Positions 1-64,000 of a stretch of 64,000 nt of DNA are shown piece by piece. This DNA is from Candidatus Parcubacteria bacterium (GTDB lineage: Bacteria > Patescibacteriota > Minisyncoccia > Phycocordibacterales > UBA918). The translations under genes and the position numbers were made by a program. Position 1 is the first letter of the stretch. Each line of letters starts with the position of its first letter. Under the pieces are notes generated by a model, which saw only the letters and a list, made by a program, of their open reading frames with translations, was not told the origin of the DNA and ran no database searches. The stretch is from contig JAKFXN010000003.1 in assembly GCA_021731405.1 (NCBI GenBank), forward strand, positions 108,676-172,675. The letters run 5' to 3'.

Positions 1-155
1 TCTCTTTTGCTGAAAAGACTGGCGTGATAGATGCTAAGATAGCAAAACGGCTTACCAAGTCACTCCAAGAGAAGCTGGATGAGCACCGTGCATATATCGT
101 CGAAAACGGCGACGATCCTATAGATATTACCAACTGGGTATGGCATTCACGCTAA
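1..155 (+). CDS. xfp: 3' end of the phosphoketolase (Xfp) gene; partial, C-terminal 50 aa
   Basis: Frame beginning at nt 3 translates ...FAEKTGVIDAKIAKRLTKSLQEKLDEHRAYIVENGDDPIDITNWVWHSR*, which matches the conserved C-terminus of phosphoketolases. It is followed directly by acetate kinase, the classic xfp–ackA arrangement. Confidence 0.55.
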   Translation, partial: SFAEKTGVIDAKIAKRLTKSLQEKLDEHRAYIVENGDDPIDITNWVWHSR

Positions 156-1309
156 TCATTAATCCTGGCAGTTCCTCAAAAAAGTTTGCTCTGTTTTCCG
201 AGCGAACGTTATTACTTGAAGCGTACGTAGAACGATTGGCTGAAGGATACGAAATGTGTACCACGATTGGGAACGAGCAACAGAAGTGCGACTTACTGAA
301 TCGAGATGAATACGACGGTAGTGTGAGACAGTTTCTCGACACAGCCATTAGTCGCGGCCTGCTCACTGCGTACAGCGACGTCGCTAAAGTAGCCTTGCGA
401 GTAGTTGCTCCTGGCACGTATTTTCAACAGCATCGTCTCATTGATGGGGAATATGTAAGTAAGCTATCAGCTCTCTCTAAGGTTGTGCCACTCCACATCC
501 CACACCTAGAGCAAGAGATAGTAGCGACAGAAAAGATATTACCTCAGGCTAAGTTGATTGGTATCTCCGACAGTGCTTTTCATGCCAGTCTACCAGATGT
601 AACAAGGCGGTATTCAATTCCAGAATATGACGCTGCTCAATTTGATATTTATCACTTCGGATACCACGGGTTATCAGTGGCGTCAGTGTTAGGACGTGCT
701 GCCGTGGTAGCTGATACACCGCTCCATAAAATCATTGTTTGTCATATTGGTAGCGGTGTGAGCGTTACTGCCGTTAAAGATGGCAAGAGTATAGATACAA
801 CTATGGGTTATGCTCCAGGAAGTGGACTGCTTATGGGGACACGAGCGGGAGATTTACCTACCGGAGCACTTTTGTCCCTCATGCAACAAAAGAATCTTAA
901 GCCAGTTGATGCGCTGGTGTATCTACAGACTCAGAGTGGACTCAAGGGCTTGACGGGAGAGTCTGATCTTCGAATCTTGCTCGACCGTCGTTCTCAAGGT
1001 GATCAAAAAGCCACTACCGCTATTGATGTATTTATATATCATCTTCAAAAGGCTATTGGCGGCTACTTGGCTATCCTTGGCGGGGCTGATGCGATTATTC
1101 TCACCGCTACTGCGAGTCAGCGTAGTCCACAATTACGACAGCTTTTACTTGAGCCGCTCGCGCATCTTGGAATAATTTTAGATATAGAAAAAAACGACGC
1201 AATAATTAATCGAGACGCGATCATTAGTGCTGCTGACTCAGCAGTGAAAGTTTTGGTAGTAAAAACGGCTGAAGCAGAAGAAGTTCTTAAAAACAGTGAG
1301 TTATTTTAG
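140..1309 (+). CDS. ackA: acetate/propionate kinase
   Basis: N-terminal LIINPGSSSKKFALF (ASKHA acetate kinase motif). Also HIGSGVSVTAVKDGKSIDTTMGYAPGSGLLMGTRAGDLP. 389 aa. Confidence 0.85.
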   Translation: MAFTLIINPGSSSKKFALFSERTLLLEAYVERLAEGYEMCTTIGNEQQKCDLLNRDEYDGSVRQFLDTAISRGLLTAYSDVAKVALRVVAPGTYFQQHRLIDGEYVSKLSALSKVVPLHIPHLEQEIVATEKILPQAKLIGISDSAFHASLPDVTRRYSIPEYDAAQFDIYHFGYHGLSVASVLGRAAVVADTPLHKIIVCHIGSGVSVTAVKDGKSIDTTMGYAPGSGLLMGTRAGDLPTGALLSLMQQKNLKPVDALVYLQTQSGLKGLTGESDLRILLDRRSQGDQKATTAIDVFIYHLQKAIGGYLAILGGADAIILTATASQRSPQLRQLLLEPLAHLGIILDIEKNDAIINRDAIISAADSAVKVLVVKTAEAEEVLKNSELF

Positions 1310-1357
1310 TAAAGTTTTGTCGTCCTGTCTGTTATAGTTGTAGATAACACGTTCCTC

Positions 1358-2665
1358 TTGTTATTTATGTCTTGGTTTGAAGAAAACAAACAAACACTTA
1401 TCGCTTTAGTAGAAGGGATTATTGTCTTCCTTATTCTTTTTGGGCTCATTGTCGCTGCAGCCACTTTTTATGACTTTTCTCAGACCAACATCCCCGTACT
1501 TACGTTTATCTTAGCGCTTGTCTGTGCCGTCTTTTTGGCCAAAAGTGTCTACGATATCGAAATTGATAAGGTGCGAATCAAAAAGAAGGGTGAACAGCTC
1601 GCCAACAAACTTGTCGCTTCTTCGCAGCAACTCTTTCTTGAGGTGTACAACAACAGCCCGGTCGCCTATTTGATTGTGGGGGAGTATGGAGACATTGTTT
1701 CAGCCAATACGGCCGCAGCTCGGTTGTTTGGGGTGTCTACTGAACATTTGGTAAAGCGAGACTTGTTTAGCTTTATGGAGACAGCCAACGAGGAACATCA
1801 ATCTATCCTCAAACACAAGTTCACTGAGGGAATCACTGTCTCTGATGAAGAGGTGAAGATATCGCGCGAACAAGATTTTTCATGGACCACCTTTTCAATT
1901 TTTCAGTTCTCGTCTACTGATGGAAAAAAACTCACACTGGTGACGTTTGTGGATATTACAAAACAAAAAGAGATTGATATCGCCAAGTCAGAATTCGTTT
2001 CGCTGGCTTCACACCAACTCCGTACCCCTATCTCAGGTATGCGGTGGAGCGCTGAGCTTCTTCTAATGGACGGGGTAGAGTCGCTCACCAAACAACAAAA
2101 ACGCTATATCGACAGACTACTTTCCAGTATTCAGCGTATGAGTGGTCTGGTGGACGATTTCTTGCAAGTATCACGCTTTGAGCTTGGTACGCGCGTGGTA
2201 AAAGAAGAATCGGTGGTACTTCGAGATTTGTTTGATGATGTGGTTGCAGAACAAGTAGAAAAAATATCAGTGAAACATCTGCATATCAATAAAGAATATG
2301 ACGATTCAATCACTCAAATTTCTACTGATCAAGCACTGTTACGAATGATTGTCACCAATTTGTATGTAAATGCCGTAAAGTACTCACGAGTCGGAGGAGA
2401 CGTTACGTTGGCATATCGCAAAAATGGAGAAGAGCTGATTATCGAAGTGCGCGATACGGGAATGGGTATTCCACTTGGTGAACAACCTCGGGTATTTTCA
2501 AAAATATTCCGCGCTTCAAATGCTGTGCGTGAAGTTCCGGATGGTACTGGGCTTGGTCTTTATATTGTTCAGAAAGCAGTCCAGACTCTGCAGGGAAGGG
2601 TAACGTTCTTGTCTGCTGAAAATATGGGCACTACTTTTACCGTAGTGATACCAACTTCGTTGTAG
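1358..2665 (+). CDS. sensor histidine kinase (two TM segments, PAS-like domain, HisKA + HATPase_c)
   Basis: H-box ASHQLRTPISGMRWSAELL. N-box NLYVNAVKYS. G1 VRDTGMGIP. G2 GTGLGLYIVQ. Confidence 0.85.
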   Translation: MLFMSWFEENKQTLIALVEGIIVFLILFGLIVAAATFYDFSQTNIPVLTFILALVCAVFLAKSVYDIEIDKVRIKKKGEQLANKLVASSQQLFLEVYNNSPVAYLIVGEYGDIVSANTAAARLFGVSTEHLVKRDLFSFMETANEEHQSILKHKFTEGITVSDEEVKISREQDFSWTTFSIFQFSSTDGKKLTLVTFVDITKQKEIDIAKSEFVSLASHQLRTPISGMRWSAELLLMDGVESLTKQQKRYIDRLLSSIQRMSGLVDDFLQVSRFELGTRVVKEESVVLRDLFDDVVAEQVEKISVKHLHINKEYDDSITQISTDQALLRMIVTNLYVNAVKYSRVGGDVTLAYRKNGEELIIEVRDTGMGIPLGEQPRVFSKIFRASNAVREVPDGTGLGLYIVQKAVQTLQGRVTFLSAENMGTTFTVVIPTSL

Positions 2666-2667
2666 GG

Positions 2668-3042
2668 TTAACTTGCAAACTCTTGTTCAATTCGAGTCGC
2701 AATGTTTTCGATACCCCAGTGTGATTTGTGGAGGATATCTTCTTCTGGAATATCAATATCAGCTGGTACTGCTTCTGAGGTATCTGACGCTGTGAGAATA
2801 AGTACTCGAGCCGTCTTGCCCCAGCTGTCTGCGCGTAGTTTTCGGTAGACATCGTAGCCTTCAATATCTGGAAGTTTAAGATCAAGGAGAATGAGGTCTG
2901 GCCTTTCAGACAGAGCAAGAGAAAGACCTTCTTCACCGTTGGCACATTTGAGAGCTTGGTAGCCTTTAAAAATAAGCATGTCTTCTAGTGAATCAGCCAG
3001 TTCGGTAGAATCTTCAATAACAAGAATCTTTTTTTGTGTCAT
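2668..3042 (-). CDS. single-domain response regulator (CheY-like receiver)
   Basis: KILVIEDS...LILLDLKLPDIEGYDV...LILTAS receiver motifs. Convergent with the HK gene. Confidence 0.8.
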   Translation of the reverse strand: MTQKKILVIEDSTELADSLEDMLIFKGYQALKCANGEEGLSLALSERPDLILLDLKLPDIEGYDVYRKLRADSWGKTARVLILTASDTSEAVPADIDIPEEDILHKSHWGIENIATRIEQEFAS

Positions 3043-3086
3043 AGGTATCTATTGTAGCGTATTTAAGTAAGGGAATGTAGAGGGCT

Positions 3087-3851
3087 TTAGTCACGAGCGT
3101 CAAGCAAGATACTCAAGTCAGCCGTGTTTACTTTTCCGTCACCATTAAAGTCACCTTTCGGATTATTGGTTGGGAGAAGCAGTAGGAAAATACTCAAGTC
3201 AGCCGTGTTTACTTTTCCGTCGTTTGTAAGGTCTGGGTTCGGGAGAGTGTTGAGGACAACAACTTCCGCGGCTGATTTGGCTTCATGAACAATAATCTTT
3301 TCTGGCTCATTTGCACTGACGGTAAAAAGAGTATCGATGTAGTTTGTTAACACCGCTTCTGTTCCTTTCCCGTCATGCATGAGGATGAGGGTGTCGTTGA
3401 GTACAAGATTTCCGTTTCCAGGGTTTAGCGCAGTGAAGGTGACCGTAAGGAGTGTATCAGTACCAGTAAAGCCGCCTGGTCTTGTGGTGCCGCCAGCAAA
3501 GCTAATAGTACCAGCACCATTTTCGTACCACGGCGCTTCGGCCCAGAGGTCGGCCAAGGAAATGTTGTAGTCGATACTTTCTACCGCCAGCGCCCCTTCA
3601 TTAAAAGTAATTGTTCCCTTAAATGCATTTACAGGAATATCTGATGTCGTCTCAATTTTTACGGTAAAAGTTTCACCTGGAGCACTTACGTATGTGCCAG
3701 ACGTGAGCAGGATAGCAGTCTCTTCAGTTTCGGTTGGAAGGAGGTACATACCCGTGATAGCGAGAATACTCAAAATCACACTTGCGGCAATAGTAGGGGG
3801 GATGATGGTACCAGCGCTTTGTTGGATATTCATACTATATAAGTATGACAT
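3087..3851 (-). CDS. secreted/membrane-anchored protein with two C-terminal dockerin-type Ca-binding repeats
   Basis: N-terminal TM/signal segment. C-terminal DLTNDGKVNTADLSIFL and DFNGDGKVNTADLSILL (dockerin type I repeat pattern D-x-N/D-x-D-G-x-V-N-x-x-D). Confidence 0.55.
   Translation of the reverse strand: MSYLYSMNIQQSAGTIIPPTIAASVILSILAITGMYLLPTETEETAILLTSGTYVSAPGETFTVKIETTSDIPVNAFKGTITFNEGALAVESIDYNISLADLWAEAPWYENGAGTISFAGGTTRPGGFTGTDTLLTVTFTALNPGNGNLVLNDTLILMHDGKGTEAVLTNYIDTLFTVSANEPEKIIVHEAKSAAEVVVLNTLPNPDLTNDGKVNTADLSIFLLLLPTNNPKGDFNGDGKVNTADLSILLDARD
3107..3221. repeat. 33-bp perfect direct repeat, two copies 80 bp apart (ATACTCAAGTCAGCCGTGTTTACTTTTCCGTC)
   Basis: Seen at 3107–3140 and 3187–3221. 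It encodes the two dockerin repeat modules of the gene above. Confidence 0.8.
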
Positions 3852-3899
3852 ATTTTATAAAAAACCACCCCCGTTTGAGGGTGGTGGAAGGGATTTGCC

Positions 3900-4427
3900 T
3901 TAGGCCAGCGACGCTACGCCAGGGAAGCTTTCAGGCACCTTGTTTGAAGCAGGCTTCACAAAGAAACCTTCTTTTTGCGAGTACTTCACGCCAGAGACCG
4001 CGGGTCGGTCGCGCAGCAGTGCTTCGCGATCGACTTCCGTGATATAGCGCAGATACTGCGTGAGCTTCATGGCTTCCAGGTTCTTGATGACCTGTTCTGC
4101 GCCACCTTTGGCAAAAGTCACTTTGGTGGGCGGCAGACGCCAGCCAAATTCGCCACCCGTCAGCACAAGACTTTTCTTGTCACCGACAAGCAAGGTTTTG
4201 CGGTTGGCAGTTGCGTAGGTCTGGAGTGCTTTCATGCACCGCTTGTACTCCTCCTCTAGAGGCGCAGCGGCCAACTCAGCAGCACTTTTGGCTTCTGCCA
4301 CTTCTGCTTCGAGCGTGGTCTTGATGTTTGCGAGCTCGCGCTCACATTCGCCAATCTTGAAGAGAAGGGTATTCACTTCAGCAAGAGAGGCAGGGACAGG
4401 GAAGAAGGGGTTTTTACGTGCAGCCAT
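3900..4427 (-). CDS. gam: phage Mu Gam-like host-nuclease inhibitor (Ku-like) protein
   Basis: Coiled-coil N-terminus, then ...TYATANRKTLLVGDKKSLVLTGGEFGWRLPPTKVTFAKG...KNLEAMKLTQYLRYITEVDREALLRDRPAVSGVKY. This is colinear with Mu Gam (...GWCEANRDELTNGGKVKTANLVTGDVSWRVRPPSVSIRG...ETLERLGLQRFIRTKQEINKEAILLEPKAVAGV). Confidence 0.7.
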   Translation of the reverse strand: MAARKNPFFPVPASLAEVNTLLFKIGECERELANIKTTLEAEVAEAKSAAELAAAPLEEEYKRCMKALQTYATANRKTLLVGDKKSLVLTGGEFGWRLPPTKVTFAKGGAEQVIKNLEAMKLTQYLRYITEVDREALLRDRPAVSGVKYSQKEGFFVKPASNKVPESFPGVASLA

Positions 4428-4538
4428 GATGGCCTCCTTTTGTGGTGGATGAAAAGAACAAAACTATCTACCAGAGAGTTTGTCATAGGTACGAATATTT
4501 GTTATAGTGTCGTCGAATACCGACAACTAATTAAAAGT

Positions 4539-5300
4539 ATGGACACTATTATACAAATGCTTACTGTGCTCGGCCTGCCTTCGCGTTCAAGTGCGGTCTA
4601 TGTTGATCTACTGGCGCACGGCCCCTCTGCTGCGCGTACGATTGCGCTGCGTCTCGGTATCCCACGTTCGTCACTCTACGACCACGTGAAGCCGCTCCTT
4701 GATCTCGCCCTTGTGTCTGAGCTCAAGACAGGTACCAAAGCAGTTTTTGTTGTGGAGGAAATTAGTAACCTCGATCGGTTAGTCGCTAAGCAAGAGCAGT
4801 CGCTCGCCCTGCTTCGCACCGAGTTCACTAAAGCCAAAGCTACTCTGGCTGAAGCGCAGACGTCTCATGCTGAGCCTCGGATAAAATTTGTCGAAGGCAA
4901 AGCGGGTATAGCCGCACTTCTCTTGGAGATGCTCTGGGATACCAAAAGTGAAATCAAAACGGTCTGGCCATACGAGGCGATGCTTAAAGTTTTGTCACCT
5001 GAAGATCTTGAACTTTTCAATCGTAAACGTATTCGCCAAAACATTGCACTCAAGACCATCTGGACTGGACCTCGGCCAGGAAAGCAGCATCTCTGGCGCG
5101 GCGGCGACTTTAAGGTAGAGCGCAAAAGTGCGCCAGCAAAATATCATGCTGATATGGCCTACAACATCTATGGAGACAGAGTGTCTTTCTTTAGTTCAGT
5201 TGGTGAACAGTATGGCTTTGTGGTCCATAGTCGAGACTTCGCAGCTCTCATGTCGGCACAGTTCGCGGCCTTGTGGGAAGTGTCTAAGGAGGGTAAGTAG
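4539..5300 (+). CDS. TrmB-family HTH transcriptional regulator (start chosen at MDTIIQML)
   Basis: N-terminal winged HTH: LTVLGLPSRSSAVYVDLLAHGPSAARTIALRLGIPRSSLYDHVKPLLDLALV. Confidence 0.5.
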   Translation: MDTIIQMLTVLGLPSRSSAVYVDLLAHGPSAARTIALRLGIPRSSLYDHVKPLLDLALVSELKTGTKAVFVVEEISNLDRLVAKQEQSLALLRTEFTKAKATLAEAQTSHAEPRIKFVEGKAGIAALLLEMLWDTKSEIKTVWPYEAMLKVLSPEDLELFNRKRIRQNIALKTIWTGPRPGKQHLWRGGDFKVERKSAPAKYHADMAYNIYGDRVSFFSSVGEQYGFVVHSRDFAALMSAQFAALWEVSKEGK

Positions 5301-5378
5301 AATCAAACATTCGCGCGAGTCTCGCCAAACTAAAAACTGTGTGGTAGATTCCAAGTAGATTTTTACAGGAGAAATCTC

Positions 5379-5741
5379 ATGTCAAACAGTGTTCTTGCTG
5401 ACTTGGTCCCCGCCACCAATCTTGATGTGTCACGCTTGCCGTGGCTACTTGAGTCGAGCCCTGAGAAAGTCATTGTCCGCAACTTGTGGTTCGTCACCGT
5501 ATCTTTGTTGTCTGACTTTGCCAAACCACCATTCGAGGTGGTTGAAGAAGAGGGCTACTTTGTGCTCCATGGTTTTGATGCCAAAAGCTCTTTGCCAGCC
5601 AGCCTGCGTGTTGTGGAGGACGATACGTTCCAGAACATCCTGCAGTATCGCAATGAGCGCTACCAAATGTGGGGCAGTAGCCCGCCCGGCAACATCCTCT
5701 TCTTGCCTGCCCTTCTTGGTCCAGATCTCAAGCTCATATAA
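5379..5741 (+). CDS. hypothetical protein, 120 aa
   Basis: AGGAG RBS 7 nt upstream. Hairpin terminator follows. No recognisable domain. Confidence 0.4.
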   Translation: MSNSVLADLVPATNLDVSRLPWLLESSPEKVIVRNLWFVTVSLLSDFAKPPFEVVEEEGYFVLHGFDAKSSLPASLRVVEDDTFQNILQYRNERYQMWGSSPPGNILFLPALLGPDLKLI

Positions 5742-5747
5742 GAGCAT

Positions 5748-5780
5748 CCTCAAAAGCAACCCTAACAAGGTTGCTTTTTT
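5748..5780 (+). terminator. rho-independent terminator
   Basis: AAAAGCAACCCTAACAAGGTTGCTTTTTTCAAT hairpin followed by a T-run. Confidence 0.6.
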
Positions 5781-5837
5781 CAATAAAAGTAGTCTAATAG
5801 GCAACAGTTCCGTTCCCTCATTTATAGGAGATATGCC

Positions 5838-6539
5838 ATGCGTACCTTTCTGTCTGTTCTTTTCATTTCACTGCTTCTGGGTTGCGCCAGCAAGCCTGCC
5901 AAGCCAAGTCTGGGAATCATCTTGTTTCCCAAAGAAGTCCTCGTGCCAGCGGTCGGTTCCACAACCGTGAAGCAGTTGACTCGTGACGGCAAAACCCGTC
6001 CACCAGAAGTCATGTTCGTCCGCGAGCATTTGGACGGACGTCCCATCTTTTCGGGTAAGGTCTGGAACCACGAAGGCTCCATGGCCGAGACCGCTTCTGG
6101 TGCTGTAGTTTGGACAAGCGATTGCCCAACTCCGCCTGAACTTTTGGAACCTCCGGTGGTTCCCAACAAGTGTGACTGGACGGTCTGCTATCCCCCGAAA
6201 GACGGAACGACCTATCTGCAGACGGTTCGTTTTTACGTTCCACTTCTGGCTTGTGGTGGGCGCGACGGCACACTCTCGGTTACCACAATCGGCACGGTCG
6301 AGATTCCGGTATATGGCAGGGTCGTACACACCGAAGCCAAGCTTTTGGTGCAAGGTTTGCCTGGGGTGACGTGGCAAAGCTACATCAAGCCCGGCTTTGG
6401 CGAGGTGCACGGTAAGTCAGTCAACTGGATGACGGTGTATGAAAATACCCCCAAGCGCCGCAGTGTGGTCTTCAAGAAAAAGCTAGGTGAAACCGGTGGC
6501 TTCGCCATCGCCAAGAGCGAAGAAGTCCCGCAGGATTAA
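5838..6539 (+). CDS. lipoprotein, 233 aa
   Basis: Signal peptide with lipobox LLLGC|AS. AGGAG RBS. Confidence 0.55.
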   Translation: MRTFLSVLFISLLLGCASKPAKPSLGIILFPKEVLVPAVGSTTVKQLTRDGKTRPPEVMFVREHLDGRPIFSGKVWNHEGSMAETASGAVVWTSDCPTPPELLEPPVVPNKCDWTVCYPPKDGTTYLQTVRFYVPLLACGGRDGTLSVTTIGTVEIPVYGRVVHTEAKLLVQGLPGVTWQSYIKPGFGEVHGKSVNWMTVYENTPKRRSVVFKKKLGETGGFAIAKSEEVPQD

Positions 6540-6552
6540 AATGCGGGAAACA

Positions 6553-6585
6553 AAAGAGCGACTCCAAGAGTCGCTCTTTTTCATA
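6553..6585. terminator. bidirectional hairpin terminator
   Basis: AAAAGAGCGACTCCAAGAGTCGCTCTTTTTCAT between convergent genes. Confidence 0.6.
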
Positions 6586-6589
6586 TTTA

Positions 6590-6901
6590 TTAATCAAAGC
6601 TGCGGTGGACGTCTTCAAAGTTCGTGATCCGTCCTTTTTCGTTTACAAGTATTCCTTCTTTTTTATACAGGGTTCGACGCTTCTTTTCGTGTTCATGCGC
6701 GAGCCATACGCGCCCACCAGCGTACACAATCCGGTGCCACGGTATTGCTCGCTGGTTAGGAGCTTTACTCAAGATACTCGAGATGCTCCGCGAAGCCATC
6801 GCTCCACCACCAGCTGCGCGAGCCAAGTCCCCGTAGGTGACTACGGTCCCTTCCGGGATAGACAGCGCGAGCTCGTACACGATTTGCGAGAAAGGGGACA
6901 T
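6590..6901 (-). CDS. alkyltransferase-like protein (ATL; MGMT DNA-binding domain without the active Cys)
   Basis: VTYGDLARAAGGGAMASRSISSILSKAPNQRAIPWHRIV. The canonical PCHRV is replaced by PWHRIV, as in ATL proteins. Start placed at MSPFSQ. Confidence 0.7.
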   Translation of the reverse strand: MSPFSQIVYELALSIPEGTVVTYGDLARAAGGGAMASRSISSILSKAPNQRAIPWHRIVYAGGRVWLAHEHEKKRRTLYKKEGILVNEKGRITNFEDVHRSFD

Positions 6902-6993
6902 AAGGGAAGTATAGCAAAACAAAAACTCTCGCGAGAGAGTTTTTGTAACGTGAAGCAAGTAGGTTGTATATAGAGTCTGTAAACTCTTGCAAA

Positions 6994-7269
6994 TTACTGC
7001 ATCGACACCTTGAGTGACAAATCAAGAGCTTTGGCAATGCGGCTAAGTGTTTGCAGTGAAGGGTTGCTGTCACCTTGTTCAAGGCGAGAAATAACGGGCT
7101 GACGACTACCAATTGCTTCAGCTAGTTCAGTTTGTGACCAGCCACGCTTAATACGCTCTCTTATAATAGTTTTTACTACCTCATATTCTGCTCCAAGTGC
7201 TTCATACTCAGTTTTTACAACTGGGTGCTTGAGGGCCTTGGTTTTAAATTGTTTAAATGCAGTACTCAT
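6994..7269 (-). CDS. higA: XRE-family HTH antitoxin (HigA-like)
   Basis: GWSQTELAEAIGSRQPVISRLEQGDSNPSLQTLSRIAKALDLSLKV, a Cro/C1-type HTH. Directly downstream of the Gp49-like toxin. Confidence 0.7.
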   Translation of the reverse strand: MSTAFKQFKTKALKHPVVKTEYEALGAEYEVVKTIIRERIKRGWSQTELAEAIGSRQPVISRLEQGDSNPSLQTLSRIAKALDLSLKVSMQ

Positions 7270-7295
7270 AAAACAAATATAACTTATAAGTTATA

Positions 7296-7601
7296 TTACC
7301 GCAAGTCTTCTTTTGCAGTACGTGCTCTTGTTAATTCCTTTTCGAGCGTTTTTTGAGTTTTCTTAATACAAACGTGCAACAAAACGGCCTGTTTCTTATG
7401 GAAGCAGTAAAATATTCTAATCTCTCTAGTTCCATGGATGCGTAGTTCAATTAGCCCATCAGACAGGTGTTTACTGTGCGGCATCCCTAATTCGTTACCA
7501 AATTCTTCAAGTAATTCAATAGTACGAATTGCCTTAGCAATTTCTTTTTCATTGAGCGATTCAAGAAATGTTTCAACTGAATCAAGGAGAATAATTTGCA
7601 T
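7296..7601 (-). CDS. higB: HigB/Gp49-like (RelE/ParE superfamily) toxin
   Basis: ELRIHGTREIRIFYCFHKKQAVLLHVCIKKTQKT fits the phage Gp49-like/HigB pattern. Toxin-first order with the XRE partner. Confidence 0.65.
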   Translation of the reverse strand: MQIILLDSVETFLESLNEKEIAKAIRTIELLEEFGNELGMPHSKHLSDGLIELRIHGTREIRIFYCFHKKQAVLLHVCIKKTQKTLEKELTRARTAKEDLR

Positions 7602-7640
7602 GTAATAAGTATAGCAAACAGGGTAACAAACCTATTCGAG

Positions 7641-8153
7641 CTATAATTTCAGAAATTCTTCTATGAATGCTTTTTCGCGCTCGAGTATAAAGTGACCTTC
7701 AAATTTACCCGGAGTATCGTTCTTCATTTTTTCAAGAACTTCTATTGGTTGCATCCATAAAGTCTCGTGACCCTCTTCGATTTCTCCAGCTTCTAGTTGT
7801 CGTTTTCCAATATCACCTATTGCTTTTGCTACAAAACCATAAGAAATCTGAATCAGCTTGTACTTGTTTCGGTATTCGATGGTAACTCCAAGGGGTCTTA
7901 CAATCTCACATTTACAACCGACCTCTTCAAGGACTTCTCGTTTTAGAGCATCTTCTATATTTTCTCCTTGATTAACACCTCCGCCAGGTAGTTTGTGATA
8001 ACTATAGGTTTTGAGATATTGGGTGGACATTTCGCCCTTCTCATTTAGAAGTATTGCGCGGGCAGATTTTCTTAGTTCATATGATTCGCCAAGTTGTTCG
8101 CCCTCATCAGTCAGCCCCATGCTCTTTTCGCTGATTTCTTTGAGTATTTTCAT
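7641..8153 (-). CDS. NUDIX hydrolase
   Basis: Nudix box GGGVNQGENIEDALKREVLEEVG. Confidence 0.75.
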   Translation of the reverse strand: MKILKEISEKSMGLTDEGEQLGESYELRKSARAILLNEKGEMSTQYLKTYSYHKLPGGGVNQGENIEDALKREVLEEVGCKCEIVRPLGVTIEYRNKYKLIQISYGFVAKAIGDIGKRQLEAGEIEEGHETLWMQPIEVLEKMKNDTPGKFEGHFILEREKAFIEEFLKL

Positions 8154-8218
8154 ATGTGGAATTATATCAAAACATGCCTCAATTGAGTGAGGAAGGGTAA
8201 GGTGATACTCTTAAAGAT

Positions 8219-8560
8219 ATGAATCAAGACCTGCAAACACTCCAGGAGCGAATAAAGCAATTTTGTGCAGATCGAGACTGGTCGCAATTTCATGACCCTA
8301 AAAATCTAGCCATTTCGCTGCAACTCGAAGCTTCGGAGGTATTGGAGTTATTTCAGTGGACTAAAGATAACCAGGTCGTCAAAGGTAAAGAAGGGGAGGT
8401 GGCAGATGAACTCGCGGATGTGATGTACTGGCTACTTATGCTCGCAAATCACTACGATATAGATTTGGTTGAGGCGCTTAGTCAGAAGATGGATAAAAAC
8501 GAACAAAAGTATCCTGTTGAAAAGGCTAAGGGCACATCAGCGAAATATACAGATCTATAG
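8219..8560 (+). CDS. MazG-like nucleoside-triphosphate pyrophosphohydrolase (small, all-alpha)
   Basis: EASEVLELFQW...EVADELADVMYWLLMLANHYDIDL is the MazG/YpjD-type EExxE...DxxDV motif pattern. 2-bp gap to the next gene. Confidence 0.7.
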   Translation: MNQDLQTLQERIKQFCADRDWSQFHDPKNLAISLQLEASEVLELFQWTKDNQVVKGKEGEVADELADVMYWLLMLANHYDIDLVEALSQKMDKNEQKYPVEKAKGTSAKYTDL

Positions 8561-8562
8561 AT

Positions 8563-10572
8563 ATGTCAGAGATTAAAACCTTCCCATTTAGTCAACCAGG
8601 AGTTGAACAAATAAGAAACTACAAGTACGGCACTGATTGGCCAGTCGTCTATTTGATTGAAAATGGGAAGGAGCTTTACGTAGGTGAAACAATTAGAGCT
8701 TACGGTCGTACAAGACAGCATTTAGATAATGAAAAGCGAAGACAGCTTAATACGATTCATGTAATTTCTGACGATGAATTTAATAAGTCTGCCACTCTCG
8801 ATACCGAGTCTTCATTGATTGAGTATTTGGTAGCTGATGGGGTATATACTCTTCAAAATGGAAATGGAGGTTTACAAAACCATGATTATTTTGATCGCGA
8901 GCGTTATCAAGGAAAATTTGAATTATTGTGGAAGAAGCTGCAGGACTTAAAGATTGCAAAGAATGATTTGTTACAAATCCGTAACAGTGATCTTTTTAAA
9001 TATTCACCTTATAAAACTCTCACAGACGATCAGTATTTAATTGCTACCCAACTCGTAGAGCATTTTAAAGAGAATAAAAAACAAACATACGTTATTCATG
9101 GAGGTCCTGGAACCGGAAAGACAATACTTGCTACTTTCCTTATTAAAAAGCTAGTTGATGAAGGTAAAAAAGACATTGCCCTAGTCATTGCAATGGTTTC
9201 TCTACGAAAGACACTAAAGAAAGTCTTTCGAGGTATTCCTGGACTCAGTCCAAATATGGTTATTGGACCTAATGAAGCGGTTGATCAAAAATATGACATT
9301 TTAATAGTGGATGAAACTCACCGACTGCACCAAAGAAGAAATATTCCTAATTACGGAACCTTTGATGTTACTAATAAAAAATTAGGTTTAGGAAACGAGG
9401 GAACAGAGCTGGACTGGATTCTCTCCTCAGCAAATCAGGTAGTACTTTTTTATGATCAGCGCCAATCGGTCCGACCTTCTGATATTTCCGCTAAAAAGGT
9501 TTTGGAAACAAACCCGATTAGTTTTGAATTAAAAACACAAATGCGTGTTAAAGGGGGAGAAAATTATCTTCATTTTATAGATAACCTCTTAGAAAATAGC
9601 GCCGACACGAAAGCAAATTTTACTGACTACGAATTTAAGGTCTATGATGATTTGGGGCAAATGGTAAGTGCTATCAAAGAGCAGGAGAAAGCCCATACAC
9701 TCTCACGTATGGTAGCTGGCTATGCTTGGAAGTGGCTATCAAAAAAGAATCCTACCGTACCAGATATTGTTATTGGGGATACAAAGTTGTTTTGGAATAG
9801 TAGAATTCATGACTGGGTGAATTCACCAAATGCCATTAACGAAGTTGGTTGTATACATACTATTCAAGGGTACGATCTAAATTACACTGGTGTAATTATC
9901 GGTCCGGAAATGTCCTACGATCCAATCAAAAAAGTGATTGTGGTTGATAAATCAAAGTACCTTGATTCAAATGGACATAAAGGGGTCACAGATCCAGAAG
10001 AACTCAGGCGTTATGTTATTAATATTTATAAAACATTACTGACTCGCGGCATTCTTGGAACGTACGTTTACATAGTGGACGAAAACTTAAGAAAATATTT
10101 TAAGGAGGTGTTATCTGGAGAAAGTTTAGTAACTCAAGAAGAGGTGTCAGAAGAAGAGGTTACGCCGTCTCCTTATCAGGGAGAAGTGGTAAAGGTTCCA
10201 CTGTATGACTCAATAGGTTGTGGGGAGCTGATGCTCGCTGATTCAGTTAGTGATGAAACTGTCGATGTGCCAGCTTGGCTTATAAAACCCGGTGCAAAGT
10301 ATTTTGCGCTTCACACTCGAGGGGACTCAATGAATCAACTCGCTATTAATGATGGGGACATTATCTTGTGTCAGAAGAACCTGAATGCAACTAGTGGTAA
10401 TGCGGTCGTGCTAATAGGGGACGACGCAACCCTTAAACAGATTAAGGTAGAAAAAGATGGTTTGGTACTTATACCAAAGTCGACCAATCCGGAGCATAAG
10501 ATAAGAAAAGTGACTATTGACGACGACTTCAAGATTCTAGGAGTGTTTGTCTGTAAGATTGATAGAAACTAG
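8563..10572 (+). CDS. GIY-YIG-like + DUF2075 P-loop ATPase fused to a C-terminal LexA-like S24 autopeptidase domain
   Basis: N-terminal WPVVYLIENGKELYVGETIRAYGRTRQHL (GIY-YIG-like). Walker A GGPGTGKT, Walker B ILIVDETH. C-terminal PLYDSIGCGELMLA (cf. LexA PLVGRVAAGEPLLA cleavage region). GDSMN is the catalytic Ser. DATLKQIK is the catalytic Lys. Confidence 0.7.
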   Translation: MSEIKTFPFSQPGVEQIRNYKYGTDWPVVYLIENGKELYVGETIRAYGRTRQHLDNEKRRQLNTIHVISDDEFNKSATLDTESSLIEYLVADGVYTLQNGNGGLQNHDYFDRERYQGKFELLWKKLQDLKIAKNDLLQIRNSDLFKYSPYKTLTDDQYLIATQLVEHFKENKKQTYVIHGGPGTGKTILATFLIKKLVDEGKKDIALVIAMVSLRKTLKKVFRGIPGLSPNMVIGPNEAVDQKYDILIVDETHRLHQRRNIPNYGTFDVTNKKLGLGNEGTELDWILSSANQVVLFYDQRQSVRPSDISAKKVLETNPISFELKTQMRVKGGENYLHFIDNLLENSADTKANFTDYEFKVYDDLGQMVSAIKEQEKAHTLSRMVAGYAWKWLSKKNPTVPDIVIGDTKLFWNSRIHDWVNSPNAINEVGCIHTIQGYDLNYTGVIIGPEMSYDPIKKVIVVDKSKYLDSNGHKGVTDPEELRRYVINIYKTLLTRGILGTYVYIVDENLRKYFKEVLSGESLVTQEEVSEEEVTPSPYQGEVVKVPLYDSIGCGELMLADSVSDETVDVPAWLIKPGAKYFALHTRGDSMNQLAINDGDIILCQKNLNATSGNAVVLIGDDATLKQIKVEKDGLVLIPKSTNPEHKIRKVTIDDDFKILGVFVCKIDRN

Positions 10573-10679
10573 ATGTACGTGGAGTATTAAAATGAGTTAC
10601 GGTTGTCTATATCCCATGCAGGCCTATTTTTGTAGGTCAGCTATTGATCTATTCTGTCTGATCTGGTTAAGTTGTTTGA

Positions 10680-11144
10680 ATGGCATCGGCTCACTCTTAT
10701 AAAATAACCCTTTCCAACAACAAGACTGAAAAGCAAGCGATTGACTACTTATTGTCAATCGATAAACGGTTTTTGCTTCCAACAAAAGAGGGTAGGAAGC
10801 AACTTCTAAACGTTCTCGGTTTAGATAAGAAATACGCGCGCACCTTTGATTTATTTGTTTTGTCCGGTCACACCAGTGATGAGCAAGAAATTACATTCAA
10901 AGATGTTAAAAAAGTTATTTTGATTGAGCTTAAGACAACTCAAAAGTACCTACCAAATAATCCAAAAGGATTTTTCTTCGGAGCGACGCAAAATGAATTT
11001 GATCTAGCAGAGCAACTTGGAGAGCAGTATAAATTTTGTTTCGTCAGTCTTCATCCAGAATCGCTAGGCTATTCCCTTGTGTCGGCAATTGAATTGGAAG
11101 ACAAAGTTATAAATAAGCGAGTACAGTATCAAATAAATCTATAA
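10680..11144 (+). CDS. hypothetical 154-aa protein, possible PD-(D/E)xK nuclease-fold
   Basis: FDLFVLSG...VKKVILIELKTT resembles a D...ExK motif. It lies immediately upstream of the C5-MTase. Confidence 0.3.
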   Translation: MASAHSYKITLSNNKTEKQAIDYLLSIDKRFLLPTKEGRKQLLNVLGLDKKYARTFDLFVLSGHTSDEQEITFKDVKKVILIELKTTQKYLPNNPKGFFFGATQNEFDLAEQLGEQYKFCFVSLHPESLGYSLVSAIELEDKVINKRVQYQINL

Positions 11145-11231
11145 AGTATTTTGGTGCAATTATAGTAGTAAAACTTAAATATCCCAGGAGTGACTATATC
11201 GTGAATTGATAAACCCTGGCATAATAAGAAG

Positions 11232-12482
11232 ATGTTAAAGTCAACAAATAAAAAACCTAGGGTTTTAGATTTATTTGCTGGAGCAGGAGGTCTCTCTGAG
11301 GGCTTTGTCAGAGCTGGCTGTAATATTGTAGGTCATATCGAAATGGATAAAAATGCTTGTGAGACTCTTATCACAAGAATGGTTTACCACGCACTCCTCA
11401 AAAAGGGAAAAATTGATGAATATAAAAAATATGTGCTAGGAGAAGTTACCAGAGAGGAGTTGATTGAAAAATATAAACTACAAAAAGAGCGGGACTCAGT
11501 AATATGTGCATCTATAGGAGTAGATAACTACAGAAATTTAATAGCTACAATCAAAGAGAAACTGGGGGGTAAAAAACTGGACTTAATCATCGGAGGTCCA
11601 CCTTGTCAGGCTTATTCACATATTGGTCGAGCACGTGATAAAAATAAAATGGCTTCTGACGAGCGTAATTTTTTGTATAAATTTTATGTTGAGTTTTTAA
11701 AAGAATTACTGCCAAAAATCTTTGTTTTTGAAAATGTCCCAGGGTTAAAAACTGCTGCAGGCGGCAAGCATCTTGCGGATATGAGGGCGCTAATGTTGGA
11801 GGCTGGATACGAGACGGAATTGAGCGTCCTTAATACTGTAGATTTTGGTGTCCCGCAAAATAGAAAGAGAGTCATCTTGATTGGTTGGAGCAAAGAATCA
11901 AAAATGAAGGAGTACCCAGATTTTGATAAACTTAAGCTGGTTCGTTCGTATGTTGTCTCGGATGTTTTTTCTAACTTACCTAAATTGAAGGCAGATGATG
12001 GATCTTTGCATGTAAGAGATTTTCAGCAAGGTAGTAGTGTCCCAAGCCAGTTGATGATTAGTGACTTTGATATTTTGATGTCGCACATGACTCGGCCGAA
12101 CAACGATCAAGATTTAGAGATATACAGACATGTGGCTCTGGCTAAAAGGAAAGGTGTTGAGCTTAAGTATAATGAGCTACCCAAGGAGCTTAAAACTCAT
12201 AAAAATGAGCACGGTTTTCTAGATAGGTTTAAAGTTGTCGATCCAGCTGCAAAAGGGTCACATACAATAGTCGCTCATATTGGAAAAGACGGTCACCATT
12301 ACATTCATCCTGATGTTAAGCAAAATAGGTCTATTTCAGTGAGAGAGGCTGCCCGCTTGCAAACATTCCCGGATAGTTATAAGTTTGAGGGAGCTCGAAC
12401 TGCTCAGTTTAAACAAATTGGGAACGCTGTTCCGCCTTTATTTTCAACAATGATTGCAAAAGAGCTAATCAAACATCTTTAA
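11232..12482 (+). CDS. dcm: DNA (cytosine-5)-methyltransferase
   Basis: Motif I DLFAGAGGLSEGF. Motif IV GGPPCQAYS. Motif VI ENVPGL. Motif X QIGNAVPP. Confidence 0.9.
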   Translation: MLKSTNKKPRVLDLFAGAGGLSEGFVRAGCNIVGHIEMDKNACETLITRMVYHALLKKGKIDEYKKYVLGEVTREELIEKYKLQKERDSVICASIGVDNYRNLIATIKEKLGGKKLDLIIGGPPCQAYSHIGRARDKNKMASDERNFLYKFYVEFLKELLPKIFVFENVPGLKTAAGGKHLADMRALMLEAGYETELSVLNTVDFGVPQNRKRVILIGWSKESKMKEYPDFDKLKLVRSYVVSDVFSNLPKLKADDGSLHVRDFQQGSSVPSQLMISDFDILMSHMTRPNNDQDLEIYRHVALAKRKGVELKYNELPKELKTHKNEHGFLDRFKVVDPAAKGSHTIVAHIGKDGHHYIHPDVKQNRSISVREAARLQTFPDSYKFEGARTAQFKQIGNAVPPLFSTMIAKELIKHL

Positions 12483-12487
12483 AATAT

Positions 12488-14662
12488 ATGAAGAAAGTAT
12501 TTAAGCCACGAGCCAGACTACTATTACAGTTAGGAAATCAGCTTATAAAAAATGAAAATATAGCTCTAGTTGAATTAATTAAAAACTCTCATGATGCGGA
12601 TGCAAAAGAGTGCAAAATTGAGTTAATCAACATTGATTCTAAAGAGAATGGAGAAATCATCATTAAAGATGACGGCGTTGGTATGTCTCTACAGGTGATT
12701 GAACAGATATGGTTAGAGCCAGGAGCGGACTTTAAAGACCTTGTACTCAAAGGCAAACAATTGCCACTGAACTTGATTTATGCAGCTAAGCGTACTCCAA
12801 TTGGCGAGAAAGGGATTGGTAGGTTTGGTGTACATAAATTAGGTGATGAAGTGGAGCTGGTTACTAAAGACGCAGATTCTGAGAAGGAAATAGTAGTAAA
12901 AATTAACTGGCTGGATTTTCATGATGTCATCTATTTAGAGGATGCAACTTTTGATGTCGCAGAGAGGAAGCCTGTGATTTTTACAGGCAAGCAGACTGGT
13001 ACTGTAATGACTATACGAAAACTACGTACCTCATGGGATAAAACTATGTTTAAGGAACTGATCAGAACTGTTCTGTCGCTCAATACACCTTTTGCAGAAA
13101 AGACTAAAGATAGTTTTTCAGCTACTCTGAATCTTAGTTTAAAGAATAAAGATCAACAGTTAGAGTGGCAAGAAACAATGCTGACAGTCGAACAGGTAAA
13201 AAATTTATCTTTATGGAAAGTAAGATGCACTATCGAAGGTAATAAAATAAAGAAATTTCACTATGAATTTTTACCATATGCTGGAATGGACAAGCTTTCT
13301 AAGAAAGTGGTTACTGAGAAAAATGCTATTTTCACCAAGTATTATAATCAACTAAGAGACAGCAATAATTTACCATTTGATTTGTCATCACATGAGATTG
13401 GTCCGATTGAAGTTGAGCTTTTTCTCTTTTATCTTGGCTCGAAGGTTCTAAAACTAAGCACATCAGATCCTAGGTTGCTTAATGATTTTATGAAAGAGAA
13501 CGGTGGGGTTAGGGTTTATAGGGGAGGAATGCGCGTTTATGACTACGGGGAACCAGAAGATGACTGGCTAAACTTAGATCAGAAGAGAATAAGTAATGTG
13601 GGAGGGAGCATAGGAAATAAGCTTATTCTAGGTTCCATTTCACTAGAAAGACGCAAAAGTCTTGGGCTAATTGAAAAAACAAACAGAGAGGGTTTTGTGG
13701 AGAACGATTCATATAAAGCATTCAAGCAGTCGCTTTTGCAAGTCATTGCCATTGTCAATCATTTGAGAAATATAGATAAGTTACAAATTAAAGAAATATA
13801 TGAAGGATCAGCACAGACTGAGCCAGTTTTGCATGATGTAGATTTATTGAAGGACATAACAACTGAGAAGATCGCAGATTTTTCTGAAGGATTAACTGAA
13901 GAAAAGAAAAATGAGGTCAATAAATTTAGAGATGAAATTATTGAAGGCTTAGAAGTCATCAAAGAACAATATATTAAAAGCCACGATATTCTTATTAAAA
14001 GTGCTGGTGCTGGTTTAAGTCTTGGGGTGGTAATTCATGAAATTGAAAAAAGAATTAAAGAACTCAGAAGAGTGATAGATGTTGTTGATTTTAATGTAAA
14101 GAAGGTAAAAGAAATAGTTTTATCAATTTCTAAATTAGTTGGTAATTATTCTGTGTTACTAAGTAATACCACTAAAGAAAAAGTACAACTTTCTAAAGTG
14201 GTTGAAGATTCAATATATAACTGCTCATTTAGGTTTGAGGCTCATAAAGTTTCTGTATCCCAGCTATATAAAAAGCATAAGTTAGTCAAAATAAATTGTG
14301 CCACAAATATTATTGTTGGAGCTCTTCTCAATATTTTTGATAACTCGCTCTATTGGTTAAATGCTTATGATATTAAAGATAAAAAAATATTGATTGACTT
14401 TAATGACTACAAAGATGAGATTGGAGTCTTGGTGGCAGATAACGGTAAGGGGTTTTTATTATCGGCAGAGGATGCAATTAAACCCTTTATTTCAATGAAA
14501 AATGGAGGTACAGGCTTAGGGTTACACATTGCCGATGAAATGATGAAGATCCATAAAGGGCGCCTTGTAATAAGGAATTTTAAAGAATTTAAATCTTTAC
14601 CTAAGGAGTTTGAGCAAGGTGCCATCGTAGAGTTAATCTTTAAGAAGAATGAAACTAAATGA
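12488..14662 (+). CDS. hybrid GHKL ATPase: N-terminal MORC/HATPase_c_3-like module plus C-terminal histidine-kinase-like core (H-box + HATPase_c)
   Basis: N-terminal: ELIKNSHDADA, DDGVGMS, GEKGIGRFG. C-terminal: GVVIHEIEKRIKEL (H-box-like), LLNIFDNSLYW (N-box), VADNGKGF (G1), GGTGLGLHIADEMM (G2). Confidence 0.6.
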   Translation: MKKVFKPRARLLLQLGNQLIKNENIALVELIKNSHDADAKECKIELINIDSKENGEIIIKDDGVGMSLQVIEQIWLEPGADFKDLVLKGKQLPLNLIYAAKRTPIGEKGIGRFGVHKLGDEVELVTKDADSEKEIVVKINWLDFHDVIYLEDATFDVAERKPVIFTGKQTGTVMTIRKLRTSWDKTMFKELIRTVLSLNTPFAEKTKDSFSATLNLSLKNKDQQLEWQETMLTVEQVKNLSLWKVRCTIEGNKIKKFHYEFLPYAGMDKLSKKVVTEKNAIFTKYYNQLRDSNNLPFDLSSHEIGPIEVELFLFYLGSKVLKLSTSDPRLLNDFMKENGGVRVYRGGMRVYDYGEPEDDWLNLDQKRISNVGGSIGNKLILGSISLERRKSLGLIEKTNREGFVENDSYKAFKQSLLQVIAIVNHLRNIDKLQIKEIYEGSAQTEPVLHDVDLLKDITTEKIADFSEGLTEEKKNEVNKFRDEIIEGLEVIKEQYIKSHDILIKSAGAGLSLGVVIHEIEKRIKELRRVIDVVDFNVKKVKEIVLSISKLVGNYSVLLSNTTKEKVQLSKVVEDSIYNCSFRFEAHKVSVSQLYKKHKLVKINCATNIIVGALLNIFDNSLYWLNAYDIKDKKILIDFNDYKDEIGVLVADNGKGFLLSAEDAIKPFISMKNGGTGLGLHIADEMMKIHKGRLVIRNFKEFKSLPKEFEQGAIVELIFKKNETK

Positions 14663-15881
14663 TTATAGCGATTTTACTAAAGTTGTAATCATTGATGATG
14701 ACTACAATGAAGGTAATGAAGTTCGGAAAGCACTACTCGGTGCGGGTATTTCATCGGCTTTTTTTCATATATCGTCTAGTCAACCTGAACCTAAAGGTCC
14801 TTATAAAAATGTACGCTTAGTATTCTTAGATTTAGACCTAGACCACCTAGGCGTGCAAGAGAACCCAACTCAAGGTGCCTCAATAACATTGGCTACCCTT
14901 TCGAGGGTCGTAGATAAGAGTAGTCATTATGTTTTAGTATTATGGTCTGCAAAAACCACGAGGCCAATAGCTCGTGAGTTTAAGCGTCAACTGAAGAGAA
15001 CAAAAACAGTGGCAAATCCTATAAAAATTATAAGTTTAGGAAAAAATACTTGTAAAAATACCTCAGGAAGTTATAACTTATCAAAAATTAAGAAAGGAAT
15101 TAATTCTGGTTTAGAAAGCCTTCCCGCCTTCTCAGTCTTTTCAGAAGGAGAGAGGATTTTCGGCAATGCAATCGCTAAAACAATGGTCTCAATTTCGAAG
15201 CGACGTAGTGATCAAACTTTGTCAAAAGTTATTAATTCTTTAGCTAAAGCCAGTGCGCCACGTCCACGTGAACTAGTTGCAAATAGTGCTCTACTCAATT
15301 TCAATGGACTCATTGAAGACTCTATAGCTAGAGAAGTCTTAGCTCATGATTTTGGAGATTTACATTCTAAATTAAATGAGGAAGAGCTAAATCCCCGTCA
15401 GTGTGCAGAATTAAATTATCATTTAATTTTTTCGCCCGATAAGGTTTCTGATAGTGGTCAAATTATTTTTTTAAGAAAAAACAAAAAATTTATTAAAGAC
15501 GTTTTTGGTGACGAAATGAATTGTGAAGCATATAAATCAATGAGATGTTTTGTGGTAGAAGTAACACCGATTTGTGGAAGCGCTCAATCTAACGGTCTTC
15601 GCTATGTCATTCAAGGGGTGATTCATCCTCAGTTCAGAAAAGTAAGAACTAGTAAGGATGAAATTCGTGCAACAAATGTGTCAGGCTATACGTTTAAAGA
15701 CAGCTTTATATATAGCGGAAAAATTTGTCGAATGTCTTTTAATTTAAGATCTTATAGTACTGACATAAAGGATGTGGATTCTGGCGTAGTTAGTGAAAAA
15801 CTTCGAGCACATATTGTGATGGACATTCAACATAAAATCGCCTCTTATATTTCTCGTCCTGGACACTCATTGCTTTACTAG
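14649..15881 (+). CDS. receiver (REC)-like domain protein with unknown 280-aa C-terminal domain
   Basis: KVVIIDDDYNEGNE...VRLVFLDLDLD...VLVLWSAKT resembles a CheY-like fold. The start overlaps the previous gene by 14 nt. Confidence 0.4.
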   Translation: MKLNDYSDFTKVVIIDDDYNEGNEVRKALLGAGISSAFFHISSSQPEPKGPYKNVRLVFLDLDLDHLGVQENPTQGASITLATLSRVVDKSSHYVLVLWSAKTTRPIAREFKRQLKRTKTVANPIKIISLGKNTCKNTSGSYNLSKIKKGINSGLESLPAFSVFSEGERIFGNAIAKTMVSISKRRSDQTLSKVINSLAKASAPRPRELVANSALLNFNGLIEDSIAREVLAHDFGDLHSKLNEEELNPRQCAELNYHLIFSPDKVSDSGQIIFLRKNKKFIKDVFGDEMNCEAYKSMRCFVVEVTPICGSAQSNGLRYVIQGVIHPQFRKVRTSKDEIRATNVSGYTFKDSFIYSGKICRMSFNLRSYSTDIKDVDSGVVSEKLRAHIVMDIQHKIASYISRPGHSLLY

Positions 15882-16006
15882 CCATACACCACCTAGCAAT
15901 ATAGACGACATAGAGTGTTTGCTAAAGTCTTTAGAATTAGTCGCGCTGAATTGAAATACGTTAACTAAGGTTAAGTATCACTTATAAGACAGTTTTGTTT
16001 GGAAGT

Positions 16007-16190
16007 GGCGGAATTGGTCACGAATCACTAAGTATATTTATTCACTTCGTTCCAAATCTACTAAGTGTTCTCGACCCCAGCTCGCTCGCCTCCGGCATCG
16101 CTGCGCTCCTCAATTCCCGACGAAAGCAAAGCAGTTTGCTTTCTCCGCTCCACCATATTAAAAAAATCCCCATGAGGGGAATTTTTAATA
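16007..16190 (-). repeat. tRNA/tmRNA-3'-flank element copy (d), core-less, downstream of ssrA
   Basis: Shares left/right arms with copies at 52331, 53937 and 61925. Proximal CGGGAATTGAG is the reverse complement of the tmRNA T-arm. Distal CAATTCCGCC is a direct copy of the tmRNA 3' segment. Confidence 0.6.
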
Positions 16191-16588
16191 TGGTGGAGAT
16201 GGCGGGAATTGAGCCCGCGTCCGAATCAGGTACCACATGGTGCTTCTACAGTGTGTAGTTACTCCTTTGATTTAAAGCTTATGTCTTAAGAAGAAACAAA
16301 ACAACATAAACTCGAGTTGTTACAAGCTTAAACATATGCGACAACGGCGCTTATGCCCAGAGCCTCGTGGCTATTCTACAACCGTGCCGTATGAGGCGTT
16401 TAACACGATCGCATCGATCCGGGTCTAGGCGAATGGTTACGCTAGAGCGGGAGCGAATCCAAACGCGTTAGCGTATGGACTTGGTATTGCTTTGTTTGCA
16501 AATACAGATGGAACCTCTTTACGAATTGATTTCCAGTTTTCGACACTGCACACAATGGGTAGGCTAACCGTCGATGCCTAGCATCCCC
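16191..16588 (-). ncRNA. ssrA: tmRNA (SsrA)
   Basis: 5' GGGGAUGCUAGGCAUCGACGG... and 3' ...GCGGGCUCAAUUCCCGCCAUCUCCACCA form a tRNA-like domain. Tag ORF GCA-AAC-AAA... encodes ANKAIPSPYANAFGFAPALA*. SmpB is adjacent. Confidence 0.85.
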
Positions 16589-16726
16589 AGAAAGCACCGA
16601 AGTGTTTTCTCAGTTGAGTGAATACTCAACTATATGGAGAAAGGGAAGTAACTAAGTACTTCTATGCTTTCTGGGAATATCGTGTACGGGTGATGACGAA
16701 TCAAGGTCCAGATTCTTTCGTGGTTG

Positions 16727-17173
16727 TTATTGACTCTTCAAGATGCGGTCAATTTCGCGTTTATTGTCTCGGTCTTTAAGCGTTTGGCGCTTATCAGCTT
16801 GTTTTTTACCGCGAGCAAGCGCGATACCGAGCTTGATAGTACGTTTATTATTATACCACTTTAAAGCCACTATTGTCAACCCTTGCTTCTCGCTTCCAGT
16901 CTCCAGCTCATCGAGCTGTTTTCGGCTTAAAAGCAGCTTTCTGGCTCGTTCTGGGTCGTAGCTTTTTGGGGTATTGGCAACTTGGAAAGCGGTTACTGAA
17001 GCATTCACTAAAAAGGCTTCTCCACCACGAATAATGACATAAGCGCCATTTAAGCTGGCTTTTCCAGCCCGAATGGCCTTTACTTCGTAGCCATGCAAAA
17101 CAACCCCCGCTTCGTATTGTTCGAGGAATTCGTAGTCAAAGTACGCTTTTTTGTTTTGGATGTAATCAGCCAT
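16727..17173 (-). CDS. smpB: SsrA-binding protein SmpB
   Basis: YFDYEFLEQYEAGVVLHGYEVKAIRAGKASLNGAYVII. Adjacent to ssrA. Confidence 0.9.
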   Translation of the reverse strand: MADYIQNKKAYFDYEFLEQYEAGVVLHGYEVKAIRAGKASLNGAYVIIRGGEAFLVNASVTAFQVANTPKSYDPERARKLLLSRKQLDELETGSEKQGLTIVALKWYNNKRTIKLGIALARGKKQADKRQTLKDRDNKREIDRILKSQ

Positions 17174-17302
17174 ATAAAGTATGACGTTCTAACTATAGAT
17201 GGTATTACAACTTAGAGCAATTGGGCTTTTTTGGACAGTCTGTGGGCGTAGGGCGGTTTGCTCGTAAAGTGTGTTTTTTTCTGTATAATGCACCGTACTA
17301 TG

Positions 17303-19399
17303 TCAAATTTAGAAAACGAAAAGAAGCCAGAGAATAACGAAGAAAAACCAACTTCGGAAGTGCCTTCAACTGAGTCTACACCAGCACCTGAAGCTGAGAA
17401 AAAGGCACCTGAGCCTAAGAAAGCTCATAGTCATAATCCACTGCCGCGTTTGCGCGAGGTGGGGCACAATATGCCGATTGGTCCAGGCAACTTCTGGAAC
17501 AATATGCTTTCAACGGTACTCCTCTTGGTGCTGGTTATGATGGCGTTTAGTTACCTGACTGAATCAAAGGTGCAGCCAGAAGAACTTTCTATCTCTCAGG
17601 TGGTTACACAGGTGCAGGCTGGGGAAGTGAAGGAGATTGTCGTGCGTGGTAGTGTGCTTGAAATTAACTATAACGACGAGACTCGTGTGCGGGGTGAAGC
17701 AAAGAGAGAAACAGACGCTTCTGTTTCTGAGTCGCTTTCAAACTTTGGTGTGACTACCGAGCAGCTAGCTGCTATCGAGATTGATGTGCAGCGAGAGACT
17801 GGCTTTGCGTATTGGTTTGGACAATTTGCACCATTCCTTTTCCCGTTACTCTTTTTGATCCTGATTGTTTGGTTTTTCACTCGTTCAGTGAAAGGAGCAG
17901 GTATGCAAGCGCTCAACTTTGGTTCGAGTAAGGCTCGGATGATTGATCCAAATGACACTGCTCAAAAAGTGACCTTTAAAGATGTGGCTGGAGCAAAAGA
18001 AGCGAAGCAAGAACTGGAAGAGATTGTAGACTTCCTCAAGAACCCAAAGAAGTTTTTGGATATTGGAGCGGAGATTCCTAAGGGTGTGATGATGATGGGT
18101 GCGCCAGGTACTGGAAAGACACTGCTTGCACGAGCGGTAGCAGGGGAGGCGGGAGTGCCATTCTTCTCAATCTCTGGTTCTGAGTTCGTAGAAATGTTTG
18201 TGGGTGTGGGTGCGTCTCGAGTACGTGATCTGTTCTCAATGGCGAAGAAAGCTGCACCAGCTATCATCTTCGTTGATGAAATTGATGCGGTGGGACGAGT
18301 GCGTGGTACGGGAGTGGGCGGAGGAAACGATGAGCGAGAGCAAACTCTCAACCAGATCTTGGTTGAGATGGATGGCTTTGAGCCAAATGCCAAAGTGATT
18401 GTGATGGCTGCCACCAACCGTCCTGATGTGCTCGACCCAGCTCTCCTACGCCCTGGTCGTTTTGACCGTCGGGTGACTATCGACCTGCCTGACCGCAAAG
18501 ACCGCGAAGATATCCTTAAGGTACATGCTCGCAAGAAGCCACTGCAGGATGATGTGAACCTAGAGATTATTGCGATGCGTACCCCAGGTTTCTCGGGTGC
18601 TGACCTTGCTTCTTTGATGAACGAAGCGGCTATCTTGGCTGCGCGTGAACTTCGAAAGAAAGTGGGACAGTTTGATATTATTCGCTCAATTGAAAAGGTG
18701 ATGCTCGGTCCAGAACGAAAGAGTCATGTGCTCTCAGGTCGGGAACGACTGATTACCGCGTACCACGAAGTTGGACACGCGCTTGTGGCTTCGGTGCTTC
18801 CGTATGCAGACCCGGTACAAAAGATTTCGGTTATCTCACGAGGGAGAGCAGCGGGGTATACCCTTAAGCTTCCTGACGAAGATCGACGGATGCACACGAA
18901 GAAAGAATTCCTTGATGACATTGCGATGACCCTTGGTGGATACGTAACTGAAGAGATGGTGTTTGGTGACCTTTCAACCGGGCCAAGTAACGATCTGCAG
19001 GTGGTAGCAAACCTCGCTCGCGATATGGTGACGAAGTACGGTATGAGTGCGCTTGGTCCTGTCGCTCTTGAAGGTACAGGGGGACGAATGATTGGTGGAG
19101 GAGTTAGTGAAGACCGTGGCTACTCACCACAAATCGCCAAAGCGATTGATGACGAGGTATCTCGGATTATTCAAGAAGGAAAAGATCGAGCTAAAGAAAT
19201 TCTCACCAAGTACCGACCGGCGCTTGATGTGATCTCTAAGCGACTAGCAGAAGTGGAGACACTCGAACGAGAAGAGTACGAAGCGCTCTTGAAGCGAGAA
19301 GGGGTGGAGATTCAGGATGCCTTTAAGAAGCAACGAGAAGAAGACGCGAAGCTTGGCGATCCAAGTAAGTTGCTTGAGTCTGGAAGTGTTTTGGTCTAA
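17303..19399 (+). CDS. ftsH: ATP-dependent zinc metalloprotease FtsH
   Basis: [22 protein letters not shown], second region of homology, HEVGHAL zinc motif. Start placed at MSNLENEKK after a TATAAT box; the ORF extends to 17258. Confidence 0.9.
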
Positions 19400-19408
19400 G
19401 TACCACTA

Positions 19409-19446
19409 AAAACAACCCGAAGCCTTTGGCTTCGGGTTGTTTTTAG
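19409..19446. terminator. bidirectional terminator
   Basis: AAAAACAACCCGAAGCCTTTGGCTTCGGGTTGTTTTT. Confidence 0.7.
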
Positions 19447-19447
19447 T

Positions 19448-20185
19448 TTAGAGTGGTCGCAAGATTTCCTCTTGTACTATTAGTCCGTCTTCCATATGAA
19501 GGACACGGTTTGCTCCAAGCGCATATTCGCGTTCGTGGGTGACCATCACTACGGTCTGGCTGGTCGTGCGGTTGAGGTTGCTTAAGAGTTCGATAATTTG
19601 TTTGCTTGAGACAGTGTCGAGGTTGGCGGTTGGTTCATCAGCAAAGATAATCTTAGGAGTACTCGCAATCGCTCTAGCAATTGCGATACGCTGCTGTTCG
19701 CCGCCAGAGAGTTCAGCTGGGAGGTTTTGGTATTTGCCGGCGAGTCCCACATCATCAATCGCTCGATCTGCTTTGGCAGAGGCGTCTTGCCAGAGTTCAC
19801 CACGCATCAAAAGCGGCATCATCACATTTTCTCTAGCTGAGAGGTCAGGCACAAGGGCGTAGTCTTGAAACACATAACCAAGGGTATTCAAACGAAATGA
19901 GGTACGTTCTTTTTCAGATAGGGCAATTACGTCTGTACCATCCACAAAGAGTTGACCACTACTTGGGGTATCGAGTACTGAGAGCTGATACATAAGCGTT
20001 GATTTTCCTGCGCCCGACTTTCCCATGATGGCCACGAACTCTCCTTGCTGTACCGTTACGTCTACACCACGAAGTACATGGGTAATGAGTGGTTCTTTAC
20101 CAAAGGTACGATGCAGGTTTGTGGCTTGAATAATAGACATATTATTTCCTACCAAGGATAGCATTAAGTGTGTTTTGCTTGGCAA
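19448..20185 (-). CDS. ABC transporter ATP-binding protein (MacB/LolD/FtsE-like)
   Basis: GKSGAGKSTLM, LSGGEQQRIAIARA, IFADEPT. Confidence 0.85.
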   Translation of the reverse strand: MPSKTHLMLSLVGNNMSIIQATNLHRTFGKEPLITHVLRGVDVTVQQGEFVAIMGKSGAGKSTLMYQLSVLDTPSSGQLFVDGTDVIALSEKERTSFRLNTLGYVFQDYALVPDLSARENVMMPLLMRGELWQDASAKADRAIDDVGLAGKYQNLPAELSGGEQQRIAIARAIASTPKIIFADEPTANLDTVSSKQIIELLSNLNRTTSQTVVMVTHEREYALGANRVLHMEDGLIVQEEILRPL

Positions 20186-21389
20186 TCATCCAGGCAGGTA
20201 CAAAGCCAGCAATCAGAGTAATCACAAAGAGAATTATAAATTTATAGAACGTTTGTTCTGGATCAGCCGAGAGAATACCGTCACTAAACGGAAATTGAAT
20301 AGGATTTTTATCAAAGTACGGCACAAGCACTCCGTAGGTCAGAAAGGCCCCAAGGAACGAACCGGTCAGGGCATAGAACGCCGCTTGGGCTACATAGGCT
20401 ATCTCAATCACTTCTCGTTCAATCCCAATCCCTTTGAGGATACCAATGTGTCGCCGTCGTGACAGGGCATTGATGAAAATAATAATAAAGATAGTGATAG
20501 AGGCAACGACGATACCAATTGAACCGATGAAAGTTCCCAGTACATTGAAAGTATTTTTGATATCAATCAAAAACTTAGGGAGGTTTTCTTCGAAGGTGAG
20601 TATCTTAGCGTATTGATCAAGACCACTCGCTTTCATTGAAGCCACTATCTCAGCGTTATCCTCGGGATTGCCTGTGCGGATGACTATCTGGTCAGCGTTA
20701 CGATCAAGGCGATTGAAGAGGCGACGAAACTCTCGTTCCGGAATATACGTAGTGAGGTTTACCTCATCCACTTTAGACTGAACAATCCCTTTGACGGTGA
20801 ATTCTTTTGAGATATCTCCAATGGTGAGGCGAACCGTGTCGCCCGGATGAACATTGGCGACACTTTCAAATACGTCACCAAACTGCTGTGCATACTCTTC
20901 AATGTAGTAGACACCAATCAAAATAAACCCCTCCTCTTCGGGGTTTAAGTATTCGCCTTCAATGACAAGGTCTTCCAGTCCAGTCATTTCGTCCTCTTGT
21001 ATTGGATTAATACCAGTAACGCGTACCGCTGCGACATCTCGCGTATTTTGAAGGTTGCGGCGTTCTTTGTAGTTTGCTTCCAAGGTTGCCGCTCCTGAAA
21101 ACCGTACGGAATAGGTATCAATTTCCGGGTAGGCTTCTATTTCTCGAATAAAAGATCCTGTCTCAAGGATATTGTCTTCTTCATCGAGTTCGGTAATAAC
21201 AATGTCACCAAGGGCACTTTCACGAACTGCTTTTTCAGCTCCTTCAATGAGACCAACTAAAATACCCGACACTGCAATAAGATTGAGGAAGGTGAGCATC
21301 ATCACAAAAATGATGAGAGAGGTTGTCCAAATACTGGCGCGCTGTATTTGGCGTAGTCCTAACAGCAGTCCGATACGAAGACTACGCAT
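20142..21389 (-). CDS. ABC transporter permease (FtsX/MacB-type, 4 TM + periplasmic domain)
   Basis: FtsX-like topology. Overlaps the ATPase gene. Confidence 0.7.
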   Translation of the reverse strand: MRSLRIGLLLGLRQIQRASIWTTSLIIFVMMLTFLNLIAVSGILVGLIEGAEKAVRESALGDIVITELDEEDNILETGSFIREIEAYPEIDTYSVRFSGAATLEANYKERRNLQNTRDVAAVRVTGINPIQEDEMTGLEDLVIEGEYLNPEEEGFILIGVYYIEEYAQQFGDVFESVANVHPGDTVRLTIGDISKEFTVKGIVQSKVDEVNLTTYIPEREFRRLFNRLDRNADQIVIRTGNPEDNAEIVASMKASGLDQYAKILTFEENLPKFLIDIKNTFNVLGTFIGSIGIVVASITIFIIIFINALSRRRHIGILKGIGIEREVIEIAYVAQAAFYALTGSFLGAFLTYGVLVPYFDKNPIQFPFSDGILSADPEQTFYKFIILFVITLIAGFVPAWMIAKQNTLNAILGRK

Positions 21390-21392
21390 ACC

Positions 21393-22916
21393 TTATGGAG
21401 CGACAACAACACTTCCTTCAGAGAGACCGCTAATCTCTAAGAAGCTATCATTACCAATAAACAACACTTCCACTGTCGTCGTTGCAAATTTGTTGCCATT
21501 TTGCAGCAAGACAACACTGTTTCCGGCTGTGTCAGTAGTCACAAATCGTTTTGGGATACGAAGTACATCCGTTTTTTGTTCAGTAATAATATCAATATCA
21601 GCATTAAGTCCTGCTCGTAGCCAGTCTGGAGAATTGTCTAGTTCGATAGTAACTTCAAAGTACGCAACTCCGTCTATCTGAATAGCTATAGGCGACACAT
21701 ATACAACAGTTCCTTCTTGTCTGTCACTACTTCTGGCGTCAAAGACAGCAATTACTTTTTGGTCAACAGCTATTTTTGTGATGTCGATTTCTGGTACACG
21801 CGCTTTGAGTGAGAAGGCATCTTTAGAAAGCAGGGTGATCACTGGCGCACTTTGCGCAGTCTCACCTTTGGTTATTGATACGTCTGTGATACTTCCTGCA
21901 AAAGGTGCCACGATAGACCGGTCAGCAATGCGGGCGTCTATAGCTGCAATACGAGCTTTGGCTTGGGTGACAGCGGCACTCACTTCAGTAACTTCTTCGT
22001 TGCGGGCTGGGGCGGTGGTGAGAGAGTTTTGATTTTCAGCCGCTTTTACAGCATCCTTGGCAGCCGCAATTGCATTGTCAGCTTGAGTCATGGCCAAGAT
22101 GTACGCATTCCGTAACGAAGTGTATGACTCACTTCGAGTGTTGGGTACTTCTATTAACCACTCTGAATTGTGGTAGGTGCTCCCTGGCGTCAAAAGGAGA
22201 TAGAGCCCACAATTCCCAAATGGTGCCGGCTGGTCGAAGCTGGCAAGAGCGATACCTTCCTCTGCTTCTGTGTATGAAAATGAGTAGCCAGATTTTGCAC
22301 TTGAGCTAAAAACTTTAATTGCGTACGTGTCTTGGTCTTCACAGCGGTACGTGCCACTTACTATTGGGGGAACACTTTCTTCATTTGGGTCTACCGCTTC
22401 AGCACTGAGTCCAGTTGAAAGGAGAGCAATCCGTGCGTTCTCAACCTTTTGTTCTTCTTCACTCGTTACACGGTCGAGATTTTCTTTGGCGTTTTGCAAG
22501 GTGGTGTTAGCAAGTGTCACGGTCTCTGCTCGAGGTCCGGCGACTGTCTTTGCATAAGATGCGTTCGCTGCCTCCAGTGCGGCCACTGCTTCCGAACGCT
22601 CTGCCACCAGCTGTGTTGAGGCAAGAGTAGCTAAGAGATCACCTTCTTCAACTTCTGAACCCTCAGTTACTAAGATATCAGTCACAATACCAGTGGCTGG
22701 AAAAGCCAAGTCGGCGCTTTGTTTGGCTTCAACAAAACCTGAAATCGAGACCATTTCTTGTACTGTGCCTCGTTCAACTGTTGCTGTTACATATTCGGGT
22801 GTTCGAGAACTTTGTGTGCTGTAGAGAGCAAACAGCGCCAGTCCGATAAGAACAATACTAAGAAAAACGTATTTAATTGGTACACCTAAGAACGACATTA
22901 CTATGAAGTATATCAT
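21393..22916 (-). CDS. HlyD/MacA-family periplasmic adaptor (membrane fusion protein) with a large inserted domain
   Basis: N-terminal TM, biotin-lipoyl-like hairpin regions, coiled-coil. Operon with the ABC genes. Confidence 0.6.
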   Translation of the reverse strand: MIYFIVMSFLGVPIKYVFLSIVLIGLALFALYSTQSSRTPEYVTATVERGTVQEMVSISGFVEAKQSADLAFPATGIVTDILVTEGSEVEEGDLLATLASTQLVAERSEAVAALEAANASYAKTVAGPRAETVTLANTTLQNAKENLDRVTSEEEQKVENARIALLSTGLSAEAVDPNEESVPPIVSGTYRCEDQDTYAIKVFSSSAKSGYSFSYTEAEEGIALASFDQPAPFGNCGLYLLLTPGSTYHNSEWLIEVPNTRSESYTSLRNAYILAMTQADNAIAAAKDAVKAAENQNSLTTAPARNEEVTEVSAAVTQAKARIAAIDARIADRSIVAPFAGSITDVSITKGETAQSAPVITLLSKDAFSLKARVPEIDITKIAVDQKVIAVFDARSSDRQEGTVVYVSPIAIQIDGVAYFEVTIELDNSPDWLRAGLNADIDIITEQKTDVLRIPKRFVTTDTAGNSVVLLQNGNKFATTTVEVLFIGNDSFLEISGLSEGSVVVAP

Positions 22917-22990
22917 TCAGGTAGTGCGCAAAGTGCGCGTGTTTCACAGCTCGGTCGGACTTTATGTTCAAGATTCAATATTTTGTCCAT

Positions 22991-23136
22991 CCACTTGGAC
23001 TCGAATCTTACAGATTCCTGTCCACTCATATGTCTCTTTTGTTCACTCCGTTCCAAAAGATACTATATGAGTCTTGCGAAATGGGTCCCATCCCATTTCT
23101 CACCAAGGACCACAGATTATATGAAATTCAAAACAA
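22991..23136 (-). repeat. tRNA-3'-flank element copy (a): duplicated tRNA-Ile 3' half interrupted by the ~95-nt core (23006–23103)
   Basis: In tRNA orientation: CTGTGGTCCTTGG-[core GTGAGAAATGGG...CTGTAAGA]-TTCGAGTCCAAGTGGATGG. The tRNA itself has ...CGGTCCTTGGTTCGAATCCAAGAGGACGG. Confidence 0.6.
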
Positions 23137-23138
23137 AG

Positions 23139-23212
23139 TCCGTCCTCTTGGATTCGAACCAAGGACCGCAGAGGTATAAGCTCTGTGCTCTAACCAACTG
23201 AGCTAAGGACGG
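23139..23212 (-). tRNA. tRNA-Ile, anticodon UAU (loop CUUAUAC)
   Basis: Manual fold. Acceptor CCGTCCT/AGGACGG, D GCTC-AGTTGGTTA-GAGC, anticodon stem CAGAG/CTCTG, T GGTTCGAATCC. No CCA encoded. Confidence 0.65.
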
Positions 23213-23427
23213 ACTTTATTTTTAATGTTCATTTCTTAAGCTGTGCTCTAATCAACTCCTATTGCTTCGTAAACATCAGCAATTCGCTTCGCGATCGGGA
23301 AAAATATGAAACCGTTCATATTTTTCAGCTCGGGCGGAGTGTCGAAACTATACCGTATTTGGAGCTTGCAGACAACGAAAAAAGGGGCGGCCGTAAGGCC
23401 GCCCCTGTTCTTCTTCTTTTCCCTTCC

Positions 23428-24057
23428 TTACATCTGAACCACAATGTCCTTCAGGTCCTTCCGAACTTTCTTGTATGCTTGTGTAGCATCTTCTGGTGAA
23501 CGATATCCAACCGCGAGTAATACGGTAGCATGTAGATTAAGTGCTTTGAGACCAAGTACTTCATCAAAAGCATTCGAGTCAAAACCCTCCATCGGACTGT
23601 TGTCTACACCTTTCTCTGCGGCCGCTACCATCATGGTGCCAAGCGCAATGTACGCCTGCTTTTGAGCCCAGACAAGACGATCTGCTTCAGTAAGACTCGT
23701 GAGGTGCCCGACCATCATGTCTTTGTAGCCATCAACAGAACCAGCGGGAAGCCCACGAGTAGTTTCGATACGACTGGTGTATTCTGCGATGTACGCAGCG
23801 TCTACATCAGTGCGAGCAGCTAGTACGAAGAGAGCGGCATTTCCTCCCACGTGCCCCTGATTGTATGCTTTACCCATAAGGACTTCCTTTTTTGCAGCGT
23901 CAGTCACTACTACGATTTGAAATGGTTGGAGGCCATAGGAAGTCGCGGCTAAGTTTCCTGTCTCAAGAATGTATTCTAAATCTGCGGCTGCAAGTTCCTT
24001 ACTCACGTCAAACTTTTTTGTAGCGTAACGCCACTCTAACCAATTTTTTGTATGCAT
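23428..24057 (-). CDS. NAD(P)H nitroreductase family protein
   Basis: WEWRYATKKFD...nitroreductase fold motifs. Start placed at MHTKNWLEW. Confidence 0.7.
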   Translation of the reverse strand: MHTKNWLEWRYATKKFDVSKELAAADLEYILETGNLAATSYGLQPFQIVVVTDAAKKEVLMGKAYNQGHVGGNAALFVLAARTDVDAAYIAEYTSRIETTRGLPAGSVDGYKDMMVGHLTSLTEADRLVWAQKQAYIALGTMMVAAAEKGVDNSPMEGFDSNAFDEVLGLKALNLHATVLLAVGYRSPEDATQAYKKVRKDLKDIVVQM

Positions 24058-24150
24058 AGGGCAGCAGTATACGTGTATGTGCGACCATGGGGTAGACGGT
24101 ATAACATGGGCATAAGCGTAGTGACATTGTAATGACAATGTCATATACTG

Positions 24151-24405
24151 TTGCCTATGGCCAAAAATAAACAAACAACACTCCAAATTCGAATTGACGA
24201 ACAAACAAAAGATCAAGCTAAGCAGATTTTAGGCGAGCTTGGTCTTGATATGTCGAGTGCAATAAAGCTCTTTTTAAAAAATATTATTATTACCGAATCA
24301 GTTCCACTTGAACTACGAAGTGAAAAGGGTATGTTGGCAGAACGAAAGTGTGAGCTCCTGCGAGATGTTGCTCTTGAATCAGCGAAAGCGCGTCAGACAA
24401 AATAA
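24151..24405 (+). CDS. RelB/DinJ-family antitoxin, apparently orphan
   Basis: LQIRIDEQTKDQAKQILGELGLDMSSAIKLFLKNII is a DinJ-like RHH. No recognisable toxin partner downstream. Confidence 0.6.
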   Translation: MPMAKNKQTTLQIRIDEQTKDQAKQILGELGLDMSSAIKLFLKNIIITESVPLELRSEKGMLAERKCELLRDVALESAKARQTK

Positions 24406-24933
24406 AAAATCCCCCGGCAATTGCTTGCTGGGGGACTGGATGATAGCTGAGTGCTTTTAACGGAATTCATCCGCATAGTGTATGGCGCGCGATACCTATG
24501 CTATCCCGTGGCGGATTGTATGTCCGCCCGTATCAACTGTACCAGGTCATGGGACATGTCCTTTCAGGACGTTCGGTGCGTCGCGATTGCGACAAACAGA
24601 AGAGCGATGCTCGGAGCCGGCCGCCGTTCAGGAATTGGCGCGCAGGTCCAGGCAGGAGGTCTTGGCCGAGGGAGAGGTTTTCACGGTGCTCATGTAGCTG
24701 GTGAAGGGGGGATCGTGATGATGCATGGCATCTCCTTCTGTGGGTTGAAAGAACAGGACATGTCTTAGCGCGCGGGCTCGCGGCGCAACAAGTGCGGCTG
24801 CGAGCTAGCTCGAACATCGAGCGCGCTTTGACATGATTACTATAGCATACTAAGAGATATTGTCAAGTAATCAAATATGTGGTCTTTTAAATCATTAGCC
24901 CTGCGAACTTTGTTCGCAGGGCTAATGATTTCC

Positions 24934-27120
24934 TTATTCCATGTGGAGGTTTTTGCTCAAGGTTTGTATCTTCTCAGCGATTTTTGGATATTTTTTGAGC
25001 TCGCTATCGGCTGCGATAAGCGCTTGTGCTTCTTTACGGGCCGCCTCTACCATTTTGATGTTCTTGATAGCTTCCATACCAAGGTCAGTGAGTCCCCACT
25101 GCTTCATACCGTAGAGTTCGCCACTGCCGCGCAAGGTAAGGTCGTACTCAGCCAGCTCAAAACCATTTTTTGCTTCAGTCAGGGCCTTGAGCCGCTCGAG
25201 TGTCTTGCCGCTTTTGCCAGTGGTGTCTTTGGTGGTCACGGCAAAGCAGTACGCTTGATGTGTACCGCGTACTACTCGACCGCGTAGCTGATGGAGCTGT
25301 GCGAGACCAAACCGCTCCGCTCCTTCAATGATGATGTTGGTAGCATTGGGGACGTTTACACCGACTTCTACTACTGAAGTAGCAACCAGAATATCAATCT
25401 CGTGACTGAGGAACTTGAGCATCACTGTATCTTTTTCTTTTGGTGTCATCTTGCTGTGGAGAATATCGATACGCGCATTTTTGAAGACGAGCTTCTTGAG
25501 TCGCTCCGCTTCTTGCTTCACTGACTTGAGCTGGAGGGCGTTTTCTTTGCTTGGGTCCGGTTCTTCAATCCGCGGGCAGATGACGTAGGCTTGTCGACCA
25601 GCGGCCAATTCTTCACGGACATGTGCGTACACTTCCTCCATGTGGCTTGGCGTATAAATTTTGGTGATGATGGGCTTGCGGCCTTTTGGCATTTCATCAA
25701 GCAGTGAAATATCCAAGTCTCCATACACGGTAAGGGCCAGGGTACGCGGGATAGGAGTAGCGGTCATTGAAAGTAAGTGCGGCATACGCGTATCTTTTTT
25801 GGCGAGGGCCCGTCTTTGGTTGGTACCAAAACGGTGCTGTTCGTCGATAATGACGTGAGCAAGGTGTTTAAATTCAACCGACTTATAGATGAGTGCGTGC
25901 GTACCAATAAGAATAGGTATCTCGCCGTTTTTTACCCACTTGAGTAATTGAGCTTTAGAAATCGGAGTAGGCTTCTCAGGATTACTTTTTGACGGAAACT
26001 TCATACAGCCACTACCGGTCACCAGTCCAATCTGAATCGGCAGGTGTTTGAAATACTGAATAAAACTTTCGAAGTGTTGCTTCGCTAAAATTTCCGTTGG
26101 TGCCATGTATGCTACCTGCAAGTTTCCAAACTGGAGTTTGCTCGCTAAGCCTTCTGGTGGGCGAGAGGTGGCAACAGCATAAGCAGTGGTGGCGGCAACT
26201 GCGGTCTTACCACTACCGACGTCTCCTTCGAGGAGTCGAGACATGGGGTGTTTGCCACCGAAGTCTGTGAGAATGTCTGCGATAGATTTCTTTTGAGCAT
26301 TGGTGAGCGGAAAGGGAAAACGTTCAGTAAAGGCTTCAATATGTTTTTTGTCAGTCACTACTACGTAGCTTGAAGTCACACTTATCTGTGCGCGTTCTTT
26401 AGCTTTGGCGGTCTGAATATAAAATACCTCTTCAAAGGCAAAGCGCTTGCGAGCACTCTCTGCATGCTCGGCTTTTTTGGGAATGTGTATCCACTGCAGC
26501 GCAGTCTTGAGGATTGGGAGGTTGTATCGTTTTAATACTTCTTCAGGGATAGGATCTCCTAGTACATCAAGGATGCCCGCAGCAAAACATTTTTGGACCG
26601 TGTGAAAAAACCACTTTGAAGTCACACCTTTAGTCTCCCTGTAGACCGGGTAGATAGTCTCGTCGAGACTCTCGGTGTTATTAAAAATTGAATCGTGACG
26701 GTCGATAGGGAGGCTATCAAGCTTTTCCACCTCTGGATTGGTGAGATAGAGTTTGCCTTCAGTCCCACCGACTTTTCCCGCCACTTTTACATACATGCCA
26801 TCAGTCATCATTTTGGCGATGTATGGTTGATTGAACCACATGATTTTTATGCGAGCTGTGCCGTCCTCCACCCAACCTTCAGAAATAGGCACCTTACTTT
26901 TCCAAGACTTTCGCGTATTGAGTCCGCCAATTTGTCCAAAGACAATAGCGTCTTGCCCTTTCACCAAAGAACCAACTGATTGAATAGAAGAAATATCTTC
27001 GTAGCGTTGTGGCAGGTGCAGGAGGAGTTGTTGTATGGTTGCAATACCAAGGCGCTTAAGCGCTTTTTTGTGAGGTTCATCAAGACGAAAGTGAGTAGTC
27101 AGAAGGTCAGTAGGGAGCAT
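24934..27120 (-). CDS. recG: ATP-dependent DNA helicase RecG
   Basis: Wedge domain, DVGSGKTAVAAT, DEQHRFG, helicase motifs. ORF extends to 27168. Confidence 0.9.
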   Translation of the reverse strand: MLPTDLLTTHFRLDEPHKKALKRLGIATIQQLLLHLPQRYEDISSIQSVGSLVKGQDAIVFGQIGGLNTRKSWKSKVPISEGWVEDGTARIKIMWFNQPYIAKMMTDGMYVKVAGKVGGTEGKLYLTNPEVEKLDSLPIDRHDSIFNNTESLDETIYPVYRETKGVTSKWFFHTVQKCFAAGILDVLGDPIPEEVLKRYNLPILKTALQWIHIPKKAEHAESARKRFAFEEVFYIQTAKAKERAQISVTSSYVVVTDKKHIEAFTERFPFPLTNAQKKSIADILTDFGGKHPMSRLLEGDVGSGKTAVAATTAYAVATSRPPEGLASKLQFGNLQVAYMAPTEILAKQHFESFIQYFKHLPIQIGLVTGSGCMKFPSKSNPEKPTPISKAQLLKWVKNGEIPILIGTHALIYKSVEFKHLAHVIIDEQHRFGTNQRRALAKKDTRMPHLLSMTATPIPRTLALTVYGDLDISLLDEMPKGRKPIITKIYTPSHMEEVYAHVREELAAGRQAYVICPRIEEPDPSKENALQLKSVKQEAERLKKLVFKNARIDILHSKMTPKEKDTVMLKFLSHEIDILVATSVVEVGVNVPNATNIIIEGAERFGLAQLHQLRGRVVRGTHQAYCFAVTTKDTTGKSGKTLERLKALTEAKNGFELAEYDLTLRGSGELYGMKQWGLTDLGMEAIKNIKMVEAARKEAQALIAADSELKKYPKIAEKIQTLSKNLHME

Positions 27121-27394
27121 GGTGTAATCATAACAGACTAATGAAGGGGAGAAAAAACAGCTTGACACTCTTTATAAAAAGAGTAGGATTTTTGTATCGG
27201 CAATGGAGCCGATGTACATTTGACCACGTGACGTTTGTTATGTGGTTTGGGGATTAGCCTCTGAGTAGTGCAACGGCACGACTGAAACAGGGCCGGACCC
27301 GCAACAGGCTCGCTGACGCGATGATTCCTGGACTTTGTTCTTCTGGTCATCCGACCTTTGTTCTTCTTTTTGTTCTTTATTCTCGATCTGATTT

Positions 27395-27428
27395 TTTTGA
27401 AAACCGCACATATTTTATGTGCGGTTTT
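27395..27428. terminator. hairpin terminator
   Basis: GAAAACCGCACATATTTTATGTGCGGTTTTTTG. Confidence 0.6.
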
Positions 27429-27453
27429 TTGTATGTATAGGGAGCAAAACATT

Positions 27454-27482
27454 GACTTTTACATAAAAATGTGCTAATATAT
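27454..27482 (+). promoter_or_regulatory. sigma70-like promoter (TTGACT-17-TAATAT)
   Basis: Consensus -35/-10 with 17-bp spacer. AGGAG RBS 50 nt downstream. Confidence 0.5.
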
Positions 27483-27537
27483 AAAGAGCTATAAGACGGG
27501 TGTCTTGTGGCAATAACAGCTCTTTTAGGAGATATGC

Positions 27538-27873
27538 ATGTGCACTGTTTGGATTGTTTCGCCCCATGGCATCCGCGCCGTCGATCCCGCCGCTCTCGAG
27601 CCCAAAGCTCGCATCGAGCGAGCCTGGAACTGGGCTGCGGAAATCACGCGCAGCAAGCCCGCAGTCAAGACGCCGAAGCCTGCCGTCATGTTGCGGCCAG
27701 CTTCGGCACCCGCTCCACTCCAGTACGGAGGGAATCTGCTGAAGTCGAAGTCCTATGACTACTCGAGCAAGGACGATAGCCGCGACCATTACCGGATGCG
27801 CTGCAACCAATCGAATGACCGCAACAAGACCTGCGGTCTCCGCAAGCGCCGGTTGCAGGTCGAGCGCTGGTAA
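27538..27873 (+). CDS. hypothetical small basic protein (111 aa) in a ~60% GC segment
   Basis: Promoter plus AGGAG RBS 6 nt upstream. Overlapping alternative ORFs exist, so coding status is uncertain. Confidence 0.3.
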   Translation: MCTVWIVSPHGIRAVDPAALEPKARIERAWNWAAEITRSKPAVKTPKPAVMLRPASAPAPLQYGGNLLKSKSYDYSSKDDSRDHYRMRCNQSNDRNKTCGLRKRRLQVERW

Positions 27874-27996
27874 GTACTGACCATGCCCCACGAAGCCCGA
27901 TGGAAAAAGAACTTTTGTTTTCTTTCCGTCGGGCTTTTTATATTTAGTCACTCTGGCGTATACTATTCTTTCACTTATACATTTAGTACCTTATTT

Positions 27997-29184
27997 ATGC
28001 CTCAGAAAAAAGTTGTTGCTACCAAAAAAGTATCTAAGAAAACTCCAAAAAAAGACTATGGCAAGATGGCCATGGCGCTCCATAAAAAACTAAAAGGGAA
28101 ACTAGAGGTGGTTTCAAAGGGAAGGCTTTTAACTCGTGATGACTGGAGTACGATGTACAGTCCAGGGGTGGGGGCTGTTTCAAGTCATCTGGCAAAGCAT
28201 CCAAAAGACGCACGTGAATACACCATGAAGAGAAACTCTGTCGCGGTCATTAGTGACGGCTCTGCAGTGCTTGGTCTTGGTAACATCGGTCCGATTGCTG
28301 CACTGCCAGTTATGGAGGGTAAGTGTGCAATTCTGAAAGAAATGGCCAACATCGACGGTTTTCCAATTGTGCTTGATGTGCATGATGTAGAGGGAATAGT
28401 GTCTGCCGTGAAAGCGATAGCTCCAACGTTTGGTGCTATTAACCTAGAAGACATTGCGGCTCCGCTTTGTTTTGAAATTGAAGAACGTCTTAAAGCGGAA
28501 CTCTCTATCCCGGTGATGCATGATGATCAACACGGTACGGCAATGGTGGTTTTGGCGGGACTGATTAATGCTGCCAAGGTGGTGAAAAAAGAATTTACCT
28601 CACTTAAGGTGGTGGTCATAGGAGCTGGGGCGGCTGGACGAGCAGTGACACTCCTTCTCTTGAAGGCAGGTATTTCAAATATTATTGTGACCGATAGCAA
28701 GGGAATTATTTATAAAGGCAGAAAAGATTTGGCAGGATACAAAAAGAAACTAGCAGAAACAACTAACCCAGAAACACGACAAGGAGATGTACTGACTGCG
28801 GTGACTGGGGCGGATGTGGTGATTGGAGTATCGGGTCCAGGTACTATTGCTAAAGTGCACGTAGCAGCGATGGCACCAAAAGCGGTGGTGTTTGCGCTTG
28901 CAAACCCTGTACCAGAAATAATGCCTGAAGATGCAAAGCAAGCGGGAGCAGTAGTGATAGCAACTGGTCGCTCTGACTATCCTAATCAAATCAATAACTC
29001 CCTCGCGTTCCCGGGAGTATTTAAAGGTGCGCTCGATAGAGGAGTGAATCATATTACCGACGAGATGAAACTCGCAGTGGCAAAGAAGCTGGCAGGGTTA
29101 ATCAAGAAGCCAACAGCAGACATGGTGATACCTCCGGTCATGACGCCAGGCTTAGTAAAGGCGGTCGCCAGTGTGATTAAGTAG
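27997..29184 (+). CDS. maeB: NAD(P)-dependent malic enzyme (short MaeB-type)
   Basis: YSPGVGAVSSHL, GSAVLGLGNIGPIAALPVMEGKCAILKEMANID, Rossmann GAGAAGRAV. Alternative start at 28069; 27997 gives a Lys-rich N-terminal extension. Confidence 0.85.
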   Translation: MPQKKVVATKKVSKKTPKKDYGKMAMALHKKLKGKLEVVSKGRLLTRDDWSTMYSPGVGAVSSHLAKHPKDAREYTMKRNSVAVISDGSAVLGLGNIGPIAALPVMEGKCAILKEMANIDGFPIVLDVHDVEGIVSAVKAIAPTFGAINLEDIAAPLCFEIEERLKAELSIPVMHDDQHGTAMVVLAGLINAAKVVKKEFTSLKVVVIGAGAAGRAVTLLLLKAGISNIIVTDSKGIIYKGRKDLAGYKKKLAETTNPETRQGDVLTAVTGADVVIGVSGPGTIAKVHVAAMAPKAVVFALANPVPEIMPEDAKQAGAVVIATGRSDYPNQINNSLAFPGVFKGALDRGVNHITDEMKLAVAKKLAGLIKKPTADMVIPPVMTPGLVKAVASVIK

Positions 29185-29198
29185 AAAAGGGAAGAAAA

Positions 29199-29237
29199 TA
29201 AAAGCCCCAAAATGCCTTGCATTTTGGGGCTTTTATC
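29199..29237 (+). terminator. rho-independent terminator
   Basis: AAAAGCCCCAAAATGCCTTGCATTTTGGGGCTTTTAT. Confidence 0.7.
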
Positions 29238-29320
29238 GTTATTTTACAGCGTAAATGCTGTACAAAACACAAAAAGTATGCTATAGTAGTAGCTAGTACA
29301 ACTTCCAAGAAAGGTATTCT

Positions 29321-29653
29321 ATGGAAACCGTTCCTTCAGAAGAAAGATATCTCCCGCCCTCTGTCCGCAGTGCAAAAGCTCGAAAAGACCGTGCTGAACT
29401 CAGGCGTCTCGGTTTGCGCGGGAACGAAGTCAAGAGAGAGCTTAATGCCTGGCGAAAACTCCAGGGTGTGCTCCCCCTCAAACCAAAACGGCCGAAGCGG
29501 CCGTACAAACCACTCAGTGCCGAGCAGAAGGCAAGTCAGGCCGAGACCCGCTACCTCAACCAGTTGCGTCGAAGCGAGTTGGTCGCAATCGCTCTGGCGG
29601 ATGCTGAACAACACGCTGAGTCCAACCGTATTGGTTGGGCAGAGGAAGAGTGA
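29321..29653 (+). CDS. hypothetical basic protein (110 aa), ~56% GC
   Basis: ORF with weak RBS, bounded by terminators. No domain recognised. Confidence 0.35.
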   Translation: METVPSEERYLPPSVRSAKARKDRAELRRLGLRGNEVKRELNAWRKLQGVLPLKPKRPKRPYKPLSAEQKASQAETRYLNQLRRSELVAIALADAEQHAESNRIGWAEEE

Positions 29654-29757
29654 TTTCACTCTTCCGCCTAGGACACATGTCCTAGGTTTTCTTTTTTTAT
29701 ATTTGGGTATACAGTTAATAAGGATTCTTTTGTTCAACCGCCATTTAGGAGGTCGCT

Positions 29758-29940
29758 ATGGCACTCGTGCAAGTCGCACTCAAAACAACTCCGTTTCGTC
29801 AGACTGTCCAGCGCTTGCCTAGCAAGCGCGGACGTCAAGCGGGGAAACTCCTCATCTCGCAAGAGCTGAACACGCTCGAAGCCAATTTCGGCAGGATCCC
29901 AACGCGGGAACCGGCACCGTTCCAGCTCTACAACATGTGA
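29758..29940 (+). CDS. hypothetical small protein (60 aa)
   Basis: Strong AGGAGG RBS 6 nt upstream. Confidence 0.4.
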   Translation: MALVQVALKTTPFRQTVQRLPSKRGRQAGKLLISQELNTLEANFGRIPTREPAPFQLYNM

Positions 29941-30067
29941 ACCCTGGCCCAATGTTACTTTGTAACATTGGGCCTTCTTCATATCAAATGCATATTGACA
30001 TTATGGTATTTAGTTGTATTGTTTTGACTGGCGTTCTTGCCAGAAACAATATCCAAGGAGTTCTTTG

Positions 30068-30439
30068 ATGACACAAGCAAATGATGGTATGTCCACCATT
30101 GCGATTTTGCCGCACCAGTTTGCGGTGGCTGCTCTGGTCGGACCCATTGATGCGACCAAAGAAGAAGCGGGTGACCTGCTTTTGATTTTGGGGGAGCGCG
30201 GCTTTTTGGCGCAATTTCCCAGCTTTCACATCCGGGTACTGCCGAGGGTCCGAAAGACGGCGCATGGTTACGAAGATGCACTGGATCAACCTCTCGATCA
30301 CTACATCGTGGGCGCTGTTCCGACATCACGCCTCACACGTGCTCGTCGCGAGCTCGGCGTTGCTCTCAAACGAGCGACGGGGAGGTCTGCGTACTTCTCG
30401 AAGATCCCGCGGCCGATGCTGCAGCTCGTGAAAACTTGA
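30068..30439 (+). CDS. hypothetical protein (124 aa)
   Basis: AAGGAG RBS. Hairpin terminator at ~30461–30490. Confidence 0.4.
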   Translation: MTQANDGMSTIAILPHQFAVAALVGPIDATKEEAGDLLLILGERGFLAQFPSFHIRVLPRVRKTAHGYEDALDQPLDHYIVGAVPTSRLTRARRELGVALKRATGRSAYFSKIPRPMLQLVKT

Positions 30440-30574
30440 ACCAACTGCACCCGTGTTCAAAAGTCCAACTACGGTTGGGCTTTTTCTTTTTCCCCACAAA
30501 CACTTGTCAGTTTTGAAAAGCTATACTACACTGATTTGGTAGATAGAGTTACTTAATTAAATAAACGTACATAC

Positions 30575-31447
30575 ATGGAACCAATCGCACTCGCGTTCCT
30601 TGTGACCCTCGGGGCCGGCCTAGCAACAGGTATCGGGAGCCTCTTGGCGTTCACGAGAACCAAACCAAGTGACAAATTTTTAGCATTCATGCTCGGGCTT
30701 TCAGCCGGAGTGATGATATACGTCTCACTCGTTGAGATTTTCCAAAAAGCAGTAGTGAGTCTAACTGCCGCTTTTGGTGATTCAGGCCAAGGATATCTTT
30801 GGGCAACAGTTGGCTTTTTTGGCGGCTTTATTGTCATTGCTATTATCGACAAAATCTTCGGTCATTTCCACGATCATGGTGAAGAAGATACCGTGACACA
30901 CAATCATGCTCATCATGAACACCACGACGATGCGCACGACGTAGACATTGCCGGCATGGTCTCAGAGATGGATGCTTCAGAAGAAAAAGAGAGAAGGGGC
31001 TTAATGCGAATGGGACTTTTTACGGCGATGGCAATTGCTATCCATAATTTCCCCGAAGGTCTAGCTACCTTTATGGCAACCATTCAGCAGCCTTCACTCG
31101 GTATTGCCTTTGCTGTCGCTATTGCTATTCACAATATTCCAGAAGGAGTAGCAGTATCAATTCCAATCTATCGCGCCACTGGAAGTAAGGTCAAAGCCTT
31201 CTGGTACTCCTTTGCTTCTGGTCTCGCTGAGCCTGTCGGAGCGCTCCTCGGATTTTATCTTCTCAGTCAATTCATTAACGAATATTTCTTCGGAGTTATC
31301 TTTGCGGGTGTAGCTGGTGTAATGGTCTACATTTCACTTGATGAACTTCTTCCAACTGCTAAGCGCTATGACCACCATCTTCCAATCATGGGAGTGTTTG
31401 TGGGCATGGCGATTATGGCAGCCAGCCTCGTACTCTTTGTGGTGTAG
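30575..31447 (+). CDS. zupT: ZIP-family zinc transporter ZupT
   Basis: His-rich loop HFHDHGEEDTVTHNHAHHEHHDDAHD. ZIP signature AIAIHNIPEGVA (present twice). Confidence 0.85.
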   Translation: MEPIALAFLVTLGAGLATGIGSLLAFTRTKPSDKFLAFMLGLSAGVMIYVSLVEIFQKAVVSLTAAFGDSGQGYLWATVGFFGGFIVIAIIDKIFGHFHDHGEEDTVTHNHAHHEHHDDAHDVDIAGMVSEMDASEEKERRGLMRMGLFTAMAIAIHNFPEGLATFMATIQQPSLGIAFAVAIAIHNIPEGVAVSIPIYRATGSKVKAFWYSFASGLAEPVGALLGFYLLSQFINEYFFGVIFAGVAGVMVYISLDELLPTAKRYDHHLPIMGVFVGMAIMAASLVLFVV

Positions 31448-31530
31448 TCTGTTACGATTTTGCGCTTAGTTCGTTAGTTAGTAGGTAAGGAGTATATTTC
31501 TCTTACTTTAGTCTTAAAATATTCTAACTT

Positions 31531-32280
31531 ATGAATAAAGAATCTGTACTGTATACCGCTATCGGTATCGTGTTTATCCTCCTCATGTTTTGGCTCATGA
31601 AGCCAGAGGCAGAGGTGACACCAAACCAAGTGGCGGGAGAAGAAAACATTCCGACAAAAGATGCGGTGACTTATACCTCTCCACATACCGGAGAATCTCT
31701 CTCAGTTACTTTTAGTGATGAGAAAGCTGTCTTGCACAGTGAGACGTACAATGACGTAGAGATGGCACAAGTTGAGGCTGCCTCTGGTGCTCGCTATGTA
31801 AACGTAGAGCGCGGAGTCTCACTTTGGAACAAAGGGCAAGAAGTGTCAGTCTATCAAGACGATGTCGTGACGTTTCAGGGTCAGACGGAAGCTTCGATAG
31901 GTAACCCAAACCCCGGTGAAGTAGAGGTGCTTGAAGCCGCCCTCACGAGCAATGCCTGGCTCTGGAAAGAGACACAGATGAATGACGATACGATAATCAC
32001 TCCGAAAAAAGCTGATGCATTTAAACTTACGTTTAGTGCTGATGGACGAGTTAGCGGGACCACTGATTGTAATGGCTTTGGCGGAAGCTATGACGTTACT
32101 GATGGTGTGCTTACCATGAGTGAGTTTATGATGACGATGATGTACTGCGACGGATCACAAGAAATGGAATTCCAAAAAATGTTGTCCGAACCAGTCACCT
32201 TTATGTTTACCGATGCTGGAGAGTTGGTGTTGATGCTGCCACAGAATAGTGGCTCAGTTATCTTTACCCCAGTATTCTAA
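31531..32280 (+). CDS. membrane-anchored META/HslJ-like domain protein
   Basis: N-terminal TM. C-terminal GVLTMSEFMMTMMYCDGSQEMEFQKMLSEP resembles a META domain. Confidence 0.45.
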   Translation: MNKESVLYTAIGIVFILLMFWLMKPEAEVTPNQVAGEENIPTKDAVTYTSPHTGESLSVTFSDEKAVLHSETYNDVEMAQVEAASGARYVNVERGVSLWNKGQEVSVYQDDVVTFQGQTEASIGNPNPGEVEVLEAALTSNAWLWKETQMNDDTIITPKKADAFKLTFSADGRVSGTTDCNGFGGSYDVTDGVLTMSEFMMTMMYCDGSQEMEFQKMLSEPVTFMFTDAGELVLMLPQNSGSVIFTPVF

Positions 32281-32288
32281 ATGATGAA

Positions 32289-32325
32289 ATAAAAAACACC
32301 CCGTACGGGGTGTTTTTTATTTGTG
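32289..32325 (+). terminator. rho-independent terminator
   Basis: AAAAAACACCCCGTACGGGGTGTTTTTTATTTG. Confidence 0.7.
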
Positions 32326-32865
32326 CTACTTTCGTCTAAGGTTGAGGTAGAGGACTATCAGGAAGGCAAAGGTGATGGCAGAGAGGAGTGGGAAAGTGAC
32401 AAAGCCAAACTGATCGATAACTTTAAGGGCGCAGTCACCACTCCCATCAGCGAGACAGGGTAAGATTCCATCAGCCGAAACTTCTCGAGGTAGCATTTGA
32501 TAAATGTATTGATACACAGCCACCACAAAACCAAATATCGATAGTCCAATGCTATAGAGTGGGAAGTAGACACTCTCTTTGGTTTTGAAAGCCATGAGTG
32601 CAAACAGGGCTTGTGGGTAAAGCGCAATCCGTTGGAGCCAGCAGAGTGAACAGGGAATAAACCCGAAGTACTCTGAATACAAAAGTGAGATAGCGACACT
32701 TCCAACCGTGAGGGCTGGGATGATAAACCAAACAAATTTTTGGACGAAGCGACGGTAGTACTTACTTTGGTAGCAGAAGTAGTCGACGTAAAGGCCGACA
32801 GTTAGCGCGAGGAGAGCCAAGCCGCCGAGGGCAAAAAGATAATTTAAAGTGAAGAGCAAAGACAT
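32326..32865 (-). CDS. DsbB/BdbC-family disulfide bond formation protein
   Basis: 4 TM segments with FIPCSLCWLQRI (CxxC in the first periplasmic loop) and a second Cys pair, CLADGSGDC. Start placed at MSLLFTL because the upstream part of the ORF overlaps a tRNA. Confidence 0.65.
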   Translation of the reverse strand: MSLLFTLNYLFALGGLALLALTVGLYVDYFCYQSKYYRRFVQKFVWFIIPALTVGSVAISLLYSEYFGFIPCSLCWLQRIALYPQALFALMAFKTKESVYFPLYSIGLSIFGFVVAVYQYIYQMLPREVSADGILPCLADGSGDCALKVIDQFGFVTFPLLSAITFAFLIVLYLNLRRK

Positions 32866-32882
32866 ATTGTTTTTTAACTTAG

Positions 32883-32969
32883 CGGAGGATGTGGGATTCG
32901 AACCCACGAGAAGTTTAACCCTCTGGCGGTTTAGTAAACCGCTGCCTTCAGCCACTCGGCCAATCCTCC
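32883..32969 (-). tRNA. class-II (long variable arm) tRNA, Ser-like (G73), anticodon loop UUACUAA (anticodon ACU by standard numbering)
   Basis: Manual fold. Acceptor GGAGGAT/ATCCTCC, D GCC-GAGTGGCTGAA-GGC, anticodon stem GCGGT/ACCGC, 18-nt variable arm, T GTGGG-TTCGAAT-CCCAC. Confidence 0.55.
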
Positions 32970-33103
32970 GTAGCCACTTTTGTGGTGGCGACATTATAGA
33001 CTGTAATCTCGTAGTTGCAAACTCCTGTTCATATTCTTGGGCTTTGCTATACTCCAAAGTAGAGGTTCCTTCATATATCTGTAACTCAACTCGGGAGAAC
33101 GCT

Positions 33104-33916
33104 ATGCGTACTTTTAGTGACTATCTTTTGTTTGGGAGTGTACCCTTGCCTTGGTGGGGGTATCTCATCTACACATTGGTGATGACCCATATCACGATTG
33201 TGACTGTGACGGTGTACTATCACCGTGCTAAAGCGCATCGTGCGCTTGAACTACATCCTGGTCTTGAACATCCCTTTCGTTTCTGGGGTTGGCTCACGAC
33301 TGGCATGAGTGTAAAAGAATGGACAGCCATTCACCGCTACCATCATGCGAAAGATGATGGTCCTGAGGATCCGCATAGTCCATGGGTACATGGTATCTGG
33401 TTCGTATTGTTTGCTGGAGTGATCTTGTATTACAAGGCAGCCAAACGACCAGAGGTCATGATGCACTGTCGGGATATCGCTGATGATTGGATTGAAACAA
33501 ATCTGTATGGCAATCGGCGTAAAAGTCGGCGCTTTTACGGGGTCGGACTCATGCTCATCATTGACCTAGTGCTGTTCGGGTTTGTGGGCCTTGCTATCTG
33601 GGTGGTACAGATGCTCTGGATTCCGTTTTGGGCAGCTGGAGTCATCAATGGTATTGGTCACTGGCCACTTTTCAAATATTTCCTAGGGTATCGAAACGAA
33701 GAGACCACGGATAAATCTTCCAACATCGTTCCTTGGGGAATCTGGATCGGTGGTGAAGAGTTACACAACAACCATCATATGTATCCGAAGTCGGCAAAGT
33801 TGTCGGTGAAGTGGTATGAGTTTGATCTCGGGTGGTTGTACATCCGCTTGTTTGAAATGGTGGGTTTGGCGAGAGTTAAATACATCCATGACCAAAATGT
33901 CCAGAAGGTGGCATAG
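33104..33916 (+). CDS. acyl-lipid/acyl-CoA delta-9 fatty acid desaturase
   Basis: His boxes HRAKAH, HRYHHAKDD, HNNHH. Multiple TM segments. Confidence 0.8.
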   Translation: MRTFSDYLLFGSVPLPWWGYLIYTLVMTHITIVTVTVYYHRAKAHRALELHPGLEHPFRFWGWLTTGMSVKEWTAIHRYHHAKDDGPEDPHSPWVHGIWFVLFAGVILYYKAAKRPEVMMHCRDIADDWIETNLYGNRRKSRRFYGVGLMLIIDLVLFGFVGLAIWVVQMLWIPFWAAGVINGIGHWPLFKYFLGYRNEETTDKSSNIVPWGIWIGGEELHNNHHMYPKSAKLSVKWYEFDLGWLYIRLFEMVGLARVKYIHDQNVQKVA

Positions 33917-33956
33917 GACAGAACAAAAGGCCGGGAAATTTATTTCCCGGCCTTTT

Positions 33957-34427
33957 CTACGTGAATTTTGTTTCCGCGTAGGTGAAGTCTTCAACAATCG
34001 AACCGTCTTCGTTAAAGTAGACGTCAGCATCAATAGTGTGACCTTGTAAAACAAGAGGGAACCACAAGGCATCAGCTACCCACATCTTTTCGGCAGGGAG
34101 AGAGTTGATAGGGTACCAGGTTGGTGTACCCATCTCTTCGGTAGCGCTTGGTTCTCCTTGCCATGCCTTCAGTGTATACACATGACACTCAAACTTAAGG
34201 ATATTGGAAAAGTAAAATCTAATAAGACCGACTTGAACCAAGTCTTCTGGTTCAGCACTGAGAGCAGACTCTTCAAATAGCTCTCGCACCGCAGCGGCTG
34301 CGGGGGTTTCGTTTTCAAGTACTTTTCCGCCGTAGCCATTTATTTTACCAGCACCAAAACCAATAAGTTTTTCTGATAGTAAGACAGAGTCATTTTTAAG
34401 ACAAAGACAAAGGGTGGTTGTTTTCAT
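33957..34427 (-). CDS. NUDIX hydrolase (MutT-like)
   Basis: Nudix box GKVLENETPAAAAVRELFEESAL. Confidence 0.7.
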   Translation of the reverse strand: MKTTTLCLCLKNDSVLLSEKLIGFGAGKINGYGGKVLENETPAAAAVRELFEESALSAEPEDLVQVGLIRFYFSNILKFECHVYTLKAWQGEPSATEEMGTPTWYPINSLPAEKMWVADALWFPLVLQGHTIDADVYFNEDGSIVEDFTYAETKFT

Positions 34428-34479
34428 TATGGAGTATCTTAATGAAAATAGTACTCCACATGAGGCTGTTTGTGTAGGT

Positions 34480-35034
34480 TTACACTCGTGACTCTAAAGA
34501 GGCGTTTTTGAATAGAAGGCCTGATCCCACTAAAAGTACGACAAAGAATCCGTTAAGCATAAGTACGGAGAGTACGCCAAATAGTTCATTTTCCGTACTT
34601 ATACTTGGTCGGTTGATAACAAGTGCTGTAATTGGAATGAGTGCTAATGCGAAGGCAGAGAAGAATAATGTACGAGCCAGTGCGTCTGTATTAAAGCGAG
34701 ACCAGATAGCTCCAATAAAAAGTATCATTGGCACTAGAAAATACAGCAGGTTTATCGGGTTGTTTTCATTTCCAATAATGCCGACTGCAAGGTTTATCCA
34801 GGTAAGAACAAGGCAAGTTCCTACTGCTAGTGCCGCTGCCCCCTTAAAAGCCAAAGAACCAGCTCTGCTGGCAAAAAACTCATAGGTAATACCAGCAACA
34901 AACAAAAGTATACCCATGGCAATAAAATCAAAAAAGGTCCAGTTCACTTCGCTTGTAAACTGCATAGCTATAAGGGGGATGAGTAAGATGGAGAGGGTAA
35001 TTAGGGCTGGTCTAAGAATATTTTTTGTTTTCAT
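34480..35034 (-). CDS. hypothetical polytopic membrane protein
   Basis: 6 predicted TM helices. No motif recognised. Confidence 0.4.
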   Translation of the reverse strand: MKTKNILRPALITLSILLIPLIAMQFTSEVNWTFFDFIAMGILLFVAGITYEFFASRAGSLAFKGAAALAVGTCLVLTWINLAVGIIGNENNPINLLYFLVPMILFIGAIWSRFNTDALARTLFFSAFALALIPITALVINRPSISTENELFGVLSVLMLNGFFVVLLVGSGLLFKNASLESRV

Positions 35035-35120
35035 ATAAAAGTTTTGTTATATATATATTTAAACTAGGGTAAATGGGGGAAGGTTGCAGGGAGAGGAATT
35101 TCTCGGCTTGTATAACAAGG

Positions 35121-35301
35121 AGACGAGAGGATTCGTCCTGACGGTCACTAAGCTATTTTATTTCGTTCCACTCATAAAATAGCAAGTGCCGCGGGACACG
35201 ACTCGCCGACCCAAAGGGTCCCCCGGCTCCGTCGTTCGAATCCTCTCTTCTCGCGCTCGTGCAAACAAAAACAACCCTGAACGGGTTGTCTTTGGCACTC
35301 G
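35121..35301 (-). repeat. tRNA-3'-flank element copy (f) downstream of tRNA-Ser(GCU)
   Basis: Proximal 27-nt inverted copy of the tRNA-Ser 3' end (GAGAAGAGAGGATTCGAACGACGG). Conserved GAGTGGAACGAA...CTTAGTGAC arm. Distal direct copy GACGAATCCTCTCGTCTCC. Confidence 0.6.
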
Positions 35302-35386
35302 CGGAGAAGAGAGGATTCGAACCTCCGGGGGCGTGAACCCCACTTCCTTAGCAAGGAAGCACGATAGACCACTCTGACACTTCTCC
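35302..35386 (-). tRNA. tRNA-Ser, anticodon GCU
   Basis: Acceptor GGAGAAG/CTTCTCC, anticodon stem-loop CTTCC-TTGCTAA-GGAAG, long variable arm, T GGAGG-TTCGAAT-CCTCT, G73. The D-arm is non-canonical in my manual fold. Confidence 0.65.
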
Positions 35387-35463
35387 ATAATTATGTTCCT
35401 AAGCCACGTTGTAGCCAAGTGGCATCAAGATAGCATATTTTAGCCTGCTAAGAAAAGATGGCT

Positions 35464-36072
35464 TTAGTGGGCTATGGCAACCCCTATAATTTCATGAGTA
35501 GTACCAAAAGCCTCGGTTAGGGTAGCGAGTGCTTCTTCTAACGTCGCTCCGGTGGTTGTGACGTCATCCACCACCACAATTTTGGTGTATCTTTGTATAT
35601 CGCTGTACTTTTCAACTGAAAAGATACCTCTCACATTTTCTAAGCGCTCTTTTCTTGGGAGGGAAGTTTGCGGTTTGGTATCAACCGTTCTTTTTAGTAG
35701 TGGGTACGTTTGTCCTAAAGCCGTGTTGGCATGTTCCAATATCCTCTGTACTTGATTGTACCCGCGGTCTTGGGCACGTTCTTTTGAAAGGGGGATGGGT
35801 ACAAAAAGTGTTTCAGAGTTTGCTTCTTTGCTACACCATTCATGGAAAAGTGCACCTAATAGTACCGCGGCTTTCTTGGAGTCGTGGAATTTGTTGGCGG
35901 TGATAGCTGCTTTTATGTATGGTTCGTCGTAGTTGCTGAGTGCGGTTATTTTCCCAACCATTTTCGGCTGTAGCAGTCGCAAAAACCGCTCTCGCGTTAC
36001 CGCTCGTAGGAGCGCAATACTTTTATGAGGAGGGAACAAACTGTCAAAGATATAAGTGAAGATATCCAGCAT
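35464..36072 (-). CDS. comFC: ComF-family phosphoribosyltransferase (competence protein ComFC-like)
   Basis: PRTase motif IVVVDDVTTTGATL. Adjacent to the T4P/competence cluster. Confidence 0.65.
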   Translation of the reverse strand: MLDIFTYIFDSLFPPHKSIALLRAVTRERFLRLLQPKMVGKITALSNYDEPYIKAAITANKFHDSKKAAVLLGALFHEWCSKEANSETLFVPIPLSKERAQDRGYNQVQRILEHANTALGQTYPLLKRTVDTKPQTSLPRKERLENVRGIFSVEKYSDIQRYTKIVVVDDVTTTGATLEEALATLTEAFGTTHEIIGVAIAH

Positions 36073-36122
36073 TACCTCTAGTATACGGTAGAGACGTGAT
36101 AGAATAATTTCAATACCTAGAT

Positions 36123-37202
36123 ATGAAATCATTTAGTACTCTCTTTTCTGGCCTAAAAAGTAAAGGTGCAGCTGCTAACCGTGTGGTTGGTATTGATATC
36201 GGGTCTTCTTCTATTAAGGTAGTGGAAGTGCAAGAGCGAGATGGAGTATTGACGCTTACCACCTATGGTGAACTTCAGCTTGGTCCCTATGCTGAACAAG
36301 AGATTGGACAGTCGGTTGTTCTTGACTCAAAGAAAGAGCAACAAGCGCTCGTGGATGTGATTCGTGAGTCGGCGGTAAAAGCCACTAACGCTGTCTTTGC
36401 GATGCCTCTAGCCTCAAGCTTTGTGACCACTATAAACTTCACCGCTGATATAAAAGAAGATATTTCCTCACGCGTGCGGGTGGAGGCTAGAAAATACATT
36501 CCTGTACCAATTGGCGAAGTGACACTCGACTGGGCGGAGATTGACTCAGTTGCAAATAAGGCCGAGAACCGTCGCGATGTTTTGGTGGCCGCAATTCAAA
36601 ATGAAGCTCTGAATCGATTTCGGGTGCTGATGCAGTTTGTGAACCTCAAAGAGCCACCAACTGAGATTGAGTGTTTTAGTGCTTTGCGTGGAGTATATAA
36701 GGAAGAAGAGACCAGTATTGCACTCATTGATATGGGGGCTGTCTCAACCAAGCTTTACATTGCTCAAAATGGACTTCTTCAGCACATGCATCGAGTACGA
36801 GCCGGTGGAGCTATTGCTACCAAGCGGATTGCGAGCACTCTTGAACTAACCTTTGAAGAAGCAGAAATAACTAAGCGCAACGCTAAAAAAGAAGATCCAA
36901 ATTTCCATGATGTAAAACGTGCGCACCACAGCTGTTACGACCGAGCGCTTCAAGAATTTAGACAAGTGATTCGTGAACACGAAGAAAAAACAGAGACAAA
37001 AATTGATACCGTATATCTCACTGGAGGGGGATCCCTCTTTCCGACCACTAAGCTTCTCCTGGAAGAGACACTCCAGAAAAAAGTTTCTTACGTCAACTCT
37101 TTTAATAAATTAGCCTATCCAGCTTTTATGGAAGACATGATTGCAGAACTTGCTCCAACTTTCCATGTGGCGCTCGGGTCTGCACTCCGAAACTTCGAAT
37201 AA
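36123..37202 (+). CDS. pilM: type IV pilus assembly protein PilM (actin-like ATPase)
   Basis: VVGIDIGSSSIKVVEV, actin-fold motifs. Confidence 0.85.
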   Translation: MKSFSTLFSGLKSKGAAANRVVGIDIGSSSIKVVEVQERDGVLTLTTYGELQLGPYAEQEIGQSVVLDSKKEQQALVDVIRESAVKATNAVFAMPLASSFVTTINFTADIKEDISSRVRVEARKYIPVPIGEVTLDWAEIDSVANKAENRRDVLVAAIQNEALNRFRVLMQFVNLKEPPTEIECFSALRGVYKEEETSIALIDMGAVSTKLYIAQNGLLQHMHRVRAGGAIATKRIASTLELTFEEAEITKRNAKKEDPNFHDVKRAHHSCYDRALQEFRQVIREHEEKTETKIDTVYLTGGGSLFPTTKLLLEETLQKKVSYVNSFNKLAYPAFMEDMIAELAPTFHVALGSALRNFE

Positions 37203-37252
37203 AGTTACTCCACAGGCGGGGTTCGTTTTACATGTAAAAAGAACGTATACTT

Positions 37253-37969
37253 TTGTATATGCCTGGTTCCTCGAATACGTCGTTTATTCCAAAAAGAAAT
37301 CCCGCTCAAAAAGAGCGGCAGGGAGCAAAACGTCAAGTGTTTGTTGGTACCTTTATTATACGTATTCTTTTCTTCGCCTCCCTCCTTGCTGCCGCTGGAG
37401 TGTTTATCTACGAGATGCAGCTTAAGAAAAATGTAGAGAATGAAATCCTTGCGCTTGATGCCGCTATCGGGACATTCAATGAAGCAGAGATGCAGCGGAT
37501 TTTGCAAGCAGATGCACGCCTCAAGCAAGCAGACGGTCGTTTTCAAAGTGCTGCTTCTATGACCGCTCTCCTTCGAGCACTTGAACGCGCAACGGTTGGT
37601 TCAATCCAGATTAGTCAGCTCGCTCTTGAGCGAATTAGTAGTAATAGCTACGACGTTGAAGCAGACATGAAGACAGAAACATTTGATTCTGTACTCTTTC
37701 AACGCTCACTACTCGAAGAGAGTGGCACCTTCGCAGTTTCAGAAATTAAAGATCTCGTAGTGCAGACGCTGCCACCAAATAGTGCCTTGTATGATATTGA
37801 AGTAGATCCAGAACAAACTGACACGGGGGTCTCATTTAAGGCAATTCTCTCTGTCGCAACAGATGATGTACCTCATGGAGTGGTGGAAGCGGCTGTACCC
37901 GTGGTGGTCCCTGTTACTGAAGCTGCCACTTCAACCGAGGCTACTTCAGTTAATACCGATACTATATGA
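37253..37969 (+). CDS. pilN: PilN-like pilus assembly protein
   Basis: Single N-terminal TM plus coiled coil. Position between pilM and pilO. Confidence 0.5.
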   Translation: MYMPGSSNTSFIPKRNPAQKERQGAKRQVFVGTFIIRILFFASLLAAAGVFIYEMQLKKNVENEILALDAAIGTFNEAEMQRILQADARLKQADGRFQSAASMTALLRALERATVGSIQISQLALERISSNSYDVEADMKTETFDSVLFQRSLLEESGTFAVSEIKDLVVQTLPPNSALYDIEVDPEQTDTGVSFKAILSVATDDVPHGVVEAAVPVVVPVTEAATSTEATSVNTDTI

Positions 37970-38520
37970 TTTTCAATTCTTTTGTCACCCAGATTGGCAT
38001 GTTGATACTTGGTGTCGGTATCATTTTTACCTATGTGCAACCAACTTTCGCTGAAATTGGTACGATGCAAACAACCATTGCTCAGTACCAAGAAGAGCAG
38101 CGCAAGGTAAATGAAGTAAATGCCCAGCTCGCTCGACTCGTGGACGAAGTGAACATCATTACGTCGAGCGACATGCGCGCACTCATGACCTATCTACCTG
38201 ACGAAGTTGATCATGTGGCAGTGTCTCGAGATATTTTTATAATGGCAGAGCTAGCTGAAGTGTATTTGGAGGATGTCACGTACGACGGAGTATTGGTAGA
38301 TGCGCTCGGGTCTGAAGCGGGAGCGGAACTTATGCCAACGCAACACGCCTTCTCAACCAGTATTTCAGGAACATACGATCAAATTAAGACTTTCCTACAG
38401 ATGCTTGAACAAAACAACTACCCGCTTGATATTAAGGAGCTCACCATGGTCGGTACAGAGACAGGTATCATTAGTACCAATCTGCTCATTATTACCTATT
38501 CATATACAACAACAATATGA
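37966..38520 (+). CDS. pilO: PilO-like pilus assembly protein
   Basis: N-terminal TM plus coiled coil. Synteny. Confidence 0.5.
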   Translation: MIFNSFVTQIGMLILGVGIIFTYVQPTFAEIGTMQTTIAQYQEEQRKVNEVNAQLARLVDEVNIITSSDMRALMTYLPDEVDHVAVSRDIFIMAELAEVYLEDVTYDGVLVDALGSEAGAELMPTQHAFSTSISGTYDQIKTFLQMLEQNNYPLDIKELTMVGTETGIISTNLLIITYSYTTTI

Positions 38521-38825
38521 GTCCAACCATGAAAAACATTGTCGTCCCGCTTCTGGCGGTCACACTCGCGTACGCAGCGTATGTCTTTTTTATTCAAGGG
38601 GACACTACGCTTGATGACGGAGCGACTCTCACTGATGACGTGCTTTTAAGAACACAAGTATTTATTGAAAGACGAGCTTTGCTCGACACAGTATCAATAG
38701 ACGTGGCTCTTTTTGAAGACCCTGTCTTTCGCTCATACCGAAGTTTCTCTGATGCTGTAGAAAGCGAACCCTTTGGACGTACTAATCCTTTTGGGAGAAC
38801 TGGTATTCCAGAAAGCGGACAATAA
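38517..38825 (+). CDS. small membrane protein (PilP-position)
   Basis: N-terminal TM. Overlapping start. Synteny only. Confidence 0.3.
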   Translation: MSPTMKNIVVPLLAVTLAYAAYVFFIQGDTTLDDGATLTDDVLLRTQVFIERRALLDTVSIDVALFEDPVFRSYRSFSDAVESEPFGRTNPFGRTGIPESGQ

Positions 38826-38840
38826 ATCATCTAGGTATCT

Positions 38841-40670
38841 ATGAACCCACTAGAGATATTACTGGAACGCGGGGAAGTGACAGATTCTTTTGCCCGTCAG
38901 GTAGAGGAAAAACTCCAAGAGACAAATCAGTCACTTGAGGCCACTCTCCTTGAGCTTGGTATAGCTCCCGACACGGTGCGGGCAGTGTTTGCTGAATACT
39001 ATCAAGTCCCATCTTTTATTATCCCTGAAGGATTTTCTATTCCTGAGGAAATACTCACTTATGTTCCAGAAGAGTCTGCTATTCACTATCGCCTCATTCC
39101 ACTCAAGATAGAGGAGGAAGTATTGCTGGTCGGAGTTAATGATCCAGAAAATCTGCAGATTCGCGAAGTTTTGAACTTTGTTAGTACTAAATATGATATT
39201 GCTTACAAGTTTGTCTTCATGCTTGATGCTGACATCAAGAAAGCCCATGAATTTTATTCAAACCTCAAAGGTGAAGTTACCGACGCGCTTACCTCACTTG
39301 AAGGAGAGCTCAATGCTGAAATTGCAGCTGGTGTAGAGGAGGCTTCACCAGAAGACAAGAAGACGATGGAGCACATCGAAGAAGACGCCCCTGTTACCAA
39401 GATTGTGGCGACTATTTTGCGCTACGCGGTTGATGGCAGTGCTTCTGACATTCACGTTGAACCAACTGAGAAAAAAATTGTGGTTCGTTTTCGTGTGGAT
39501 GGCGAACTCACCACCTCACTTGAGCTCCCAAAAAATGTGCACATGGCGGTAGTGGCGCGTATTAAGATTCTTTCTTCTATGCGCCTTGATGAAAAACGAA
39601 AGCCGCAAGACGGTCGTTTTTCCGCAACGTTTGATGGTCGCAAAATCGACTTCCGTGTTTCGGTTTTGCCTACCTCACATGGTGAGAAGGTTGTAATGCG
39701 TATTCTTGATAATGAACGTGGTGTACGTACACTTGAAGATGTAGGTATTTCAGAGCATCTACTAAAAATTGTACGCAAAGCAATTAAAGAGCCGTACGGC
39801 ATCATTCTCATTTCTGGTCCAACCGGTTCTGGAAAATCTACGACACTCTACTCCATGCTTTCGGAGGTGGACAGATTTACTAAAAACGTACTTTCGCTCG
39901 AAGACCCAGTTGAATACAACATTGAAGGAGTGAGTCAGTCACAGGTGCGGCCAGAGATTGGCTACACGTTTGCCAACGGCTTACGCGCTGCACTTCGTCA
40001 GGACCCCGACATTATTATGGTGGGAGAAATTCGTGACAAGGAGACGGCTCAGTTGGCCATTCAAGCTGCGCTTACTGGTCACTTGGTGCTTTCTACTATT
40101 CACACCAACAACGCAATTGGTGTAGTGCCACGTCTTATCGATATGGGTGTGGATCCATATTTGATTGCGCCGACATTGAAGCTTGCTATTGCCCAGCGTT
40201 TGGCAAAGCGTATTTGTGACGAGGGAGGGGAAGAGGAGGCTGTGAGTAAAAGTACTCAAGTGATGATTGATGATAGCCTCAAGACCTTACCTCAAAAATA
40301 TCATAAGTTTATTCCTACAAACAAAACAATTGTTCATCCAAAACCAAGTCCAACCTGCGCGACTGGACTTAAGGGTCGAGTGGCGGTGATGGAGGTACTT
40401 GAGGTAAACGATGAGATTCAAGATCTTATTCTCCATAATGCTTCAGAAGATCAAATGTTCCAGACTGCCCGCAAGAACGGCTTCATGACCATGAAGGAAG
40501 ATGCCATCATCAAGGCTCTCGAGCACAAGATTCCGTACGCAGAGATGAACGCTTTTGGTACTAAGATTGGTGTTGATACTGCTACAGATGATCAGCTGCC
40601 TGTCGATAACCAAGTCGCGGAGTTTTCTAATACCGCTATAATGGACATTAATGAAGATATTGCTAGTTGA
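38841..40670 (+). CDS. pilB: type IV pilus assembly ATPase PilB (GspE family)
   Basis: N-terminal GSPII_E_N domain. Walker A ISGPTGSGKSTTL. Asp/His boxes. Confidence 0.9.
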   Translation: MNPLEILLERGEVTDSFARQVEEKLQETNQSLEATLLELGIAPDTVRAVFAEYYQVPSFIIPEGFSIPEEILTYVPEESAIHYRLIPLKIEEEVLLVGVNDPENLQIREVLNFVSTKYDIAYKFVFMLDADIKKAHEFYSNLKGEVTDALTSLEGELNAEIAAGVEEASPEDKKTMEHIEEDAPVTKIVATILRYAVDGSASDIHVEPTEKKIVVRFRVDGELTTSLELPKNVHMAVVARIKILSSMRLDEKRKPQDGRFSATFDGRKIDFRVSVLPTSHGEKVVMRILDNERGVRTLEDVGISEHLLKIVRKAIKEPYGIILISGPTGSGKSTTLYSMLSEVDRFTKNVLSLEDPVEYNIEGVSQSQVRPEIGYTFANGLRAALRQDPDIIMVGEIRDKETAQLAIQAALTGHLVLSTIHTNNAIGVVPRLIDMGVDPYLIAPTLKLAIAQRLAKRICDEGGEEEAVSKSTQVMIDDSLKTLPQKYHKFIPTNKTIVHPKPSPTCATGLKGRVAVMEVLEVNDEIQDLILHNASEDQMFQTARKNGFMTMKEDAIIKALEHKIPYAEMNAFGTKIGVDTATDDQLPVDNQVAEFSNTAIMDINEDIAS

Positions 40671-41031
40671 TGACGATAGTTTTCTCCGTGACATGTACAC
40701 GACTAAGTTCGTAGACCATGGACATGAGGTAGATGTGTCAGACGGAAGTGCGAGTGTGCTCTCAAAATTACAGCAAGGTCTCAAGTACGACTTAGCTATT
40801 CTCGATATGGTGATGCCAGGGACTTCAGGTGTAGAGCTGCTCACTATGATACGAACACAATTTCCTGAGCAGATTGGTTGCTGCATCTTTTTATCAAACC
40901 AAGGACAAGAAGAAGATATTAGGGAAGCAACCGAAGCGGGAGCGGTAGGGTACATCGTTAAAGCGGAGTCTATTCCAAGTGAAGTAGTGAAGAAGGTGGA
41001 AGATATTATGAAAAAATGTAAGGCAAAATAG
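40651..41031 (+). CDS. single-domain response regulator (PilH/CheY-like)
   Basis: KILLVDDDSFLRDMY...LAILDMVMPGTSGVELL. Confidence 0.8.
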   Translation: MKILLVDDDSFLRDMYTTKFVDHGHEVDVSDGSASVLSKLQQGLKYDLAILDMVMPGTSGVELLTMIRTQFPEQIGCCIFLSNQGQEEDIREATEAGAVGYIVKAESIPSEVVKKVEDIMKKCKAK

Positions 41032-41033
41032 GT

Positions 41034-42101
41034 ATGTCAGTAGATTATAAAAAAGAACTGCAGGCCCTCATTGATTTGCTCTTGGCTGAAAAAGCTTCAG
41101 ACATGCACTTTTCGGTGAATTCTCACCCGCTCATTCGAGTTTCTGGCACGCTTATTCCGCTCGTCAAAAAACCCATCCTTACCGAAGCTGATGTGGCCGC
41201 ATTTGCAAAAGTGCTCATGCGTCCTGACCAGTTCGAACGTCTCGCTAAACACGAGGAGGTAGACTTTTCATTTGAAAATACGCAGTCAGTGCGCTTTCGT
41301 GGAAACGCCTTTTTTCAGCGTGGCAAGATGGCTGTCGCGCTCCGTCTTATTCCAAATGTAATACGTACTTTTGAAGAGCTCAACCTTCCGCCAATTCTCG
41401 AGAGCTTTACCCAACGCCCGCAAGGTTTCTTCTTGTGTGTAGGTCCTGTGGGACAAGGTAAGTCAACTACCCTAGCGGCGATGGTAAACCATATCAATCG
41501 CAATCGTGCTGAGCATATCGTGACCATTGAAGATCCAATTGAATATGTATATGTAGAAGAGAAATCACTTATCGACCAACGAGAAGTGGGCTTGGATACT
41601 GATAGTTTCCAGACTGCGCTCAATGCTGCCTTCAGACAGGACGTGGACGTTATCTTGGTGGGAGAAATGCGTAACGCTGAGACTATTGCCACTGCCGTGA
41701 CGGCCGCCGAAACAGGTCACCTCGTATACTCAACTCTTCACACCAACGACGCAGCTCAGACCATCAATCGTATCATTGATAGTTTCCCTGGAGATCAACA
41801 GTCACAGATTCGTGTTCAGCTATCGAGTTCACTCATTGCTATCTTTTCACAACGTCTTATTCCGCACATTACTGGAGGAATGGTGCCTGCGTATGAACTC
41901 CTTATCAATAACACGGCAGTGTCAAACCTTATACGTGAAAATCGCATTCATGAGATTCCATCAATCATTGAGATTGGGCTCGATCAGGGTATGATTGATA
42001 TGAACCGCTCACTGGCGCGGTTGGTACAAAATGGTGACATCACTGTAGAGAACGCCTTCACCTATTCAACCAACCCTAAAGGCCTTGAACGACTAATATA
42101 A
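41034..42101 (+). CDS. pilT: twitching motility/retraction ATPase PilT
   Basis: GPVGQGKSTTLAAMVNHIN. PilT-size GspE ATPase. Confidence 0.9.
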   Translation: MSVDYKKELQALIDLLLAEKASDMHFSVNSHPLIRVSGTLIPLVKKPILTEADVAAFAKVLMRPDQFERLAKHEEVDFSFENTQSVRFRGNAFFQRGKMAVALRLIPNVIRTFEELNLPPILESFTQRPQGFFLCVGPVGQGKSTTLAAMVNHINRNRAEHIVTIEDPIEYVYVEEKSLIDQREVGLDTDSFQTALNAAFRQDVDVILVGEMRNAETIATAVTAAETGHLVYSTLHTNDAAQTINRIIDSFPGDQQSQIRVQLSSSLIAIFSQRLIPHITGGMVPAYELLINNTAVSNLIRENRIHEIPSIIEIGLDQGMIDMNRSLARLVQNGDITVENAFTYSTNPKGLERLI

Positions 42102-42107
42102 TTTTTT

Positions 42108-43325
42108 ATGCTCTTTAACTACGTTGCACTCGATACAACCAATATCCAGCGAGAGGGAACGGTTGAGGCCGTGACTATTGACGCGGCTATTTCAGCGGTG
42201 CAAAAACGTGGTTATACGGTTATCTCTATTGATCCAGCTGATGAAGGAGGCGGACTCCAGTCTCTTTTGAAATTTGAGTTTACCTTCATGAACTCAATAT
42301 CCAACAAAGATATTGTGATTCTCTCGCGGCAGATATCGACCCTCTTTCAAGCGCACGTGTCACCCCTTCGTATTTTCCGTCTGCTTTCAGCTGAGGTAGG
42401 GAACGTAAAGCTACAAACAGTGATGAATAAAATAGTGGAAGATCTGCAAGGAGGCAGCTCTATCTCTCGGGCACTCTCATTTCACCCAGAAGTATTTTCG
42501 TCTTTTTATGTAAACCTGGTTCGTTCTGGGGAAGAGTCGGGATCTCTCGAAAAATCATTTGCGTATTTGGCTGACTACTTGGACCGCTCATACGAAATTA
42601 TTTCAAAAGCCCGAAACGCTCTCGTGTACCCAGCTTTCGTGGTCTCCATCTTTATTGGTGTGATGGGACTCATGCTTACACTTGTGATTCCAAACATTGC
42701 GAGTATCTTGACTGACTCCGGACAAGAGCTTCCTATCTACACCAAAATTGTTATTGGTATATCTGACATCCTCGTTAACTACATAGGATTTATCTTACTC
42801 GCTATTGCAGGAGGAGCGGTTGGTTTCTACCGATTTAAAAAGACTGAAGTGGGGCAACGTACGATTGATGAGTTTATGATATCAATTCCGTACCTTGGCG
42901 ACTTGCAGCGCAAGCTTCTCTTGACTCGCATCTGTGACAACCTCGCTACTATGCTCGGTAGTGGTATTTCAATGGTACAGGCACTTGAAGTAACTGGGGA
43001 AGTGGTGGACAACATGGTCTATAAAGAAATTATCCAAGCAGCACTATCTGAAGTGAAAGGAGGTCGTTCATTTGCTGATGCAATTGCTGAGTATCCAGAA
43101 ATTCCAGGCGTACTTACCCAGATGGTGAAGGTGGGAGAAGAAACAGGTAGTTTGGCCGAAATCCTCACTACTTTGGCAAACTTCTATCGTCGCGAAGTAA
43201 ATAATGCAGTGGATACCCTTATTGGCCTGATTGAACCGATAATGATTGTGCTCCTCGGTCTTGGTGTGGGTACACTCCTCGCTTCTGTCTTGATGCCAAT
43301 CTATAACCTCACCAACAGCTTCTAG
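42108..43325 (+). CDS. pilC: type IV pilus platform protein PilC (GspF family)
   Basis: Two GspF repeats. Polytopic. Confidence 0.85.
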   Translation: MLFNYVALDTTNIQREGTVEAVTIDAAISAVQKRGYTVISIDPADEGGGLQSLLKFEFTFMNSISNKDIVILSRQISTLFQAHVSPLRIFRLLSAEVGNVKLQTVMNKIVEDLQGGSSISRALSFHPEVFSSFYVNLVRSGEESGSLEKSFAYLADYLDRSYEIISKARNALVYPAFVVSIFIGVMGLMLTLVIPNIASILTDSGQELPIYTKIVIGISDILVNYIGFILLAIAGGAVGFYRFKKTEVGQRTIDEFMISIPYLGDLQRKLLLTRICDNLATMLGSGISMVQALEVTGEVVDNMVYKEIIQAALSEVKGGRSFADAIAEYPEIPGVLTQMVKVGEETGSLAEILTTLANFYRREVNNAVDTLIGLIEPIMIVLLGLGVGTLLASVLMPIYNLTNSF

Positions 43326-43473
43326 TTTGTCCACAGACCAAGAAAAGACGCCGCTATAAACTCGTATAATAGATATAACTACGTACAACGTAGGAAAGGC
43401 TCAAAAGGTATTCAGATACGCAGCTGATATCTGAATTCAGTCTGAGCAGTATTAATAAAAAAATTACAAATCT

Positions 43474-43977
43474 ATGAAACAATCAATGCTCACCCGTGGA
43501 TTTACGCTCATCGAGCTCCTCGTGGTTATTGCCATCATCGGTATTTTGGCGGCAGTAGTTATCGGTTCACTCAACGATGCACGTAGTGGTGGCCAGGACG
43601 CTTCAATCAAGCAGTCTGTAGCCAACATTCGTTCACAAGCAGAGCTCTTCTATAACGGAAACGGGTACACCTATCGTGTGGATGCTACAACAAACGTTTG
43701 TACAAACACTCAAGTGGACTCACTCCTTAGTGCTGCCGTAGACGTAGTAAACGGTACAGACTATGCTTCTGCCACACACGGTGTATCAACATATGTTGCT
43801 CTTAACACACTTACTGGTGCAGCTTCTGGTCGAACAGCAGCTTGTCACGCTGATGAGACACGATACCTTGCTGTAGCTCCGCTCGCTAGTATCGCTCAAT
43901 TCTGGTGTGTAGATAGTACTGGTGTATCAGCTCAGGTTGCAACAGCTCCAGCTTCAGGAGACTATACTTGTAACTAA
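43474..43977 (+). CDS. type IV major pilin
   Basis: Class III signal [26 protein letters not shown] (G|FTLIE). Confidence 0.8.
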   Translation: MKQSMLTRGFTLIELLVVIAIIGILAAVVIGSLNDARSGGQDASIKQSVANIRSQAELFYNGNGYTYRVDATTNVCTNTQVDSLLSAAVDVVNGTDYASATHGVSTYVALNTLTGAASGRTAACHADETRYLAVAPLASIAQFWCVDSTGVSAQVATAPASGDYTCN

Positions 43978-44002
43978 GCTTTAGGTAGAAGAAATGATAA
44001 AC

Positions 44003-44030
44003 AAAAAACGCCTTCGGGCGTTTTTTGTTT
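44003..44030 (+). terminator. rho-independent terminator
   Basis: AAAAAACGCCTTCGGGCGTTTTTTGTTT. Confidence 0.7.
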
Positions 44031-44067
44031 ATAGTGAATAAAAGCGAAATATCCGTATCGTATAATT

Positions 44068-44490
44068 ATGGTAATGAAAACATCTTCTGGATTTACGCTC
44101 ATCGAGCTCCTCGTGGTTATTGCCATCATCGGTATTCTCGCCTCAGTGGTTATTGGGTCACTCAATGATGCACGTGACAGTGGACTTGACGCTAAGATTA
44201 AAAGTGAGATGTCTGCACTTTCTAAGCGAGCGGCCGTAGAGGAGTCTGCCTCCTTCACCTTTGATGCGGTTTGCGGATCAAACAGTGTTACTCAGTCGCC
44301 ACAGATTATCGCTATCATTACCGCTATTGAGATGTTCTCAACTGGTCCAGTTATATGTAACAGCGACACGTATGCATACGCCGCATCGGTACCACTTGAG
44401 ACCGACTATTGGTGTGTTGACAGTGAAGGTGTGGCAGGGGTGTTTGCCACTCCACTTAGTACCAGTACCCCAACATTTAGTTGTTCGTAA
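44068..44490 (+). CDS. type IV pilin (second copy)
   Basis: [24 protein letters not shown]. Confidence 0.8.
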
Positions 44491-44538
44491 TTAACCACTC
44501 GTTCAAATACTGTCGAGCCCGAGTGATATACTAAGTGT

Positions 44539-45375
44539 ATGCAATACCTCGTAGGTGAATTTGGAATATCTTTTGTAGTTGTTGTCGCCTTTCTATTTGG
44601 TGTAATTATCGGCAGTTTTCTCAATGTATACATCTATCGTTTCCACACGGGTAAGTCTTTGATGGGGAGTTCACATTGTCTTTCTTGTGGTACTGATCTA
44701 AAACCCTACGAGCTCGTGCCACTTTTTTCATACCTCGCCTTATTTGGAAGATGTAGGACTTGTCGTTCATATATTCCTAATCGCTATTTCTTAGTGGAGC
44801 TATTGACCGGTCTGTTGTTTATGGGGGTGGCACTGACCGCTATAGATGTCATTTCTATGCTTCATACCCTCTTTATTGTGTCTGTGCTCGTCGTAATAGC
44901 TGTCTATGACATATACCACATGATTATCCCAGATGAGCTGGTGACAGCGCTTTTAGGAGGAGTCATTTCAAATCAGCTGTATCTACATATTACTGGTGTG
45001 CCGATGTCTGTCTTTTGGTGGAATATTTTTGCAGCGCTTTTGGGCTCTCTTTTCTTCTTAGTTTTATGGCGCGTTTCAAAGGGGACATGGATTGGTTTTG
45101 GTGATGTAAAACTGATTATCCCACTTGGACTCTCGGTGGGGTACACTTCCATGTTTTCGATGGTGGTACTGTCGTTTTGGATAGGGGCTATAGTCGGAGT
45201 ACTTGTTCTTCTTATTCAAAAAGTGCACCACCAGAGTCAGCCACACTTTAAGTTTCTCCCCACACCACTCACCATGAAGAGCGCCGTACCTTTTGCGCCG
45301 TTTTTGATTCTAGGCTACTTGGCAATACTCTTTTTTGACATTGATGTAATTGCTCTTTTAAGTTATGCCCCATAA
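44539..45375 (+). CDS. pilD: prepilin peptidase PilD (A24)
   Basis: CLSCGTDL...CRTCRS zinc-binding CxxC pairs. Polytopic with catalytic Asp regions. Confidence 0.85.
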   Translation: MQYLVGEFGISFVVVVAFLFGVIIGSFLNVYIYRFHTGKSLMGSSHCLSCGTDLKPYELVPLFSYLALFGRCRTCRSYIPNRYFLVELLTGLLFMGVALTAIDVISMLHTLFIVSVLVVIAVYDIYHMIIPDELVTALLGGVISNQLYLHITGVPMSVFWWNIFAALLGSLFFLVLWRVSKGTWIGFGDVKLIIPLGLSVGYTSMFSMVVLSFWIGAIVGVLVLLIQKVHHQSQPHFKFLPTPLTMKSAVPFAPFLILGYLAILFFDIDVIALLSYAP

Positions 45376-45955
45376 TAATCCAACACAAAATAATACCGAG
45401 CAAGGTTTTGGACTCGTTGAGCTTCTGGTGAGTATTAGTATTGTAGTCTTGGTGACGAGCATTATTATGGCGCGTCATGGTAGCCATAATGGAGCAGTGC
45501 TCCTTCGTTCTGAAGCCTATGACGTGGCGCTCAAGGCGCGTGAGGTGCAGCTCTCCGCAGTGAGCGCAGTTGGAGATGCTGGCGATTATCGTAATGTGTT
45601 TGGTCTTTACTTTGATACGGCAACAGGAGGCTTTTATCGTACGTTTCGTGATGCTGATGGTGATTTTTATTACGACACGGGAGAAGAAGTGGGAGCTAGA
45701 AATAATCTTGATCAGCGATTTGAGATTGATGAGATACGGCTTATTGATGGAGGAGTTCCTACGACACCAACCTCACTCTCGATTGTGTTTGAACGACCAA
45801 ATTTTGACGCCCGCTTCTACACTTCAAGTGGCCTGGTTGCTTCTTCTGTTAATGCTGTGCAGTTGGTGGTGAGACTACGTGGTACCACTGGTACAGGAGT
45901 GGGGGAGATGCGTCTAGTTGAGATTTCAAGAACCGGCCAAATCACAGTACAATAA
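45365..45955 (+). CDS. minor pilin/pseudopilin (FimT/GspH-like)
   Basis: QGFGLVELLVSISIVVLV prepilin signal. Confidence 0.6.
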   Translation: MPHNNPTQNNTEQGFGLVELLVSISIVVLVTSIIMARHGSHNGAVLLRSEAYDVALKAREVQLSAVSAVGDAGDYRNVFGLYFDTATGGFYRTFRDADGDFYYDTGEEVGARNNLDQRFEIDEIRLIDGGVPTTPTSLSIVFERPNFDARFYTSSGLVASSVNAVQLVVRLRGTTGTGVGEMRLVEISRTGQITVQ

Positions 45956-46628
45956 TATGAACATGCTCCTCAACAAACAAACTAATCAACGTGGCTTCAC
46001 GCTCATTGAAATGATTGTTTCTTTGGGAGTATTTTCAGTGGTGGTTACTACTGCTGTAGGAGCGATGCTGGTACTCATTGCTACCAACCAGCAGCTTCAG
46101 GCTGAACAAAGTGTCATGACCAATCTCGCATTTGCCCTTGATACTATGACGCGCGAAATGCGCACGGGCTACAACTACTACTGCGACAGTCAACCAAATT
46201 ATTCTGCTGGCGGACCAAACAACATCTTTGATGATGCGAACGATCATGAAAGTCTCTTAGGAACAAATACAGCTGATTGCGCAACAGGACGTCCTACTGG
46301 CCGACAGCTGCAAGGAGTGTCCTTCTACGAGGGGGGAGATAGTCTTACCGGCGCAACTGGAGCACGGCGTATTCTTTATTTTTTTGATGAGGATGCCAAT
46401 ACTATCTATCGTCGCGTAGGAAACGACCCTAAGCAGGCAATAGTGTCTTCTGGTCTCGTGGTCCAGGATGCTCAGTTTTATGTGACCGGTAGTAATCCTT
46501 TAAGTGTGGGATCAGATACCGAACAACCAAGTATCACCATCTATATTGAAGCACAAGAAAAGGACGATCCAACAGCTAAGACTTATTACTTACAGACGAC
46601 AGTAGTACAACGCATTTTGGACTTATGA
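45918..46628 (+). CDS. minor pilin (PilW-like)
   Basis: RGFTLIEMIVSLGVFSVVV. Confidence 0.6.
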   Translation: MRFQEPAKSQYNNMNMLLNKQTNQRGFTLIEMIVSLGVFSVVVTTAVGAMLVLIATNQQLQAEQSVMTNLAFALDTMTREMRTGYNYYCDSQPNYSAGGPNNIFDDANDHESLLGTNTADCATGRPTGRQLQGVSFYEGGDSLTGATGARRILYFFDEDANTIYRRVGNDPKQAIVSSGLVVQDAQFYVTGSNPLSVGSDTEQPSITIYIEAQEKDDPTAKTYYLQTTVVQRILDL

Positions 46629-47165
46629 TGTATTTTCAAAAAAAAGAAAGCGGATTTTCTTTGGTGGAGACACTGGTAGCTATTTCTATTCTCCTCATTG
46701 TGATTGTTGGCCCAATGACTATTTCTATGCGTACTGCCAAGAGCTCGAGTTTTGCGAGTGAGCAGATCCAGGCGTTCTTTTTGGCACAAGAAGGGGTTGA
46801 ATTTTTACATAAGCATAGTTACGACTACTATGTGCGGCATTTTAGTGGTTCGGTGACTGACCCGTGGGGACAGACTTCAGACCCTACAGGAGCCTACGCT
46901 AATTGTTTTTCTTCTTCTGGGTGTGGTGTAGAGTGGAGTACTACAGCAGGTGCTTTACGGTTACCCATTTCTTGCGCGACGGTAAGTAATTGTTTGATGT
47001 ACCGTAGTAGCGGCACGGGGCGAAGTCACTTTACTCATATTGCAGCTGGTAATACGGCCACTGTCTTTACACGACGACTTTATTTCTCTGAGCACATACC
47101 GAGCACCCAAGTTCGTGTTCGTTCGGTGGTGACGTGGCGAACGGGCTCTTTGGTAGCTGAGCAAC

Positions 47166-49813
<2,648 letters not shown>

Positions 49814-49842
49814 TACGGAGGGAAATGATATGATGCAAATCT

Positions 49843-50142
49843 ATGAATAAAGAAGAGGTTGTACACCTAGGAAAACTTGCCCGCATCGAGCTTACGCAAA
49901 CAGAAATCGATACTTTCACTGAGGAAATGTCAGCTATTTTATCGTACGTAAGTGCGGTCAAAGATATTGCTGGCGAAATAAGTACTGGCGAACCAAAACC
50001 AGGTGCTCGCTTCAACGTGTTTCGCCCAGATGAAGTGACTAACGAGGCAGATGAATATACGGCAGACCTTCTGGCGGAAATGCCAAAGACCGAAGGACGT
50101 TTTATGGTGGTTAAAAAGATTTTAAATACCGATACGGAGTAA
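49843..50142 (+). CDS. gatC: Asp/Glu-tRNA amidotransferase subunit C
   Basis: Size and position before gatA. GatC-like sequence. Confidence 0.75.
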   Translation: MNKEEVVHLGKLARIELTQTEIDTFTEEMSAILSYVSAVKDIAGEISTGEPKPGARFNVFRPDEVTNEADEYTADLLAEMPKTEGRFMVVKKILNTDTE

Positions 50143-50144
50143 AC

Positions 50145-51560
50145 ATGAGTACTATCGCAGAATTACGAAGACAGTTTATTGCTGGTGAGCGTACGCCACT
50201 TGAAGTTTTTGACGAAGCGCTAGCAATCATTAAAGAAAAAAACGCAGACATTAATGCGTTTTTAGAAGTATATGAAGATGCTCGTAGTGAGGCTGAAGTA
50301 GCTACGAAGCGTTACCAGACTGAAAAAGAAAACACCCCACCACTTCTTGGTATTCCACTGGCTATCAAAAATAATATTCTTATTAAGGGAAGAAAAGCGA
50401 CTGCCGCGTCTAAGATTCTCGAAAACTATACTGCCACCTACGACTCAACTGTTATTGCGCGTCTGAAAATGGCTGGAGCTATCTTTGTGGGAGCAACTAA
50501 CATGGATGAATTTGCGATGGGAGGTTCAACTGAGAACTCCGCTTTTGGAGTGACCAAAAATCCACTTGATACGAAACGAGTACCAGGAGGTTCGTCTGGA
50601 GGCTCTGCCGCTGCTGTGGCAATGGGTGTTGTGCCGGCTGCGATGGGAACAGATACTGGAGGTTCTATTCGGCAACCTGCGAGCTTCTGTGGGTTGGTTG
50701 GTTTTAAGCCTACCTATGGTGCAGTGTCTCGTTTTGGACTGATTGCAATGGGATCTTCACTCGACCAAGCGGGCCCACTCACCAATACCGTAGCTGACGC
50801 TGAACTTCTGCATGGGGTCATTAGTGGGGTAGATTCACATGACGCAACTACCATCACTGAGGACACGTACGTGAGTCGACCACTTAAGGAAACATACACG
50901 TTTGGCATTCCGCGAAAGTTTTTGGCTGACGGCATTGATCCGGACGTACTTGAGACTTTTAATGCTCACGTCGATTCACTTAAGGCGCAAGGACACACGA
51001 TTGTTGATATTGATTTACCAATCTTTGAAAAAGGTCTAGCAGCGTACTATATCGTGATGCCTGCTGAGGTGTCTTCAAACCTAGCTCGCTTTGATGGTAT
51101 GCGGTACGGGCTCTCTGTAGAAGGAGATACCTTACTCGACGTGTATCAAAAAACCCGGGCCCAAGGTTTTGGAAAAGAAGTAAAACGGCGTATTTTGCTC
51201 GGTACCTATGTATTGTCTTCAGGTTATTATGATGCCTATTACGGTAAGGCAGAGCTCGTTCGTACCAAAATGCGCGCAGAACTTACTGAGACATTCAAAC
51301 AAGTTGATTTTATTGTTATCCCAACCGCACCAACACCTGCTTTCAAGATAGGTGAACAGGAAGACCCCTTGGCAATGTATCGACAAGATATTTTTACGGT
51401 GCCGGTGAATTTAACAGGCGTGCCGACACTGGCATTCCCCATGGGAACAGTAACAAGAGAGGGTGTGAGTCTTCCAGTTGGGGTACAATATATAGCACCA
51501 CATGGTGAAGATGCTCGTTTGTTTTCTATCGGTAAAAAAGTATACGACGAGCGACCATAA
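50145..51560 (+). CDS. gatA: Glu-tRNA(Gln) amidotransferase subunit A
   Basis: Amidase signature GGSSGGSAAAVA. Ser-cisSer-Lys triad region. Confidence 0.9.
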   Translation: MSTIAELRRQFIAGERTPLEVFDEALAIIKEKNADINAFLEVYEDARSEAEVATKRYQTEKENTPPLLGIPLAIKNNILIKGRKATAASKILENYTATYDSTVIARLKMAGAIFVGATNMDEFAMGGSTENSAFGVTKNPLDTKRVPGGSSGGSAAAVAMGVVPAAMGTDTGGSIRQPASFCGLVGFKPTYGAVSRFGLIAMGSSLDQAGPLTNTVADAELLHGVISGVDSHDATTITEDTYVSRPLKETYTFGIPRKFLADGIDPDVLETFNAHVDSLKAQGHTIVDIDLPIFEKGLAAYYIVMPAEVSSNLARFDGMRYGLSVEGDTLLDVYQKTRAQGFGKEVKRRILLGTYVLSSGYYDAYYGKAELVRTKMRAELTETFKQVDFIVIPTAPTPAFKIGEQEDPLAMYRQDIFTVPVNLTGVPTLAFPMGTVTREGVSLPVGVQYIAPHGEDARLFSIGKKVYDERP

Positions 51561-51572
51561 GCTGGTCTTATA

Positions 51573-52208
51573 ATGGATCCAATTGTTTCAGCTGAATATT
51601 CAAGTATTGCCACGACAGTTAGTCTTACTACTGACGGAGCTGGTATTTTTGGTAATATTTTTGAAACAGCTTTTGATAGCGCTAATGCATCTTCTTTCTT
51701 TACACTTGATAGCATTCTCTCACTCTTAAATACTATTTGGCTTGTCTACGTTGTTTTTGCGTACATACTTTGTATTTTAATGTTAGTTCTGTACGTGTAC
51801 GCATCTGCAGGCAAAAAGCAGCTCCAAGATTTAGATGATGAAGCACGTGAACAACGTGAACGACTCTATGAAGAGCACTTTAAAGGAATTCCTAAAAATA
51901 GTCGGATTGAAGACATGTTGACCCACAGCGCATCTGACAGTCCAAATGATTGGAAATTAGCAATTATTGAAGCTGACATAATCTTGGACGAAATCCTGAA
52001 AGAAGCAGGGTACTTAGGAGCAACTCTTGGTGATCGACTAAAAAGTATTTCTCCCACTCAGCTGCAATCTCTTGATGATGCTTGGCAGGCCCATAAAGTG
52101 CGTAACCAAATCGCCCATGCTGGCTCAGATTTTGTTTTGACTCGGAAGTTGGCTGAAGACACTATTAAGCAATATCGGCGCGTGTTTTACGAACTTGGGG
52201 TGCGCTAG
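51573..52208 (+). CDS. hypothetical membrane protein (one TM)
   Basis: No recognised domain. Confidence 0.4.
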   Translation: MDPIVSAEYSSIATTVSLTTDGAGIFGNIFETAFDSANASSFFTLDSILSLLNTIWLVYVVFAYILCILMLVLYVYASAGKKQLQDLDDEAREQRERLYEEHFKGIPKNSRIEDMLTHSASDSPNDWKLAIIEADIILDEILKEAGYLGATLGDRLKSISPTQLQSLDDAWQAHKVRNQIAHAGSDFVLTRKLAEDTIKQYRRVFYELGVR

Positions 52209-52261
52209 TAAGTTGCAATTATGTCAAAAATGAGGTACTTTCTTGTGTACCGAAGTATATA

Positions 52262-52330
52262 GCGGGTTAGAGGAGAGGTACCTCGGGAGGCTCATAACCT
52301 CCAGACTCCGGTTCGATTCCGGAACCCGCA
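52262..52330 (+). tRNA. tRNA-Met (CAU), elongator-type
   Basis: Anticodon stem-loop GGAGG-CTCATAA-CCTCC. T-arm TCCGG-TTCGATT-CCGGA. Acceptor GCGGGTT/AACCCGC. Exact ends ±2 nt. Confidence 0.7.
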
Positions 52331-52620
52331 ACAAAATAACAAAACCAGCACCCTAGGTGCTGGTTTTGTTATTTTGTCAGGGTTCACAGAGCCAACTGCT
52401 TGGCTCTGGTCGGGATCGAACAACCGCAGCGATGCCGTAGGCGAGCGAGGTGGGTGAGAAATGGGACGGGACCCATTTCGCAAGGCTCATATAGTATCTT
52501 TTGAACGAAGTGAGAAAAGAGACATATGAGTGGACAGAATCTGTAAGATTCGAGAACACTTAGTAGATTTGGAGTGGAACGAACAAATATACTTAGTGAT
52601 TCGTGACTCATTCCGGAACC
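52331..52620 (+). repeat. tRNA-3'-flank element copy (b) with nested core (52454–52548)
   Basis: Terminator hairpin, then GTCGGGATCGAACAACCGCAGCGATGCCGTAGGCGAGCGAGGTGG. Then core GTGAGAAATGGGACGGGACCCATTTCGCAAGG...CTGTAAGA. Then TTCGAGAACACTTAGTAGATTTGGAGTGGAACGAACAAATATACTTAGTGATTCGTGAC. Then direct copy TCATTCCGGAACC of the tRNA-Met 3' segment. Confidence 0.7.
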
Positions 52621-52874
52621 ACTTGTCCCTCAATTTTCCATTGCCCGCCTGTTCGCAGAGAAGTACAATTAACCTATGAGTAAAAATCATTCTGGACGAC
52701 CATTAAACGTGAATCATCATATGGGCAAAACGGCACCGCTGGGTAAGCACATGCAACCGCGTCGGGTCGCTTCACGGATGGAAGGTGCCCCTCGAAACGA
52801 ACAACGGAAAGCGGGAAAAGGTAAGTAGGTTATAAGTTGAGCTTGTTCTCAATCTCTTGTATATTGCTTGTATT

Positions 52875-53576
52875 ATGCAATGCGTTATTTTAGCTGCAGG
52901 AAAAGGAACCCGCTTGCGCCCACTCACTGAACACACCCCAAAGCCTCTTGTGAAGGTGGCTGGCAAGCCCTTATTGGAACATATTGTCGAAGCACTTCCG
53001 AGTTCTGTAGACGAAATTATTTTAGTGACTGGTTATTTAGAACAACAGATTAAAGATTACTGTGGTTCAGAATTTCACGGCAAAAAAGTTACGTACGTAA
53101 CACAAGTTGAGCAGAAGGGTACCGCGCACGCGTTGTGGCTCTGTAAGGACCTATTAAAGGGAAGATTCCTTTTTATGTTTGCTGACGACCTTCATGGCCC
53201 AAACGACATCGCTCGCGCTACTTCCTACGTACGCTCTATGCTTACACTGACTACCAACACACCAGAGAAGTTTGGTATTGTGGTCCGTCATCCTGATGGG
53301 ACACTGGCTCAGATTATAGAGAAGCCAGAACATCCACCATCAAACCTAGCCTCAACTGGAGTGATGGTGCTTGATGATAATATCTTTAAGTACGACCCAT
53401 ACGCCAAAGAAACAAAGGGAGAGTACTACCTTACCGACGTGATTCAGGAATATGCTAAAGAGTATCCAATTGCGGTAGTGGAACAGTCTCTTTGGATTCC
53501 TATTGGGTACCCAGAAGACATAGCAAAAGCCGAAGAAATCTTGGCTGCGAACATTGATTCTCGGCCTAAAATGTAG
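52875..53576 (+). CDS. sugar-phosphate nucleotidyltransferase (NTP_transferase; G1P thymidylyl/uridylyl-transferase-like)
   Basis: VILAAGKGTRLRPLTEHTPKPLVKVAGKPLLEHIVEAL. Confidence 0.8.
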   Translation: MQCVILAAGKGTRLRPLTEHTPKPLVKVAGKPLLEHIVEALPSSVDEIILVTGYLEQQIKDYCGSEFHGKKVTYVTQVEQKGTAHALWLCKDLLKGRFLFMFADDLHGPNDIARATSYVRSMLTLTTNTPEKFGIVVRHPDGTLAQIIEKPEHPPSNLASTGVMVLDDNIFKYDPYAKETKGEYYLTDVIQEYAKEYPIAVVEQSLWIPIGYPEDIAKAEEILAANIDSRPKM

Positions 53577-53614
53577 TATCTTTTTGCAACTGTCATCTAG
53601 GCAGTAATACGTCT

Positions 53615-53688
53615 GTCGACGTAGCTCAGTTGGTTAGAGCGTAGCACTCATAAAGCTAAGGTCGGAGGATCGTTCCCTCCCGTCGACA
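53615..53688 (+). tRNA. tRNA with CAU anticodon (Met or Ile2/lysidine), unusual T-loop AUCGUUC
   Basis: Acceptor GTCGACG/CGTCGAC, D GCTC-AGTTGGTTA-GAGC, anticodon loop CTCATAA, T GGAGG-ATCGTTC-CCTCC. Confidence 0.65.
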
Positions 53689-53794
53689 CAAAGAAAATGC
53701 CTTGGCTTTTTCTGGCCTGAGATATTGCCCTTTTTTACGAAAGTGTATATACTCTTGCCACCAGTCTCAGAAATGGCATTGGAACCGCATAACT

Positions 53795-53868
53795 GCGGTG
53801 GTAGCTCAACTGGTTAGAGCACCCGCCTGTCACGCGGGAGGTTGCGGGTTCGAGTCCCGTCTACCGCG
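53795..53868 (+). tRNA. tRNA-Asp (GUC)
   Basis: Acceptor GCGGTGG/CTACCGC, anticodon stem-loop CCCGC-CTGTCAC-GCGGG, T GCGGG-TTCGAGT-CCCGT, G73. Confidence 0.85.
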
Positions 53869-53936
53869 CACAATAAAGAATCGGCGAAAGCCGATTTTTT
53901 TGTGCGCGGTAGAAGAAAAGTGCTCGGGCACTTTTC

Positions 53937-54148
53937 GTCGGGACTCGAAAACCGCAGCGATGCCGTAGGCGAGCGAGGTGGGTGAGAAATGGGACGGGAC
54001 CCATTTCGCAAGGCTCATATAGTATCTTTTGAACGAAGTGAGAAAAGAGACATATGAGTGGACAGAATCTGTAAGATTCGAGAACACTTAGTAGATTTGG
54101 AGTGAAACGAACAAATATACTTAGTGATTCGTGACCGAGTCCCGTCTA
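53937..54148 (+). repeat. tRNA-3'-flank element copy (c) with nested core (53982–54076)
   Basis: Inverted acceptor copy TGTGCGCGGTAGA, a hairpin, then inverted T-arm CGTCGGGACTCGAA. Conserved arms plus core. Distal direct copy CGAGTCCCGTCTA of tRNA-Asp. Confidence 0.7.
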
Positions 54149-54179
54149 AAAAATCTAAATTTCTGTTATAGTACAAGCC

Positions 54180-55676
54180 ATGAAATCACCACTCGTTATT
54201 TATTGGTCTCGACGCGATTTTCGCTTGGCTGATAATCCAGCTCTTTTAGCTGCGCTTCTGCATAGCAAAAAAGAAAATATACCCTTCCTTCCTATTTTTA
54301 TCTTGGAGGATTATATGACAGAAGGAAATCCAATTCATCAGTTTGGTCTGCCTTCACGCTGGTTTTTGTCTCGAGCCTTACCTGACTTTGCTTCTCAGTT
54401 CAAAGACTTTGTTATTTATAAAGGCAAGGCGGTCGTAACTCTCAAAGCAATAGCTGAACACGTTGATGTGACTGTCTATGTAAATGATGATGTGTATGTA
54501 GATTTTTATACGCAGGTTGAGAAACTGCAAGCAGCAGGTATTACTGTCCACGTGTCTGAGGATGCTCTTTCTGTACCAAAAGACACTCGTTCTCAAGAAG
54601 GAAAATTATATAGCGTCTTTACTCCCTTTAAGAAAAATGTCTGGGTAAAATTTGTATCCACCAAAGTGCAAAAGAAAGCTGAAGTGACAGATGTGTTGAC
54701 TCTCACCAGAGCAGAGCGTCAGCTTTTGCCAAAAGAAGTTGTCGCGACGACAGAAGCACTTGAAGTAGAGTTTAGGAAAAGTCGCTTACTACAAGCAGGG
54801 AAGCATATAATCGACCTAGACACACTTACTGCTGCTCCAGAGTTCCAAGATTGGTATATCAGTGAAGCAGAAGCGCTAGAGCGTTTTAAAGGGTACTTAC
54901 AAAGCGGTGATCTTGATGGCTATAGAAAAAACCGTGATTCACTTGAGCTCGATGCTGTTGGGGCAGGAAAGACTTCCAAAATGAGTCTGGCCTTGGCGTG
55001 GGGTTTAGTATCTTCACGAACGCTCGTCTCACTTATTCAAAGACATTTTGAAGAATCATTTGATAATCCATTTTCTTCTAGGGTAAGTGAAGGAGCCCTT
55101 ACCTACATCTCTGAACTTATCTGGCGGGAGTTTTATCGCTACCAATTGTTTCACCATCCTGAGCTTATGGACACTGAGTTTCAGGAACGATTCCGAGGCA
55201 CTATTGCCTGGGTGGAGGACAAAACAGCCGAGGCTCGATTCATTGCTTGGATAAAAGGCGAAACAGGCTACCCGGTAGTTGATGCAGCGATGAAACAAAT
55301 CGCTGAAACAGGATGGATGCATAACCGTTCGCGGATGGTTGTGGCTAGTATATTAACTAAAAACTTAGGTGTTGATTGGCGCTGGGGGCAAGAATATTTT
55401 AGAGCGGCCCTCATTGATTTGGATGAAGCTTCTAATAATGGTGGCTGGCAGTGGGGTGCTTCAGTCGGAGCTGATCCAAAACCAATTCGTATTTTTAACC
55501 CTGAGCTCCAAGCCAAAAATTACGATGCTTCTGGTGCGTATCAAAAACGATGGTTAGAGTCAGACAAAAACTTCTCACTCTTAGCCCCAAGTGTGCCGAT
55601 TGTGGAGCATAAGACTGCTCGAGAAGAGGCGCTAAAACGGTACGGTCTTTCTAAAGAAGAACCAAGAGATTATTAG
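54180..55676 (+). CDS. phrB: deoxyribodipyrimidine photolyase/cryptochrome family protein
   Basis: N-terminal photolyase domain. FAD-binding WREFY, GWMHNRSRMVVASIL, DLDEASNNGGWQW. Confidence 0.85.
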   Translation: MKSPLVIYWSRRDFRLADNPALLAALLHSKKENIPFLPIFILEDYMTEGNPIHQFGLPSRWFLSRALPDFASQFKDFVIYKGKAVVTLKAIAEHVDVTVYVNDDVYVDFYTQVEKLQAAGITVHVSEDALSVPKDTRSQEGKLYSVFTPFKKNVWVKFVSTKVQKKAEVTDVLTLTRAERQLLPKEVVATTEALEVEFRKSRLLQAGKHIIDLDTLTAAPEFQDWYISEAEALERFKGYLQSGDLDGYRKNRDSLELDAVGAGKTSKMSLALAWGLVSSRTLVSLIQRHFEESFDNPFSSRVSEGALTYISELIWREFYRYQLFHHPELMDTEFQERFRGTIAWVEDKTAEARFIAWIKGETGYPVVDAAMKQIAETGWMHNRSRMVVASILTKNLGVDWRWGQEYFRAALIDLDEASNNGGWQWGASVGADPKPIRIFNPELQAKNYDASGAYQKRWLESDKNFSLLAPSVPIVEHKTAREEALKRYGLSKEEPRDY

Positions 55677-56255
55677 GAAATAAAAAAGGGCGGTTCCCAT
55701 GGGAACCGCCCGGTATCAGAGGCTCAGTACTCTTGTCGCAACAATGTTTTATTGCGGCATAATCCGTTTGGATTAAGTTTCCTCATTCGGACATCTTTGG
55801 ATTGTGGCTTGTGTGGCTAGCTAACCCAAAGCTTATCGCAGCCTACCGCGTCCTTCATCGAGTCTAAGCATGAACCACATCCTGATTCGGAGCAATGACA
55901 CTAGCGTCTCATTTCTGATACCTCCGGCAGACCTCGCGATCTACCTTCACGGGCGTACAGAACGGTCACTGACAGAATGTGGTCATTTGTATCATAAGGC
56001 ATTCTTTCTTAATTGCAAGTAAGTATAAAATCTGAAAAGGTTTTGTTTTTATAGTTGAATTCTGCTAGGATGTGGACGCACGAGGAGTTAGAAATGCTTG
56101 TGCAGTTGCCAATGTATGAAAATCATACATTGTCTGCTCTCGAACAAAATGTGGACCATCACATTTGGTTTTGTCACAAATCACTTTTCCTTGAGCGAGC
56201 TCAAAAAAGTAATTTGTTCCAAAACCCAAAGCGCTTCACGCTTTGCTTCTCATTT

Positions 56256-56328
56256 GCCAATGTAGCTCAGCTGGTAGAGCAACGCCATGGTAAGGCGTAG
56301 GTCTCCGGTTCGATTCCGGACATTGGCT
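56256..56328 (+). tRNA. tRNA-Thr (GGU)
   Basis: Acceptor GCCAATG/CATTGGC, anticodon stem-loop ACGCC-ATGGTAA-GGCGT, T TCCGG-TTCGATT-CCGGA. Terminator follows. Confidence 0.85.
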
Positions 56329-56629
56329 CAAATAAAAAATCCCCAGGTGGGGATTTTTTTGTTTCTAGCCGCGTTCAACGCTTTTTGCTACGGTATTTTG
56401 AAGCATGCCGCTTCGCAGCTTTCTTCGGCGGCTTGCCACCAGCAGAAACTTTCATGACTGGTGCTTGTCCACCTCGAAAGGTGGTATAGACAAAGCTCAG
56501 GATTTGACGTTGAGTCAAAATCTGACCTGTCTGATTGCAGCGATACCTCCCACGACTGAGAGGTGTGAACGTCAGCGATTTTGTGAACGAGTGCATGACA
56601 CACCTCCTTGGTTAAGTAAAAAACCGTTT

Positions 56630-56803
56630 CTAAGCAGCTTTTTTACGCCTGCTTAATTTGCGACGTTTGAACACCTGGGTGTTTTGCGGTCCCCAATTTT
56701 CCTTTTGGGGAGAACCGCGTCGAGCTTTTTTCGTGCAGTAGTGACCAATACATTGTTTGTATTTGCCGTCTCTGTCATAGAAAATCTGGGTGCGATATTT
56801 CAT
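56630..56803 (-). CDS. small basic protein (57 aa), unknown
   Basis: MKYRTQIFYDRDGKYKQCIGHYCTKKARRGSPQKENWGPQNTQVFKRRKLSRRKKAA. GGAAAGG RBS 6 nt upstream. Not in the supplied ORF track (<60 aa). Confidence 0.4.
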   Translation of the reverse strand: MKYRTQIFYDRDGKYKQCIGHYCTKKARRGSPQKENWGPQNTQVFKRRKLSRRKKAA

Positions 56804-57111
56804 CGGTTACCTTTCCGTGGAGTTGTGAGGAACGAATCTCTCTAGCTCACTTATACACTCGTTTTAGGTCCTAGTCAAAGCTTTTTAATTTTGTGCTATA
56901 GTACAAAAGTGTCATCGTACACAGCCGTTGCTGCAAGCAACTTTTGTTCTTTAAACTGCACATTTCAACTTTCCAATCACATTACCAGTGTGTTTGGTGG
57001 GGTAGGTGACAAAAATCGCCAACCTGGAGCATGCTCCAAAAAAGCCCGGTCACCAGACTGGGCTTTTTTCTTAATAAACACCCCTCTTTATATTTGCTAT
57101 ACTAGATACTC

Positions 57112-57987
57112 ATGGATACTGAGTCACAATCCCGCATAGAAGCAATCGAAGCCCTGATGCTCCAGTCTGACTTTTGGAACGAACCTCAGAAAGCTCAAGC
57201 GCTTATAAAAGAACTACAAACCCTTAAGGATTCAGCTGACGGAAAAGGAAAGTATGACCGCAACAACGCGGTTCTTTCGGTAGTTGCGGGGGCTGGTGGA
57301 GACGATGCTGAAGACTTTGCTCGTATGTTGGTAGAAATGTATCAAAAGTACTGCGAAAATCGTGGTTGGTCTTTTGTTGTCATTGATAGCAATCGAAACG
57401 ATCAAAATGGCTACCGAAATATCACTATCGAAATTGCTGGTAAAGAAGCATATGGCACACTCCGGCATGAGTCTGGGGTACATCGTCTTGTTCGTATTTC
57501 TCCATTCAACAGTAACGGCAAAAGACAAACTTCTTTTGTGCTCATAGAAGTGTCACCAAGTATTGATGACCAAAGTGCAGTAGCTCTTTCGGAAGATGAA
57601 CTTGAAATTAGCTTTGCTCGGGCGGGTGGTGCGGGTGGTCAAAATGTCAACAAGCGGGAGACAGCGGTACGTATCACACATAAGCCAACAAATATTTCAG
57701 TTCATGTCGCGACCGAGCGTTCCCAGCTTCAAAACCGCGAACTCGGAATGAAACTTTTGGCAGGAAAAATTTATTCTTTCAACGAAGCGCAGCGTGAGCG
57801 AGAGCTCCAAGGTCTCTCGGTTGAGAAGACACTTAAAATTGAATGGGGAAGTCAGATTCGTTCGTACGTTCTTCATCCATACCAGCTGGTAAAAGATCAC
57901 CGAAATAATCTCGAGGTGCGGGACGTATATAAAGTATTAAATGGTGATATTGAGCCGTTTATAGCTGCTTTAAAGTCGGGAAGTTAA
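57112..57987 (+). CDS. prfB: peptide chain release factor 2 (N-terminally short, no frameshift site)
   Basis: SPF tripeptide (RISPFNS), GGQ motif ([11 protein letters not shown]), [19 protein letters not shown] box 9 nt before the ATG and no SD. Confidence 0.85.
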
Positions 57988-58005
57988 CGTGCTATACTAA
58001 AACTT

Positions 58006-58689
58006 ATGATTTACTTTGATAATGTTTCTAAGCTCTACAACGACGGTCGGTCGGCAGCGCTCCAAGAAGTAACGTTTCAAGTAGCCCCAAAAGAATTTGT
58101 CTCAATTGTTGGACATTCTGGTGCGGGAAAAACTACACTCCTCAAAATGATTATTGCTGAAGATAAGCCAAGTCATGGACAGGTCTTTTTTGAGTCACTT
58201 GATATTCACCAAATCCCTCGCACTAAGCTTCCACATTACCGTCGCAAAATTGGTACCGTGTTCCAAGACTTCAAGCTCCTCCCTAACAAGACTGCGTACG
58301 AAAACATTGCCTTTGCTATGGAAGCAAACGGACGTACTGACGAAGAGATACTAGAAAATGTTCCCCAAGCGCTCGCGCTCGTGGACCTCGATGATAAAGC
58401 TTGGAATTTCCCCAATGAACTTTCTGGAGGAGAGAAGCAACGTGTTGCGATTGCGCGGGCAATTGTAAATCAACCAGACATCATTGTGGCTGATGAACCA
58501 ACTGGAAACTTGGATCCGATTGCTACTTATGAAGTAGTTCAGATTCTCCGCAAAATTAACGACCTTGGCACGACAGTCATCATGACTACCCATAATAAGG
58601 GTGTCATTGATGAGCTTGGCCGCCGAGTTATTACTATGGACGAAGGACGAATTGTTCGTGATGATGCTACTGGTAAGTACGCTCTTTAA
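58006..58689 (+). CDS. ftsE: cell-division ABC ATPase FtsE
   Basis: GHSGAGKTTLLKMI, LSGGEKQRVAIARA. Followed by ftsX. Confidence 0.85.
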   Translation: MIYFDNVSKLYNDGRSAALQEVTFQVAPKEFVSIVGHSGAGKTTLLKMIIAEDKPSHGQVFFESLDIHQIPRTKLPHYRRKIGTVFQDFKLLPNKTAYENIAFAMEANGRTDEEILENVPQALALVDLDDKAWNFPNELSGGEKQRVAIARAIVNQPDIIVADEPTGNLDPIATYEVVQILRKINDLGTTVIMTTHNKGVIDELGRRVITMDEGRIVRDDATGKYAL

Positions 58690-58695
58690 TTTATA

Positions 58696-59628
58696 TTGTT
58701 AGTGATTATGATGACTGGTATTAGAAGAATTATGCGGGCGGGGTTTGTGGGCTTTTGGCGTAATGCGTATGTGTCTTTAGCCTCTGTCTTTGTTATTACT
58801 GTGGCGCTATTTGTGATTGGTTCGACAATGTTTATTGACCAGCTACTTACCACTTCACTATCCACTCTGCAGCAAAAAGTAGACATCAATGTGTACTTTG
58901 TACCGTCAGCTTCACAAGATGATATTGATGCGATACGAACTGCGGTTGGCGCGTTGCCTGACGTGGCAACTGTCACATATACCTCTCGTGAAGAAGCGCT
59001 TGAAGAATACCGCGCCCGTAATCAAAACGATGAGATTGCTATGCAAGCGCTCGCAGAGCTCGACGATAACCCACTTGGTGCCAATCTAGCTATTCAAGCC
59101 CGTGAGACTTCTCAGTACGAAAGTATCGCTCGCTTCCTCGAAGAGAAGCGAGAACTTGCAGCGCAGCAGACTCCGGTTATTGATGAGATCAACTACGCTC
59201 GCAACAAAGAATCAATTGATACTTTGACTGCAATTATTGGTGCGGTAGAGCAAGCCAGCTTTGCGGTGATGATTGTGCTTATTGTGGCCGCCGTCTTAAT
59301 TACCTTTAATACCATCCGTCTCGCTATCTATACTGCTCGTGAAGAAATCTCCATCATGCGCTTGGTGGGTGCAAGCAATATGTTCATTCGTGGGCCATTT
59401 ATGCTCCAAGGAGTGATGTATGGGTTTGTGGCTGGGGTATTTTCATTGCTTATTTTCTACCCAATTCTCGTATGGCTTGGACCACTCACTGAATCGTTCT
59501 TTGAGTTCAATCTCTTTACTTACTTTGTCTCAAACTTCAGCTATATCTTTGCCGTCTTGATTGGTATTGGAGTAGTGCTCGGCTTAGTTTCGAGTTTACT
59601 CGCTGTTGCTCGTTATCTCCGAGTGTAG
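58696..59628 (+). CDS. ftsX: cell-division permease FtsX
   Basis: 4-TM FtsX topology with a large periplasmic loop. Synteny with ftsE. Confidence 0.75.
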   Translation: MLVIMMTGIRRIMRAGFVGFWRNAYVSLASVFVITVALFVIGSTMFIDQLLTTSLSTLQQKVDINVYFVPSASQDDIDAIRTAVGALPDVATVTYTSREEALEEYRARNQNDEIAMQALAELDDNPLGANLAIQARETSQYESIARFLEEKRELAAQQTPVIDEINYARNKESIDTLTAIIGAVEQASFAVMIVLIVAAVLITFNTIRLAIYTAREEISIMRLVGASNMFIRGPFMLQGVMYGFVAGVFSLLIFYPILVWLGPLTESFFEFNLFTYFVSNFSYIFAVLIGIGVVLGLVSSLLAVARYLRV

Positions 59629-59662
59629 TCCTCACCCGTTGAAGCTGCTCTGATTCTCTTTC

Positions 59663-61753
59663 ATGAAATTCCTGTACCCACTCTTCGCGACTACTATCTT
59701 CCTCAGTTCGTTTTTGCTGTTTCAGGTACAACCGCTTATTGGGAAACATATTTTACCGTTTTACGGTGGTAGTTCTGCTGTGTGGGTGACCGCCATGTTT
59801 TTCTTCATGGTGGCGCTGGCTGTCGGGTACATCTACGCACTTCTTCTTTCAAAACTTCGTCCGCTCTATCAAGGAGCGGTACATGGCTTAGTAGTTCTGG
59901 CTACGAGTGCTTCACTCTATACGCACTCGACCGTGTGGCCGTCAGCCATTACTCCTGAGGTAAGTGATATCACCATTTCATTCACCGACCCAGTGGTGGC
60001 GGTTTTTTTGACACTCCTCCTTACTATTGGATTACCGTTTGCGCTCTTGTCATCCACCAGCTCTTTACTCCAATTGTGGTATGGAGAGCTTTCAGGGAAA
60101 GAGCCTTTTTCTTTATACAGTATTTCAAACATAGGTTCGCTTTTGGGTCTCCTCAGTTACCCAATACTATTTGAACCGTTTCTTACGACCTACACCCAAG
60201 GCTGGTTGTGGAGTATTGGAGTATTTTTCTACGCACTCCTTCTACTAGCTGTTATTTGCGTCTTTGTGTTTGGTACAAAAAGCGCTGCTACTCTTCCGCT
60301 TGTGGCGCAAGCAGAAGCCGTCGTTTCTAAAGTGTCACCACGCACATTCTTTACCTGGCTTCTCATTGCCGCTGTTCCGGTGATGGTGCTGCTAGCTGGT
60401 ACAAGCTTCATGACGGTTGCTATTGCCCCTGTACCGTTTTTGTGGGTAGGTCCACTCGCACTCTACCTTCTTAGTTTTATCTTTACCTTTAGAGAGGGAG
60501 GTCGTCCCCCGATGTGGGCAAATGAGGTGTTTGTGGTCTTAGCTTCCATTCTCACCCTCTTCTTGGTGGTCACTGCTGAGCCGCGTGTGTTTGTCACCAT
60601 TGCAGTCACTCATCTCGCGCTTTTTGCTATTTCACACTGGTGTCACGAACACCTCTACGCTATGCGCCCAGAGGCAAAGCAAGTAACACTTTTTTATGTG
60701 GCACTCTCACTCGGTGGGATTGTTGGTAGTCTTATTATTAAAATTACCAGTTCGTACATACTGGTAATGCCAATTGAGCTCCTGGTTATTTTGGTTGGTA
60801 GTGTGGCGTTTATTTCCCTGCAGTGGTTTGTCGCTGATGCGGGGTATATACCGCTCGCAAATAAGACACAGCTGCGGATTATCGCGGTGACGGTGCTTAG
60901 TCTTGTACTCGCAAGTAGTGTGATGTATATATCGGTCAAACAAAGTAACATGATAGCAGCGGAACGAAACTTTTTTGGCTACAAAGCGGTAGTAGATAAC
61001 ACCGACAATGATCCTCCTATCTGGTCAATGCAACACGGCCTCACCAATCACGGCTATCAAGTCCGTGAGGACGGAAAGCCTCTCGTCTTACCAGTCTCGT
61101 ACTATGGAGAGAGTTCAGGCATTGGAAAAGCGTTTAGTTACGTGCGTGCGAGCGGAAAAGCTCAGCCACGGATTGTGGTAGCTGGCCTTGGGTCAGGCGG
61201 ACTCTCTGCCTACTGCGAACCACAAGATGACTTTACCTTTATTGAAATTGACGAGGAGGTAGTGTCGTTGGCGCGCGAACATTTCACCTACCTTGCTTCG
61301 TGCCCAAATCACACAATGGTGGTAAATGACGGAAGACTTGCACTTGAAGCTGAGCGCCTAGCAGGGAACACCAGACCGTATGACCTCATCATTCTTGATG
61401 CCTATGCGGATGATATGATGCCAGTCCACTTGATGACCATGGAAGCGATAGAGACATACAAAGCGCTTTTGGCGAAGGATGGTATTTTGGCGGTCCACAT
61501 CTCTAGTCGTTACCTCAACCTTGTTCCAGTACTCAAAGCCTTGGCTTTAGAGACTGGTTTGGCCGCACGACACTTTTACGATGAGAAACCGGAGAGTAGC
61601 CTTTCGACACCGTCACACTGGGTACTTTTAAGTCCACAAGAAAGTACTCTCCAGAAAGAAGTTTTTTCGGTAATGAAGACTTTTGATGAGGATGTAGAAC
61701 CCCTTTTGTGGACCGATACCTATAGTGCGCTCCTGCCTATCATCCGTTTTTAG
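59663..61753 (+). CDS. membrane-fused polyamine aminopropyltransferase (spermidine synthase-like)
   Basis: ~11 N-terminal TM helices. C-terminal class-I MTase-like fold: VVAGLGSGGLSAYCEP...ILDAYADD, typical of fused spermidine synthases. Confidence 0.65.
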   Translation: MKFLYPLFATTIFLSSFLLFQVQPLIGKHILPFYGGSSAVWVTAMFFFMVALAVGYIYALLLSKLRPLYQGAVHGLVVLATSASLYTHSTVWPSAITPEVSDITISFTDPVVAVFLTLLLTIGLPFALLSSTSSLLQLWYGELSGKEPFSLYSISNIGSLLGLLSYPILFEPFLTTYTQGWLWSIGVFFYALLLLAVICVFVFGTKSAATLPLVAQAEAVVSKVSPRTFFTWLLIAAVPVMVLLAGTSFMTVAIAPVPFLWVGPLALYLLSFIFTFREGGRPPMWANEVFVVLASILTLFLVVTAEPRVFVTIAVTHLALFAISHWCHEHLYAMRPEAKQVTLFYVALSLGGIVGSLIIKITSSYILVMPIELLVILVGSVAFISLQWFVADAGYIPLANKTQLRIIAVTVLSLVLASSVMYISVKQSNMIAAERNFFGYKAVVDNTDNDPPIWSMQHGLTNHGYQVREDGKPLVLPVSYYGESSGIGKAFSYVRASGKAQPRIVVAGLGSGGLSAYCEPQDDFTFIEIDEEVVSLAREHFTYLASCPNHTMVVNDGRLALEAERLAGNTRPYDLIILDAYADDMMPVHLMTMEAIETYKALLAKDGILAVHISSRYLNLVPVLKALALETGLAARHFYDEKPESSLSTPSHWVLLSPQESTLQKEVFSVMKTFDEDVEPLLWTDTYSALLPIIRF

Positions 61754-61853
61754 GGTAGAGCAGGGAAGCTCAAAAGAGCTGAAAATAAATAAATAATATG
61801 CTATGGTATACGGCACGTTTGCAGCAACGTACCAAGCAGCAAACAAAGTATAT

Positions 61854-61924
61854 TGCCCGATCGTCTAATGGTAGGACACATGGTTTTGGTCCATGGTATC
61901 GAGGTTCGAGTCCTTGTCGGGCAG
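61854..61924 (+). tRNA. tRNA-Gln (UUG)
   Basis: Acceptor TGCCCGA/TCGGGCA, 3-bp D-stem, anticodon stem-loop CATGG-TTTTGGT-CCATG, T CGAGG-TTCGAGT-CCTTG, G73. Confidence 0.8.
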
Positions 61925-62103
61925 CGAGTAAAGAAAACACCCGTATGGGTGTTTTCTTATATACGAGCTGCCCGAAGCAAGTGACTAAATGTCACTTGCG
62001 GCAAGGACTCGAAAAGCTTTTGAGTATATTTTGGAGTGGAGCGAACAAAATATTCAAAAGGTATACTGGTCATGTAATGACCGAGATTCCTTGTCGGGCA
62101 GCG
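61925..62103 (+). repeat. tRNA-3'-flank element copy (e), reduced form
   Basis: Terminator. Inverted acceptor copy GCTGCCCGA plus a hairpin. Inverted T-arm GGCAAGGACTCGAA. ATTTTGGAGTGGAGCGAACAAAATAT. Distal direct copy CGAGATTCCTTGTCGGGCAGCG of the tRNA-Gln 3' end. Confidence 0.65.
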
Positions 62104-62252
62104 ATGAACGGAAATATTGAAACACCTCTTTTGCGTCTCTCGTTCACTTGTCGGTAAGCAAACACAAATCAACCTGTTAAGGGTATTTTGTTTTCACAAA
62201 AAAACCCGCGATCGAAATCGCGAGTAGGGGTGGTGTATGTAGAAGCTGGTGG

Positions 62253-62465
62253 TCAAGAGCTCTTCTTGGGAGATTCAGGCCTCGACATCTCATCGAATGT
62301 AGCCCCCAACAAAGTGAGAAGCGTCCCGATGGCCAGCAGGTACTTGGCTGCCAGTACCCAGTTGGCAAAATCCTCGACCGACATGCTGACATCACCGGCC
62401 AAGTACAGTGCGCCAAAGGGTAGTCCGCACGCCGTCAGAATTATGAGAATACCGAGGTACATCAT
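62253..62465 (-). CDS. small membrane protein, hypothetical
   Basis: Two TM helices. Terminator downstream (62200–62235). Confidence 0.35.
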   Translation of the reverse strand: MMYLGILIILTACGLPFGALYLAGDVSMSVEDFANWVLAAKYLLAIGTLLTLLGATFDEMSRPESPKKSS

Positions 62466-62613
62466 GTTGAAATCTCCAGGTTGGTGAGTTGATCCTTTAT
62501 TATTATACATGTAATCAGACAAATGTCAAGTATATACACAAATACAACAAAAGGACCCTTGTAGAAATTTCTCTATTTTCTGTGATAATTTTTGTCATTT
62601 AAGGTGGTAATAT

Positions 62614-63177
62614 GTGAATATGAAAAAACTTATTATGTGGAATGTGGTGACACTTGACGGTCGGTTTGAGGGGGCGGAGCCATGGGATTTATCTTTTCAC
62701 GAACTTGTGTGGGGACCAGAGATGGAAGCTTTGAGTCTTGAGCAGCTAGAGGAAGCGAGTATGTTGGTGTTTGGAGAAAATACCTATAAGGGCATGGCCG
62801 AATATTGGCCGAAGGCAGAAGCGACTGACCCAACAGTGACGCCGCTTATGAACAACATACCAAAAATTGTCTGTTCAAAAACACGTGAGACAGCTGAGTG
62901 GAATAATACTACTGTAGTTCATGATGGTGTTACTGAAATAAAGCGTCTTAAAGAGGAAGAGGGTGGACCACTGTTTGTTTTTGGTAGCGGTATACTTTCG
63001 GATTCGCTCATGAAAGCGGGGCTGTTTGATGAGGTACGTCTCTGTGTCGCCCCAACTATTTTAGGAAAAGGCAGACATTTATTTGCTGATACAAACACAC
63101 CGCGTAATTTTGAACTGCTTGAAGCCAAACCACTTTCAAACGGTGGCGTGATACTGAGGTATAAAGTTCTGCTATAA
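62614..63177 (+). CDS. RibD_C/dihydrofolate-reductase-like family protein
   Basis: MWNVVTLDGRFEG...FVFGSGILSDSLMKAGLFDEVRLCVAPTILGKG. Confidence 0.7.
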   Translation: MNMKKLIMWNVVTLDGRFEGAEPWDLSFHELVWGPEMEALSLEQLEEASMLVFGENTYKGMAEYWPKAEATDPTVTPLMNNIPKIVCSKTRETAEWNNTTVVHDGVTEIKRLKEEEGGPLFVFGSGILSDSLMKAGLFDEVRLCVAPTILGKGRHLFADTNTPRNFELLEAKPLSNGGVILRYKVLL

Positions 63178-63209
63178 TTTTTAGGTAGCAACGTTTAACC
63201 ATATTTTTT

Positions 63210-63659
63210 ATGCTTACAACAATAGTACTTATCTTAGCGGGAGTCGTTCTGTCGATAGTCATAGGGACACTTTGGTATATGCCAAACACTCCGACAGGGA
63301 AGCTTCATATGAAGTATCTTGGATTCGATAAACTTTCTCCTGAGGAACAAAAGCAAAAGATTGAAGAGGCTAAGCCAACGATGCCGAAAATTTATGCTGG
63401 ACAGATGCTGCTTTCGCTCCTTACCTCAGTGGCGGTGGTGTTTATTGTCAGTACCAGCCTTAAGAACGGAGTGACCTTTATGATGGCGGTTGGATTTTTG
63501 CTTCTTAACTGGATGTGTTTTGTGGTCCCAACAGTTGGTATGCAGATTCTGTGGGGGAACTGTGACCGAAACCTTGCTTGGAAGAAATTCTTTTCAGATA
63601 GTCTAAACATCCTTGTCACTATTTTGGCAATTGCTGGAATGGTGAACTTGTTTGTATAG
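63210..63659 (+). CDS. hypothetical membrane protein (4 TM)
   Basis: No motif recognised. Terminator at 63679–63708. Confidence 0.4.
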   Translation: MLTTIVLILAGVVLSIVIGTLWYMPNTPTGKLHMKYLGFDKLSPEEQKQKIEEAKPTMPKIYAGQMLLSLLTSVAVVFIVSTSLKNGVTFMMAVGFLLLNWMCFVVPTVGMQILWGNCDRNLAWKKFFSDSLNILVTILAIAGMVNLFV

Positions 63660-63758
63660 GTTCAAACGTGCCTCTCACAAAAAACACAGCTACGAAGCTG
63701 TGTTTTTTTGTTGGCTCAAGTTTGTGAATCATTATCTTAGTTTTGTTATACTGAAAAT

Positions 63759-64000
63759 ATGAACAAAGATATAGAGTCTTATAACAAAGAGCAGCTTGCT
63801 TCAGATACGGAAATTTGTGTTCATTTGATGGACCTTATCAATAGCAATTTAACAGAGGCGCAGAGTAAGATTTGGCACGCTCACCCTGTTTGGTTTTTAG
63901 ATGGTAATCCGATTGTTGGCTATAGTAAATTGAAGGACAGTGTTAGGTTGCTGTTTTGGAGCGGTCAGAGCTTTGATGAACCAGGTCTAAGATCAGAAGG
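63759..64000 (+). CDS. partial CDS, DUF1801 (YdhG-like) family candidate; runs off the window
   Basis: MNKDIESYNKEQLASDTEICVHLMDLINSNLTEAQSKIWHAHPVWFLDGNPIVGYS... A TATACT box lies 7 nt upstream, so the transcript looks leaderless. Confidence 0.35.
   Translation, partial: MNKDIESYNKEQLASDTEICVHLMDLINSNLTEAQSKIWHAHPVWFLDGNPIVGYSKLKDSVRLLFWSGQSFDEPGLRSE

What the first reader, a model, noticed from the sequence alone, without database searches (positions are those of the whole stretch)
8563..10572. GIY-YIG/DUF2075 P-loop ATPase fused to a LexA-like S24 autopeptidase, co-operonic with a MazG-like NTP pyrophosphatase
The 669-aa protein has three parts. First, an N-terminal GIY-YIG-like motif (VYLIENGKELYVGETIRAYGRTRQHL). 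Second, a DUF2075/Schlafen-like P-loop NTPase (GGPGTGKT, ILIVDETH). Third, a C-terminal module that matches LexA/UmuD in all three functional elements. These are a cleavage-site region (PLYDSIGCGELMLA, cf. LexA PLVGRVAAGEPLLA), the Ser nucleophile GDSM, and the general-base Lys in TLKQIK.

This implies RecA*-stimulated (or otherwise triggered) self-cleavage controlling a nuclease/ATPase effector, i.e. a DNA-damage-sensing abortive-infection or defence effector. The gene starts 2 nt after a MazG-like pyrophosphohydrolase and lies opposite a divergent NUDIX gene, which suggests a nucleotide-depletion or nucleotide-signalling component. I am not aware of this exact fusion as a described system.
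Basis: partly seen in the sequence, partly recalled or inferred. Interest (0 to 1): 0.8.

Follow-up and report, generated by a model that had tools for sequence, protein, structure and literature searches.

The report
Nuclease-helicase with LexA-type self-cleaving tail
A likely anti-phage DNA-cutting helicase, always paired with a small dCTP-pyrophosphatase-like enzyme, carries a LexA-derived self-cleaving tail that probably switches it in response to DNA damage, a control not described for this family.

Summary
ORF 8563-10572 (+) encodes a 669-aa protein with three parts: a GIY-YIG-type nuclease domain (borderline profile score, catalytic residues conserved), a DUF2075/Schlafen-group-3 SF1B helicase, and a genuine S24 LexA-type domain. 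Cys553-Gly554, Ser589 and Lys625 are invariant in 97 of 97 full-length homologues.

The fusion is not an artefact. It is widespread in candidate-phyla-radiation (Patescibacteria) bacteria.

The upstream gene is a DCTPP1-like pyrophosphatase. It is present in 73 of 77 assessable related loci. The NUDIX gene is incidental, with a homologue in 1 of 103 loci.

The S24 tail is an optional module. It occurs in three sequence classes, on two different nuclease-helicase lineages. It has been gained, lost and exchanged repeatedly, and tail-less forms end exactly at the helicase boundary.

The pyrophosphatase + DUF2075 pair was already tested as a candidate defence system (Millman 2022, SG192/SG193) but not verified. 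I found no description of the S24 tail.

Best reading (inferred, about 0.45): this is a conflict/defence cassette, and RecA*-stimulated self-cleavage releases the nuclease-helicase. Neither the defence role nor the cleavage has been shown. It is a new variant of a known kind (Nhi-like).

The parts
8219..8560 (+). DCTPP1/RS21-C6-like all-alpha dNTP pyrophosphatase (MazG-like, 113 aa). It is the first gene of the cassette, and its stop codon lies 2 nt before the next start.
   Evidence: Pfam MazG-like, E 1.6e-19. PDB matches: 4qgp E 4e-24, and DCTPP1 6sqw/2a3q E 2e-23. E37, E40, E43, E63 and D66 are >=95% conserved in 81 orthologues. The gene is present immediately upstream in 73 of 77 assessable loci.
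8563..10572 (+). 669-aa GIY-YIG / DUF2075 SF1B helicase / S24 fusion protein (coordinates include the stop codon).
   Evidence: AlphaFold2 model has mean pLDDT 85.2.
8563..8967 (+). N-terminal GIY-YIG-type nuclease domain (aa 1-135). Conserved residues: Y30, Y39, G41, R49, H53, E82, N99.
   Evidence: Pfam GIY-YIG scores 22.6 bits, equal to the cutoff, on the isolated domain; 16 of 19 members match. Residues are invariant or >=90% conserved. Predicted beta-beta-alpha-beta-alpha topology with pLDDT >90. The profile match to the UvrC GIY-YIG domain (1ycz) is only E 0.28.
8980..10113 (+). DUF2075 / Schlafen group-3 SF1B helicase core (aa 140-517). Walker A GGPGTGKT at nt 9100-9123; Walker B VDETHRL at nt 9307-9327.
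10114..10182 (+). Acidic, poorly conserved linker (aa 518-540). Natural tail-less homologues terminate here.
   Evidence: pLDDT <50 for residues 521-538. Most short forms end at query positions 517-525.
10183..10569 (+). LexA-type S24 autopeptidase domain (aa 541-669).
10219..10224 (+). Predicted scissile bond Cys553-Gly554. Cleavage would give a 553-aa nuclease-helicase and a 116-aa S24 core.
   Evidence: C553 and G554 are invariant in 97 of 97 homologues. They align to LexA Ala84-Gly85. The loop 552-558 has pLDDT <50, consistent with a mobile cleavage loop.
10327..10329 (+). Ser589, the predicted nucleophile (GDSM).
   Evidence: Invariant in 97 of 97. >=98% conserved in 125 tails from two core lineages.
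10435..10437 (+). Lys625, the predicted general base.
   Evidence: Invariant in 97 of 97. >=98% conserved in 125 tails.
10680..11144 (+). NOV_C-like (restriction-endonuclease-fold) 154-aa gene. This is a lineage-specific downstream neighbour, possibly an accessory gene, and not a core part of the cassette.
   Evidence: Pfam NOV_C, E 5e-4, below the cutoff. 93% identical and syntenic in L001. Found in only 3 of 103 other loci: L001, L019, L048.
7641..8153 (-). Divergent NUDIX hydrolase. This is an incidental neighbour and not part of the system.
   Evidence: Pfam NUDIX, E 3e-14. A homologue occurs in 1 of 103 related loci.

Best explanation
This is a two-gene conflict cassette, most likely anti-phage or anti-mobile-element. 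It belongs to the nuclease + DUF2075 (Nhi-like) kind.

A DCTPP1-like dNTP pyrophosphatase is probably translationally coupled to a GIY-YIG nuclease / SF1B helicase. That enzyme has acquired a LexA-derived S24 tail, which acts as a detachable latch.

Proposed mechanism:
1. At rest, the tail restrains the enzyme. By analogy with LexA and UmuD it probably also dimerises.
2. RecA-ssDNA filaments accumulate, for example from phage replication intermediates or DNA breaks.
3. The tail adopts the cleavable conformation.
4. The Ser589/Lys625 dyad cuts Cys553-Gly554.
5. A 553-aa nuclease-helicase is released. It is equivalent to the naturally tail-less forms, and it unwinds and cuts DNA.
6. Meanwhile the pyrophosphatase hydrolyses dCTP or 5-modified dCTP.

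Shown here: the architecture, intact catalytic residues under strong conservation, the obligate gene pairing, the optional and exchangeable nature of the tail, and the variable-island context.

Inferred: self-cleavage itself, RecA* as the trigger, activation rather than inactivation on cleavage, the defence role, and the pyrophosphatase substrate.
For: Architecture and fold.

Catalytic conservation. C553, G554, S589 and K625 are invariant in 97 of 97 homologues, although overall tail identity falls to 33-40%. Ser and Lys are >=98% conserved in 125 tails on two core lineages. All three tail classes pass the Pfam S24 cutoff.

Origin of the tail. Its nearest non-fusion relatives are ~200-215-aa proteins with the layout of LexA repressors, at 35-41% identity. 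This fits RecA*-responsive ancestry. LexA itself occurs in related organisms (P0130; a LexA-like ORF in L050).

The cleavage product should be functional. Tail-less forms up to 87% identical in the core end at residues 517-525 and keep the same MazG partner.

Modularity typical of conflict systems:
- Core and tail identities to the query are uncorrelated (r = -0.05), with about 16 gains or losses of the tail on the core tree.
- There are 16 core-lineage switches on the tail tree, and tails up to 92% identical sit on cores ~31% identical.
- In L001 the core has been swapped between conserved MazG and S24 flanks.

Conflict context:
- The cassette lies in a low-GC island next to the tmRNA gene, with a HigB/HigA-like pair and a Dcm + GHKL-ATPase module.
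- Neighbours elsewhere are AIPR, RhuM, SocA/Panacea, Fic, PIN and methylases.
- PADLOC hits include Nhi, AbiO, PDC-S41 and PDC-S14.
- Nhi and Nhi-like are validated defences.
- The pyrophosphatase + DUF2075 pair was picked as a defence-island candidate by Millman 2022.

The partner looks active. Its acidic residues are conserved and it resembles DCTPP1.
Against: No experiment bears on this protein.

The only tested relative of the gene pair, SG192, is tail-less and gave no protection against the phages tried. SG193 could not be cloned.

I did not run a formal defence-island enrichment test. Several contexts have no recognisable defence neighbours (L009, L010).

The predicted cleavage loop has pLDDT <50, so the model does not show the site docked in the active site.

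The direction of the switch is not determined by any result. In LexA and lambda CI, cleavage inactivates the protein.

RecA dependence cannot be read from sequence. No RecA or LexA lies in the 64-kb window.

GIY-YIG assignment rests on a borderline profile score and residue conservation, not on a structural superposition.
Confidence: 0.45

Rival explanations
1. Safety valve. The S24 tail dimerises and thereby activates the nuclease-helicase, and RecA*-stimulated self-cleavage switches it off. This would be negative feedback that limits self-inflicted chromosome damage, and cleavage would inactivate the protein as it does LexA and lambda CI.
For: From established knowledge, the S24 domains of LexA, CI and UmuD are dimerisation domains, many GIY-YIG enzymes need two active sites to make a double-strand break, and cleavage inactivates LexA and CI. 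The same conservation data fit this reading. 'Cloning failed' for SG193 and SG142 hints that these enzymes are toxic.
Against: Closely related tail-less forms (up to 87% identical in the core) persist with the same partner gene. So the core does not need the tail to be maintained, and presumably does not need it to function.
Confidence: 0.2
2. A DNA-repair or SOS housekeeping module rather than immunity. In small-genome bacteria, a UvrC-like GIY-YIG nuclease-helicase is activated post-translationally by DNA damage, together with a house-cleaning dCTP pyrophosphatase.
For: GIY-YIG plus a helicase, a LexA-type domain and a DCTPP1-like sanitising enzyme are all DNA-damage themes. In some loci the cassette sits among housekeeping genes, for example after rpsL-rpsG in L007 and after lysS/greA in L014. 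SG192 gave no phage protection.
Against: The distribution is patchy and the flanks vary. The cassette lies in a low-GC island. Its modules are frequently exchanged and the tail is repeatedly gained and lost. Neighbours are often toxin-antitoxin, restriction-modification or Abi genes. It is carried on an integrase-bearing element (L099) and on Bacillus megaplasmids. It is homologous to validated defence proteins.
Confidence: 0.15
3. The tail is cleaved or engaged by a trigger other than host RecA*. Candidates are a phage-encoded protein (anti-repressor-like, or a phage recombinase or SSB filament) or another stress signal. The three tail classes would reflect an arms race with such triggers or inhibitors.
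For: The tail diverges faster than the core (for example 85% core versus 33% tail). There are three distinct tail classes. Tails are repeatedly exchanged between cores.
Against: The closest free-standing relatives are LexA-like proteins. Every characterised S24 repressor-type autoprotease I know of that responds to DNA damage does so through RecA* (my own knowledge). Tail diversity could equally track host RecA or avoidance of cross-dimerisation.
Confidence: 0.12
4. The tail serves only as a dimerisation domain or as a domain that targets RecA filaments, and regulated proteolysis plays no role.
For: From established knowledge, S24 domains bind RecA filaments and dimerise. The model's cleavage loop is of low confidence.
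Against: The scissile Cys/Ala-Gly, the Ser and the Lys are all invariant, although tail sequences diverge to ~33% identity. That pattern is what selection on catalysis would produce, not selection on binding alone.
Confidence: 0.06
5. An assembly or frameshift artefact has joined two separate genes.
For: None found.
Against: 97 independent full-length homologues from many samples share the same continuous architecture. A second core lineage carries the same tail. No separate S24 gene lies downstream of the tail-less forms.
Confidence: 0.01

Closest known systems
Nhi (S. epidermidis SERP2475; Bari et al., bioRxiv 10.1101/776245) and Nhi-like (B. cereus SG141; Millman et al. 2022, 10.1101/2022.05.11.491447)
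   Same: Single polypeptides with an N-terminal nuclease plus a DUF2075 SF1B helicase, validated as anti-phage defences. The PADLOC Nhi model hits residues 142-376 at E 5.6e-16.
   Different: Nhi and Nhi-like have PD-(D/E)xK-type N-terminal nucleases, where this protein has a GIY-YIG type. Neither has an S24 tail, and both were described as single-gene systems without a pyrophosphatase partner.
'Pyrophosphatase' candidate systems SG192 (Bacillus firmus LK28) and SG193 (B. thuringiensis Lr3/2) in Millman et al. 2022, supplementary table of tested systems
   Same: The same two-gene cassette: a small MazG/DCTPP1-like pyrophosphatase followed by a DUF2075 protein. The window's MazG is 44% identical to the SG192 pyrophosphatase. 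The L001-type partner protein is 56% identical to the SG192 DUF2075.
   Different: SG192 is marked not verified and SG193 failed to clone. The SG192 DUF2075 is 643 aa, close to the length of the tail-less L001-type forms (615-625 aa), so it probably has no S24 tail. Only its first ~400 residues were visible to me. It belongs to the non-GIY-YIG core lineage.
LexA / UmuD / lambda CI (MEROPS family S24 self-cleaving proteins)
   Different: There is no winged-helix or HTH DNA-binding domain. The protein scores 51 bits against the 110.95 cutoff for the LexA equivalog, and 51 against 110 for UmuD. The domain released by cleavage is a 553-aa enzyme rather than a DNA-binding domain or a 24-residue peptide.
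Eukaryotic Schlafen group-3 proteins (SLFN11, SLFN14, SLFN5)
   Different: The N-terminal nuclease is a different fold. Schlafens have no S24 domain. The parallel in damage sensing is an inference, not something tested here.
DCTPP1 / RS21-C6 (all-alpha NTP pyrophosphatase, MazG superfamily)
   Same: The partner protein matches at E 2e-23 over its full length. It shares the RDWxQFH, ELFQW and KYP motifs and the acidic metal ligands.
   Different: The bacterial protein is a 113-aa minimal version encoded in an operon with a nuclease-helicase. Its substrate is unknown. A preference for dCTP or 5-modified dCTP is extrapolated from DCTPP1 (my own knowledge).

Membership tests
Peptidase S24 (LexA/UmuD/CI-type self-cleaving domain) | Profile and fold match to the S24 catalytic domain | tested here: met
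Peptidase S24 (LexA/UmuD/CI-type self-cleaving domain) | Ser nucleophile (G-x-S-M) and Lys general base | tested here: met
   S589 and K625 align to the LexA Ser and Lys. Both are invariant in 97 of 97 homologues and >=98% conserved in 125 tails.
Peptidase S24 (LexA/UmuD/CI-type self-cleaving domain) | Scissile Ala/Cys-Gly bond in a strand-loop-strand upstream of the catalytic core | tested here: met
   C553-G554 is invariant and aligns to LexA A84-G85. The model shows strand 542-551 followed by a flexible loop 552-558.
Peptidase S24 (LexA/UmuD/CI-type self-cleaving domain) | Actual autoproteolysis, stimulated by RecA* or high pH | not testable with these tools
   Needs biochemistry.
LexA repressor (TIGR00498) | N-terminal winged-helix DNA-binding domain and an equivalog-level score | tested here: not met
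   51.3 bits against a 110.95 cutoff. Only the C-terminal domain aligns (model positions 78-197), and there is no LexA_DNA_bind hit.
UmuD (NF007621) | Family-level score for a ~140-aa protein partnered with UmuC | tested here: not met
   51.2 bits against a 110 cutoff. No umuC-like gene lies nearby.
DUF2075 / Schlafen group-3 helicase (PF09848), SF1B | Full-length profile match with Walker A and Walker B motifs, and an SF1B fold | tested here: met
GIY-YIG nuclease superfamily | Profile match to PF01541 | tested here: inconclusive
   19.0 bits in the full-length protein, below the 22.6 cutoff. Exactly 22.6 on the isolated domain. 16 of 19 members match, best E 8e-6. The profile search of PDB sequences hits the UvrC GIY-YIG domain at only E 0.28.
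GIY-YIG nuclease superfamily | Conserved catalytic Tyr (GIY), Tyr (YIG), Arg, Glu and Asn in a beta-beta-alpha-beta-alpha core | tested here: met
   Y39, R49, H53, E82 and N99 are invariant in the 97 full-length homologues, and Y30 is >=90% conserved there. All are >=97% conserved across the 121-sequence set. Model elements: E28-33, E37-43, H46-54, E64-69, H75-92, at pLDDT >90. I did not obtain a structural superposition on a solved GIY-YIG domain.
Nhi (PADLOC/DefenseFinder single-gene defence) | PD-(D/E)xK N-terminal nuclease fused to a DUF2075 helicase | tested here: not met
   The N-terminus is GIY-YIG-type, not PD-(D/E)xK. The PADLOC Nhi model aligns only to residues 142-376. It works like Nhi in outline but is not a member of that family.
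Millman 2022 'Pyrophosphatase' candidate (SG192/SG193) | Operon of a small MazG-like pyrophosphatase and a DUF2075 protein | tested here: met
   The gap here is 2 nt. The pairing holds in 73 of 77 loci. Identity to the SG192 components is 44% (MazG) and, for the L001-type partner, 56%. The candidate itself was not verified as defensive.
MazG-like / DCTPP1 all-alpha NTP pyrophosphatase (partner gene) | Profile match and conserved acidic metal-binding residues | tested here: met
   PF12643, 70.3 bits against a 27 cutoff. DCTPP1 E 2e-23. E37, E40, E43, E63 and D66 are >=95% conserved. Substrate specificity cannot be tested with these tools.
Anti-phage defence system (generic) | Statistical enrichment in defence islands and a protection phenotype | not tested
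   I have only a qualitative neighbourhood survey and the fact that Millman 2022 selected the gene pair as a candidate. I did not compute enrichment, and there is no phenotype.

The most novel reading that the evidence does not exclude
The S24 tail makes this a post-translationally SOS-gated immune effector. RecA-ssDNA filaments formed during phage replication or DNA breakage would trigger self-cleavage, which unleashes a nuclease-helicase. At the same time its DCTPP1-like partner would strip the cell of dCTP or of phage-specific modified dCTP. This would be a bacterial counterpart of SLFN11's sensing of ssDNA and replication stress. It would also be the first case of LexA-type autoproteolysis directly controlling an enzyme effector rather than a repressor or UmuD. 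The three interchangeable tail classes would reflect an arms race over the trigger.
Probability: 0.25. Interest if true: 0.8.

Novelty: new variant of a known kind. Interest (0 to 1): 0.6.

Why it matters
To my knowledge, LexA-type self-cleavage has been shown to control repressors (LexA, CI, SetR) and one polymerase subunit (UmuD). Here the same chemistry is fused to a nuclease-helicase from a family with validated antiviral members in bacteria (Nhi) and homologues in humans (Schlafens). The catalytic and scissile residues are conserved in every homologue examined. If the tail works as inferred, it gives bacteria a transcription-independent, irreversible way to couple an immune or DNA-processing effector to RecA-ssDNA.

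That idea is directly testable with one purified protein and three point mutants.

The strict pairing with a DCTPP1-like pyrophosphatase gives a concrete lead on a candidate system that failed validation in its tail-less Bacillus form. The natural presence/absence and swapping of the tail provide ready-made controls.

The system is concentrated in Patescibacteria (CPR bacteria), whose defence biology is little explored.

Tried and rejected
An alignment query would have been better.
- The look-up of encoding contigs had no record of the window's own protein.
- A word-indexed search with the tail alone returned mostly contig-end fragments.
- The single-sequence AlphaFold model of the N-terminal domain was useless (pLDDT 35). 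I did not use it for fold search.
- The profile search of the N-terminus against PDB sequences reached only E 0.28 for UvrC.
- The lower rmsd to some 'cleavable-form' LexA structures is not interpretable, because the loop has pLDDT <50.
- No att-like direct repeat of the tmRNA 3' end was found, so the island borders remain undefined.
- The promoter scan found fewer sigma-70-like sites than shuffled controls, and no convincing promoter or LexA box upstream of the MazG gene.
- I considered and rejected a split S24 gene downstream of the tail-less forms (no tblastn or HMM hit), NUDIX as a system component, and a conserved third gene.
- My first tail tree was contaminated by unrelated S24 proteins stored in the same file. 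I redid it.
Full report
**1. The observation**

The window has an uninterrupted 669-aa ORF at 8563..10572 (+). A 113-aa ORF (8219..8560) ends 2 nt before its start codon. A 170-aa ORF lies divergently upstream at 7641..8153 (-).

Profile searches on the 669-aa protein gave these results:

| Profile | Residues | Score |
|---|---|---|
| Pfam SLFN-g3_helicase / DUF2075 | 173-506 | E 8e-66, 223 bits |
| Pfam Peptidase_S24 | 546-663 | E 1e-19, 70.8 bits (cutoff 23.3) |
| Pfam GIY-YIG | 29-66 | 19.0 bits (cutoff 22.6) |
| NCBIfam LexA equivalog | C-terminal domain only | 51.3 bits (cutoff 110.95) |
| NCBIfam UmuD | C-terminal region | 51.2 bits (cutoff 110) |

So the tail is an S24 domain, but the protein is neither a LexA nor a UmuD. 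A sequence search of the PDB aligns residues 541-646 to E. coli LexA residues 72-175 at E 1e-7. In that alignment the query's PLYDSIGCGE lies over LexA's PLVGRVAAGE.

The upstream ORF is MazG-like (PF12643, E 1.6e-19). The divergent ORF is a NUDIX hydrolase.

**2. Not an artefact, and under selection**

A search of 5.8 billion proteins returned thousands of DUF2075 relatives. Of the best 120, 97 are full-length (about 630-700 aa, 51-84% identical) and carry PF09848 + PF00717. They come mostly from Patescibacteria, Parcubacteria, Nomurabacteria and Saccharibacteria metagenome-assembled genomes.

- In these 97, Cys553, Gly554, Ser589 (GDSM) and Lys625 are invariant.
- The Walker A and B motifs are invariant.
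- The GIY-YIG positions Y39, G41, R49, H53, E82 and N99 are invariant, and Y30 is at least 90% conserved.
- Scanned one by one, 16 of 19 N-terminal domains hit Pfam GIY-YIG (best E 8e-6). The window's isolated domain scores exactly at the cutoff.

An AlphaFold2 model built on the 97-sequence alignment is confident (mean pLDDT 85.2). Confidence is low only in the linker (521-538) and the cleavage-site loop (552-558). Its N-terminal domain has a beta(28-33)-beta(37-43)-alpha(46-54)-beta(64-69)-alpha(75-92) order, with the conserved Tyr, Tyr, Arg and Glu in those elements. From established knowledge this is the canonical GIY-YIG layout.

I could not obtain a structural superposition for the small N-terminal domain. 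The GIY-YIG call therefore rests on a borderline profile score, residue conservation and predicted topology.

**3. What belongs to the system**

I collected neighbourhoods for 105 related loci.

*The MazG-like gene is part of it.*
- It sits immediately upstream, typically with a gap of -4 to +5 nt, in 73 of 77 non-duplicate loci that have enough upstream sequence.
- This holds whether or not the S24 tail is present: 38 of 39 with the main tail classes, 7 of 7 with the divergent class, and 28 of 31 without a tail.
- The same pairing occurs on the B. thuringiensis megaplasmid pBMB431. It also occurs in both forms of a second core lineage.

*The partner is a close homologue of dCTP pyrophosphatase 1.*
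- It matches DCTPP1/RS21-C6 at E 2e-23, and an archaeal pyrophosphatase (4qgp) at E 4e-24.
- It keeps its acidic metal ligands in at least 95% of 81 orthologues.

*The NUDIX gene is not part of it.* A homologue appears in 1 of 103 loci.

*No third gene is conserved.* The flanks are a rotating set of RhuM, cytosine methylases, SocA/Panacea, Fic, AIPR, PIN and small nuclease-like genes.

*The NOV_C-like gene is a lineage-specific neighbour.* The gene downstream in the window (10680..11144) recurs only in L001, L019 and L048.

*Local context in the window.* The cassette lies in a low-GC stretch (0.34-0.38 against about 0.45). This stretch ends at the 3' end of a tmRNA gene. It also carries a HigB/HigA-like pair and a Dcm methylase with a GHKL-ATPase protein.

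**4. The tail is an optional, exchangeable module**

Among 84 non-duplicate loci the tail classes are:

| Tail class | Loci | Notes |
|---|---|---|
| xGCG[ED]...GDSM (the window's type) | 17 | |
| APCGx...GDSM | 29 | |
| Divergent AAG...GESM...K | 7 | still passes the Pfam S24 cutoff |
| No tail | 31 | |

- Most tail-less forms end at query positions 517-525, exactly at the helicase boundary. They can be 87% identical to the window protein in the core.
- No separate S24 gene follows the tail-less forms.
- Identity to the query in the core and in the tail is uncorrelated (r = -0.05). For example, P0009 is 85% in the core and 33% in the tail, while P0043 is 56% and 81%.
- Tail presence changes about 16 times on a core tree.

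L001, from a Saccharibacteria MAG, shows the swap directly.
- Its MazG is 75% identical, its S24 tail 87% and its NOV_C-like gene 93%.
- The intervening enzyme has a different ~240-aa N-terminal domain, and its helicase is only 31% identical.
- DNA homology stops and restarts at the module borders.

That second core lineage shows the same split between tailed forms (765-815 aa) and tail-less forms (615-625 aa).

On a joint tail tree the two core lineages interleave.
- There are 16 switches of core lineage on the tree.
- 25 of 125 tails have their nearest relative on the other lineage, at up to 92% identity.
- Ser589 and Lys625 stay at least 98% conserved throughout.

Across 1.84 billion representatives, the nearest non-fusion relatives of the tail are ~200-215-aa proteins with the S24 domain at about residues 75-205. 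That is the length and layout of LexA repressors, and they match at 35-41% identity. One such hit (P0130) carries the LexA DNA-binding domain. A LexA-like ORF also lies next to the cassette in L050.

**5. Mechanism**

Shown here:
- a nuclease-helicase with intact motifs;
- an S24 domain whose scissile bond and catalytic dyad are kept although the rest of the tail diverges to about a third identity;
- an obligate DCTPP1-like partner;
- modular gain, loss and exchange;
- variable-island contexts.

Inferred:
- The tail self-cleaves at Cys553-Gly554. From established knowledge, Cys-Gly is the UmuD site, and Ala-Gly is the LexA and CI site.
- The trigger is RecA-ssDNA, as for the LexA-type proteins from which the tail appears to derive.
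- Cleavage releases an active 553-aa enzyme. The reason is that natural tail-less proteins of the same length and near-identical sequence are maintained with the same partner.
- The cassette serves in conflict with phages or mobile elements.
- The pyrophosphatase removes dCTP or 5-modified dCTP. This is extrapolated from DCTPP1, whose nucleotide-pocket motifs RDWxQFH and ELFQW are shared.

I put the full chain at about 0.45.

Main rivals:
- Cleavage switches the enzyme off, acting as a safety valve (0.2).
- The cassette is a damage-induced repair module rather than immunity (0.15).
- The trigger is something other than RecA* (0.12).
- The tail serves binding or dimerisation only (0.06).

**6. 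Comparison with what is known**

Nhi and the verified Nhi-like protein are nuclease + DUF2075 defences. Their nucleases are PD-(D/E)xK-type, and neither has an S24 tail or a described pyrophosphatase partner.

The supplementary table of Millman et al. 2022 lists 'Pyrophosphatase' candidates. SG192 (B. firmus: 98-aa pyrophosphatase + 643-aa DUF2075) is marked not verified. SG193 (B. thuringiensis) is marked cloning failed. The window's MazG is 44% identical to the SG192 pyrophosphatase, and the L001-type enzyme is 56% identical to the SG192 DUF2075.

So the gene pair was already noticed as a candidate and remains unvalidated.

Full-text searches linking DUF2075 or Schlafen with S24, LexA or MazG found nothing relevant. 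Only automatic JGI annotations of the form 'DUF2075 family protein/SOS-response transcriptional repressor LexA' reflect the fusion. The library is limited to open-access papers and bioRxiv, so a description elsewhere cannot be excluded.

**7. Verdict**

The NUDIX link is spurious.

The new content is the S24 tail as a widespread, optional, shuffled module on two nuclease-helicase lineages.

I rate it a new variant of a known kind, with interest 0.6. It gives a specific and cheaply testable hypothesis, namely LexA-type autoproteolysis gating an enzyme effector. There is no functional evidence, and the only tested relative of the gene pair gave a negative result.

Noticed in passing
window 7600-16190; tmRNA 16191-16588 (-); SmpB 16727-17173 (-): The low-GC stretch (0.34-0.38 against ~0.45) that holds the cassette ends at the 3' end of a tmRNA gene, a classic island insertion site. 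No integrase and no att-like repeat of the tmRNA end were found.
   Followed up: partly
window 11232-15881 (+): A Dcm-type cytosine methylase (PADLOC DrmMII model, E 5e-160) is followed by a 724-aa protein with two GHKL ATPase domains (weak BbrUII/HgiDII-like restriction-enzyme hit). A 410-aa ORF with no Pfam match overlaps its end. This is probably a restriction-modification-like module. A similar Dcm + HATPase_c_3 pair follows the cassette in L002.
   Followed up: partly
window 6994-7601 (-): A Gp49/HigB-like toxin (101 aa) and an HTH_3 antitoxin (91 aa) form a pair next to the NUDIX gene.
   Followed up: no
L001 7323-9626 compared with window 8563-10572: The nuclease-helicase core has been replaced (31% identity, different N-terminal domain with no Pfam hit). 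It lies between MazG (75%), the S24 tail (87%) and the NOV_C-like gene (93%). The DNA homology blocks are L001 7030-7325, 9225-9620 and 9629-10140.
   Followed up: yes
48 loci that carry all parts: Pairwise identity of the MazG partner tracks the S24 tail (Spearman 0.62) better than it tracks the adjacent N-terminal domain (0.36) or helicase (0.39). This could mean MazG and the tail interact, or simply that the core is the unit that gets swapped. Population structure was not controlled.
   Followed up: partly
L099 (IMG/VR UViG_3300029360_000449) 1536-11184: In one of only five viral-collection hits, the cassette (divergent AAG/GNSM tail class, with MazG) sits between an integrase and a primase-helicase. 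That looks like an integrative element or satellite rather than a lytic phage.
   Followed up: partly
P0264 (representative library, 5690 aa): A giant protein matches the S24 tail query in 38 separate stretches, with the best stretch aligning to query residues 54-96. It seems to be a repeat protein built from a fragment of the S24 fold.
   Followed up: no
window 32882-32969 (-) and 23138-23212 (-): ARAGORN calls a tRNA-Ser with anticodon ACT, lying inside overlapping ORFs at 32849-33916 (+) and 32326-33057 (-), and a tRNA-Ile with anticodon TAT. Both anticodons are unusual. The first may be a false positive.
   Followed up: no
window 8177-8192: A short inverted repeat, CCTCA-ATTGAG-TGAGG, lies in the 65-nt NUDIX/MazG intergenic region about 27 nt upstream of the MazG start. 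It could be an operator or a chance match. I did not check its conservation in other loci.
   Followed up: no
Millman 2022 supplementary file 11 (SG142, SG193): Two DUF2075-containing candidates, Nhi-like SG142 and Pyrophosphatase SG193, are marked 'Cloning failed'. This may hint that these enzymes are toxic in E. coli or B. subtilis.
   Followed up: no
window 3900-4427 (-): A phage Mu Gam-like protein (E 3e-26) is encoded a few kb upstream of the island, next to cohesin/dockerin-like and TrmB-like genes.
   Followed up: no

What the first reader, a model, noticed from the sequence alone, without database searches (positions are those of the whole stretch)
11232..15881. Dcm C5-methyltransferase operon with a hybrid MORC-like GHKL/histidine-kinase protein and a receiver-domain protein: a two-component-like restriction/defence module
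The Dcm methyltransferase is followed after 5 nt by a 724-aa protein. Its N-terminus is a Bergerat-fold ATPase of the HATPase_c_3/MORC type (ELIKNSHDADA, DDGVGMS, GEKGIGRFG). Its C-terminal ~230 aa carry a histidine-kinase-like H-box (VVIHEIEKRIKEL) and N/G1/G2 boxes (NIFDNSLYW, VADNGKGF, GGTGLGLHIA). The next gene overlaps it and encodes a protein with a receiver-like N-terminus (VVIIDDD...LVFLDLDLD...LWSAKT) and an uncharacterised 280-aa C-terminal domain.

MutL/MORC-like GHKL ATPases linked to methyltransferases in restriction-type systems have been described by comparative genomics. A fusion to a histidine-kinase core, signalling to a REC-effector, is unusual. It suggests a phosphorelay-regulated restriction or abortive module. 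The small PD-(D/E)xK-like ORF upstream (10680–11144) could be the cognate nuclease.
Basis: partly seen in the sequence, partly recalled or inferred. Interest (0 to 1): 0.75.

Follow-up and report, generated by a model that had tools for sequence, protein, structure and literature searches.

The report
Methylase-linked kinase–receiver conflict module
A three-gene cassette (a DNA cytosine methylase, a soluble MutL/MORC-like ATPase fused to a histidine-kinase core, and a receiver-domain protein whose output domain is predicted to fold like a MazF-type toxin) is real and widespread; it was described by comparative genomics in 2021, but what it does has never been tested.

Summary
Three tightly packed genes on the + strand encode a C5 cytosine methylase (11232-12482), a 724-aa protein (12488-14662) and a 410-aa protein (14649-15881).

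The 724-aa protein has a MutL/MORC-type GHKL ATPase at its N-terminus. At its C-terminus it has a histidine-kinase core with invariant H517-E518 and N, G1 and G2 boxes. The 410-aa protein begins with a receiver-like domain that keeps all five phospho-acceptor pocket residues.

It is not. The kinase-like protein has more than 3,000 relatives and the receiver protein has 1,769 clusters. Kinase and receiver genes are adjacent in every informative locus, and a cytosine methylase lies directly upstream in 19 of 22. Bellieny-Rabelo et al. (2021) described this architecture in silico. I found no experimental work on it.

Findings from this analysis:
- The receiver protein's output domain (model pLDDT 91) is closest to MazF/Kid/CcdB toxins, at fold level only.
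- The kinase and receiver co-evolve, but the methylase is exchangeable.
- The upstream 154-aa ORF belongs to a different module.

My best reading is a methylation-guarded phosphorelay that controls a toxin-like effector. Confidence is moderate.

The parts
11232..12482 (+). C5 cytosine DNA methyltransferase (Dcm), 416 aa
   Evidence: PF00145 scores E 5.6e-62 and TIGR00675 dcm scores E 6e-54, above cutoff. A Dcm gene lies directly upstream of the kinase-like gene in 19 of 22 informative loci.
12488..14662 (+). 724-aa soluble hybrid protein: MutL/MORC-type GHKL ATPase, a family-specific middle module, and a histidine-kinase core (DHp-like helix plus CA domain)
   Evidence: HATPase_c_3 and HATPase_c match. 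More than 3,397 relatives share the architecture. Invariant residues are listed.
12545..13087 (+). N-terminal GHKL ATPase (residues ~20-200). Motifs: E29/N33/D36, D61xGxG65, G106xKGxG111, T170-G-T172
   Evidence: HATPase_c_3 scores E 6.8e-17. The BbrUII/HgiDII restriction-enzyme N-terminus matches at E 7.7e-18, far below the family cutoff. MutL, MORC2/3 and Hsp90 appear in the PDB profile search. All motif residues are kept in 30/30 sequences.
13088..13897 (+). Middle module (residues ~201-470) with invariant R349, Y353-G-E355, D359-W360, R367, R388 and E396-K-x-N-R-E-G-F403. It sits where MutL/MORC carry the transducer; its fold is unknown
   Evidence: Residues are invariant in 30/30 sequences. 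A profile of the region finds no PDB sequence match. No structure was predicted for it.
14036..14041 (+). Codons of H517-E518, the predicted phospho-acceptor His and adjacent Glu of the H-box (VVIHEIEKR)
   Evidence: Invariant in 30/30 sequences. H517 lies ~100 residues upstream of the N box, as in EnvZ-type kinases (spacing from my own knowledge). Codons were checked.
14285..14659 (+). Catalytic ATP-binding (CA) domain of the kinase core: N615/N619, D651xGxG655, G674xGxG678
   Evidence: HATPase_c scores E 2.5e-11. HK853 matches at E 3.7e-5. A family profile matches HK853, ZraS and ThkA.
14649..15053 (+). Receiver-like domain of the 410-aa protein (residues 1-135). D16, D17, D61 (codon 14829-14831), S100 and K132
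15066..15434 (+). Helical linker/bundle (residues ~140-262) with near-invariant E168 and invariant N256
   Evidence: AF2 model of residues 140-410: pLDDT 90.9, helices at positions 5-121 of the model.
15435..15878 (+). C-terminal alpha/beta output domain (residues ~263-410), predicted MazF/Kid/CcdB-like fold. Family signature (T/S)-P-x-C-D-x-A-Q-x-K-x(3)-R ... G323 ... D-I-Q394 ... R403-P-G405
16167..16180 (.). Bidirectional terminator-like hairpin between the end of the operon and the 3' end of the tmRNA gene
   Evidence: Consensus scan only. The tmRNA lies at 16191-16588 on the - strand.

Best explanation
This is a three-gene, methylation-linked, two-component-like conflict module, meaning defence and/or addiction.

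Proposed mechanism:
1. Dcm marks the resident DNA.
2. The soluble 724-aa protein is the sensor. Its MutL/MORC-type GHKL ATPase and conserved middle module engage DNA or the methylase and report methylation status or the arrival of unmodified DNA.
3. That state is coupled to autophosphorylation of H517 by the protein's own C-terminal kinase domain.
4. The phosphoryl group passes to D61 of the receiver domain in the 410-aa protein.
5. This switches the activity of that protein's MazF/CcdB-like output domain, which acts as a toxin-type effector. The outcome would be growth arrest or RNA/target attack (abortive infection or post-segregational killing), not classical DNA cleavage.

Shown here:
- the domain anatomy;
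- intact catalytic residues in both GHKL modules, the H-box and the receiver pocket;
- obligate kinase-receiver adjacency and co-evolution;
- frequent but exchangeable Dcm;
- carriage on islands, plasmids and viral contigs.

Inferred, not shown: the signal that is sensed, the direction and effect of phosphorylation, and the biochemical activity of the output domain.
For: Anatomy and catalytic residues are documented. Receiver identity is supported.

Pairing of the two proteins:
- The third gene is homologous across distant loci (hhalign 98.8-100%).
- It lies directly downstream of the kinase-like gene in all 21 independent genomic loci and in all 18 viral contigs with a full-length kinase.
- Pairwise identities of kinase and receiver correlate at Spearman 0.84.

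Link to methylation:
- Dcm is directly upstream in 19 of 22 loci. Vsr is present in 9 of 22.
- Dcm correlates only weakly with the kinase (0.35).
- In the closest relative, L023, the kinase is 92% and the receiver 85% identical, but Dcm is 57% identical, falling to 22-30% in the target-recognition region. The kinase-receiver pair therefore does not track methylase specificity.

Hint of DNA sensing: one relative carries an N-terminal EcoRII-N DNA-binding domain fused to the kinase-like protein.

Toxin-like output: a high-confidence model (pLDDT 90.9, pTM 0.83) has MazF/Kid/CcdB as the best match by two independent methods.

Conflict context:
- The window locus sits in a low-GC island next to the tmRNA gene, alongside a toxin-antitoxin pair and other defence-like genes.
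- AbiE, Abi_2, integrase and conjugation genes lie beside relatives.
- 29 IMG/VR contigs carry the kinase-like gene.
Against: - There is no experimental evidence for any step.
- No sequence-specific DNA reader was found in the window's kinase-like protein, so how it would read methylation is unknown.
- The middle module has no recognisable fold. It could itself be the catalytic part.
- PADLOC has no model for either protein.
Confidence: 0.4

Rival explanations
1. This is a regulatory two-component system. The kinase-like protein senses an intracellular cue such as nucleotide levels or DNA state. The receiver protein then regulates expression or activity of the methylase or a linked restriction-modification system, without being a toxin. 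This is the reading favoured by the 2021 paper.
Confidence: 0.2
2. This is a genuine ATP-dependent restriction enzyme in two polypeptides. The GHKL protein acts as motor or clamp, as in BbrUII/HgiDII-type and paraMORC restriction systems. A novel DNA endonuclease is hidden in the receiver protein's output domain or in the conserved middle module of the 724-aa protein. Phosphorylation licenses cleavage of unmethylated DNA.
For: The N-terminus matches the BbrUII/HgiDII restriction-enzyme family (E 7.7e-18) and a PADLOC Type II REase model. An EcoRII-N fusion exists. Dcm and Vsr are linked, as in paraMORC R-M operons (PMC2292703). The middle module carries many invariant acidic and basic residues.
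Against: No PD-(D/E)xK, HNH, GIY-YIG or PLD signature was detected in either protein. The restriction-enzyme matches cover only the ATPase domain and fall far below the family cutoff (64 bits against 550). The methylase was swapped between near-identical kinase-receiver pairs. That is hard to reconcile with a sequence-specific nuclease unless the methylase supplies the specificity.
Confidence: 0.2
3. This is an accessory to very-short-patch repair. The MutL-like ATPase assists Vsr in processing T:G mismatches created by 5-methylcytosine deamination, and the phosphorelay reports damage.
For: Vsr is encoded beside 9 of 22 relatives. The N-terminal ATPase is MutL-like. E. coli MutL is known to stimulate Vsr (from my own knowledge).
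Against: There is no Vsr in this window or in over half of the loci. A toxin-like output domain and mobile, sporadic distribution are not expected of a repair factor.
Confidence: 0.07
4. The three genes are neighbours by chance, or the ORFs are not real genes.
For: None beyond the lack of annotation for the third protein.
Against: Full-length homologues with conserved order occur across Patescibacteria, Bacteroidota, Pseudomonadota, Cloacimonadota and viral contigs.
Confidence: 0.01

Closest known systems
TCS-like 'HEF_HK / Response_reg_2' pairs linked to C5 methylases (Bellieny-Rabelo, Pretorius & Moleleki 2021, Genome Biol Evol, PMC8011034)
   Same: The published kinase-like protein has the same architecture: HATPase_c_3, a His-Glu DHp-like box, then HATPase_c. 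It is soluble. An adjacent receiver-like protein has no other known domain. A C5 methylase lies upstream and Vsr is often nearby. The taxa overlap (Agrobacterium, Rhizobium, Flavobacterium, Hymenobacter, Bacteroidota).
   Different: Neither Pfam model named in that paper (PF19191, PF19192) matched the window proteins, isolated DHp or receiver segments, or any of 54 diverse relatives, even at E<=10. Formal membership is therefore not shown. I could not compare directly with their seed protein (Pectobacterium KS44_RS10365). The paper assigns no fold or role to the output domain and reports no experiments.
Prokaryotic MORC/paraMORC GHKL ATPases of restriction-modification operons (Iyer, Abhiman & Aravind 2008, PMC2292703) and BbrUII/HgiDII-type restriction enzymes with an N-terminal GHKL domain (NCBIfam NF050001)
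   Same: All have an N-terminal MutL/MORC-type ATPase with intact motifs, encoded next to cytosine methylases and Vsr on mobile elements.
   Different: Those systems pair the ATPase with helicases or recognisable nucleases, either fused or adjacent. Here the ATPase is fused to a histidine-kinase core and paired with a receiver protein. The match to NF050001 covers only residues 12-193, at 64 bits against a cutoff of 550.
Detocs, a defensive two-component system (Rousset et al., bioRxiv 10.1101/2023.01.24.525353)
   Same: The concept is shared: a His-Asp phosphorelay used for immunity, with a receiver domain fused to a toxic effector rather than a transcription factor. Component details are from my own knowledge; the preprint was found.
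   Different: The families are unrelated. As I recall, the Detocs sensor has a TPR-type N-terminus, there is a separate buffer receiver, and the effector is an ATP nucleosidase. It has no methylase and no MORC-like ATPase. PADLOC, searched, returned no defence-system model of any kind for the receiver protein and only a Type II REase model for the kinase-like protein.
MazF/Kid(PemK)/CcdB toxin fold of type II toxin-antitoxin systems
   Different: There is no significant sequence similarity. The domain has an extra N-terminal strand and helices, a different conserved residue set, is fused to a receiver domain, and has no separate antitoxin gene.
[not shown]

Membership tests
Architectural kind: paraMORC-histidine-kinase hybrid plus receiver protein linked to a C5 methylase (as described in PMC8011034) | Kinase-like protein has N-terminal HATPase_c_3 and C-terminal HATPase_c, and is soluble | tested here: met
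   Pfam scores are E 6.8e-17 and 2.5e-11. The translation shows no long hydrophobic stretch; no transmembrane predictor was run.
Architectural kind: paraMORC-histidine-kinase hybrid plus receiver protein linked to a C5 methylase (as described in PMC8011034) | Conserved His followed by an acidic residue, in a helix upstream of the CA domain (H-box) | tested here: met
   H517-E518 is invariant in 30/30 sequences. A family profile aligns to the DHp second helix plus CA domain of HK853, ZraS and ThkA. Helicity of the H-box itself was not modelled.
Architectural kind: paraMORC-histidine-kinase hybrid plus receiver protein linked to a C5 methylase (as described in PMC8011034) | Adjacent gene encodes a receiver-like protein with the Asp-Asp, Asp, Thr/Ser and Lys residues | tested here: met
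   The two genes are adjacent in all informative loci.
Architectural kind: paraMORC-histidine-kinase hybrid plus receiver protein linked to a C5 methylase (as described in PMC8011034) | C5 cytosine methylase encoded upstream | tested here: met
   PF00145 gene 5 nt upstream in the window. Present in 19 of 22 loci.
Pfam HEF_HK (PF19191) | Match to the Pfam model above its gathering score | tested here: not met
   No hit at E<=1 on full-length proteins or at E<=10 on isolated DHp segments, for the window protein and three relatives. I could not confirm that the model is present in this Pfam copy.
Pfam Response_reg_2 (PF19192) | Match to the Pfam model above its gathering score | tested here: not met
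   0 of 54 diverse relatives hit at E<=0.01. The isolated N-terminal domain gave no hit at E<=10. The same caveat about the library applies.
Canonical response-regulator receiver domain (Pfam PF00072) | Match to PF00072 | tested here: not met
   No hit. Fold and pocket residues are nevertheless receiver-like.
Canonical response-regulator receiver domain (Pfam PF00072) | Phosphorylation on the conserved Asp by a cognate kinase | not testable with these tools
   Requires in vitro phosphotransfer or Phos-tag assays.
MORC/paraMORC GHKL ATPases (Iyer 2008) | GHKL domain with intact ATP-binding motifs followed by an S5-fold transducer | tested here: inconclusive
   The GHKL motifs are intact. The following module is highly conserved but has no detectable similarity to solved structures by sequence.
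MazF/PemK/CcdB toxin superfamily | SH3-like barrel fold with C-terminal helix | tested here: inconclusive
   [not shown]
MazF/PemK/CcdB toxin superfamily | Sequence-profile similarity to Pfam PemK_toxin; endoribonuclease or gyrase-poison activity | tested here: not met
   No Pfam hit. hhalign probability is under 1%. Activity is not testable here.
Type II restriction endonuclease (BbrUII/HgiDII family, NF050001) | Full-length match above the family cutoff; a nuclease domain | tested here: not met
   64.4 bits against a cutoff of 550, covering residues 12-193 only.
Known anti-phage systems in PADLOC-DB v2 | Match of the kinase-like or receiver protein to a system-specific model | tested here: not met
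   The receiver protein has no hit. The kinase-like protein has only a weak REase_II hit on the ATPase. Dcm hits the generic MTase, DrmMII and DruM models.

The most novel reading that the evidence does not exclude
The cassette is a new class of methylation-guarded immunity or addiction system that has no DNA nuclease. A MORC/MutL-like DNA clamp reads whether DNA carries the resident methylase's mark, possibly using the exchangeable methylase itself as the specificity subunit. It converts that reading, through a His-to-Asp phosphorelay, into activation of a MazF/CcdB-like toxin domain. Cells that receive unmodified DNA, or that lose the methylase, arrest or die.
Probability: 0.3. Interest if true: 0.8.

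Novelty: new member of a known kind. Interest (0 to 1): 0.5.

Why it matters
If the phosphorelay works as proposed, this would be a large family linking three things that are usually studied apart: epigenetic self-marking, a MORC-type ATPase and two-component signalling. The receiver protein alone has about 1,800 clusters at 50% identity, across many phyla and on phage-like contigs.

It could show how a MORC-like clamp senses DNA methylation state. That question is also open for eukaryotic MORCs. It would also add a second example, after Detocs, of His-Asp signalling used directly for immunity.

The family is absent from PADLOC, and I found no experimental paper on it, so it is an open and testable target. 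The window instance itself adds little beyond being a divergent member in a small-genome bacterium.

Tried and rejected
1. The 154-aa NOV_C-like ORF (10680-11144) as cognate nuclease is rejected. It is not found in any of 24 related loci. In L027 and L029 it follows the same MazG-like and SLFN-helicase/S24 genes, with an Mrr gene rather than Dcm downstream. Its NOV_C hit is below the Pfam cutoff.

2. Pfam PF19191 and PF19192 never matched.

Only the G1-G2 part of EnvZ aligned.

5. A profile of the kinase-like protein's middle module found nothing in the PDB.

6. Island borders were not found. There is no att-like direct repeat of the tmRNA 3' end and no integrase.

7. No Rfam family other than tmRNA lies in 5000-17500.

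8. The receiver partners of two other kinase-like proteins (Enterobacter mori plasmid; a second Pedobacter system) are unrelated to this family's output domain. Several effector types therefore exist.

9. An exact look-up of the window's receiver protein in the contig index found nothing, so the source organism was not identified.
Full report
**1. What is in the sequence**

Three + strand ORFs are packed head to tail:
- 11232-12482, 416 aa.
- 12488-14662, 724 aa, starting 5 nt after the first ORF.
- 14649-15881, 410 aa, overlapping the second ORF by 14 nt.

They lie at the end of a low-GC stretch (0.34-0.39 against about 0.45) that runs from about 7000 to 16000. This stretch abuts the 3' end of the tmRNA gene (16191-16588, - strand), which sits next to smpB. 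A terminator-like hairpin at 16167-16180 closes the interval.

**2. The methylase**

The first protein is a C5 cytosine methylase. PF00145 scores E 5.6e-62 and TIGR00675 is above cutoff. Its best PADLOC matches are generic methylase models.

**3. The 724-aa protein**

- *Domain matches.* Pfam finds HATPase_c_3 at residues 24-155 (E 6.8e-17) and HATPase_c at 612-719 (E 2.5e-11). NCBIfam matches the N-terminus to the ATPase part of BbrUII/HgiDII restriction enzymes. It matches the C-terminal ~200 residues to many sensor kinases. All of these are far below the family cutoffs.
- *Solved structures.* A profile of 30 relatives hits HK853, ZraS and ThkA over positions ~515-690 (E about 1e-10 to 1e-7). 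It hits MutL, MORC2/3 and Hsp90 over positions ~11-137.
- *Invariant residues.* Across those 30 relatives, which share 40-92% identity with the window protein, the following are invariant:
  - N-terminal ATPase: E29, N33, D36, D61xGxG65, G106xKGxG111.
  - H-box: H517-E518-x-x-K521.
  - Kinase ATP site: N615, N619, D651xGxG655, G674xGxG678.
- *Middle module.* Residues ~200-470 hold a block of invariant residues: R349, Y353-G-E355, D359-W360, R367, R388, E396-K-x-N-R-E-G-F. A sequence search of solved structures finds nothing for this region. I could not model it.

**4. The 410-aa protein**

- *No annotation.* It has no hit in Pfam, NCBIfam, PADLOC or, as a single sequence, in the PDB.
- *Size of the family.* A word-indexed search found only 17 relatives. 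An exhaustive profile search of 1.84 billion representatives found 1,769 clusters at E<=1e-3 and 1,375 at E<=1e-10. Nearly all matches are full length.
- *Receiver pocket.* In 54 diverse members the pocket is kept: D16 in 54/54, D17 in 47/54 (Asn otherwise), D61 in 54/54, S/T100 in 52/54, K132 in 54/54.
- *Profile search.* A profile of the N-terminal 140 residues retrieves 33 PDB sequences at E<=10, and all 33 are response regulators. The acidic pair and D61 are aligned in register, and the best E-value is 0.03.

I accept the domain as a divergent receiver, although it fails Pfam PF00072.

**5. The output domain**

A separate model of residues 140-410, built on a 63-sequence alignment, is confident (pLDDT 90.9, pTM 0.83). 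It consists of a helical bundle followed by an alpha/beta domain.

- Foldseek independently ranks E. coli MazF first. Probabilities are 0.91, 0.85 and 0.72, TM-scores on the target are 0.52-0.56, and E is only 0.1.
- Sequence-profile comparison with MazF is not significant.

This is a fold-level resemblance, not demonstrated homology.

The family's own signature is (T/S)-P-x-C309-D-x-A-Q-x-K-x3-R, G323, D392-I-Q394 and R403-P-G405, plus E168 and N256 in the helical part.

**6. Conservation of the gene order**

- *The receiver gene.* The third gene is the same family in distant loci (hhalign probability 98.8-100%).
- *Genomic and metagenomic loci.* These come from Patescibacteria, Gracilibacteria, Gammaproteobacteria, Cloacimonadota, Bacteroidota and Alphaproteobacteria plasmids. 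The receiver gene always directly follows the kinase-like gene. Dcm directly precedes the kinase-like gene in 19 of 22 informative loci. Vsr is nearby in 9.
- *Viral contigs.* The kinase-like gene is on 29 IMG/VR viral contigs. In all 18 that carry a full-length copy, the receiver gene follows. Dcm lies within 6 kb in 15 of those.
- *Other island genes.* None of the other genes of the window's island recurs in any related locus.

**7. Co-evolution**

Across 16 complete triads, pairwise identities correlate as follows:
- kinase and receiver: Spearman 0.84
- kinase and Dcm: 0.35
- receiver and Dcm: 0.45

The pairs are not independent, so the p-values are not meaningful.

The clearest case is the closest relative, L023. 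Its kinase is 92% identical and its receiver 85%, but its Dcm is 57% identical, dropping to 22-30% in the target-recognition region. The methylase was exchanged while the signalling pair stayed the same.

I take this as evidence that the pair does not itself read a specific DNA sequence. One relative instead carries an EcoRII-N DNA-binding domain fused in front of the ATPase. That fusion hints that DNA is what the sensor sees.

**8. What is already known**

- Bellieny-Rabelo et al. 2021 (PMC8011034) described the same arrangement. Their kinase-like protein has HATPase_c_3, a His-Glu box ('HEF_HK', PF19191) and HATPase_c. It is 91.6% linked to a receiver-like protein ('Response_reg_2', PF19192), with C5 methylases upstream and Vsr nearby. 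They tied it to the paraMORC ATPases of Iyer et al. 2008. They did no experiments and assigned no role to the output domain.
- The two Pfam models never matched my proteins or their relatives. I therefore file the locus under the architectural kind, not under those Pfam families.
- I found no later functional study.
- A 2026 paper lists HATPase-plus-REC systems only among unvalidated predictions.
- Detocs is the nearest validated analogue in concept, not in sequence.

**9. Interpretation**

The anatomy says phosphorelay. The kinase core is intact, the receiver pocket is intact, the two genes are always adjacent, and they co-evolve.

The context says conflict system tied to methylation. This rests on the Dcm and Vsr linkage, the island, plasmid and phage carriage, and the defence genes nearby.

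The output domain says toxin rather than transcription factor or classical nuclease, but with moderate confidence.

I therefore favour a methylation-guarded phosphorelay that switches a MazF/CcdB-like effector (confidence 0.4). The alternatives are:
- a purely regulatory two-component system (0.2);
- a restriction enzyme with a still-hidden nuclease (0.2);
- a Vsr-repair accessory (0.07).

The signal, the sign of regulation and the effector chemistry are all inferred.

**10. Verdict**

The finding is real and correctly read in outline. It is not rare and not new as an architecture. The suggested upstream nuclease is wrong.

The value lies in the family being large, mobile and experimentally untouched. 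This analysis adds two leads: a MazF-like output fold and an exchangeable methylase.

Noticed in passing
window 8219-11144: This is a separate three-gene module. It comprises a MazG-like pyrophosphatase (8219-8560), a 669-aa SLFN-group-3/DUF2075 helicase (8563-10572) and the 154-aa NOV_C-like ORF (10680-11144). The helicase has a weak N-terminal GIY-YIG match and a C-terminal LexA/UmuD-type S24 peptidase. The same three genes occur in the same order in L027 and L029, followed there by an Mrr-type gene. PADLOC gives only weak Nhi, AbiO and PDC-S41 hits. It may be an undescribed defence cassette whose helicase could be activated by self-cleavage.
   Followed up: partly
window 6994-8153 (- strand): An HTH_3 antitoxin-like gene (6994-7269) and a Gp49/HigB-like toxin gene (7296-7601) are followed by a NUDIX hydrolase (7641-8153) with a weak PADLOC PDC-S07 hit. 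These are further defence or addiction genes in the same low-GC island.
   Followed up: no
window ~7000-16190: A low-GC island (0.34-0.39 against about 0.45) ends at the 3' end of the tmRNA gene next to smpB and ftsH. No integrase and no att-like repeat was found. The close relative L023 has its Dcm-kinase-receiver cassette about 7 kb from smpB and ftsH too, but with different genes in between.
   Followed up: partly
window 23138-23212 and 32882-32969: ARAGORN predicts a tRNA-Ile with anticodon UAU and a tRNA-Ser with anticodon ACU. Both anticodons are uncommon in bacteria.
   Followed up: no
window 6540-6990: A GC-rich stretch (0.52) is covered only by mutually overlapping ORFs on both strands. 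No Rfam family reaches its gathering score. It could be an unrecognised RNA gene or a gene remnant.
   Followed up: no
[not shown]
   Followed up: partly
L025 4974-8196 and L004 11235-14121: Other kinase-like proteins with the same two GHKL domains are paired with receiver proteins of 357 and 314 aa. These score weakly as Pfam Response_reg and have output domains unrelated to the one here. The sensor thus appears to be combined with several different effectors.
   Followed up: partly
L030 6001-8580 (Flagellimonas maritima CP030104.1): A kinase-like protein of this family carries an extra N-terminal EcoRII-N DNA-binding domain (PF09217, E 2.4e-16). It sits in an otherwise standard Dcm-kinase-receiver operon.
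   Followed up: partly

What the first reader, a model, noticed from the sequence alone, without database searches (positions are those of the whole stretch)
23006..23103. Nested ~95-nt structured core inserted at a T-loop-like GG^TTCGAG site inside the elements, and alone within a duplicated tRNA-Ile 3' half
A core, GTGAGAAATGGGAYGGGACCCATTTCGCAAGRCTCATATAGTATCTTTTG...GACATATGAGTGGACAGRAATCTGTAAGA, is present in the tRNA-Met copy (52454–52548), the tRNA-Asp copy (53982–54076) and the tRNA-Ile copy (23006–23103, minus strand). It is precisely absent from the tmRNA copy, where the flanks abut as GAGCTGGGG^TCGAGAACAC.

At tRNA-Ile the core sits by itself inside a second, partial copy of the tRNA-Ile 3' half: GGTCCTTGG-[core]-TTCGAGTCCAAGTGGATGG. 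That places it exactly between the T-stem and the T-loop.

The core has a stable hairpin, AAATGGGA-CGG-GACCCATTT, and a long-range pairing between GCTCATATAG and CATATGAGTGG. It has no credible ORF: the frames differ between copies and overlap on both strands. Its behaviour looks like a second small mobile or structured-RNA unit targeting T-loop-like GGTTCGA sequences. It could be a ribozyme-like or retroelement-like non-coding RNA.
Basis: seen in the sequence. Interest (0 to 1): 0.8.

Follow-up and report, generated by a model that had tools for sequence, protein, structure and literature searches.

The report
Small structured insertion module near tRNAs
A roughly 97-base non-coding, three-hairpin DNA module found in many copies in a group of tiny uncultured bacteria (Paceibacteria) appears or is missing at the same spot in close relatives, sits in spare copies of tRNA gene ends, and matches no catalogued RNA family or mobile element.

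Summary
Three copies lie at 23006-23102(-), 52455-52548(+) and 53983-54076(+), and the tmRNA-linked element lacks the module. Two corrections are needed. It also missed a third hairpin, P3, whose 3' strand includes the "TTC" of the supposed TTCGAG flank.

A species-representative genome scan found the module at 47 loci, all Patescibacteria, with several copies per genome. All three helices covary: 97.8% of cells pair against 75% in shuffles, and 21 of 22 pairs change on both sides. Rfam, phage, plasmid and viral collections gave no match. No ORF family recurs beside it.

Close relatives provide empty sites: GGTCCTTGG|TTCGAATCC at tRNA-Ile, and GAGGTGGGG|TCGAGAG in the orthologous tRNA-Met element.

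So the core is a discrete insertion and deletion unit, 5'-UGAGAAAU...CUGUAAGA-3'. It is nested in larger ORF-less mosaic elements that occupy tRNA and tmRNA T-loops and supply a replacement 3' end. In other genomes it also sits in D-loops, anticodon loops and the 5' ends of protein genes, so T-loop targeting is a sub-lineage tendency rather than a rule. The mobilising mechanism is unresolved. I file it as a new variant of ORF-less structured repeats.

The parts
23006..23102 (-). Core copy 1, the inserted unit 5'-TGAGAAAT...CTGTAAGA-3' (97 nt), lying between G53 and T54 of a spare tRNA-Ile 3' half
   Evidence: Sequence. Covariance-model hit 23001-23106, 98 bits. Empty sites GGTCCTTGG|TTCGAATCC in L048, L050 and L051.
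23003..23017 (-). P3 hairpin GAAUCU[GUA]AGAUUC. Its last three bases (23005-23003, TTC) double as T54-T55-C56 of the flank.
   Evidence: Alifold and pair counts show 18-36 double-sided changes per outer P3 pair. L029 has the compensated version GGAUC/GAUCC.
23103..23115 (-). Partial tRNA-Ile copy, positions 40-53 (CTGTGGTCCTTGG), forming the left flank of the core
   Evidence: Its junction with the duplicated trailer lies at a CTGTG microhomology.
22985..23005 (-). Second copy of the tRNA-Ile 3' end, positions 54-76 (TTCGAGTCCAAGTGGATGGAC), followed by the native trailer AAAATATTGAATC
   Evidence: The same trailer directly follows the single tRNA-Ile in L048, L050 and L051.
23138..23212 (-). 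Intact tRNA-Ile (UAU)
   Evidence: ARAGORN and Rfam.
52455..52548 (+). Core copy 2, nested between the left arm and the right-arm hairpin of the tRNA-Met element. P3 runs on to 52551.
   Evidence: The orthologous element in L052 lacks the core and reads GAGGTGGGG|TCGAGAG.
53983..54076 (+). Core copy 3, nested in the tRNA-Asp element and identical to copy 2
   Evidence: The tRNA-Asp locus carries no element in L052 and different modules in L053, L054 and L055.
52333..52622 (+). Host element at tRNA-Met. In order: terminator, inverted copy of the tRNA 3' end split by a hairpin, left arm GCAGCGATGCCGTAGGCGAGCGAGG, core, right-arm hairpin ending GTGAC (52603-52607), then the displaced tRNA 3' fragment TCATTCCGGAACCAC.
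53870..54147 (+). Host element at tRNA-Asp with the same layout. The displaced fragment CGAGTCCCGTCT lies at 54136-54147.
15997..16190 (-). Coreless host element at the tmRNA gene. The arms join at 16075/16074, and the displaced tmRNA 3' end CAATTCCGCCACTTCCAAAC lies at 16016-15997.
   Evidence: The site is empty in L048 and holds a different coreless variant in L050.
61926..62105 (+). Related element at tRNA-Gln with a 'short core' (P2, junction, P3 but no P1), closed by an inverted and a direct copy of the tRNA 3' end
   Evidence: Covariance-model hit 61988-62084, 38.8 bits. The fold has z = -7.3.
35119..35300 (-). Coreless variant at tRNA-Ser (GCU), with an inverted copy GCGAGAAGAGAGGATTCGAAC and a displaced CGAATCCTCTCGTCTCC
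   Evidence: (repeat I8).

Best explanation
The core is a discrete, ORF-less insertion and deletion module of about 97 nt, 5'-UGAGAAAU...CUGUAAGA-3'. It has three helices.
- P1 has a conserved base GUGAGAAA/UUUCGCAAG and a YGGGA loop.
- P2 is long and variable with a GA-rich tip.
- A junction G[UGA]AC[AU]G precedes P3.
- P3 is NNNCU[GUA]AGNNN.

It belongs to an undescribed family of mosaic non-coding repeats in Paceibacteria (CPR). Larger members of the family sit in the T-loop of tRNA and tmRNA genes. They bring a replacement 3' end, a terminator and an inverted copy of that 3' end, and they push the old 3' end downstream, so the gene stays intact.

The core occurs alone inside spare gene-end copies, as at tRNA-Ile here, or nested at the arm junction of the larger elements, as at tRNA-Met and tRNA-Asp here.

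Shown: exact boundaries from filled and empty pairs, no terminal inverted repeats, no target-site duplication, a left flank ending in G or GG, and the element's last three bases (the outer P3 strand) overlying three target bases.

Inferred:
- Insertion favours sites that resemble the element's ends. For the GAAUC/GAUUC sub-lineage that means GG|UUC, the T-arm motif.
- Movement happens at the DNA level and depends on a factor supplied in trans.
- Spread within and between genomes is helped by recombination through the conserved gene fragments that flank it.
For: Distribution. 47 loci in the species-representative genome scan, all Patescibacteria, with several copies per genome. A further 20 or so diverged copies turned up with the covariance model.

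Structure. 97.8% of cells pair against 74.8% in shuffles and 34-50% when the partners are slid. 21 of 22 pairs change on both sides.

Filled and empty pairs:
- tRNA-Ile: window against L048, L050 and L051.
- tRNA-Met arms: window against L052.
- L026 glycosyltransferase gene: CATGGGG|CGGCGC against CATGGGG[core]CGGCGC.

Right-junction overlap of three bases: TTC/TTC at Ile, CGG/CGG in L026, GTC->TTC in the arms, CGG->GAG in L014.

Spread inside a genome. Near-identical cores sit at three different tRNAs in MFLT01 (L006, L007, L034) and at three sites in this window.

Same site in a distant genome. L029's core is about 94% identical in nucleotides, while the neighbouring protein is 43% identical.

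No protein partner. No ORF family recurs within 2.5 kb of the cores.

Non-coding. Lengths are not multiples of three and no frame is open in all copies.

Orientation. 24 copies share the strand of the adjacent tRNA and 3 do not.
Against: - No enzyme, intermediate or transcript has been seen, so insertion and deletion cannot be told apart for any single pair. Recombination between the direct repeats could also delete the core precisely.
- The conserved unpaired nucleotides and the strong co-orientation with tRNAs are what a functional RNA would show.
- The partial gene duplications that accompany almost every copy are not explained by a simple cut-and-paste or copy-and-paste model.
- The covariance alignment was seeded with an exact P1 pattern and fitted to the model, which inflates apparent conservation and pairing.
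- The right-junction rule rests on only four cases.
Confidence: 0.6

Rival explanations
1. The core is a domain of a functional structured RNA. Candidates are a tRNA-linked processing or regulatory RNA, a protein-binding scaffold, or a new small ribozyme. Such an RNA would be co-transcribed with or next to tRNAs. Copy number and presence/absence differences would come from recombination among paralogous tRNA-flanking regions, not from transposition.
For: - Covariation in all helices, with invariant junction and loop nucleotides.
- 24 to 3 co-orientation with the adjacent tRNA.
- The inverted copy, body and displaced 3' end fold into a closed, tRNA-like structure with an acceptor-like stem, a side hairpin and a T-stem carrying the body, at z = -7.3.
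- Wobble pairs favour the sense strand, 9 to 1.
Against: - Wobble pairs make up only about 0.8% of paired cells, which I judge low for a functional RNA family (own knowledge).
- A terminator sits between the tRNA and the element, and no promoter-like site lies inside it.
- Copies interrupt coding sequences and leave truncated pseudo-ORFs in msrA, a glycosyltransferase gene and a kinase gene.
- Close relatives lack the core at the same sites.
- One copy carries a nested insertion in its P3 loop (L007).
- No Rfam family matched.
Confidence: 0.2
2. The elements are miniature integrative elements, like CIMEs or satellites, moved by a tyrosine or Xer-type recombinase encoded elsewhere. The tRNA-derived direct repeats would be attL and attR. 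The inverted copy would let a single strand fold into a duplex att site, as in integron attC or CTX-phi. The core would be an arm-type binding platform or simply cargo.
For: - The replacement gene ends differ from the displaced native ends. Examples are the msrA N-terminus in L047, the glycosyltransferase N-terminus in L026, and the tmRNA T-stem in L050, where the inverted copy matches the new end rather than the old one.
- The sites used are the T-loop, the anticodon loop and the extreme 3' end, which are the classical sublocations for integrases in tRNA genes (own knowledge, Williams 2002).
- Different body modules occupy the same tRNA-Asp site in relatives.
Against: - No integrase lies in or beside any element.
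- The targets are too varied for one conventional site-specific recombinase.
- The core's position relative to the repeats varies from case to case.
- The core alone shows precise insertion without any att-like repeat.
Confidence: 0.12
3. The core is a retro-mobile RNA. It would enter transcripts or DNA through RNA-level chemistry, or through template jumping by a reverse transcriptase. Snap-back synthesis would create the inverted tRNA-end copies.
For: - The ends are precise and mostly in sense orientation.
- The inverted duplications are centred on terminator hairpins.
- The replacement tmRNA end in the window carries CCA (CTCCACCA), while the native genes in L048 and L050 and the displaced copy lack it.
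Against: - The direct repeats usually run past the mature tRNA end into the trailer: GCAGT(T)CAAAA in L054, and L044 and L045 likewise.
- PMC13011429 reports no group II introns in Patescibacteria.
- Wobble pairs are very rare.
- No reverse transcriptase gene lies near any copy.
Confidence: 0.06

Closest known systems
Rickettsia palindromic elements (RPE)
   Same: Both are ORF-less, roughly 100-150-nt structured repeats in reduced genomes of host-dependent bacteria. Both are multi-copy and insert inside genes, including the tmRNA gene, without killing gene function. No transposase is known for either. PMC1458961 reports 526 copies in R. bellii, 53 in protein genes and one in the tmRNA gene.
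   Different: RPEs stay in frame inside the gene product (own knowledge). Here the interrupted copy is a spare, partial duplicate beside an intact gene. The core forms three separate helices with conserved junctions rather than one long palindrome. There is no sequence relationship, and the bacterial phylum is different.
REP/BIME mosaic repeats and other bacterial MITE-like repeats (Correia, ERIC, BOX)
   Same: Short non-coding hairpin-forming modules combined in mosaics. Here the modules are a side hairpin, a left arm, the core or short core, and a right arm. They are spread through intergenic DNA and mobilised in trans, if at all.
   Different: The core has no terminal inverted repeats and no target-site duplication. 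Gene-end fragments, direct and inverted, are part of the architecture. No RAYT or parent IS has been identified.
tRNA/tmRNA-targeting integrative elements and their integrase-less derivatives (CIMEs; tycheposon remnants)
   Same: The host elements sit in the T-loop or at the 3' end of tRNA and tmRNA genes. They restore the gene with their own copy of the 3' end and leave a displaced partial tRNA as a direct repeat.
   Different: They are 150-300 nt long, have no genes, and carry an inverted copy of the tRNA end with a covarying hairpin. The same modules also occur at the 5' ends of protein genes.
Integron attC sites and CTX-phi attP (folded single-strand recombination sites)
   Same: The layout is a direct core site, an inverted core site, a variable structured loop, then a direct core site. 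This is the same order as in an integron cassette array. The inverted copy matches the element-borne end.
   Different: There is no GTTRRRY/RYYYAAC consensus, no integron integrase, and the target is a tRNA T-arm. This is a resemblance of layout only.
Group I introns in Patescibacteria tRNA genes (PMC13011429)
   Same: Both occur in the same phylum and in tRNA genes. Relatives of this window carry such an intron in tRNA-Asp.
   Different: Those introns lie at anticodon-loop position 35/36, are more than 200 nt long, self-splice and match Rfam. The core is 97 nt, lies in a non-functional tRNA fragment and gives no group I match.

Membership tests
Any Rfam 15 family, including hammerhead, twister, pistol, hatchet, HDV-like and group I | Covariance-model score at or near the family threshold | tested here: not met
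   At gathering thresholds the window gives only tRNAs and tmRNA. With E up to 10, nothing overlaps the core apart from one E=1.7 lncRNA-model match, taken as chance, in the Met element scan; the tRNA-Ile region gave no match at all.
MITE (miniature inverted-repeat transposable element) | Terminal inverted repeats | tested here: not met
   The ends are 5'-TGAGAAAT and CTGTAAGA-3', which are not complementary.
MITE (miniature inverted-repeat transposable element) | Short target-site duplication flanking the insert | tested here: not met
   The filled and empty pairs at tRNA-Ile and in L026 show no duplicated bases at the junctions.
MITE (miniature inverted-repeat transposable element) | A related autonomous IS with matching ends in the same genomes | not tested
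   Only 8-20-kb loci were available. No recurrent ORF lies next to the copies.
Group I intron | Conserved P3-P7 catalytic core, length over about 200 nt, sited in a functional gene and spliced | tested here: not met
   The core is 97 nt and gives no RF00028 match. The host tRNA fragment has no 5' half.
Integron attC | R''/R' boxes RYYYAAC...GTTRRRY at the ends of an imperfect palindrome | tested here: not met
   No such boxes occur at the ends of the core or of the host elements.
Integrase-mobilised tRNA-targeting integrative element | Direct repeat of the tRNA 3' part at both ends, with the gene restored by the element | tested here: met
   Met for the host elements at tRNA-Met, tRNA-Asp, tRNA-Gln, tRNA-Ser and tmRNA.
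Integrase-mobilised tRNA-targeting integrative element | Integrase gene inside or beside the element | tested here: not met
   The elements are 150-300 nt with no ORF. No recurrent neighbouring gene was found. Ten window ORFs scanned against Pfam include no integrase.
Rickettsia palindromic elements | Match to the RPE family models and in-frame residence inside functional genes | not testable with these tools
   No RPE models were available. The behaviour differs, because the interrupted copies here are truncated pseudo-copies.
Protein-coding sequence | A conserved open frame and length changes in multiples of three | tested here: not met
   Length mod 3 is 21/16/15 across 52 copies, and no frame is stop-free in all of them.

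The most novel reading that the evidence does not exclude
The core, with the short-core and arm modules, may be a new class of nucleic-acid-structured mobile element. In this reading its own folded RNA or single-stranded DNA directs site choice through its terminal helices (GG on the left, the outer P3 strand on the right). Insertion would be coupled to regeneration of the target gene end, either through a programmable recombinase not yet recognised or through self-catalysis. It would amount to a T-loop-homing, gene-sparing parasite of tRNA genes specific to CPR bacteria.
Probability: 0.2. Interest if true: 0.9.

Novelty: new variant of a known kind. Interest (0 to 1): 0.72.

Why it matters
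CPR bacteria have very small genomes, yet six of the nine tRNA and tmRNA genes in this 64-kb window carry ORF-less structured inserts. The same modules recur in dozens of Paceibacteria species. If the elements are mobile, they show how selfish DNA can colonise essential single-copy genes without harming them, by bringing or keeping a spare gene end.

There are practical consequences too. These inserts would explain stray partial tRNAs in metagenome-assembled genomes, may distort tRNA and gene-start annotation, and offer a marker for recombination and horizontal exchange among uncultured lineages. If the conserved fold proves to be a functional RNA or a recognition structure for a recombinase, it would be a new RNA family or a new site-selection principle.

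Tried and rejected
- Known RNA families: Rfam at gathering and at permissive thresholds gave nothing for the core.
- Protein partner: ORFs within 2.5 kb of every copy were clustered all against all, and no family was shared by three or more loci. Pfam scans of ten window ORFs, including those next to the tmRNA element, found no integrase, transposase or reverse transcriptase.
- Phage or plasmid origin: two pattern scans of viral contigs and blastn against phage and plasmid collections found nothing.
- A universal closing stem around the core: the inverted-repeat search of the flanks found one only in some contexts, such as L033 and L035.
- P3 5' strand as a programmable guide for the target: rejected in favour of a 3-nt overlap, because in L014 and in the arms the target bases differ from the element's.
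- Simple long target-site duplication: this fits L024 and L044 but not tRNA-Ile, L036 or L026, where the core lies inside the spare copy.
- Reverse transcription from mature tRNA: only the tmRNA CCA supports it, and the repeats extending into trailers argue against it.
- Literature: eight full-text searches found no description of these elements. TIGR-Tas (PMC12045711) and the group I intron paper (PMC13011429) concern other things.

Full report
**1. The observation**

The 5' half of the core pattern occurs exactly three times in the window, at 23054-23103(-), 52454-52503(+) and 53982-54031(+). None is expected by chance. The Met and Asp copies lie inside a 206-nt repeat that is 96% identical between the two. 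The Ile copy differs from them by a few substitutions and three single-base indels.

ARAGORN and Rfam place a tmRNA gene at 16191-16588(-), tRNA-Ile(UAU) at 23138-23212(-), tRNA-Met at 52261-52332 and tRNA-Asp at 53795-53869. Downstream of the tmRNA gene the same arms occur without the core, and they abut as GAGCTGGGG|TCGAGAACAC.

Three corrections are needed.
- The Ile junction reads GGTCCTTGGTGAGAAAT. Base 23103 is G53 of the T-stem, and the insert is 23006-23102.
- The coreless junction is not an exact empty site. It differs by one base, GGG-GTC-GAG against GGG-[core...TTC]-GAG.

**2. The core is a widespread, structurally conserved unit**

An exact-pattern scan of one genome per species found 47 loci. 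All are in Patescibacteria, carrying Paceibacteria, Kaiserbacteria, Parcubacteria, Nomurabacteria and "Saccharibacteria" labels. One MAG alone contributes about ten loci.

Aligning 41 copies gives three helices.
- P1 has a conserved base GUGAGAAA/UUUCGCAAG and a YGGGA loop.
- P2 is long, with at least three alternative stem sequences (CCUUG/CAAGG, CUCAU/AUGAG, GGUUG/CAACC) and a GA-rich tip.
- A junction G[UGA]AC[AU]G comes next, followed by P3 with a GUA triloop.

A covariance model built from these copies found about 20 more diverged copies in the same loci. Among them are copies whose distal P1 stem is replaced by other complementary sequences. It also found "short cores" that lack P1, one of them at tRNA-Gln in this window (61988-62084).

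On that alignment 97.8% of cells pair, against 74.8% after shuffling and 34-50% with slid partners. 21 of 22 pairs show changes on both sides. The alignment was seeded with an exact P1 pattern and fitted to the model, so these numbers are upper estimates.

The unit is not coding. Lengths run from 81 to 123 nt without a period of three, and no frame is open in all copies. Wobble pairs are very rare: 9 G.U against 1 A.C among about 1100 paired cells. That gives a weak sense-strand signal. I would expect far more wobble pairs in a functional RNA family (own knowledge), so the pattern looks more like DNA palindromes.

**3. No known family and no protein partner**

Rfam 15 gave nothing for the core, either at gathering thresholds or at E up to 10. 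Viral contigs, phage genomes and plasmids gave no match. ORFs within 2.5 kb of all copies share no family across three or more loci. Eight literature searches found no description. The nearest paper deals with group I introns at anticodon position 35/36 of Patescibacteria tRNAs.

**4. Filled and empty sites**

Orthologous loci were fetched through the neighbouring genes.

- *tRNA-Ile.* Three relatives whose HlyD-like protein is 86-88% identical (L048, L050, L051) have a single tRNA-Ile, followed directly by AAAATATTGAAT...GAGCTGTGAAC. The window instead has, in order: the tRNA, a 22-nt copy of that trailer, CTGTGGTCCTTGG, the core, TTCGAGTCCAAGTGGATGGAC, and then the trailer again. The duplication junction lies at a CTGTG microhomology.
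- *tRNA-Met.* In L052 the flanking NTP-transferase is 97% identical and the genome is the same as L048's. Its orthologous element has the identical left arm but no core, reading GAGGTGGGG|TCGAGAG.
- *A glycosyltransferase gene in L026.* The intact copy reads CATGGGG|CGGCGCC. The truncated upstream copy reads CATGGGG[TGAGAAAT...CTGTAAGA]CGGCGC.

These pairs define the unit as 5'-UGAGAAAU...CUGUAAGA-3'. It has no terminal inverted repeats and no target-site duplication. The left flank ends in G or GG. On the right, the element's last three bases overlie three target bases: TTC/TTC at Ile, CGG/CGG in L026, GTC->TTC in the arms and CGG->GAG in L014. For copies whose P3 is GAAUC/GAUUC, the best-fitting site is therefore GG|UUC, which is the universal T-arm motif.

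It is not general. Other copies sit at tRNA-Met position 7/8 (L004), in the tRNA-Tyr D-loop (L014), in the tRNA-Ser anticodon loop (L044), and in the 5' ends of msrA (L024, L047), a P-loop kinase gene (L005) and the glycosyltransferase gene (L026, L037). In each case an intact copy of the gene lies beside the interrupted one.

**5. The host elements**

Each element at tRNA-Met, tRNA-Asp, tRNA-Gln, tRNA-Ser(GCU) and tmRNA follows the same order.
1. The functional 3' end of the gene.
2. A terminator.
3. An inverted complement of that 3' end, split between the acceptor and T-stem parts by a covarying hairpin (for example AGAAAGCAAACTGCTTTGCTTTCG).
4. A body made of modules.
5. A second, decaying copy of the 3' end that starts inside the T-loop.

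Several comparisons bear on how these elements behave.
- L048 has an empty tmRNA site.
- L050 has a different coreless variant, and its inverted copy matches the new functional end rather than the displaced one.
- At tRNA-Asp, L052 has nothing, L053 and L054 have short-core bodies, L055 has coreless arms, and the window has arms plus core. The displaced fragment ends at the same base in the window and in L053.

Modules therefore swap at a fixed site.

The inverted copy, body and displaced end fold into a closed, tRNA-like shape, with z = -7.3 for the tRNA-Gln element. In the arms type, "TCGAG" is the base of the right-arm hairpin and pairs with the terminal CGTGAC. Six of the nine tRNA and tmRNA genes in the window carry such an element.

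**6. Signs of spread**

Three near-identical cores sit at three different tRNAs in one Kaiserbacteria MAG (L006, L007, L034). The three window copies share one private P2 variant.

That variant also occurs at the same tRNA-Ile site in L029. There the core and its flanks are about 94% identical in nucleotides, yet the adjacent HlyD-like protein is only 43% identical. This means either horizontal transfer or very strong constraint.

24 copies share the strand of the adjacent tRNA and 3 do not. L007 shows another sequence inserted into the P3 loop of a core, and L025 has four cores in tandem.

**7. Interpretation**

The best reading is that the core is a discrete, ORF-less, structured insertion and deletion module. 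It belongs to a mosaic repeat family that colonises the ends of conserved genes while sparing one intact copy.

The steps that are shown:
- exact boundaries;
- presence and absence at orthologous sites;
- copying within genomes;
- covarying helices;
- absence of coding capacity, of a protein partner and of any known family.

The steps that are inferred:
- site choice by similarity to the element's ends;
- mobility at the DNA level through a factor supplied in trans;
- spread by recombination through the conserved gene fragments.

The accompanying partial duplications, both direct and inverted, remain only partly explained. Junction microhomologies (CTGTG at Ile, GTAAGG in L024) point to template switching or illegitimate recombination.

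Three rivals remain open.
- *A functional RNA domain.* This fits the conserved junctions and the co-orientation with tRNAs.
- *Miniature integrative elements moved by an unseen recombinase.* This fits the replacement ends that differ from the native ones and the layout resembling an integron cassette.
- *A retro-mobile RNA.* Its only support is the CCA on the replacement tmRNA end. The repeats that extend into tRNA trailers argue against it.

**8. Comparison with known elements, and verdict**

In behaviour the closest known things are Rickettsia palindromic elements, which are ORF-less structured repeats inside genes of a reduced genome, one of them in the tmRNA gene (PMC1458961). REP/BIME-type mosaics come next, and the host elements resemble tRNA-targeting integrative elements without an integrase.

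The core fails the tests for MITE (no terminal inverted repeats, no target-site duplication), group I intron, attC and every Rfam family.

I file it as a new variant of a known kind. There is a real chance, about 0.2, that the family represents a new mechanism of structure-directed, gene-sparing insertion.

Noticed in passing
window 53795-53869; L052:5530-5912, L053:~1900-2300, L055:~4930-5300: tRNA-Asp has no intron in the window. In three close relatives it is split at anticodon-loop position 35/36 by an intron of about 250 nt. In L052 a LAGLIDADG ORF lies just upstream. This matches the group I introns described in PMC13011429.
   Followed up: partly
window 8563-15881: Next to the displaced tmRNA 3' end lies a block of defence-like genes: a Schlafen-type helicase fused to an S24 peptidase, a C5 cytosine methylase, a two-HATPase protein and a 410-aa protein with no Pfam match. 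Synteny with L048 and L050 ends here, so this looks like an island at the tmRNA locus.
   Followed up: partly
window 16160-16205 (-): The functional tmRNA 3' end in the window reads CTCCACCA, with CCA encoded. The native genes in L048 and L050 and the displaced copy at 16016-15997 lack CCA. The origin of the replacement end is unexplained.
   Followed up: partly
window 61926-62105: A related 'short core' element (P2, junction and P3, no P1) follows tRNA-Gln. It is closed by an inverted and a direct copy of the tRNA 3' end and folds with z = -7.3.
   Followed up: yes
window 35119-35300 (-): A further coreless variant follows tRNA-Ser(GCU). Its inverted copy of the tRNA 3' end is uninterrupted, and its right end reads TTAGTGACCGTCAGGA rather than ending in ..GTGAC.
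   Followed up: partly
window 32882-32969 (-): ARAGORN calls a tRNA-Ser with anticodon ACT, which is unusual for bacteria. No element follows it.
   Followed up: no
L007:~1890-2000 (-): A 72-nt sequence is inserted into the GUA loop of a core's P3 (GAATCTGTA[...]TAAGATTC), so there is a nested insertion inside the core itself.
   Followed up: partly
L025:1023-1773 (-): Four core-like units lie in tandem within about 750 nt, with different P1 and P2 variants.
   Followed up: no
L024:1022-1252 and L047:~2560-2810: The core sits at the same codon of msrA (GCFW|G, ...TTCTGGGG|) in two different genomes. One has a perfect 70-nt direct repeat. The other has only 13 nt of identity and a different replacement N-terminus.
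   Followed up: partly
window 43497-43602 / 44088-44193 and 3103-3178 / 3184-3259: There are two further direct repeats, 106 nt at 86% identity and 76 nt at 74%, unrelated to the tRNA elements. They probably lie within coding regions.
   Followed up: no
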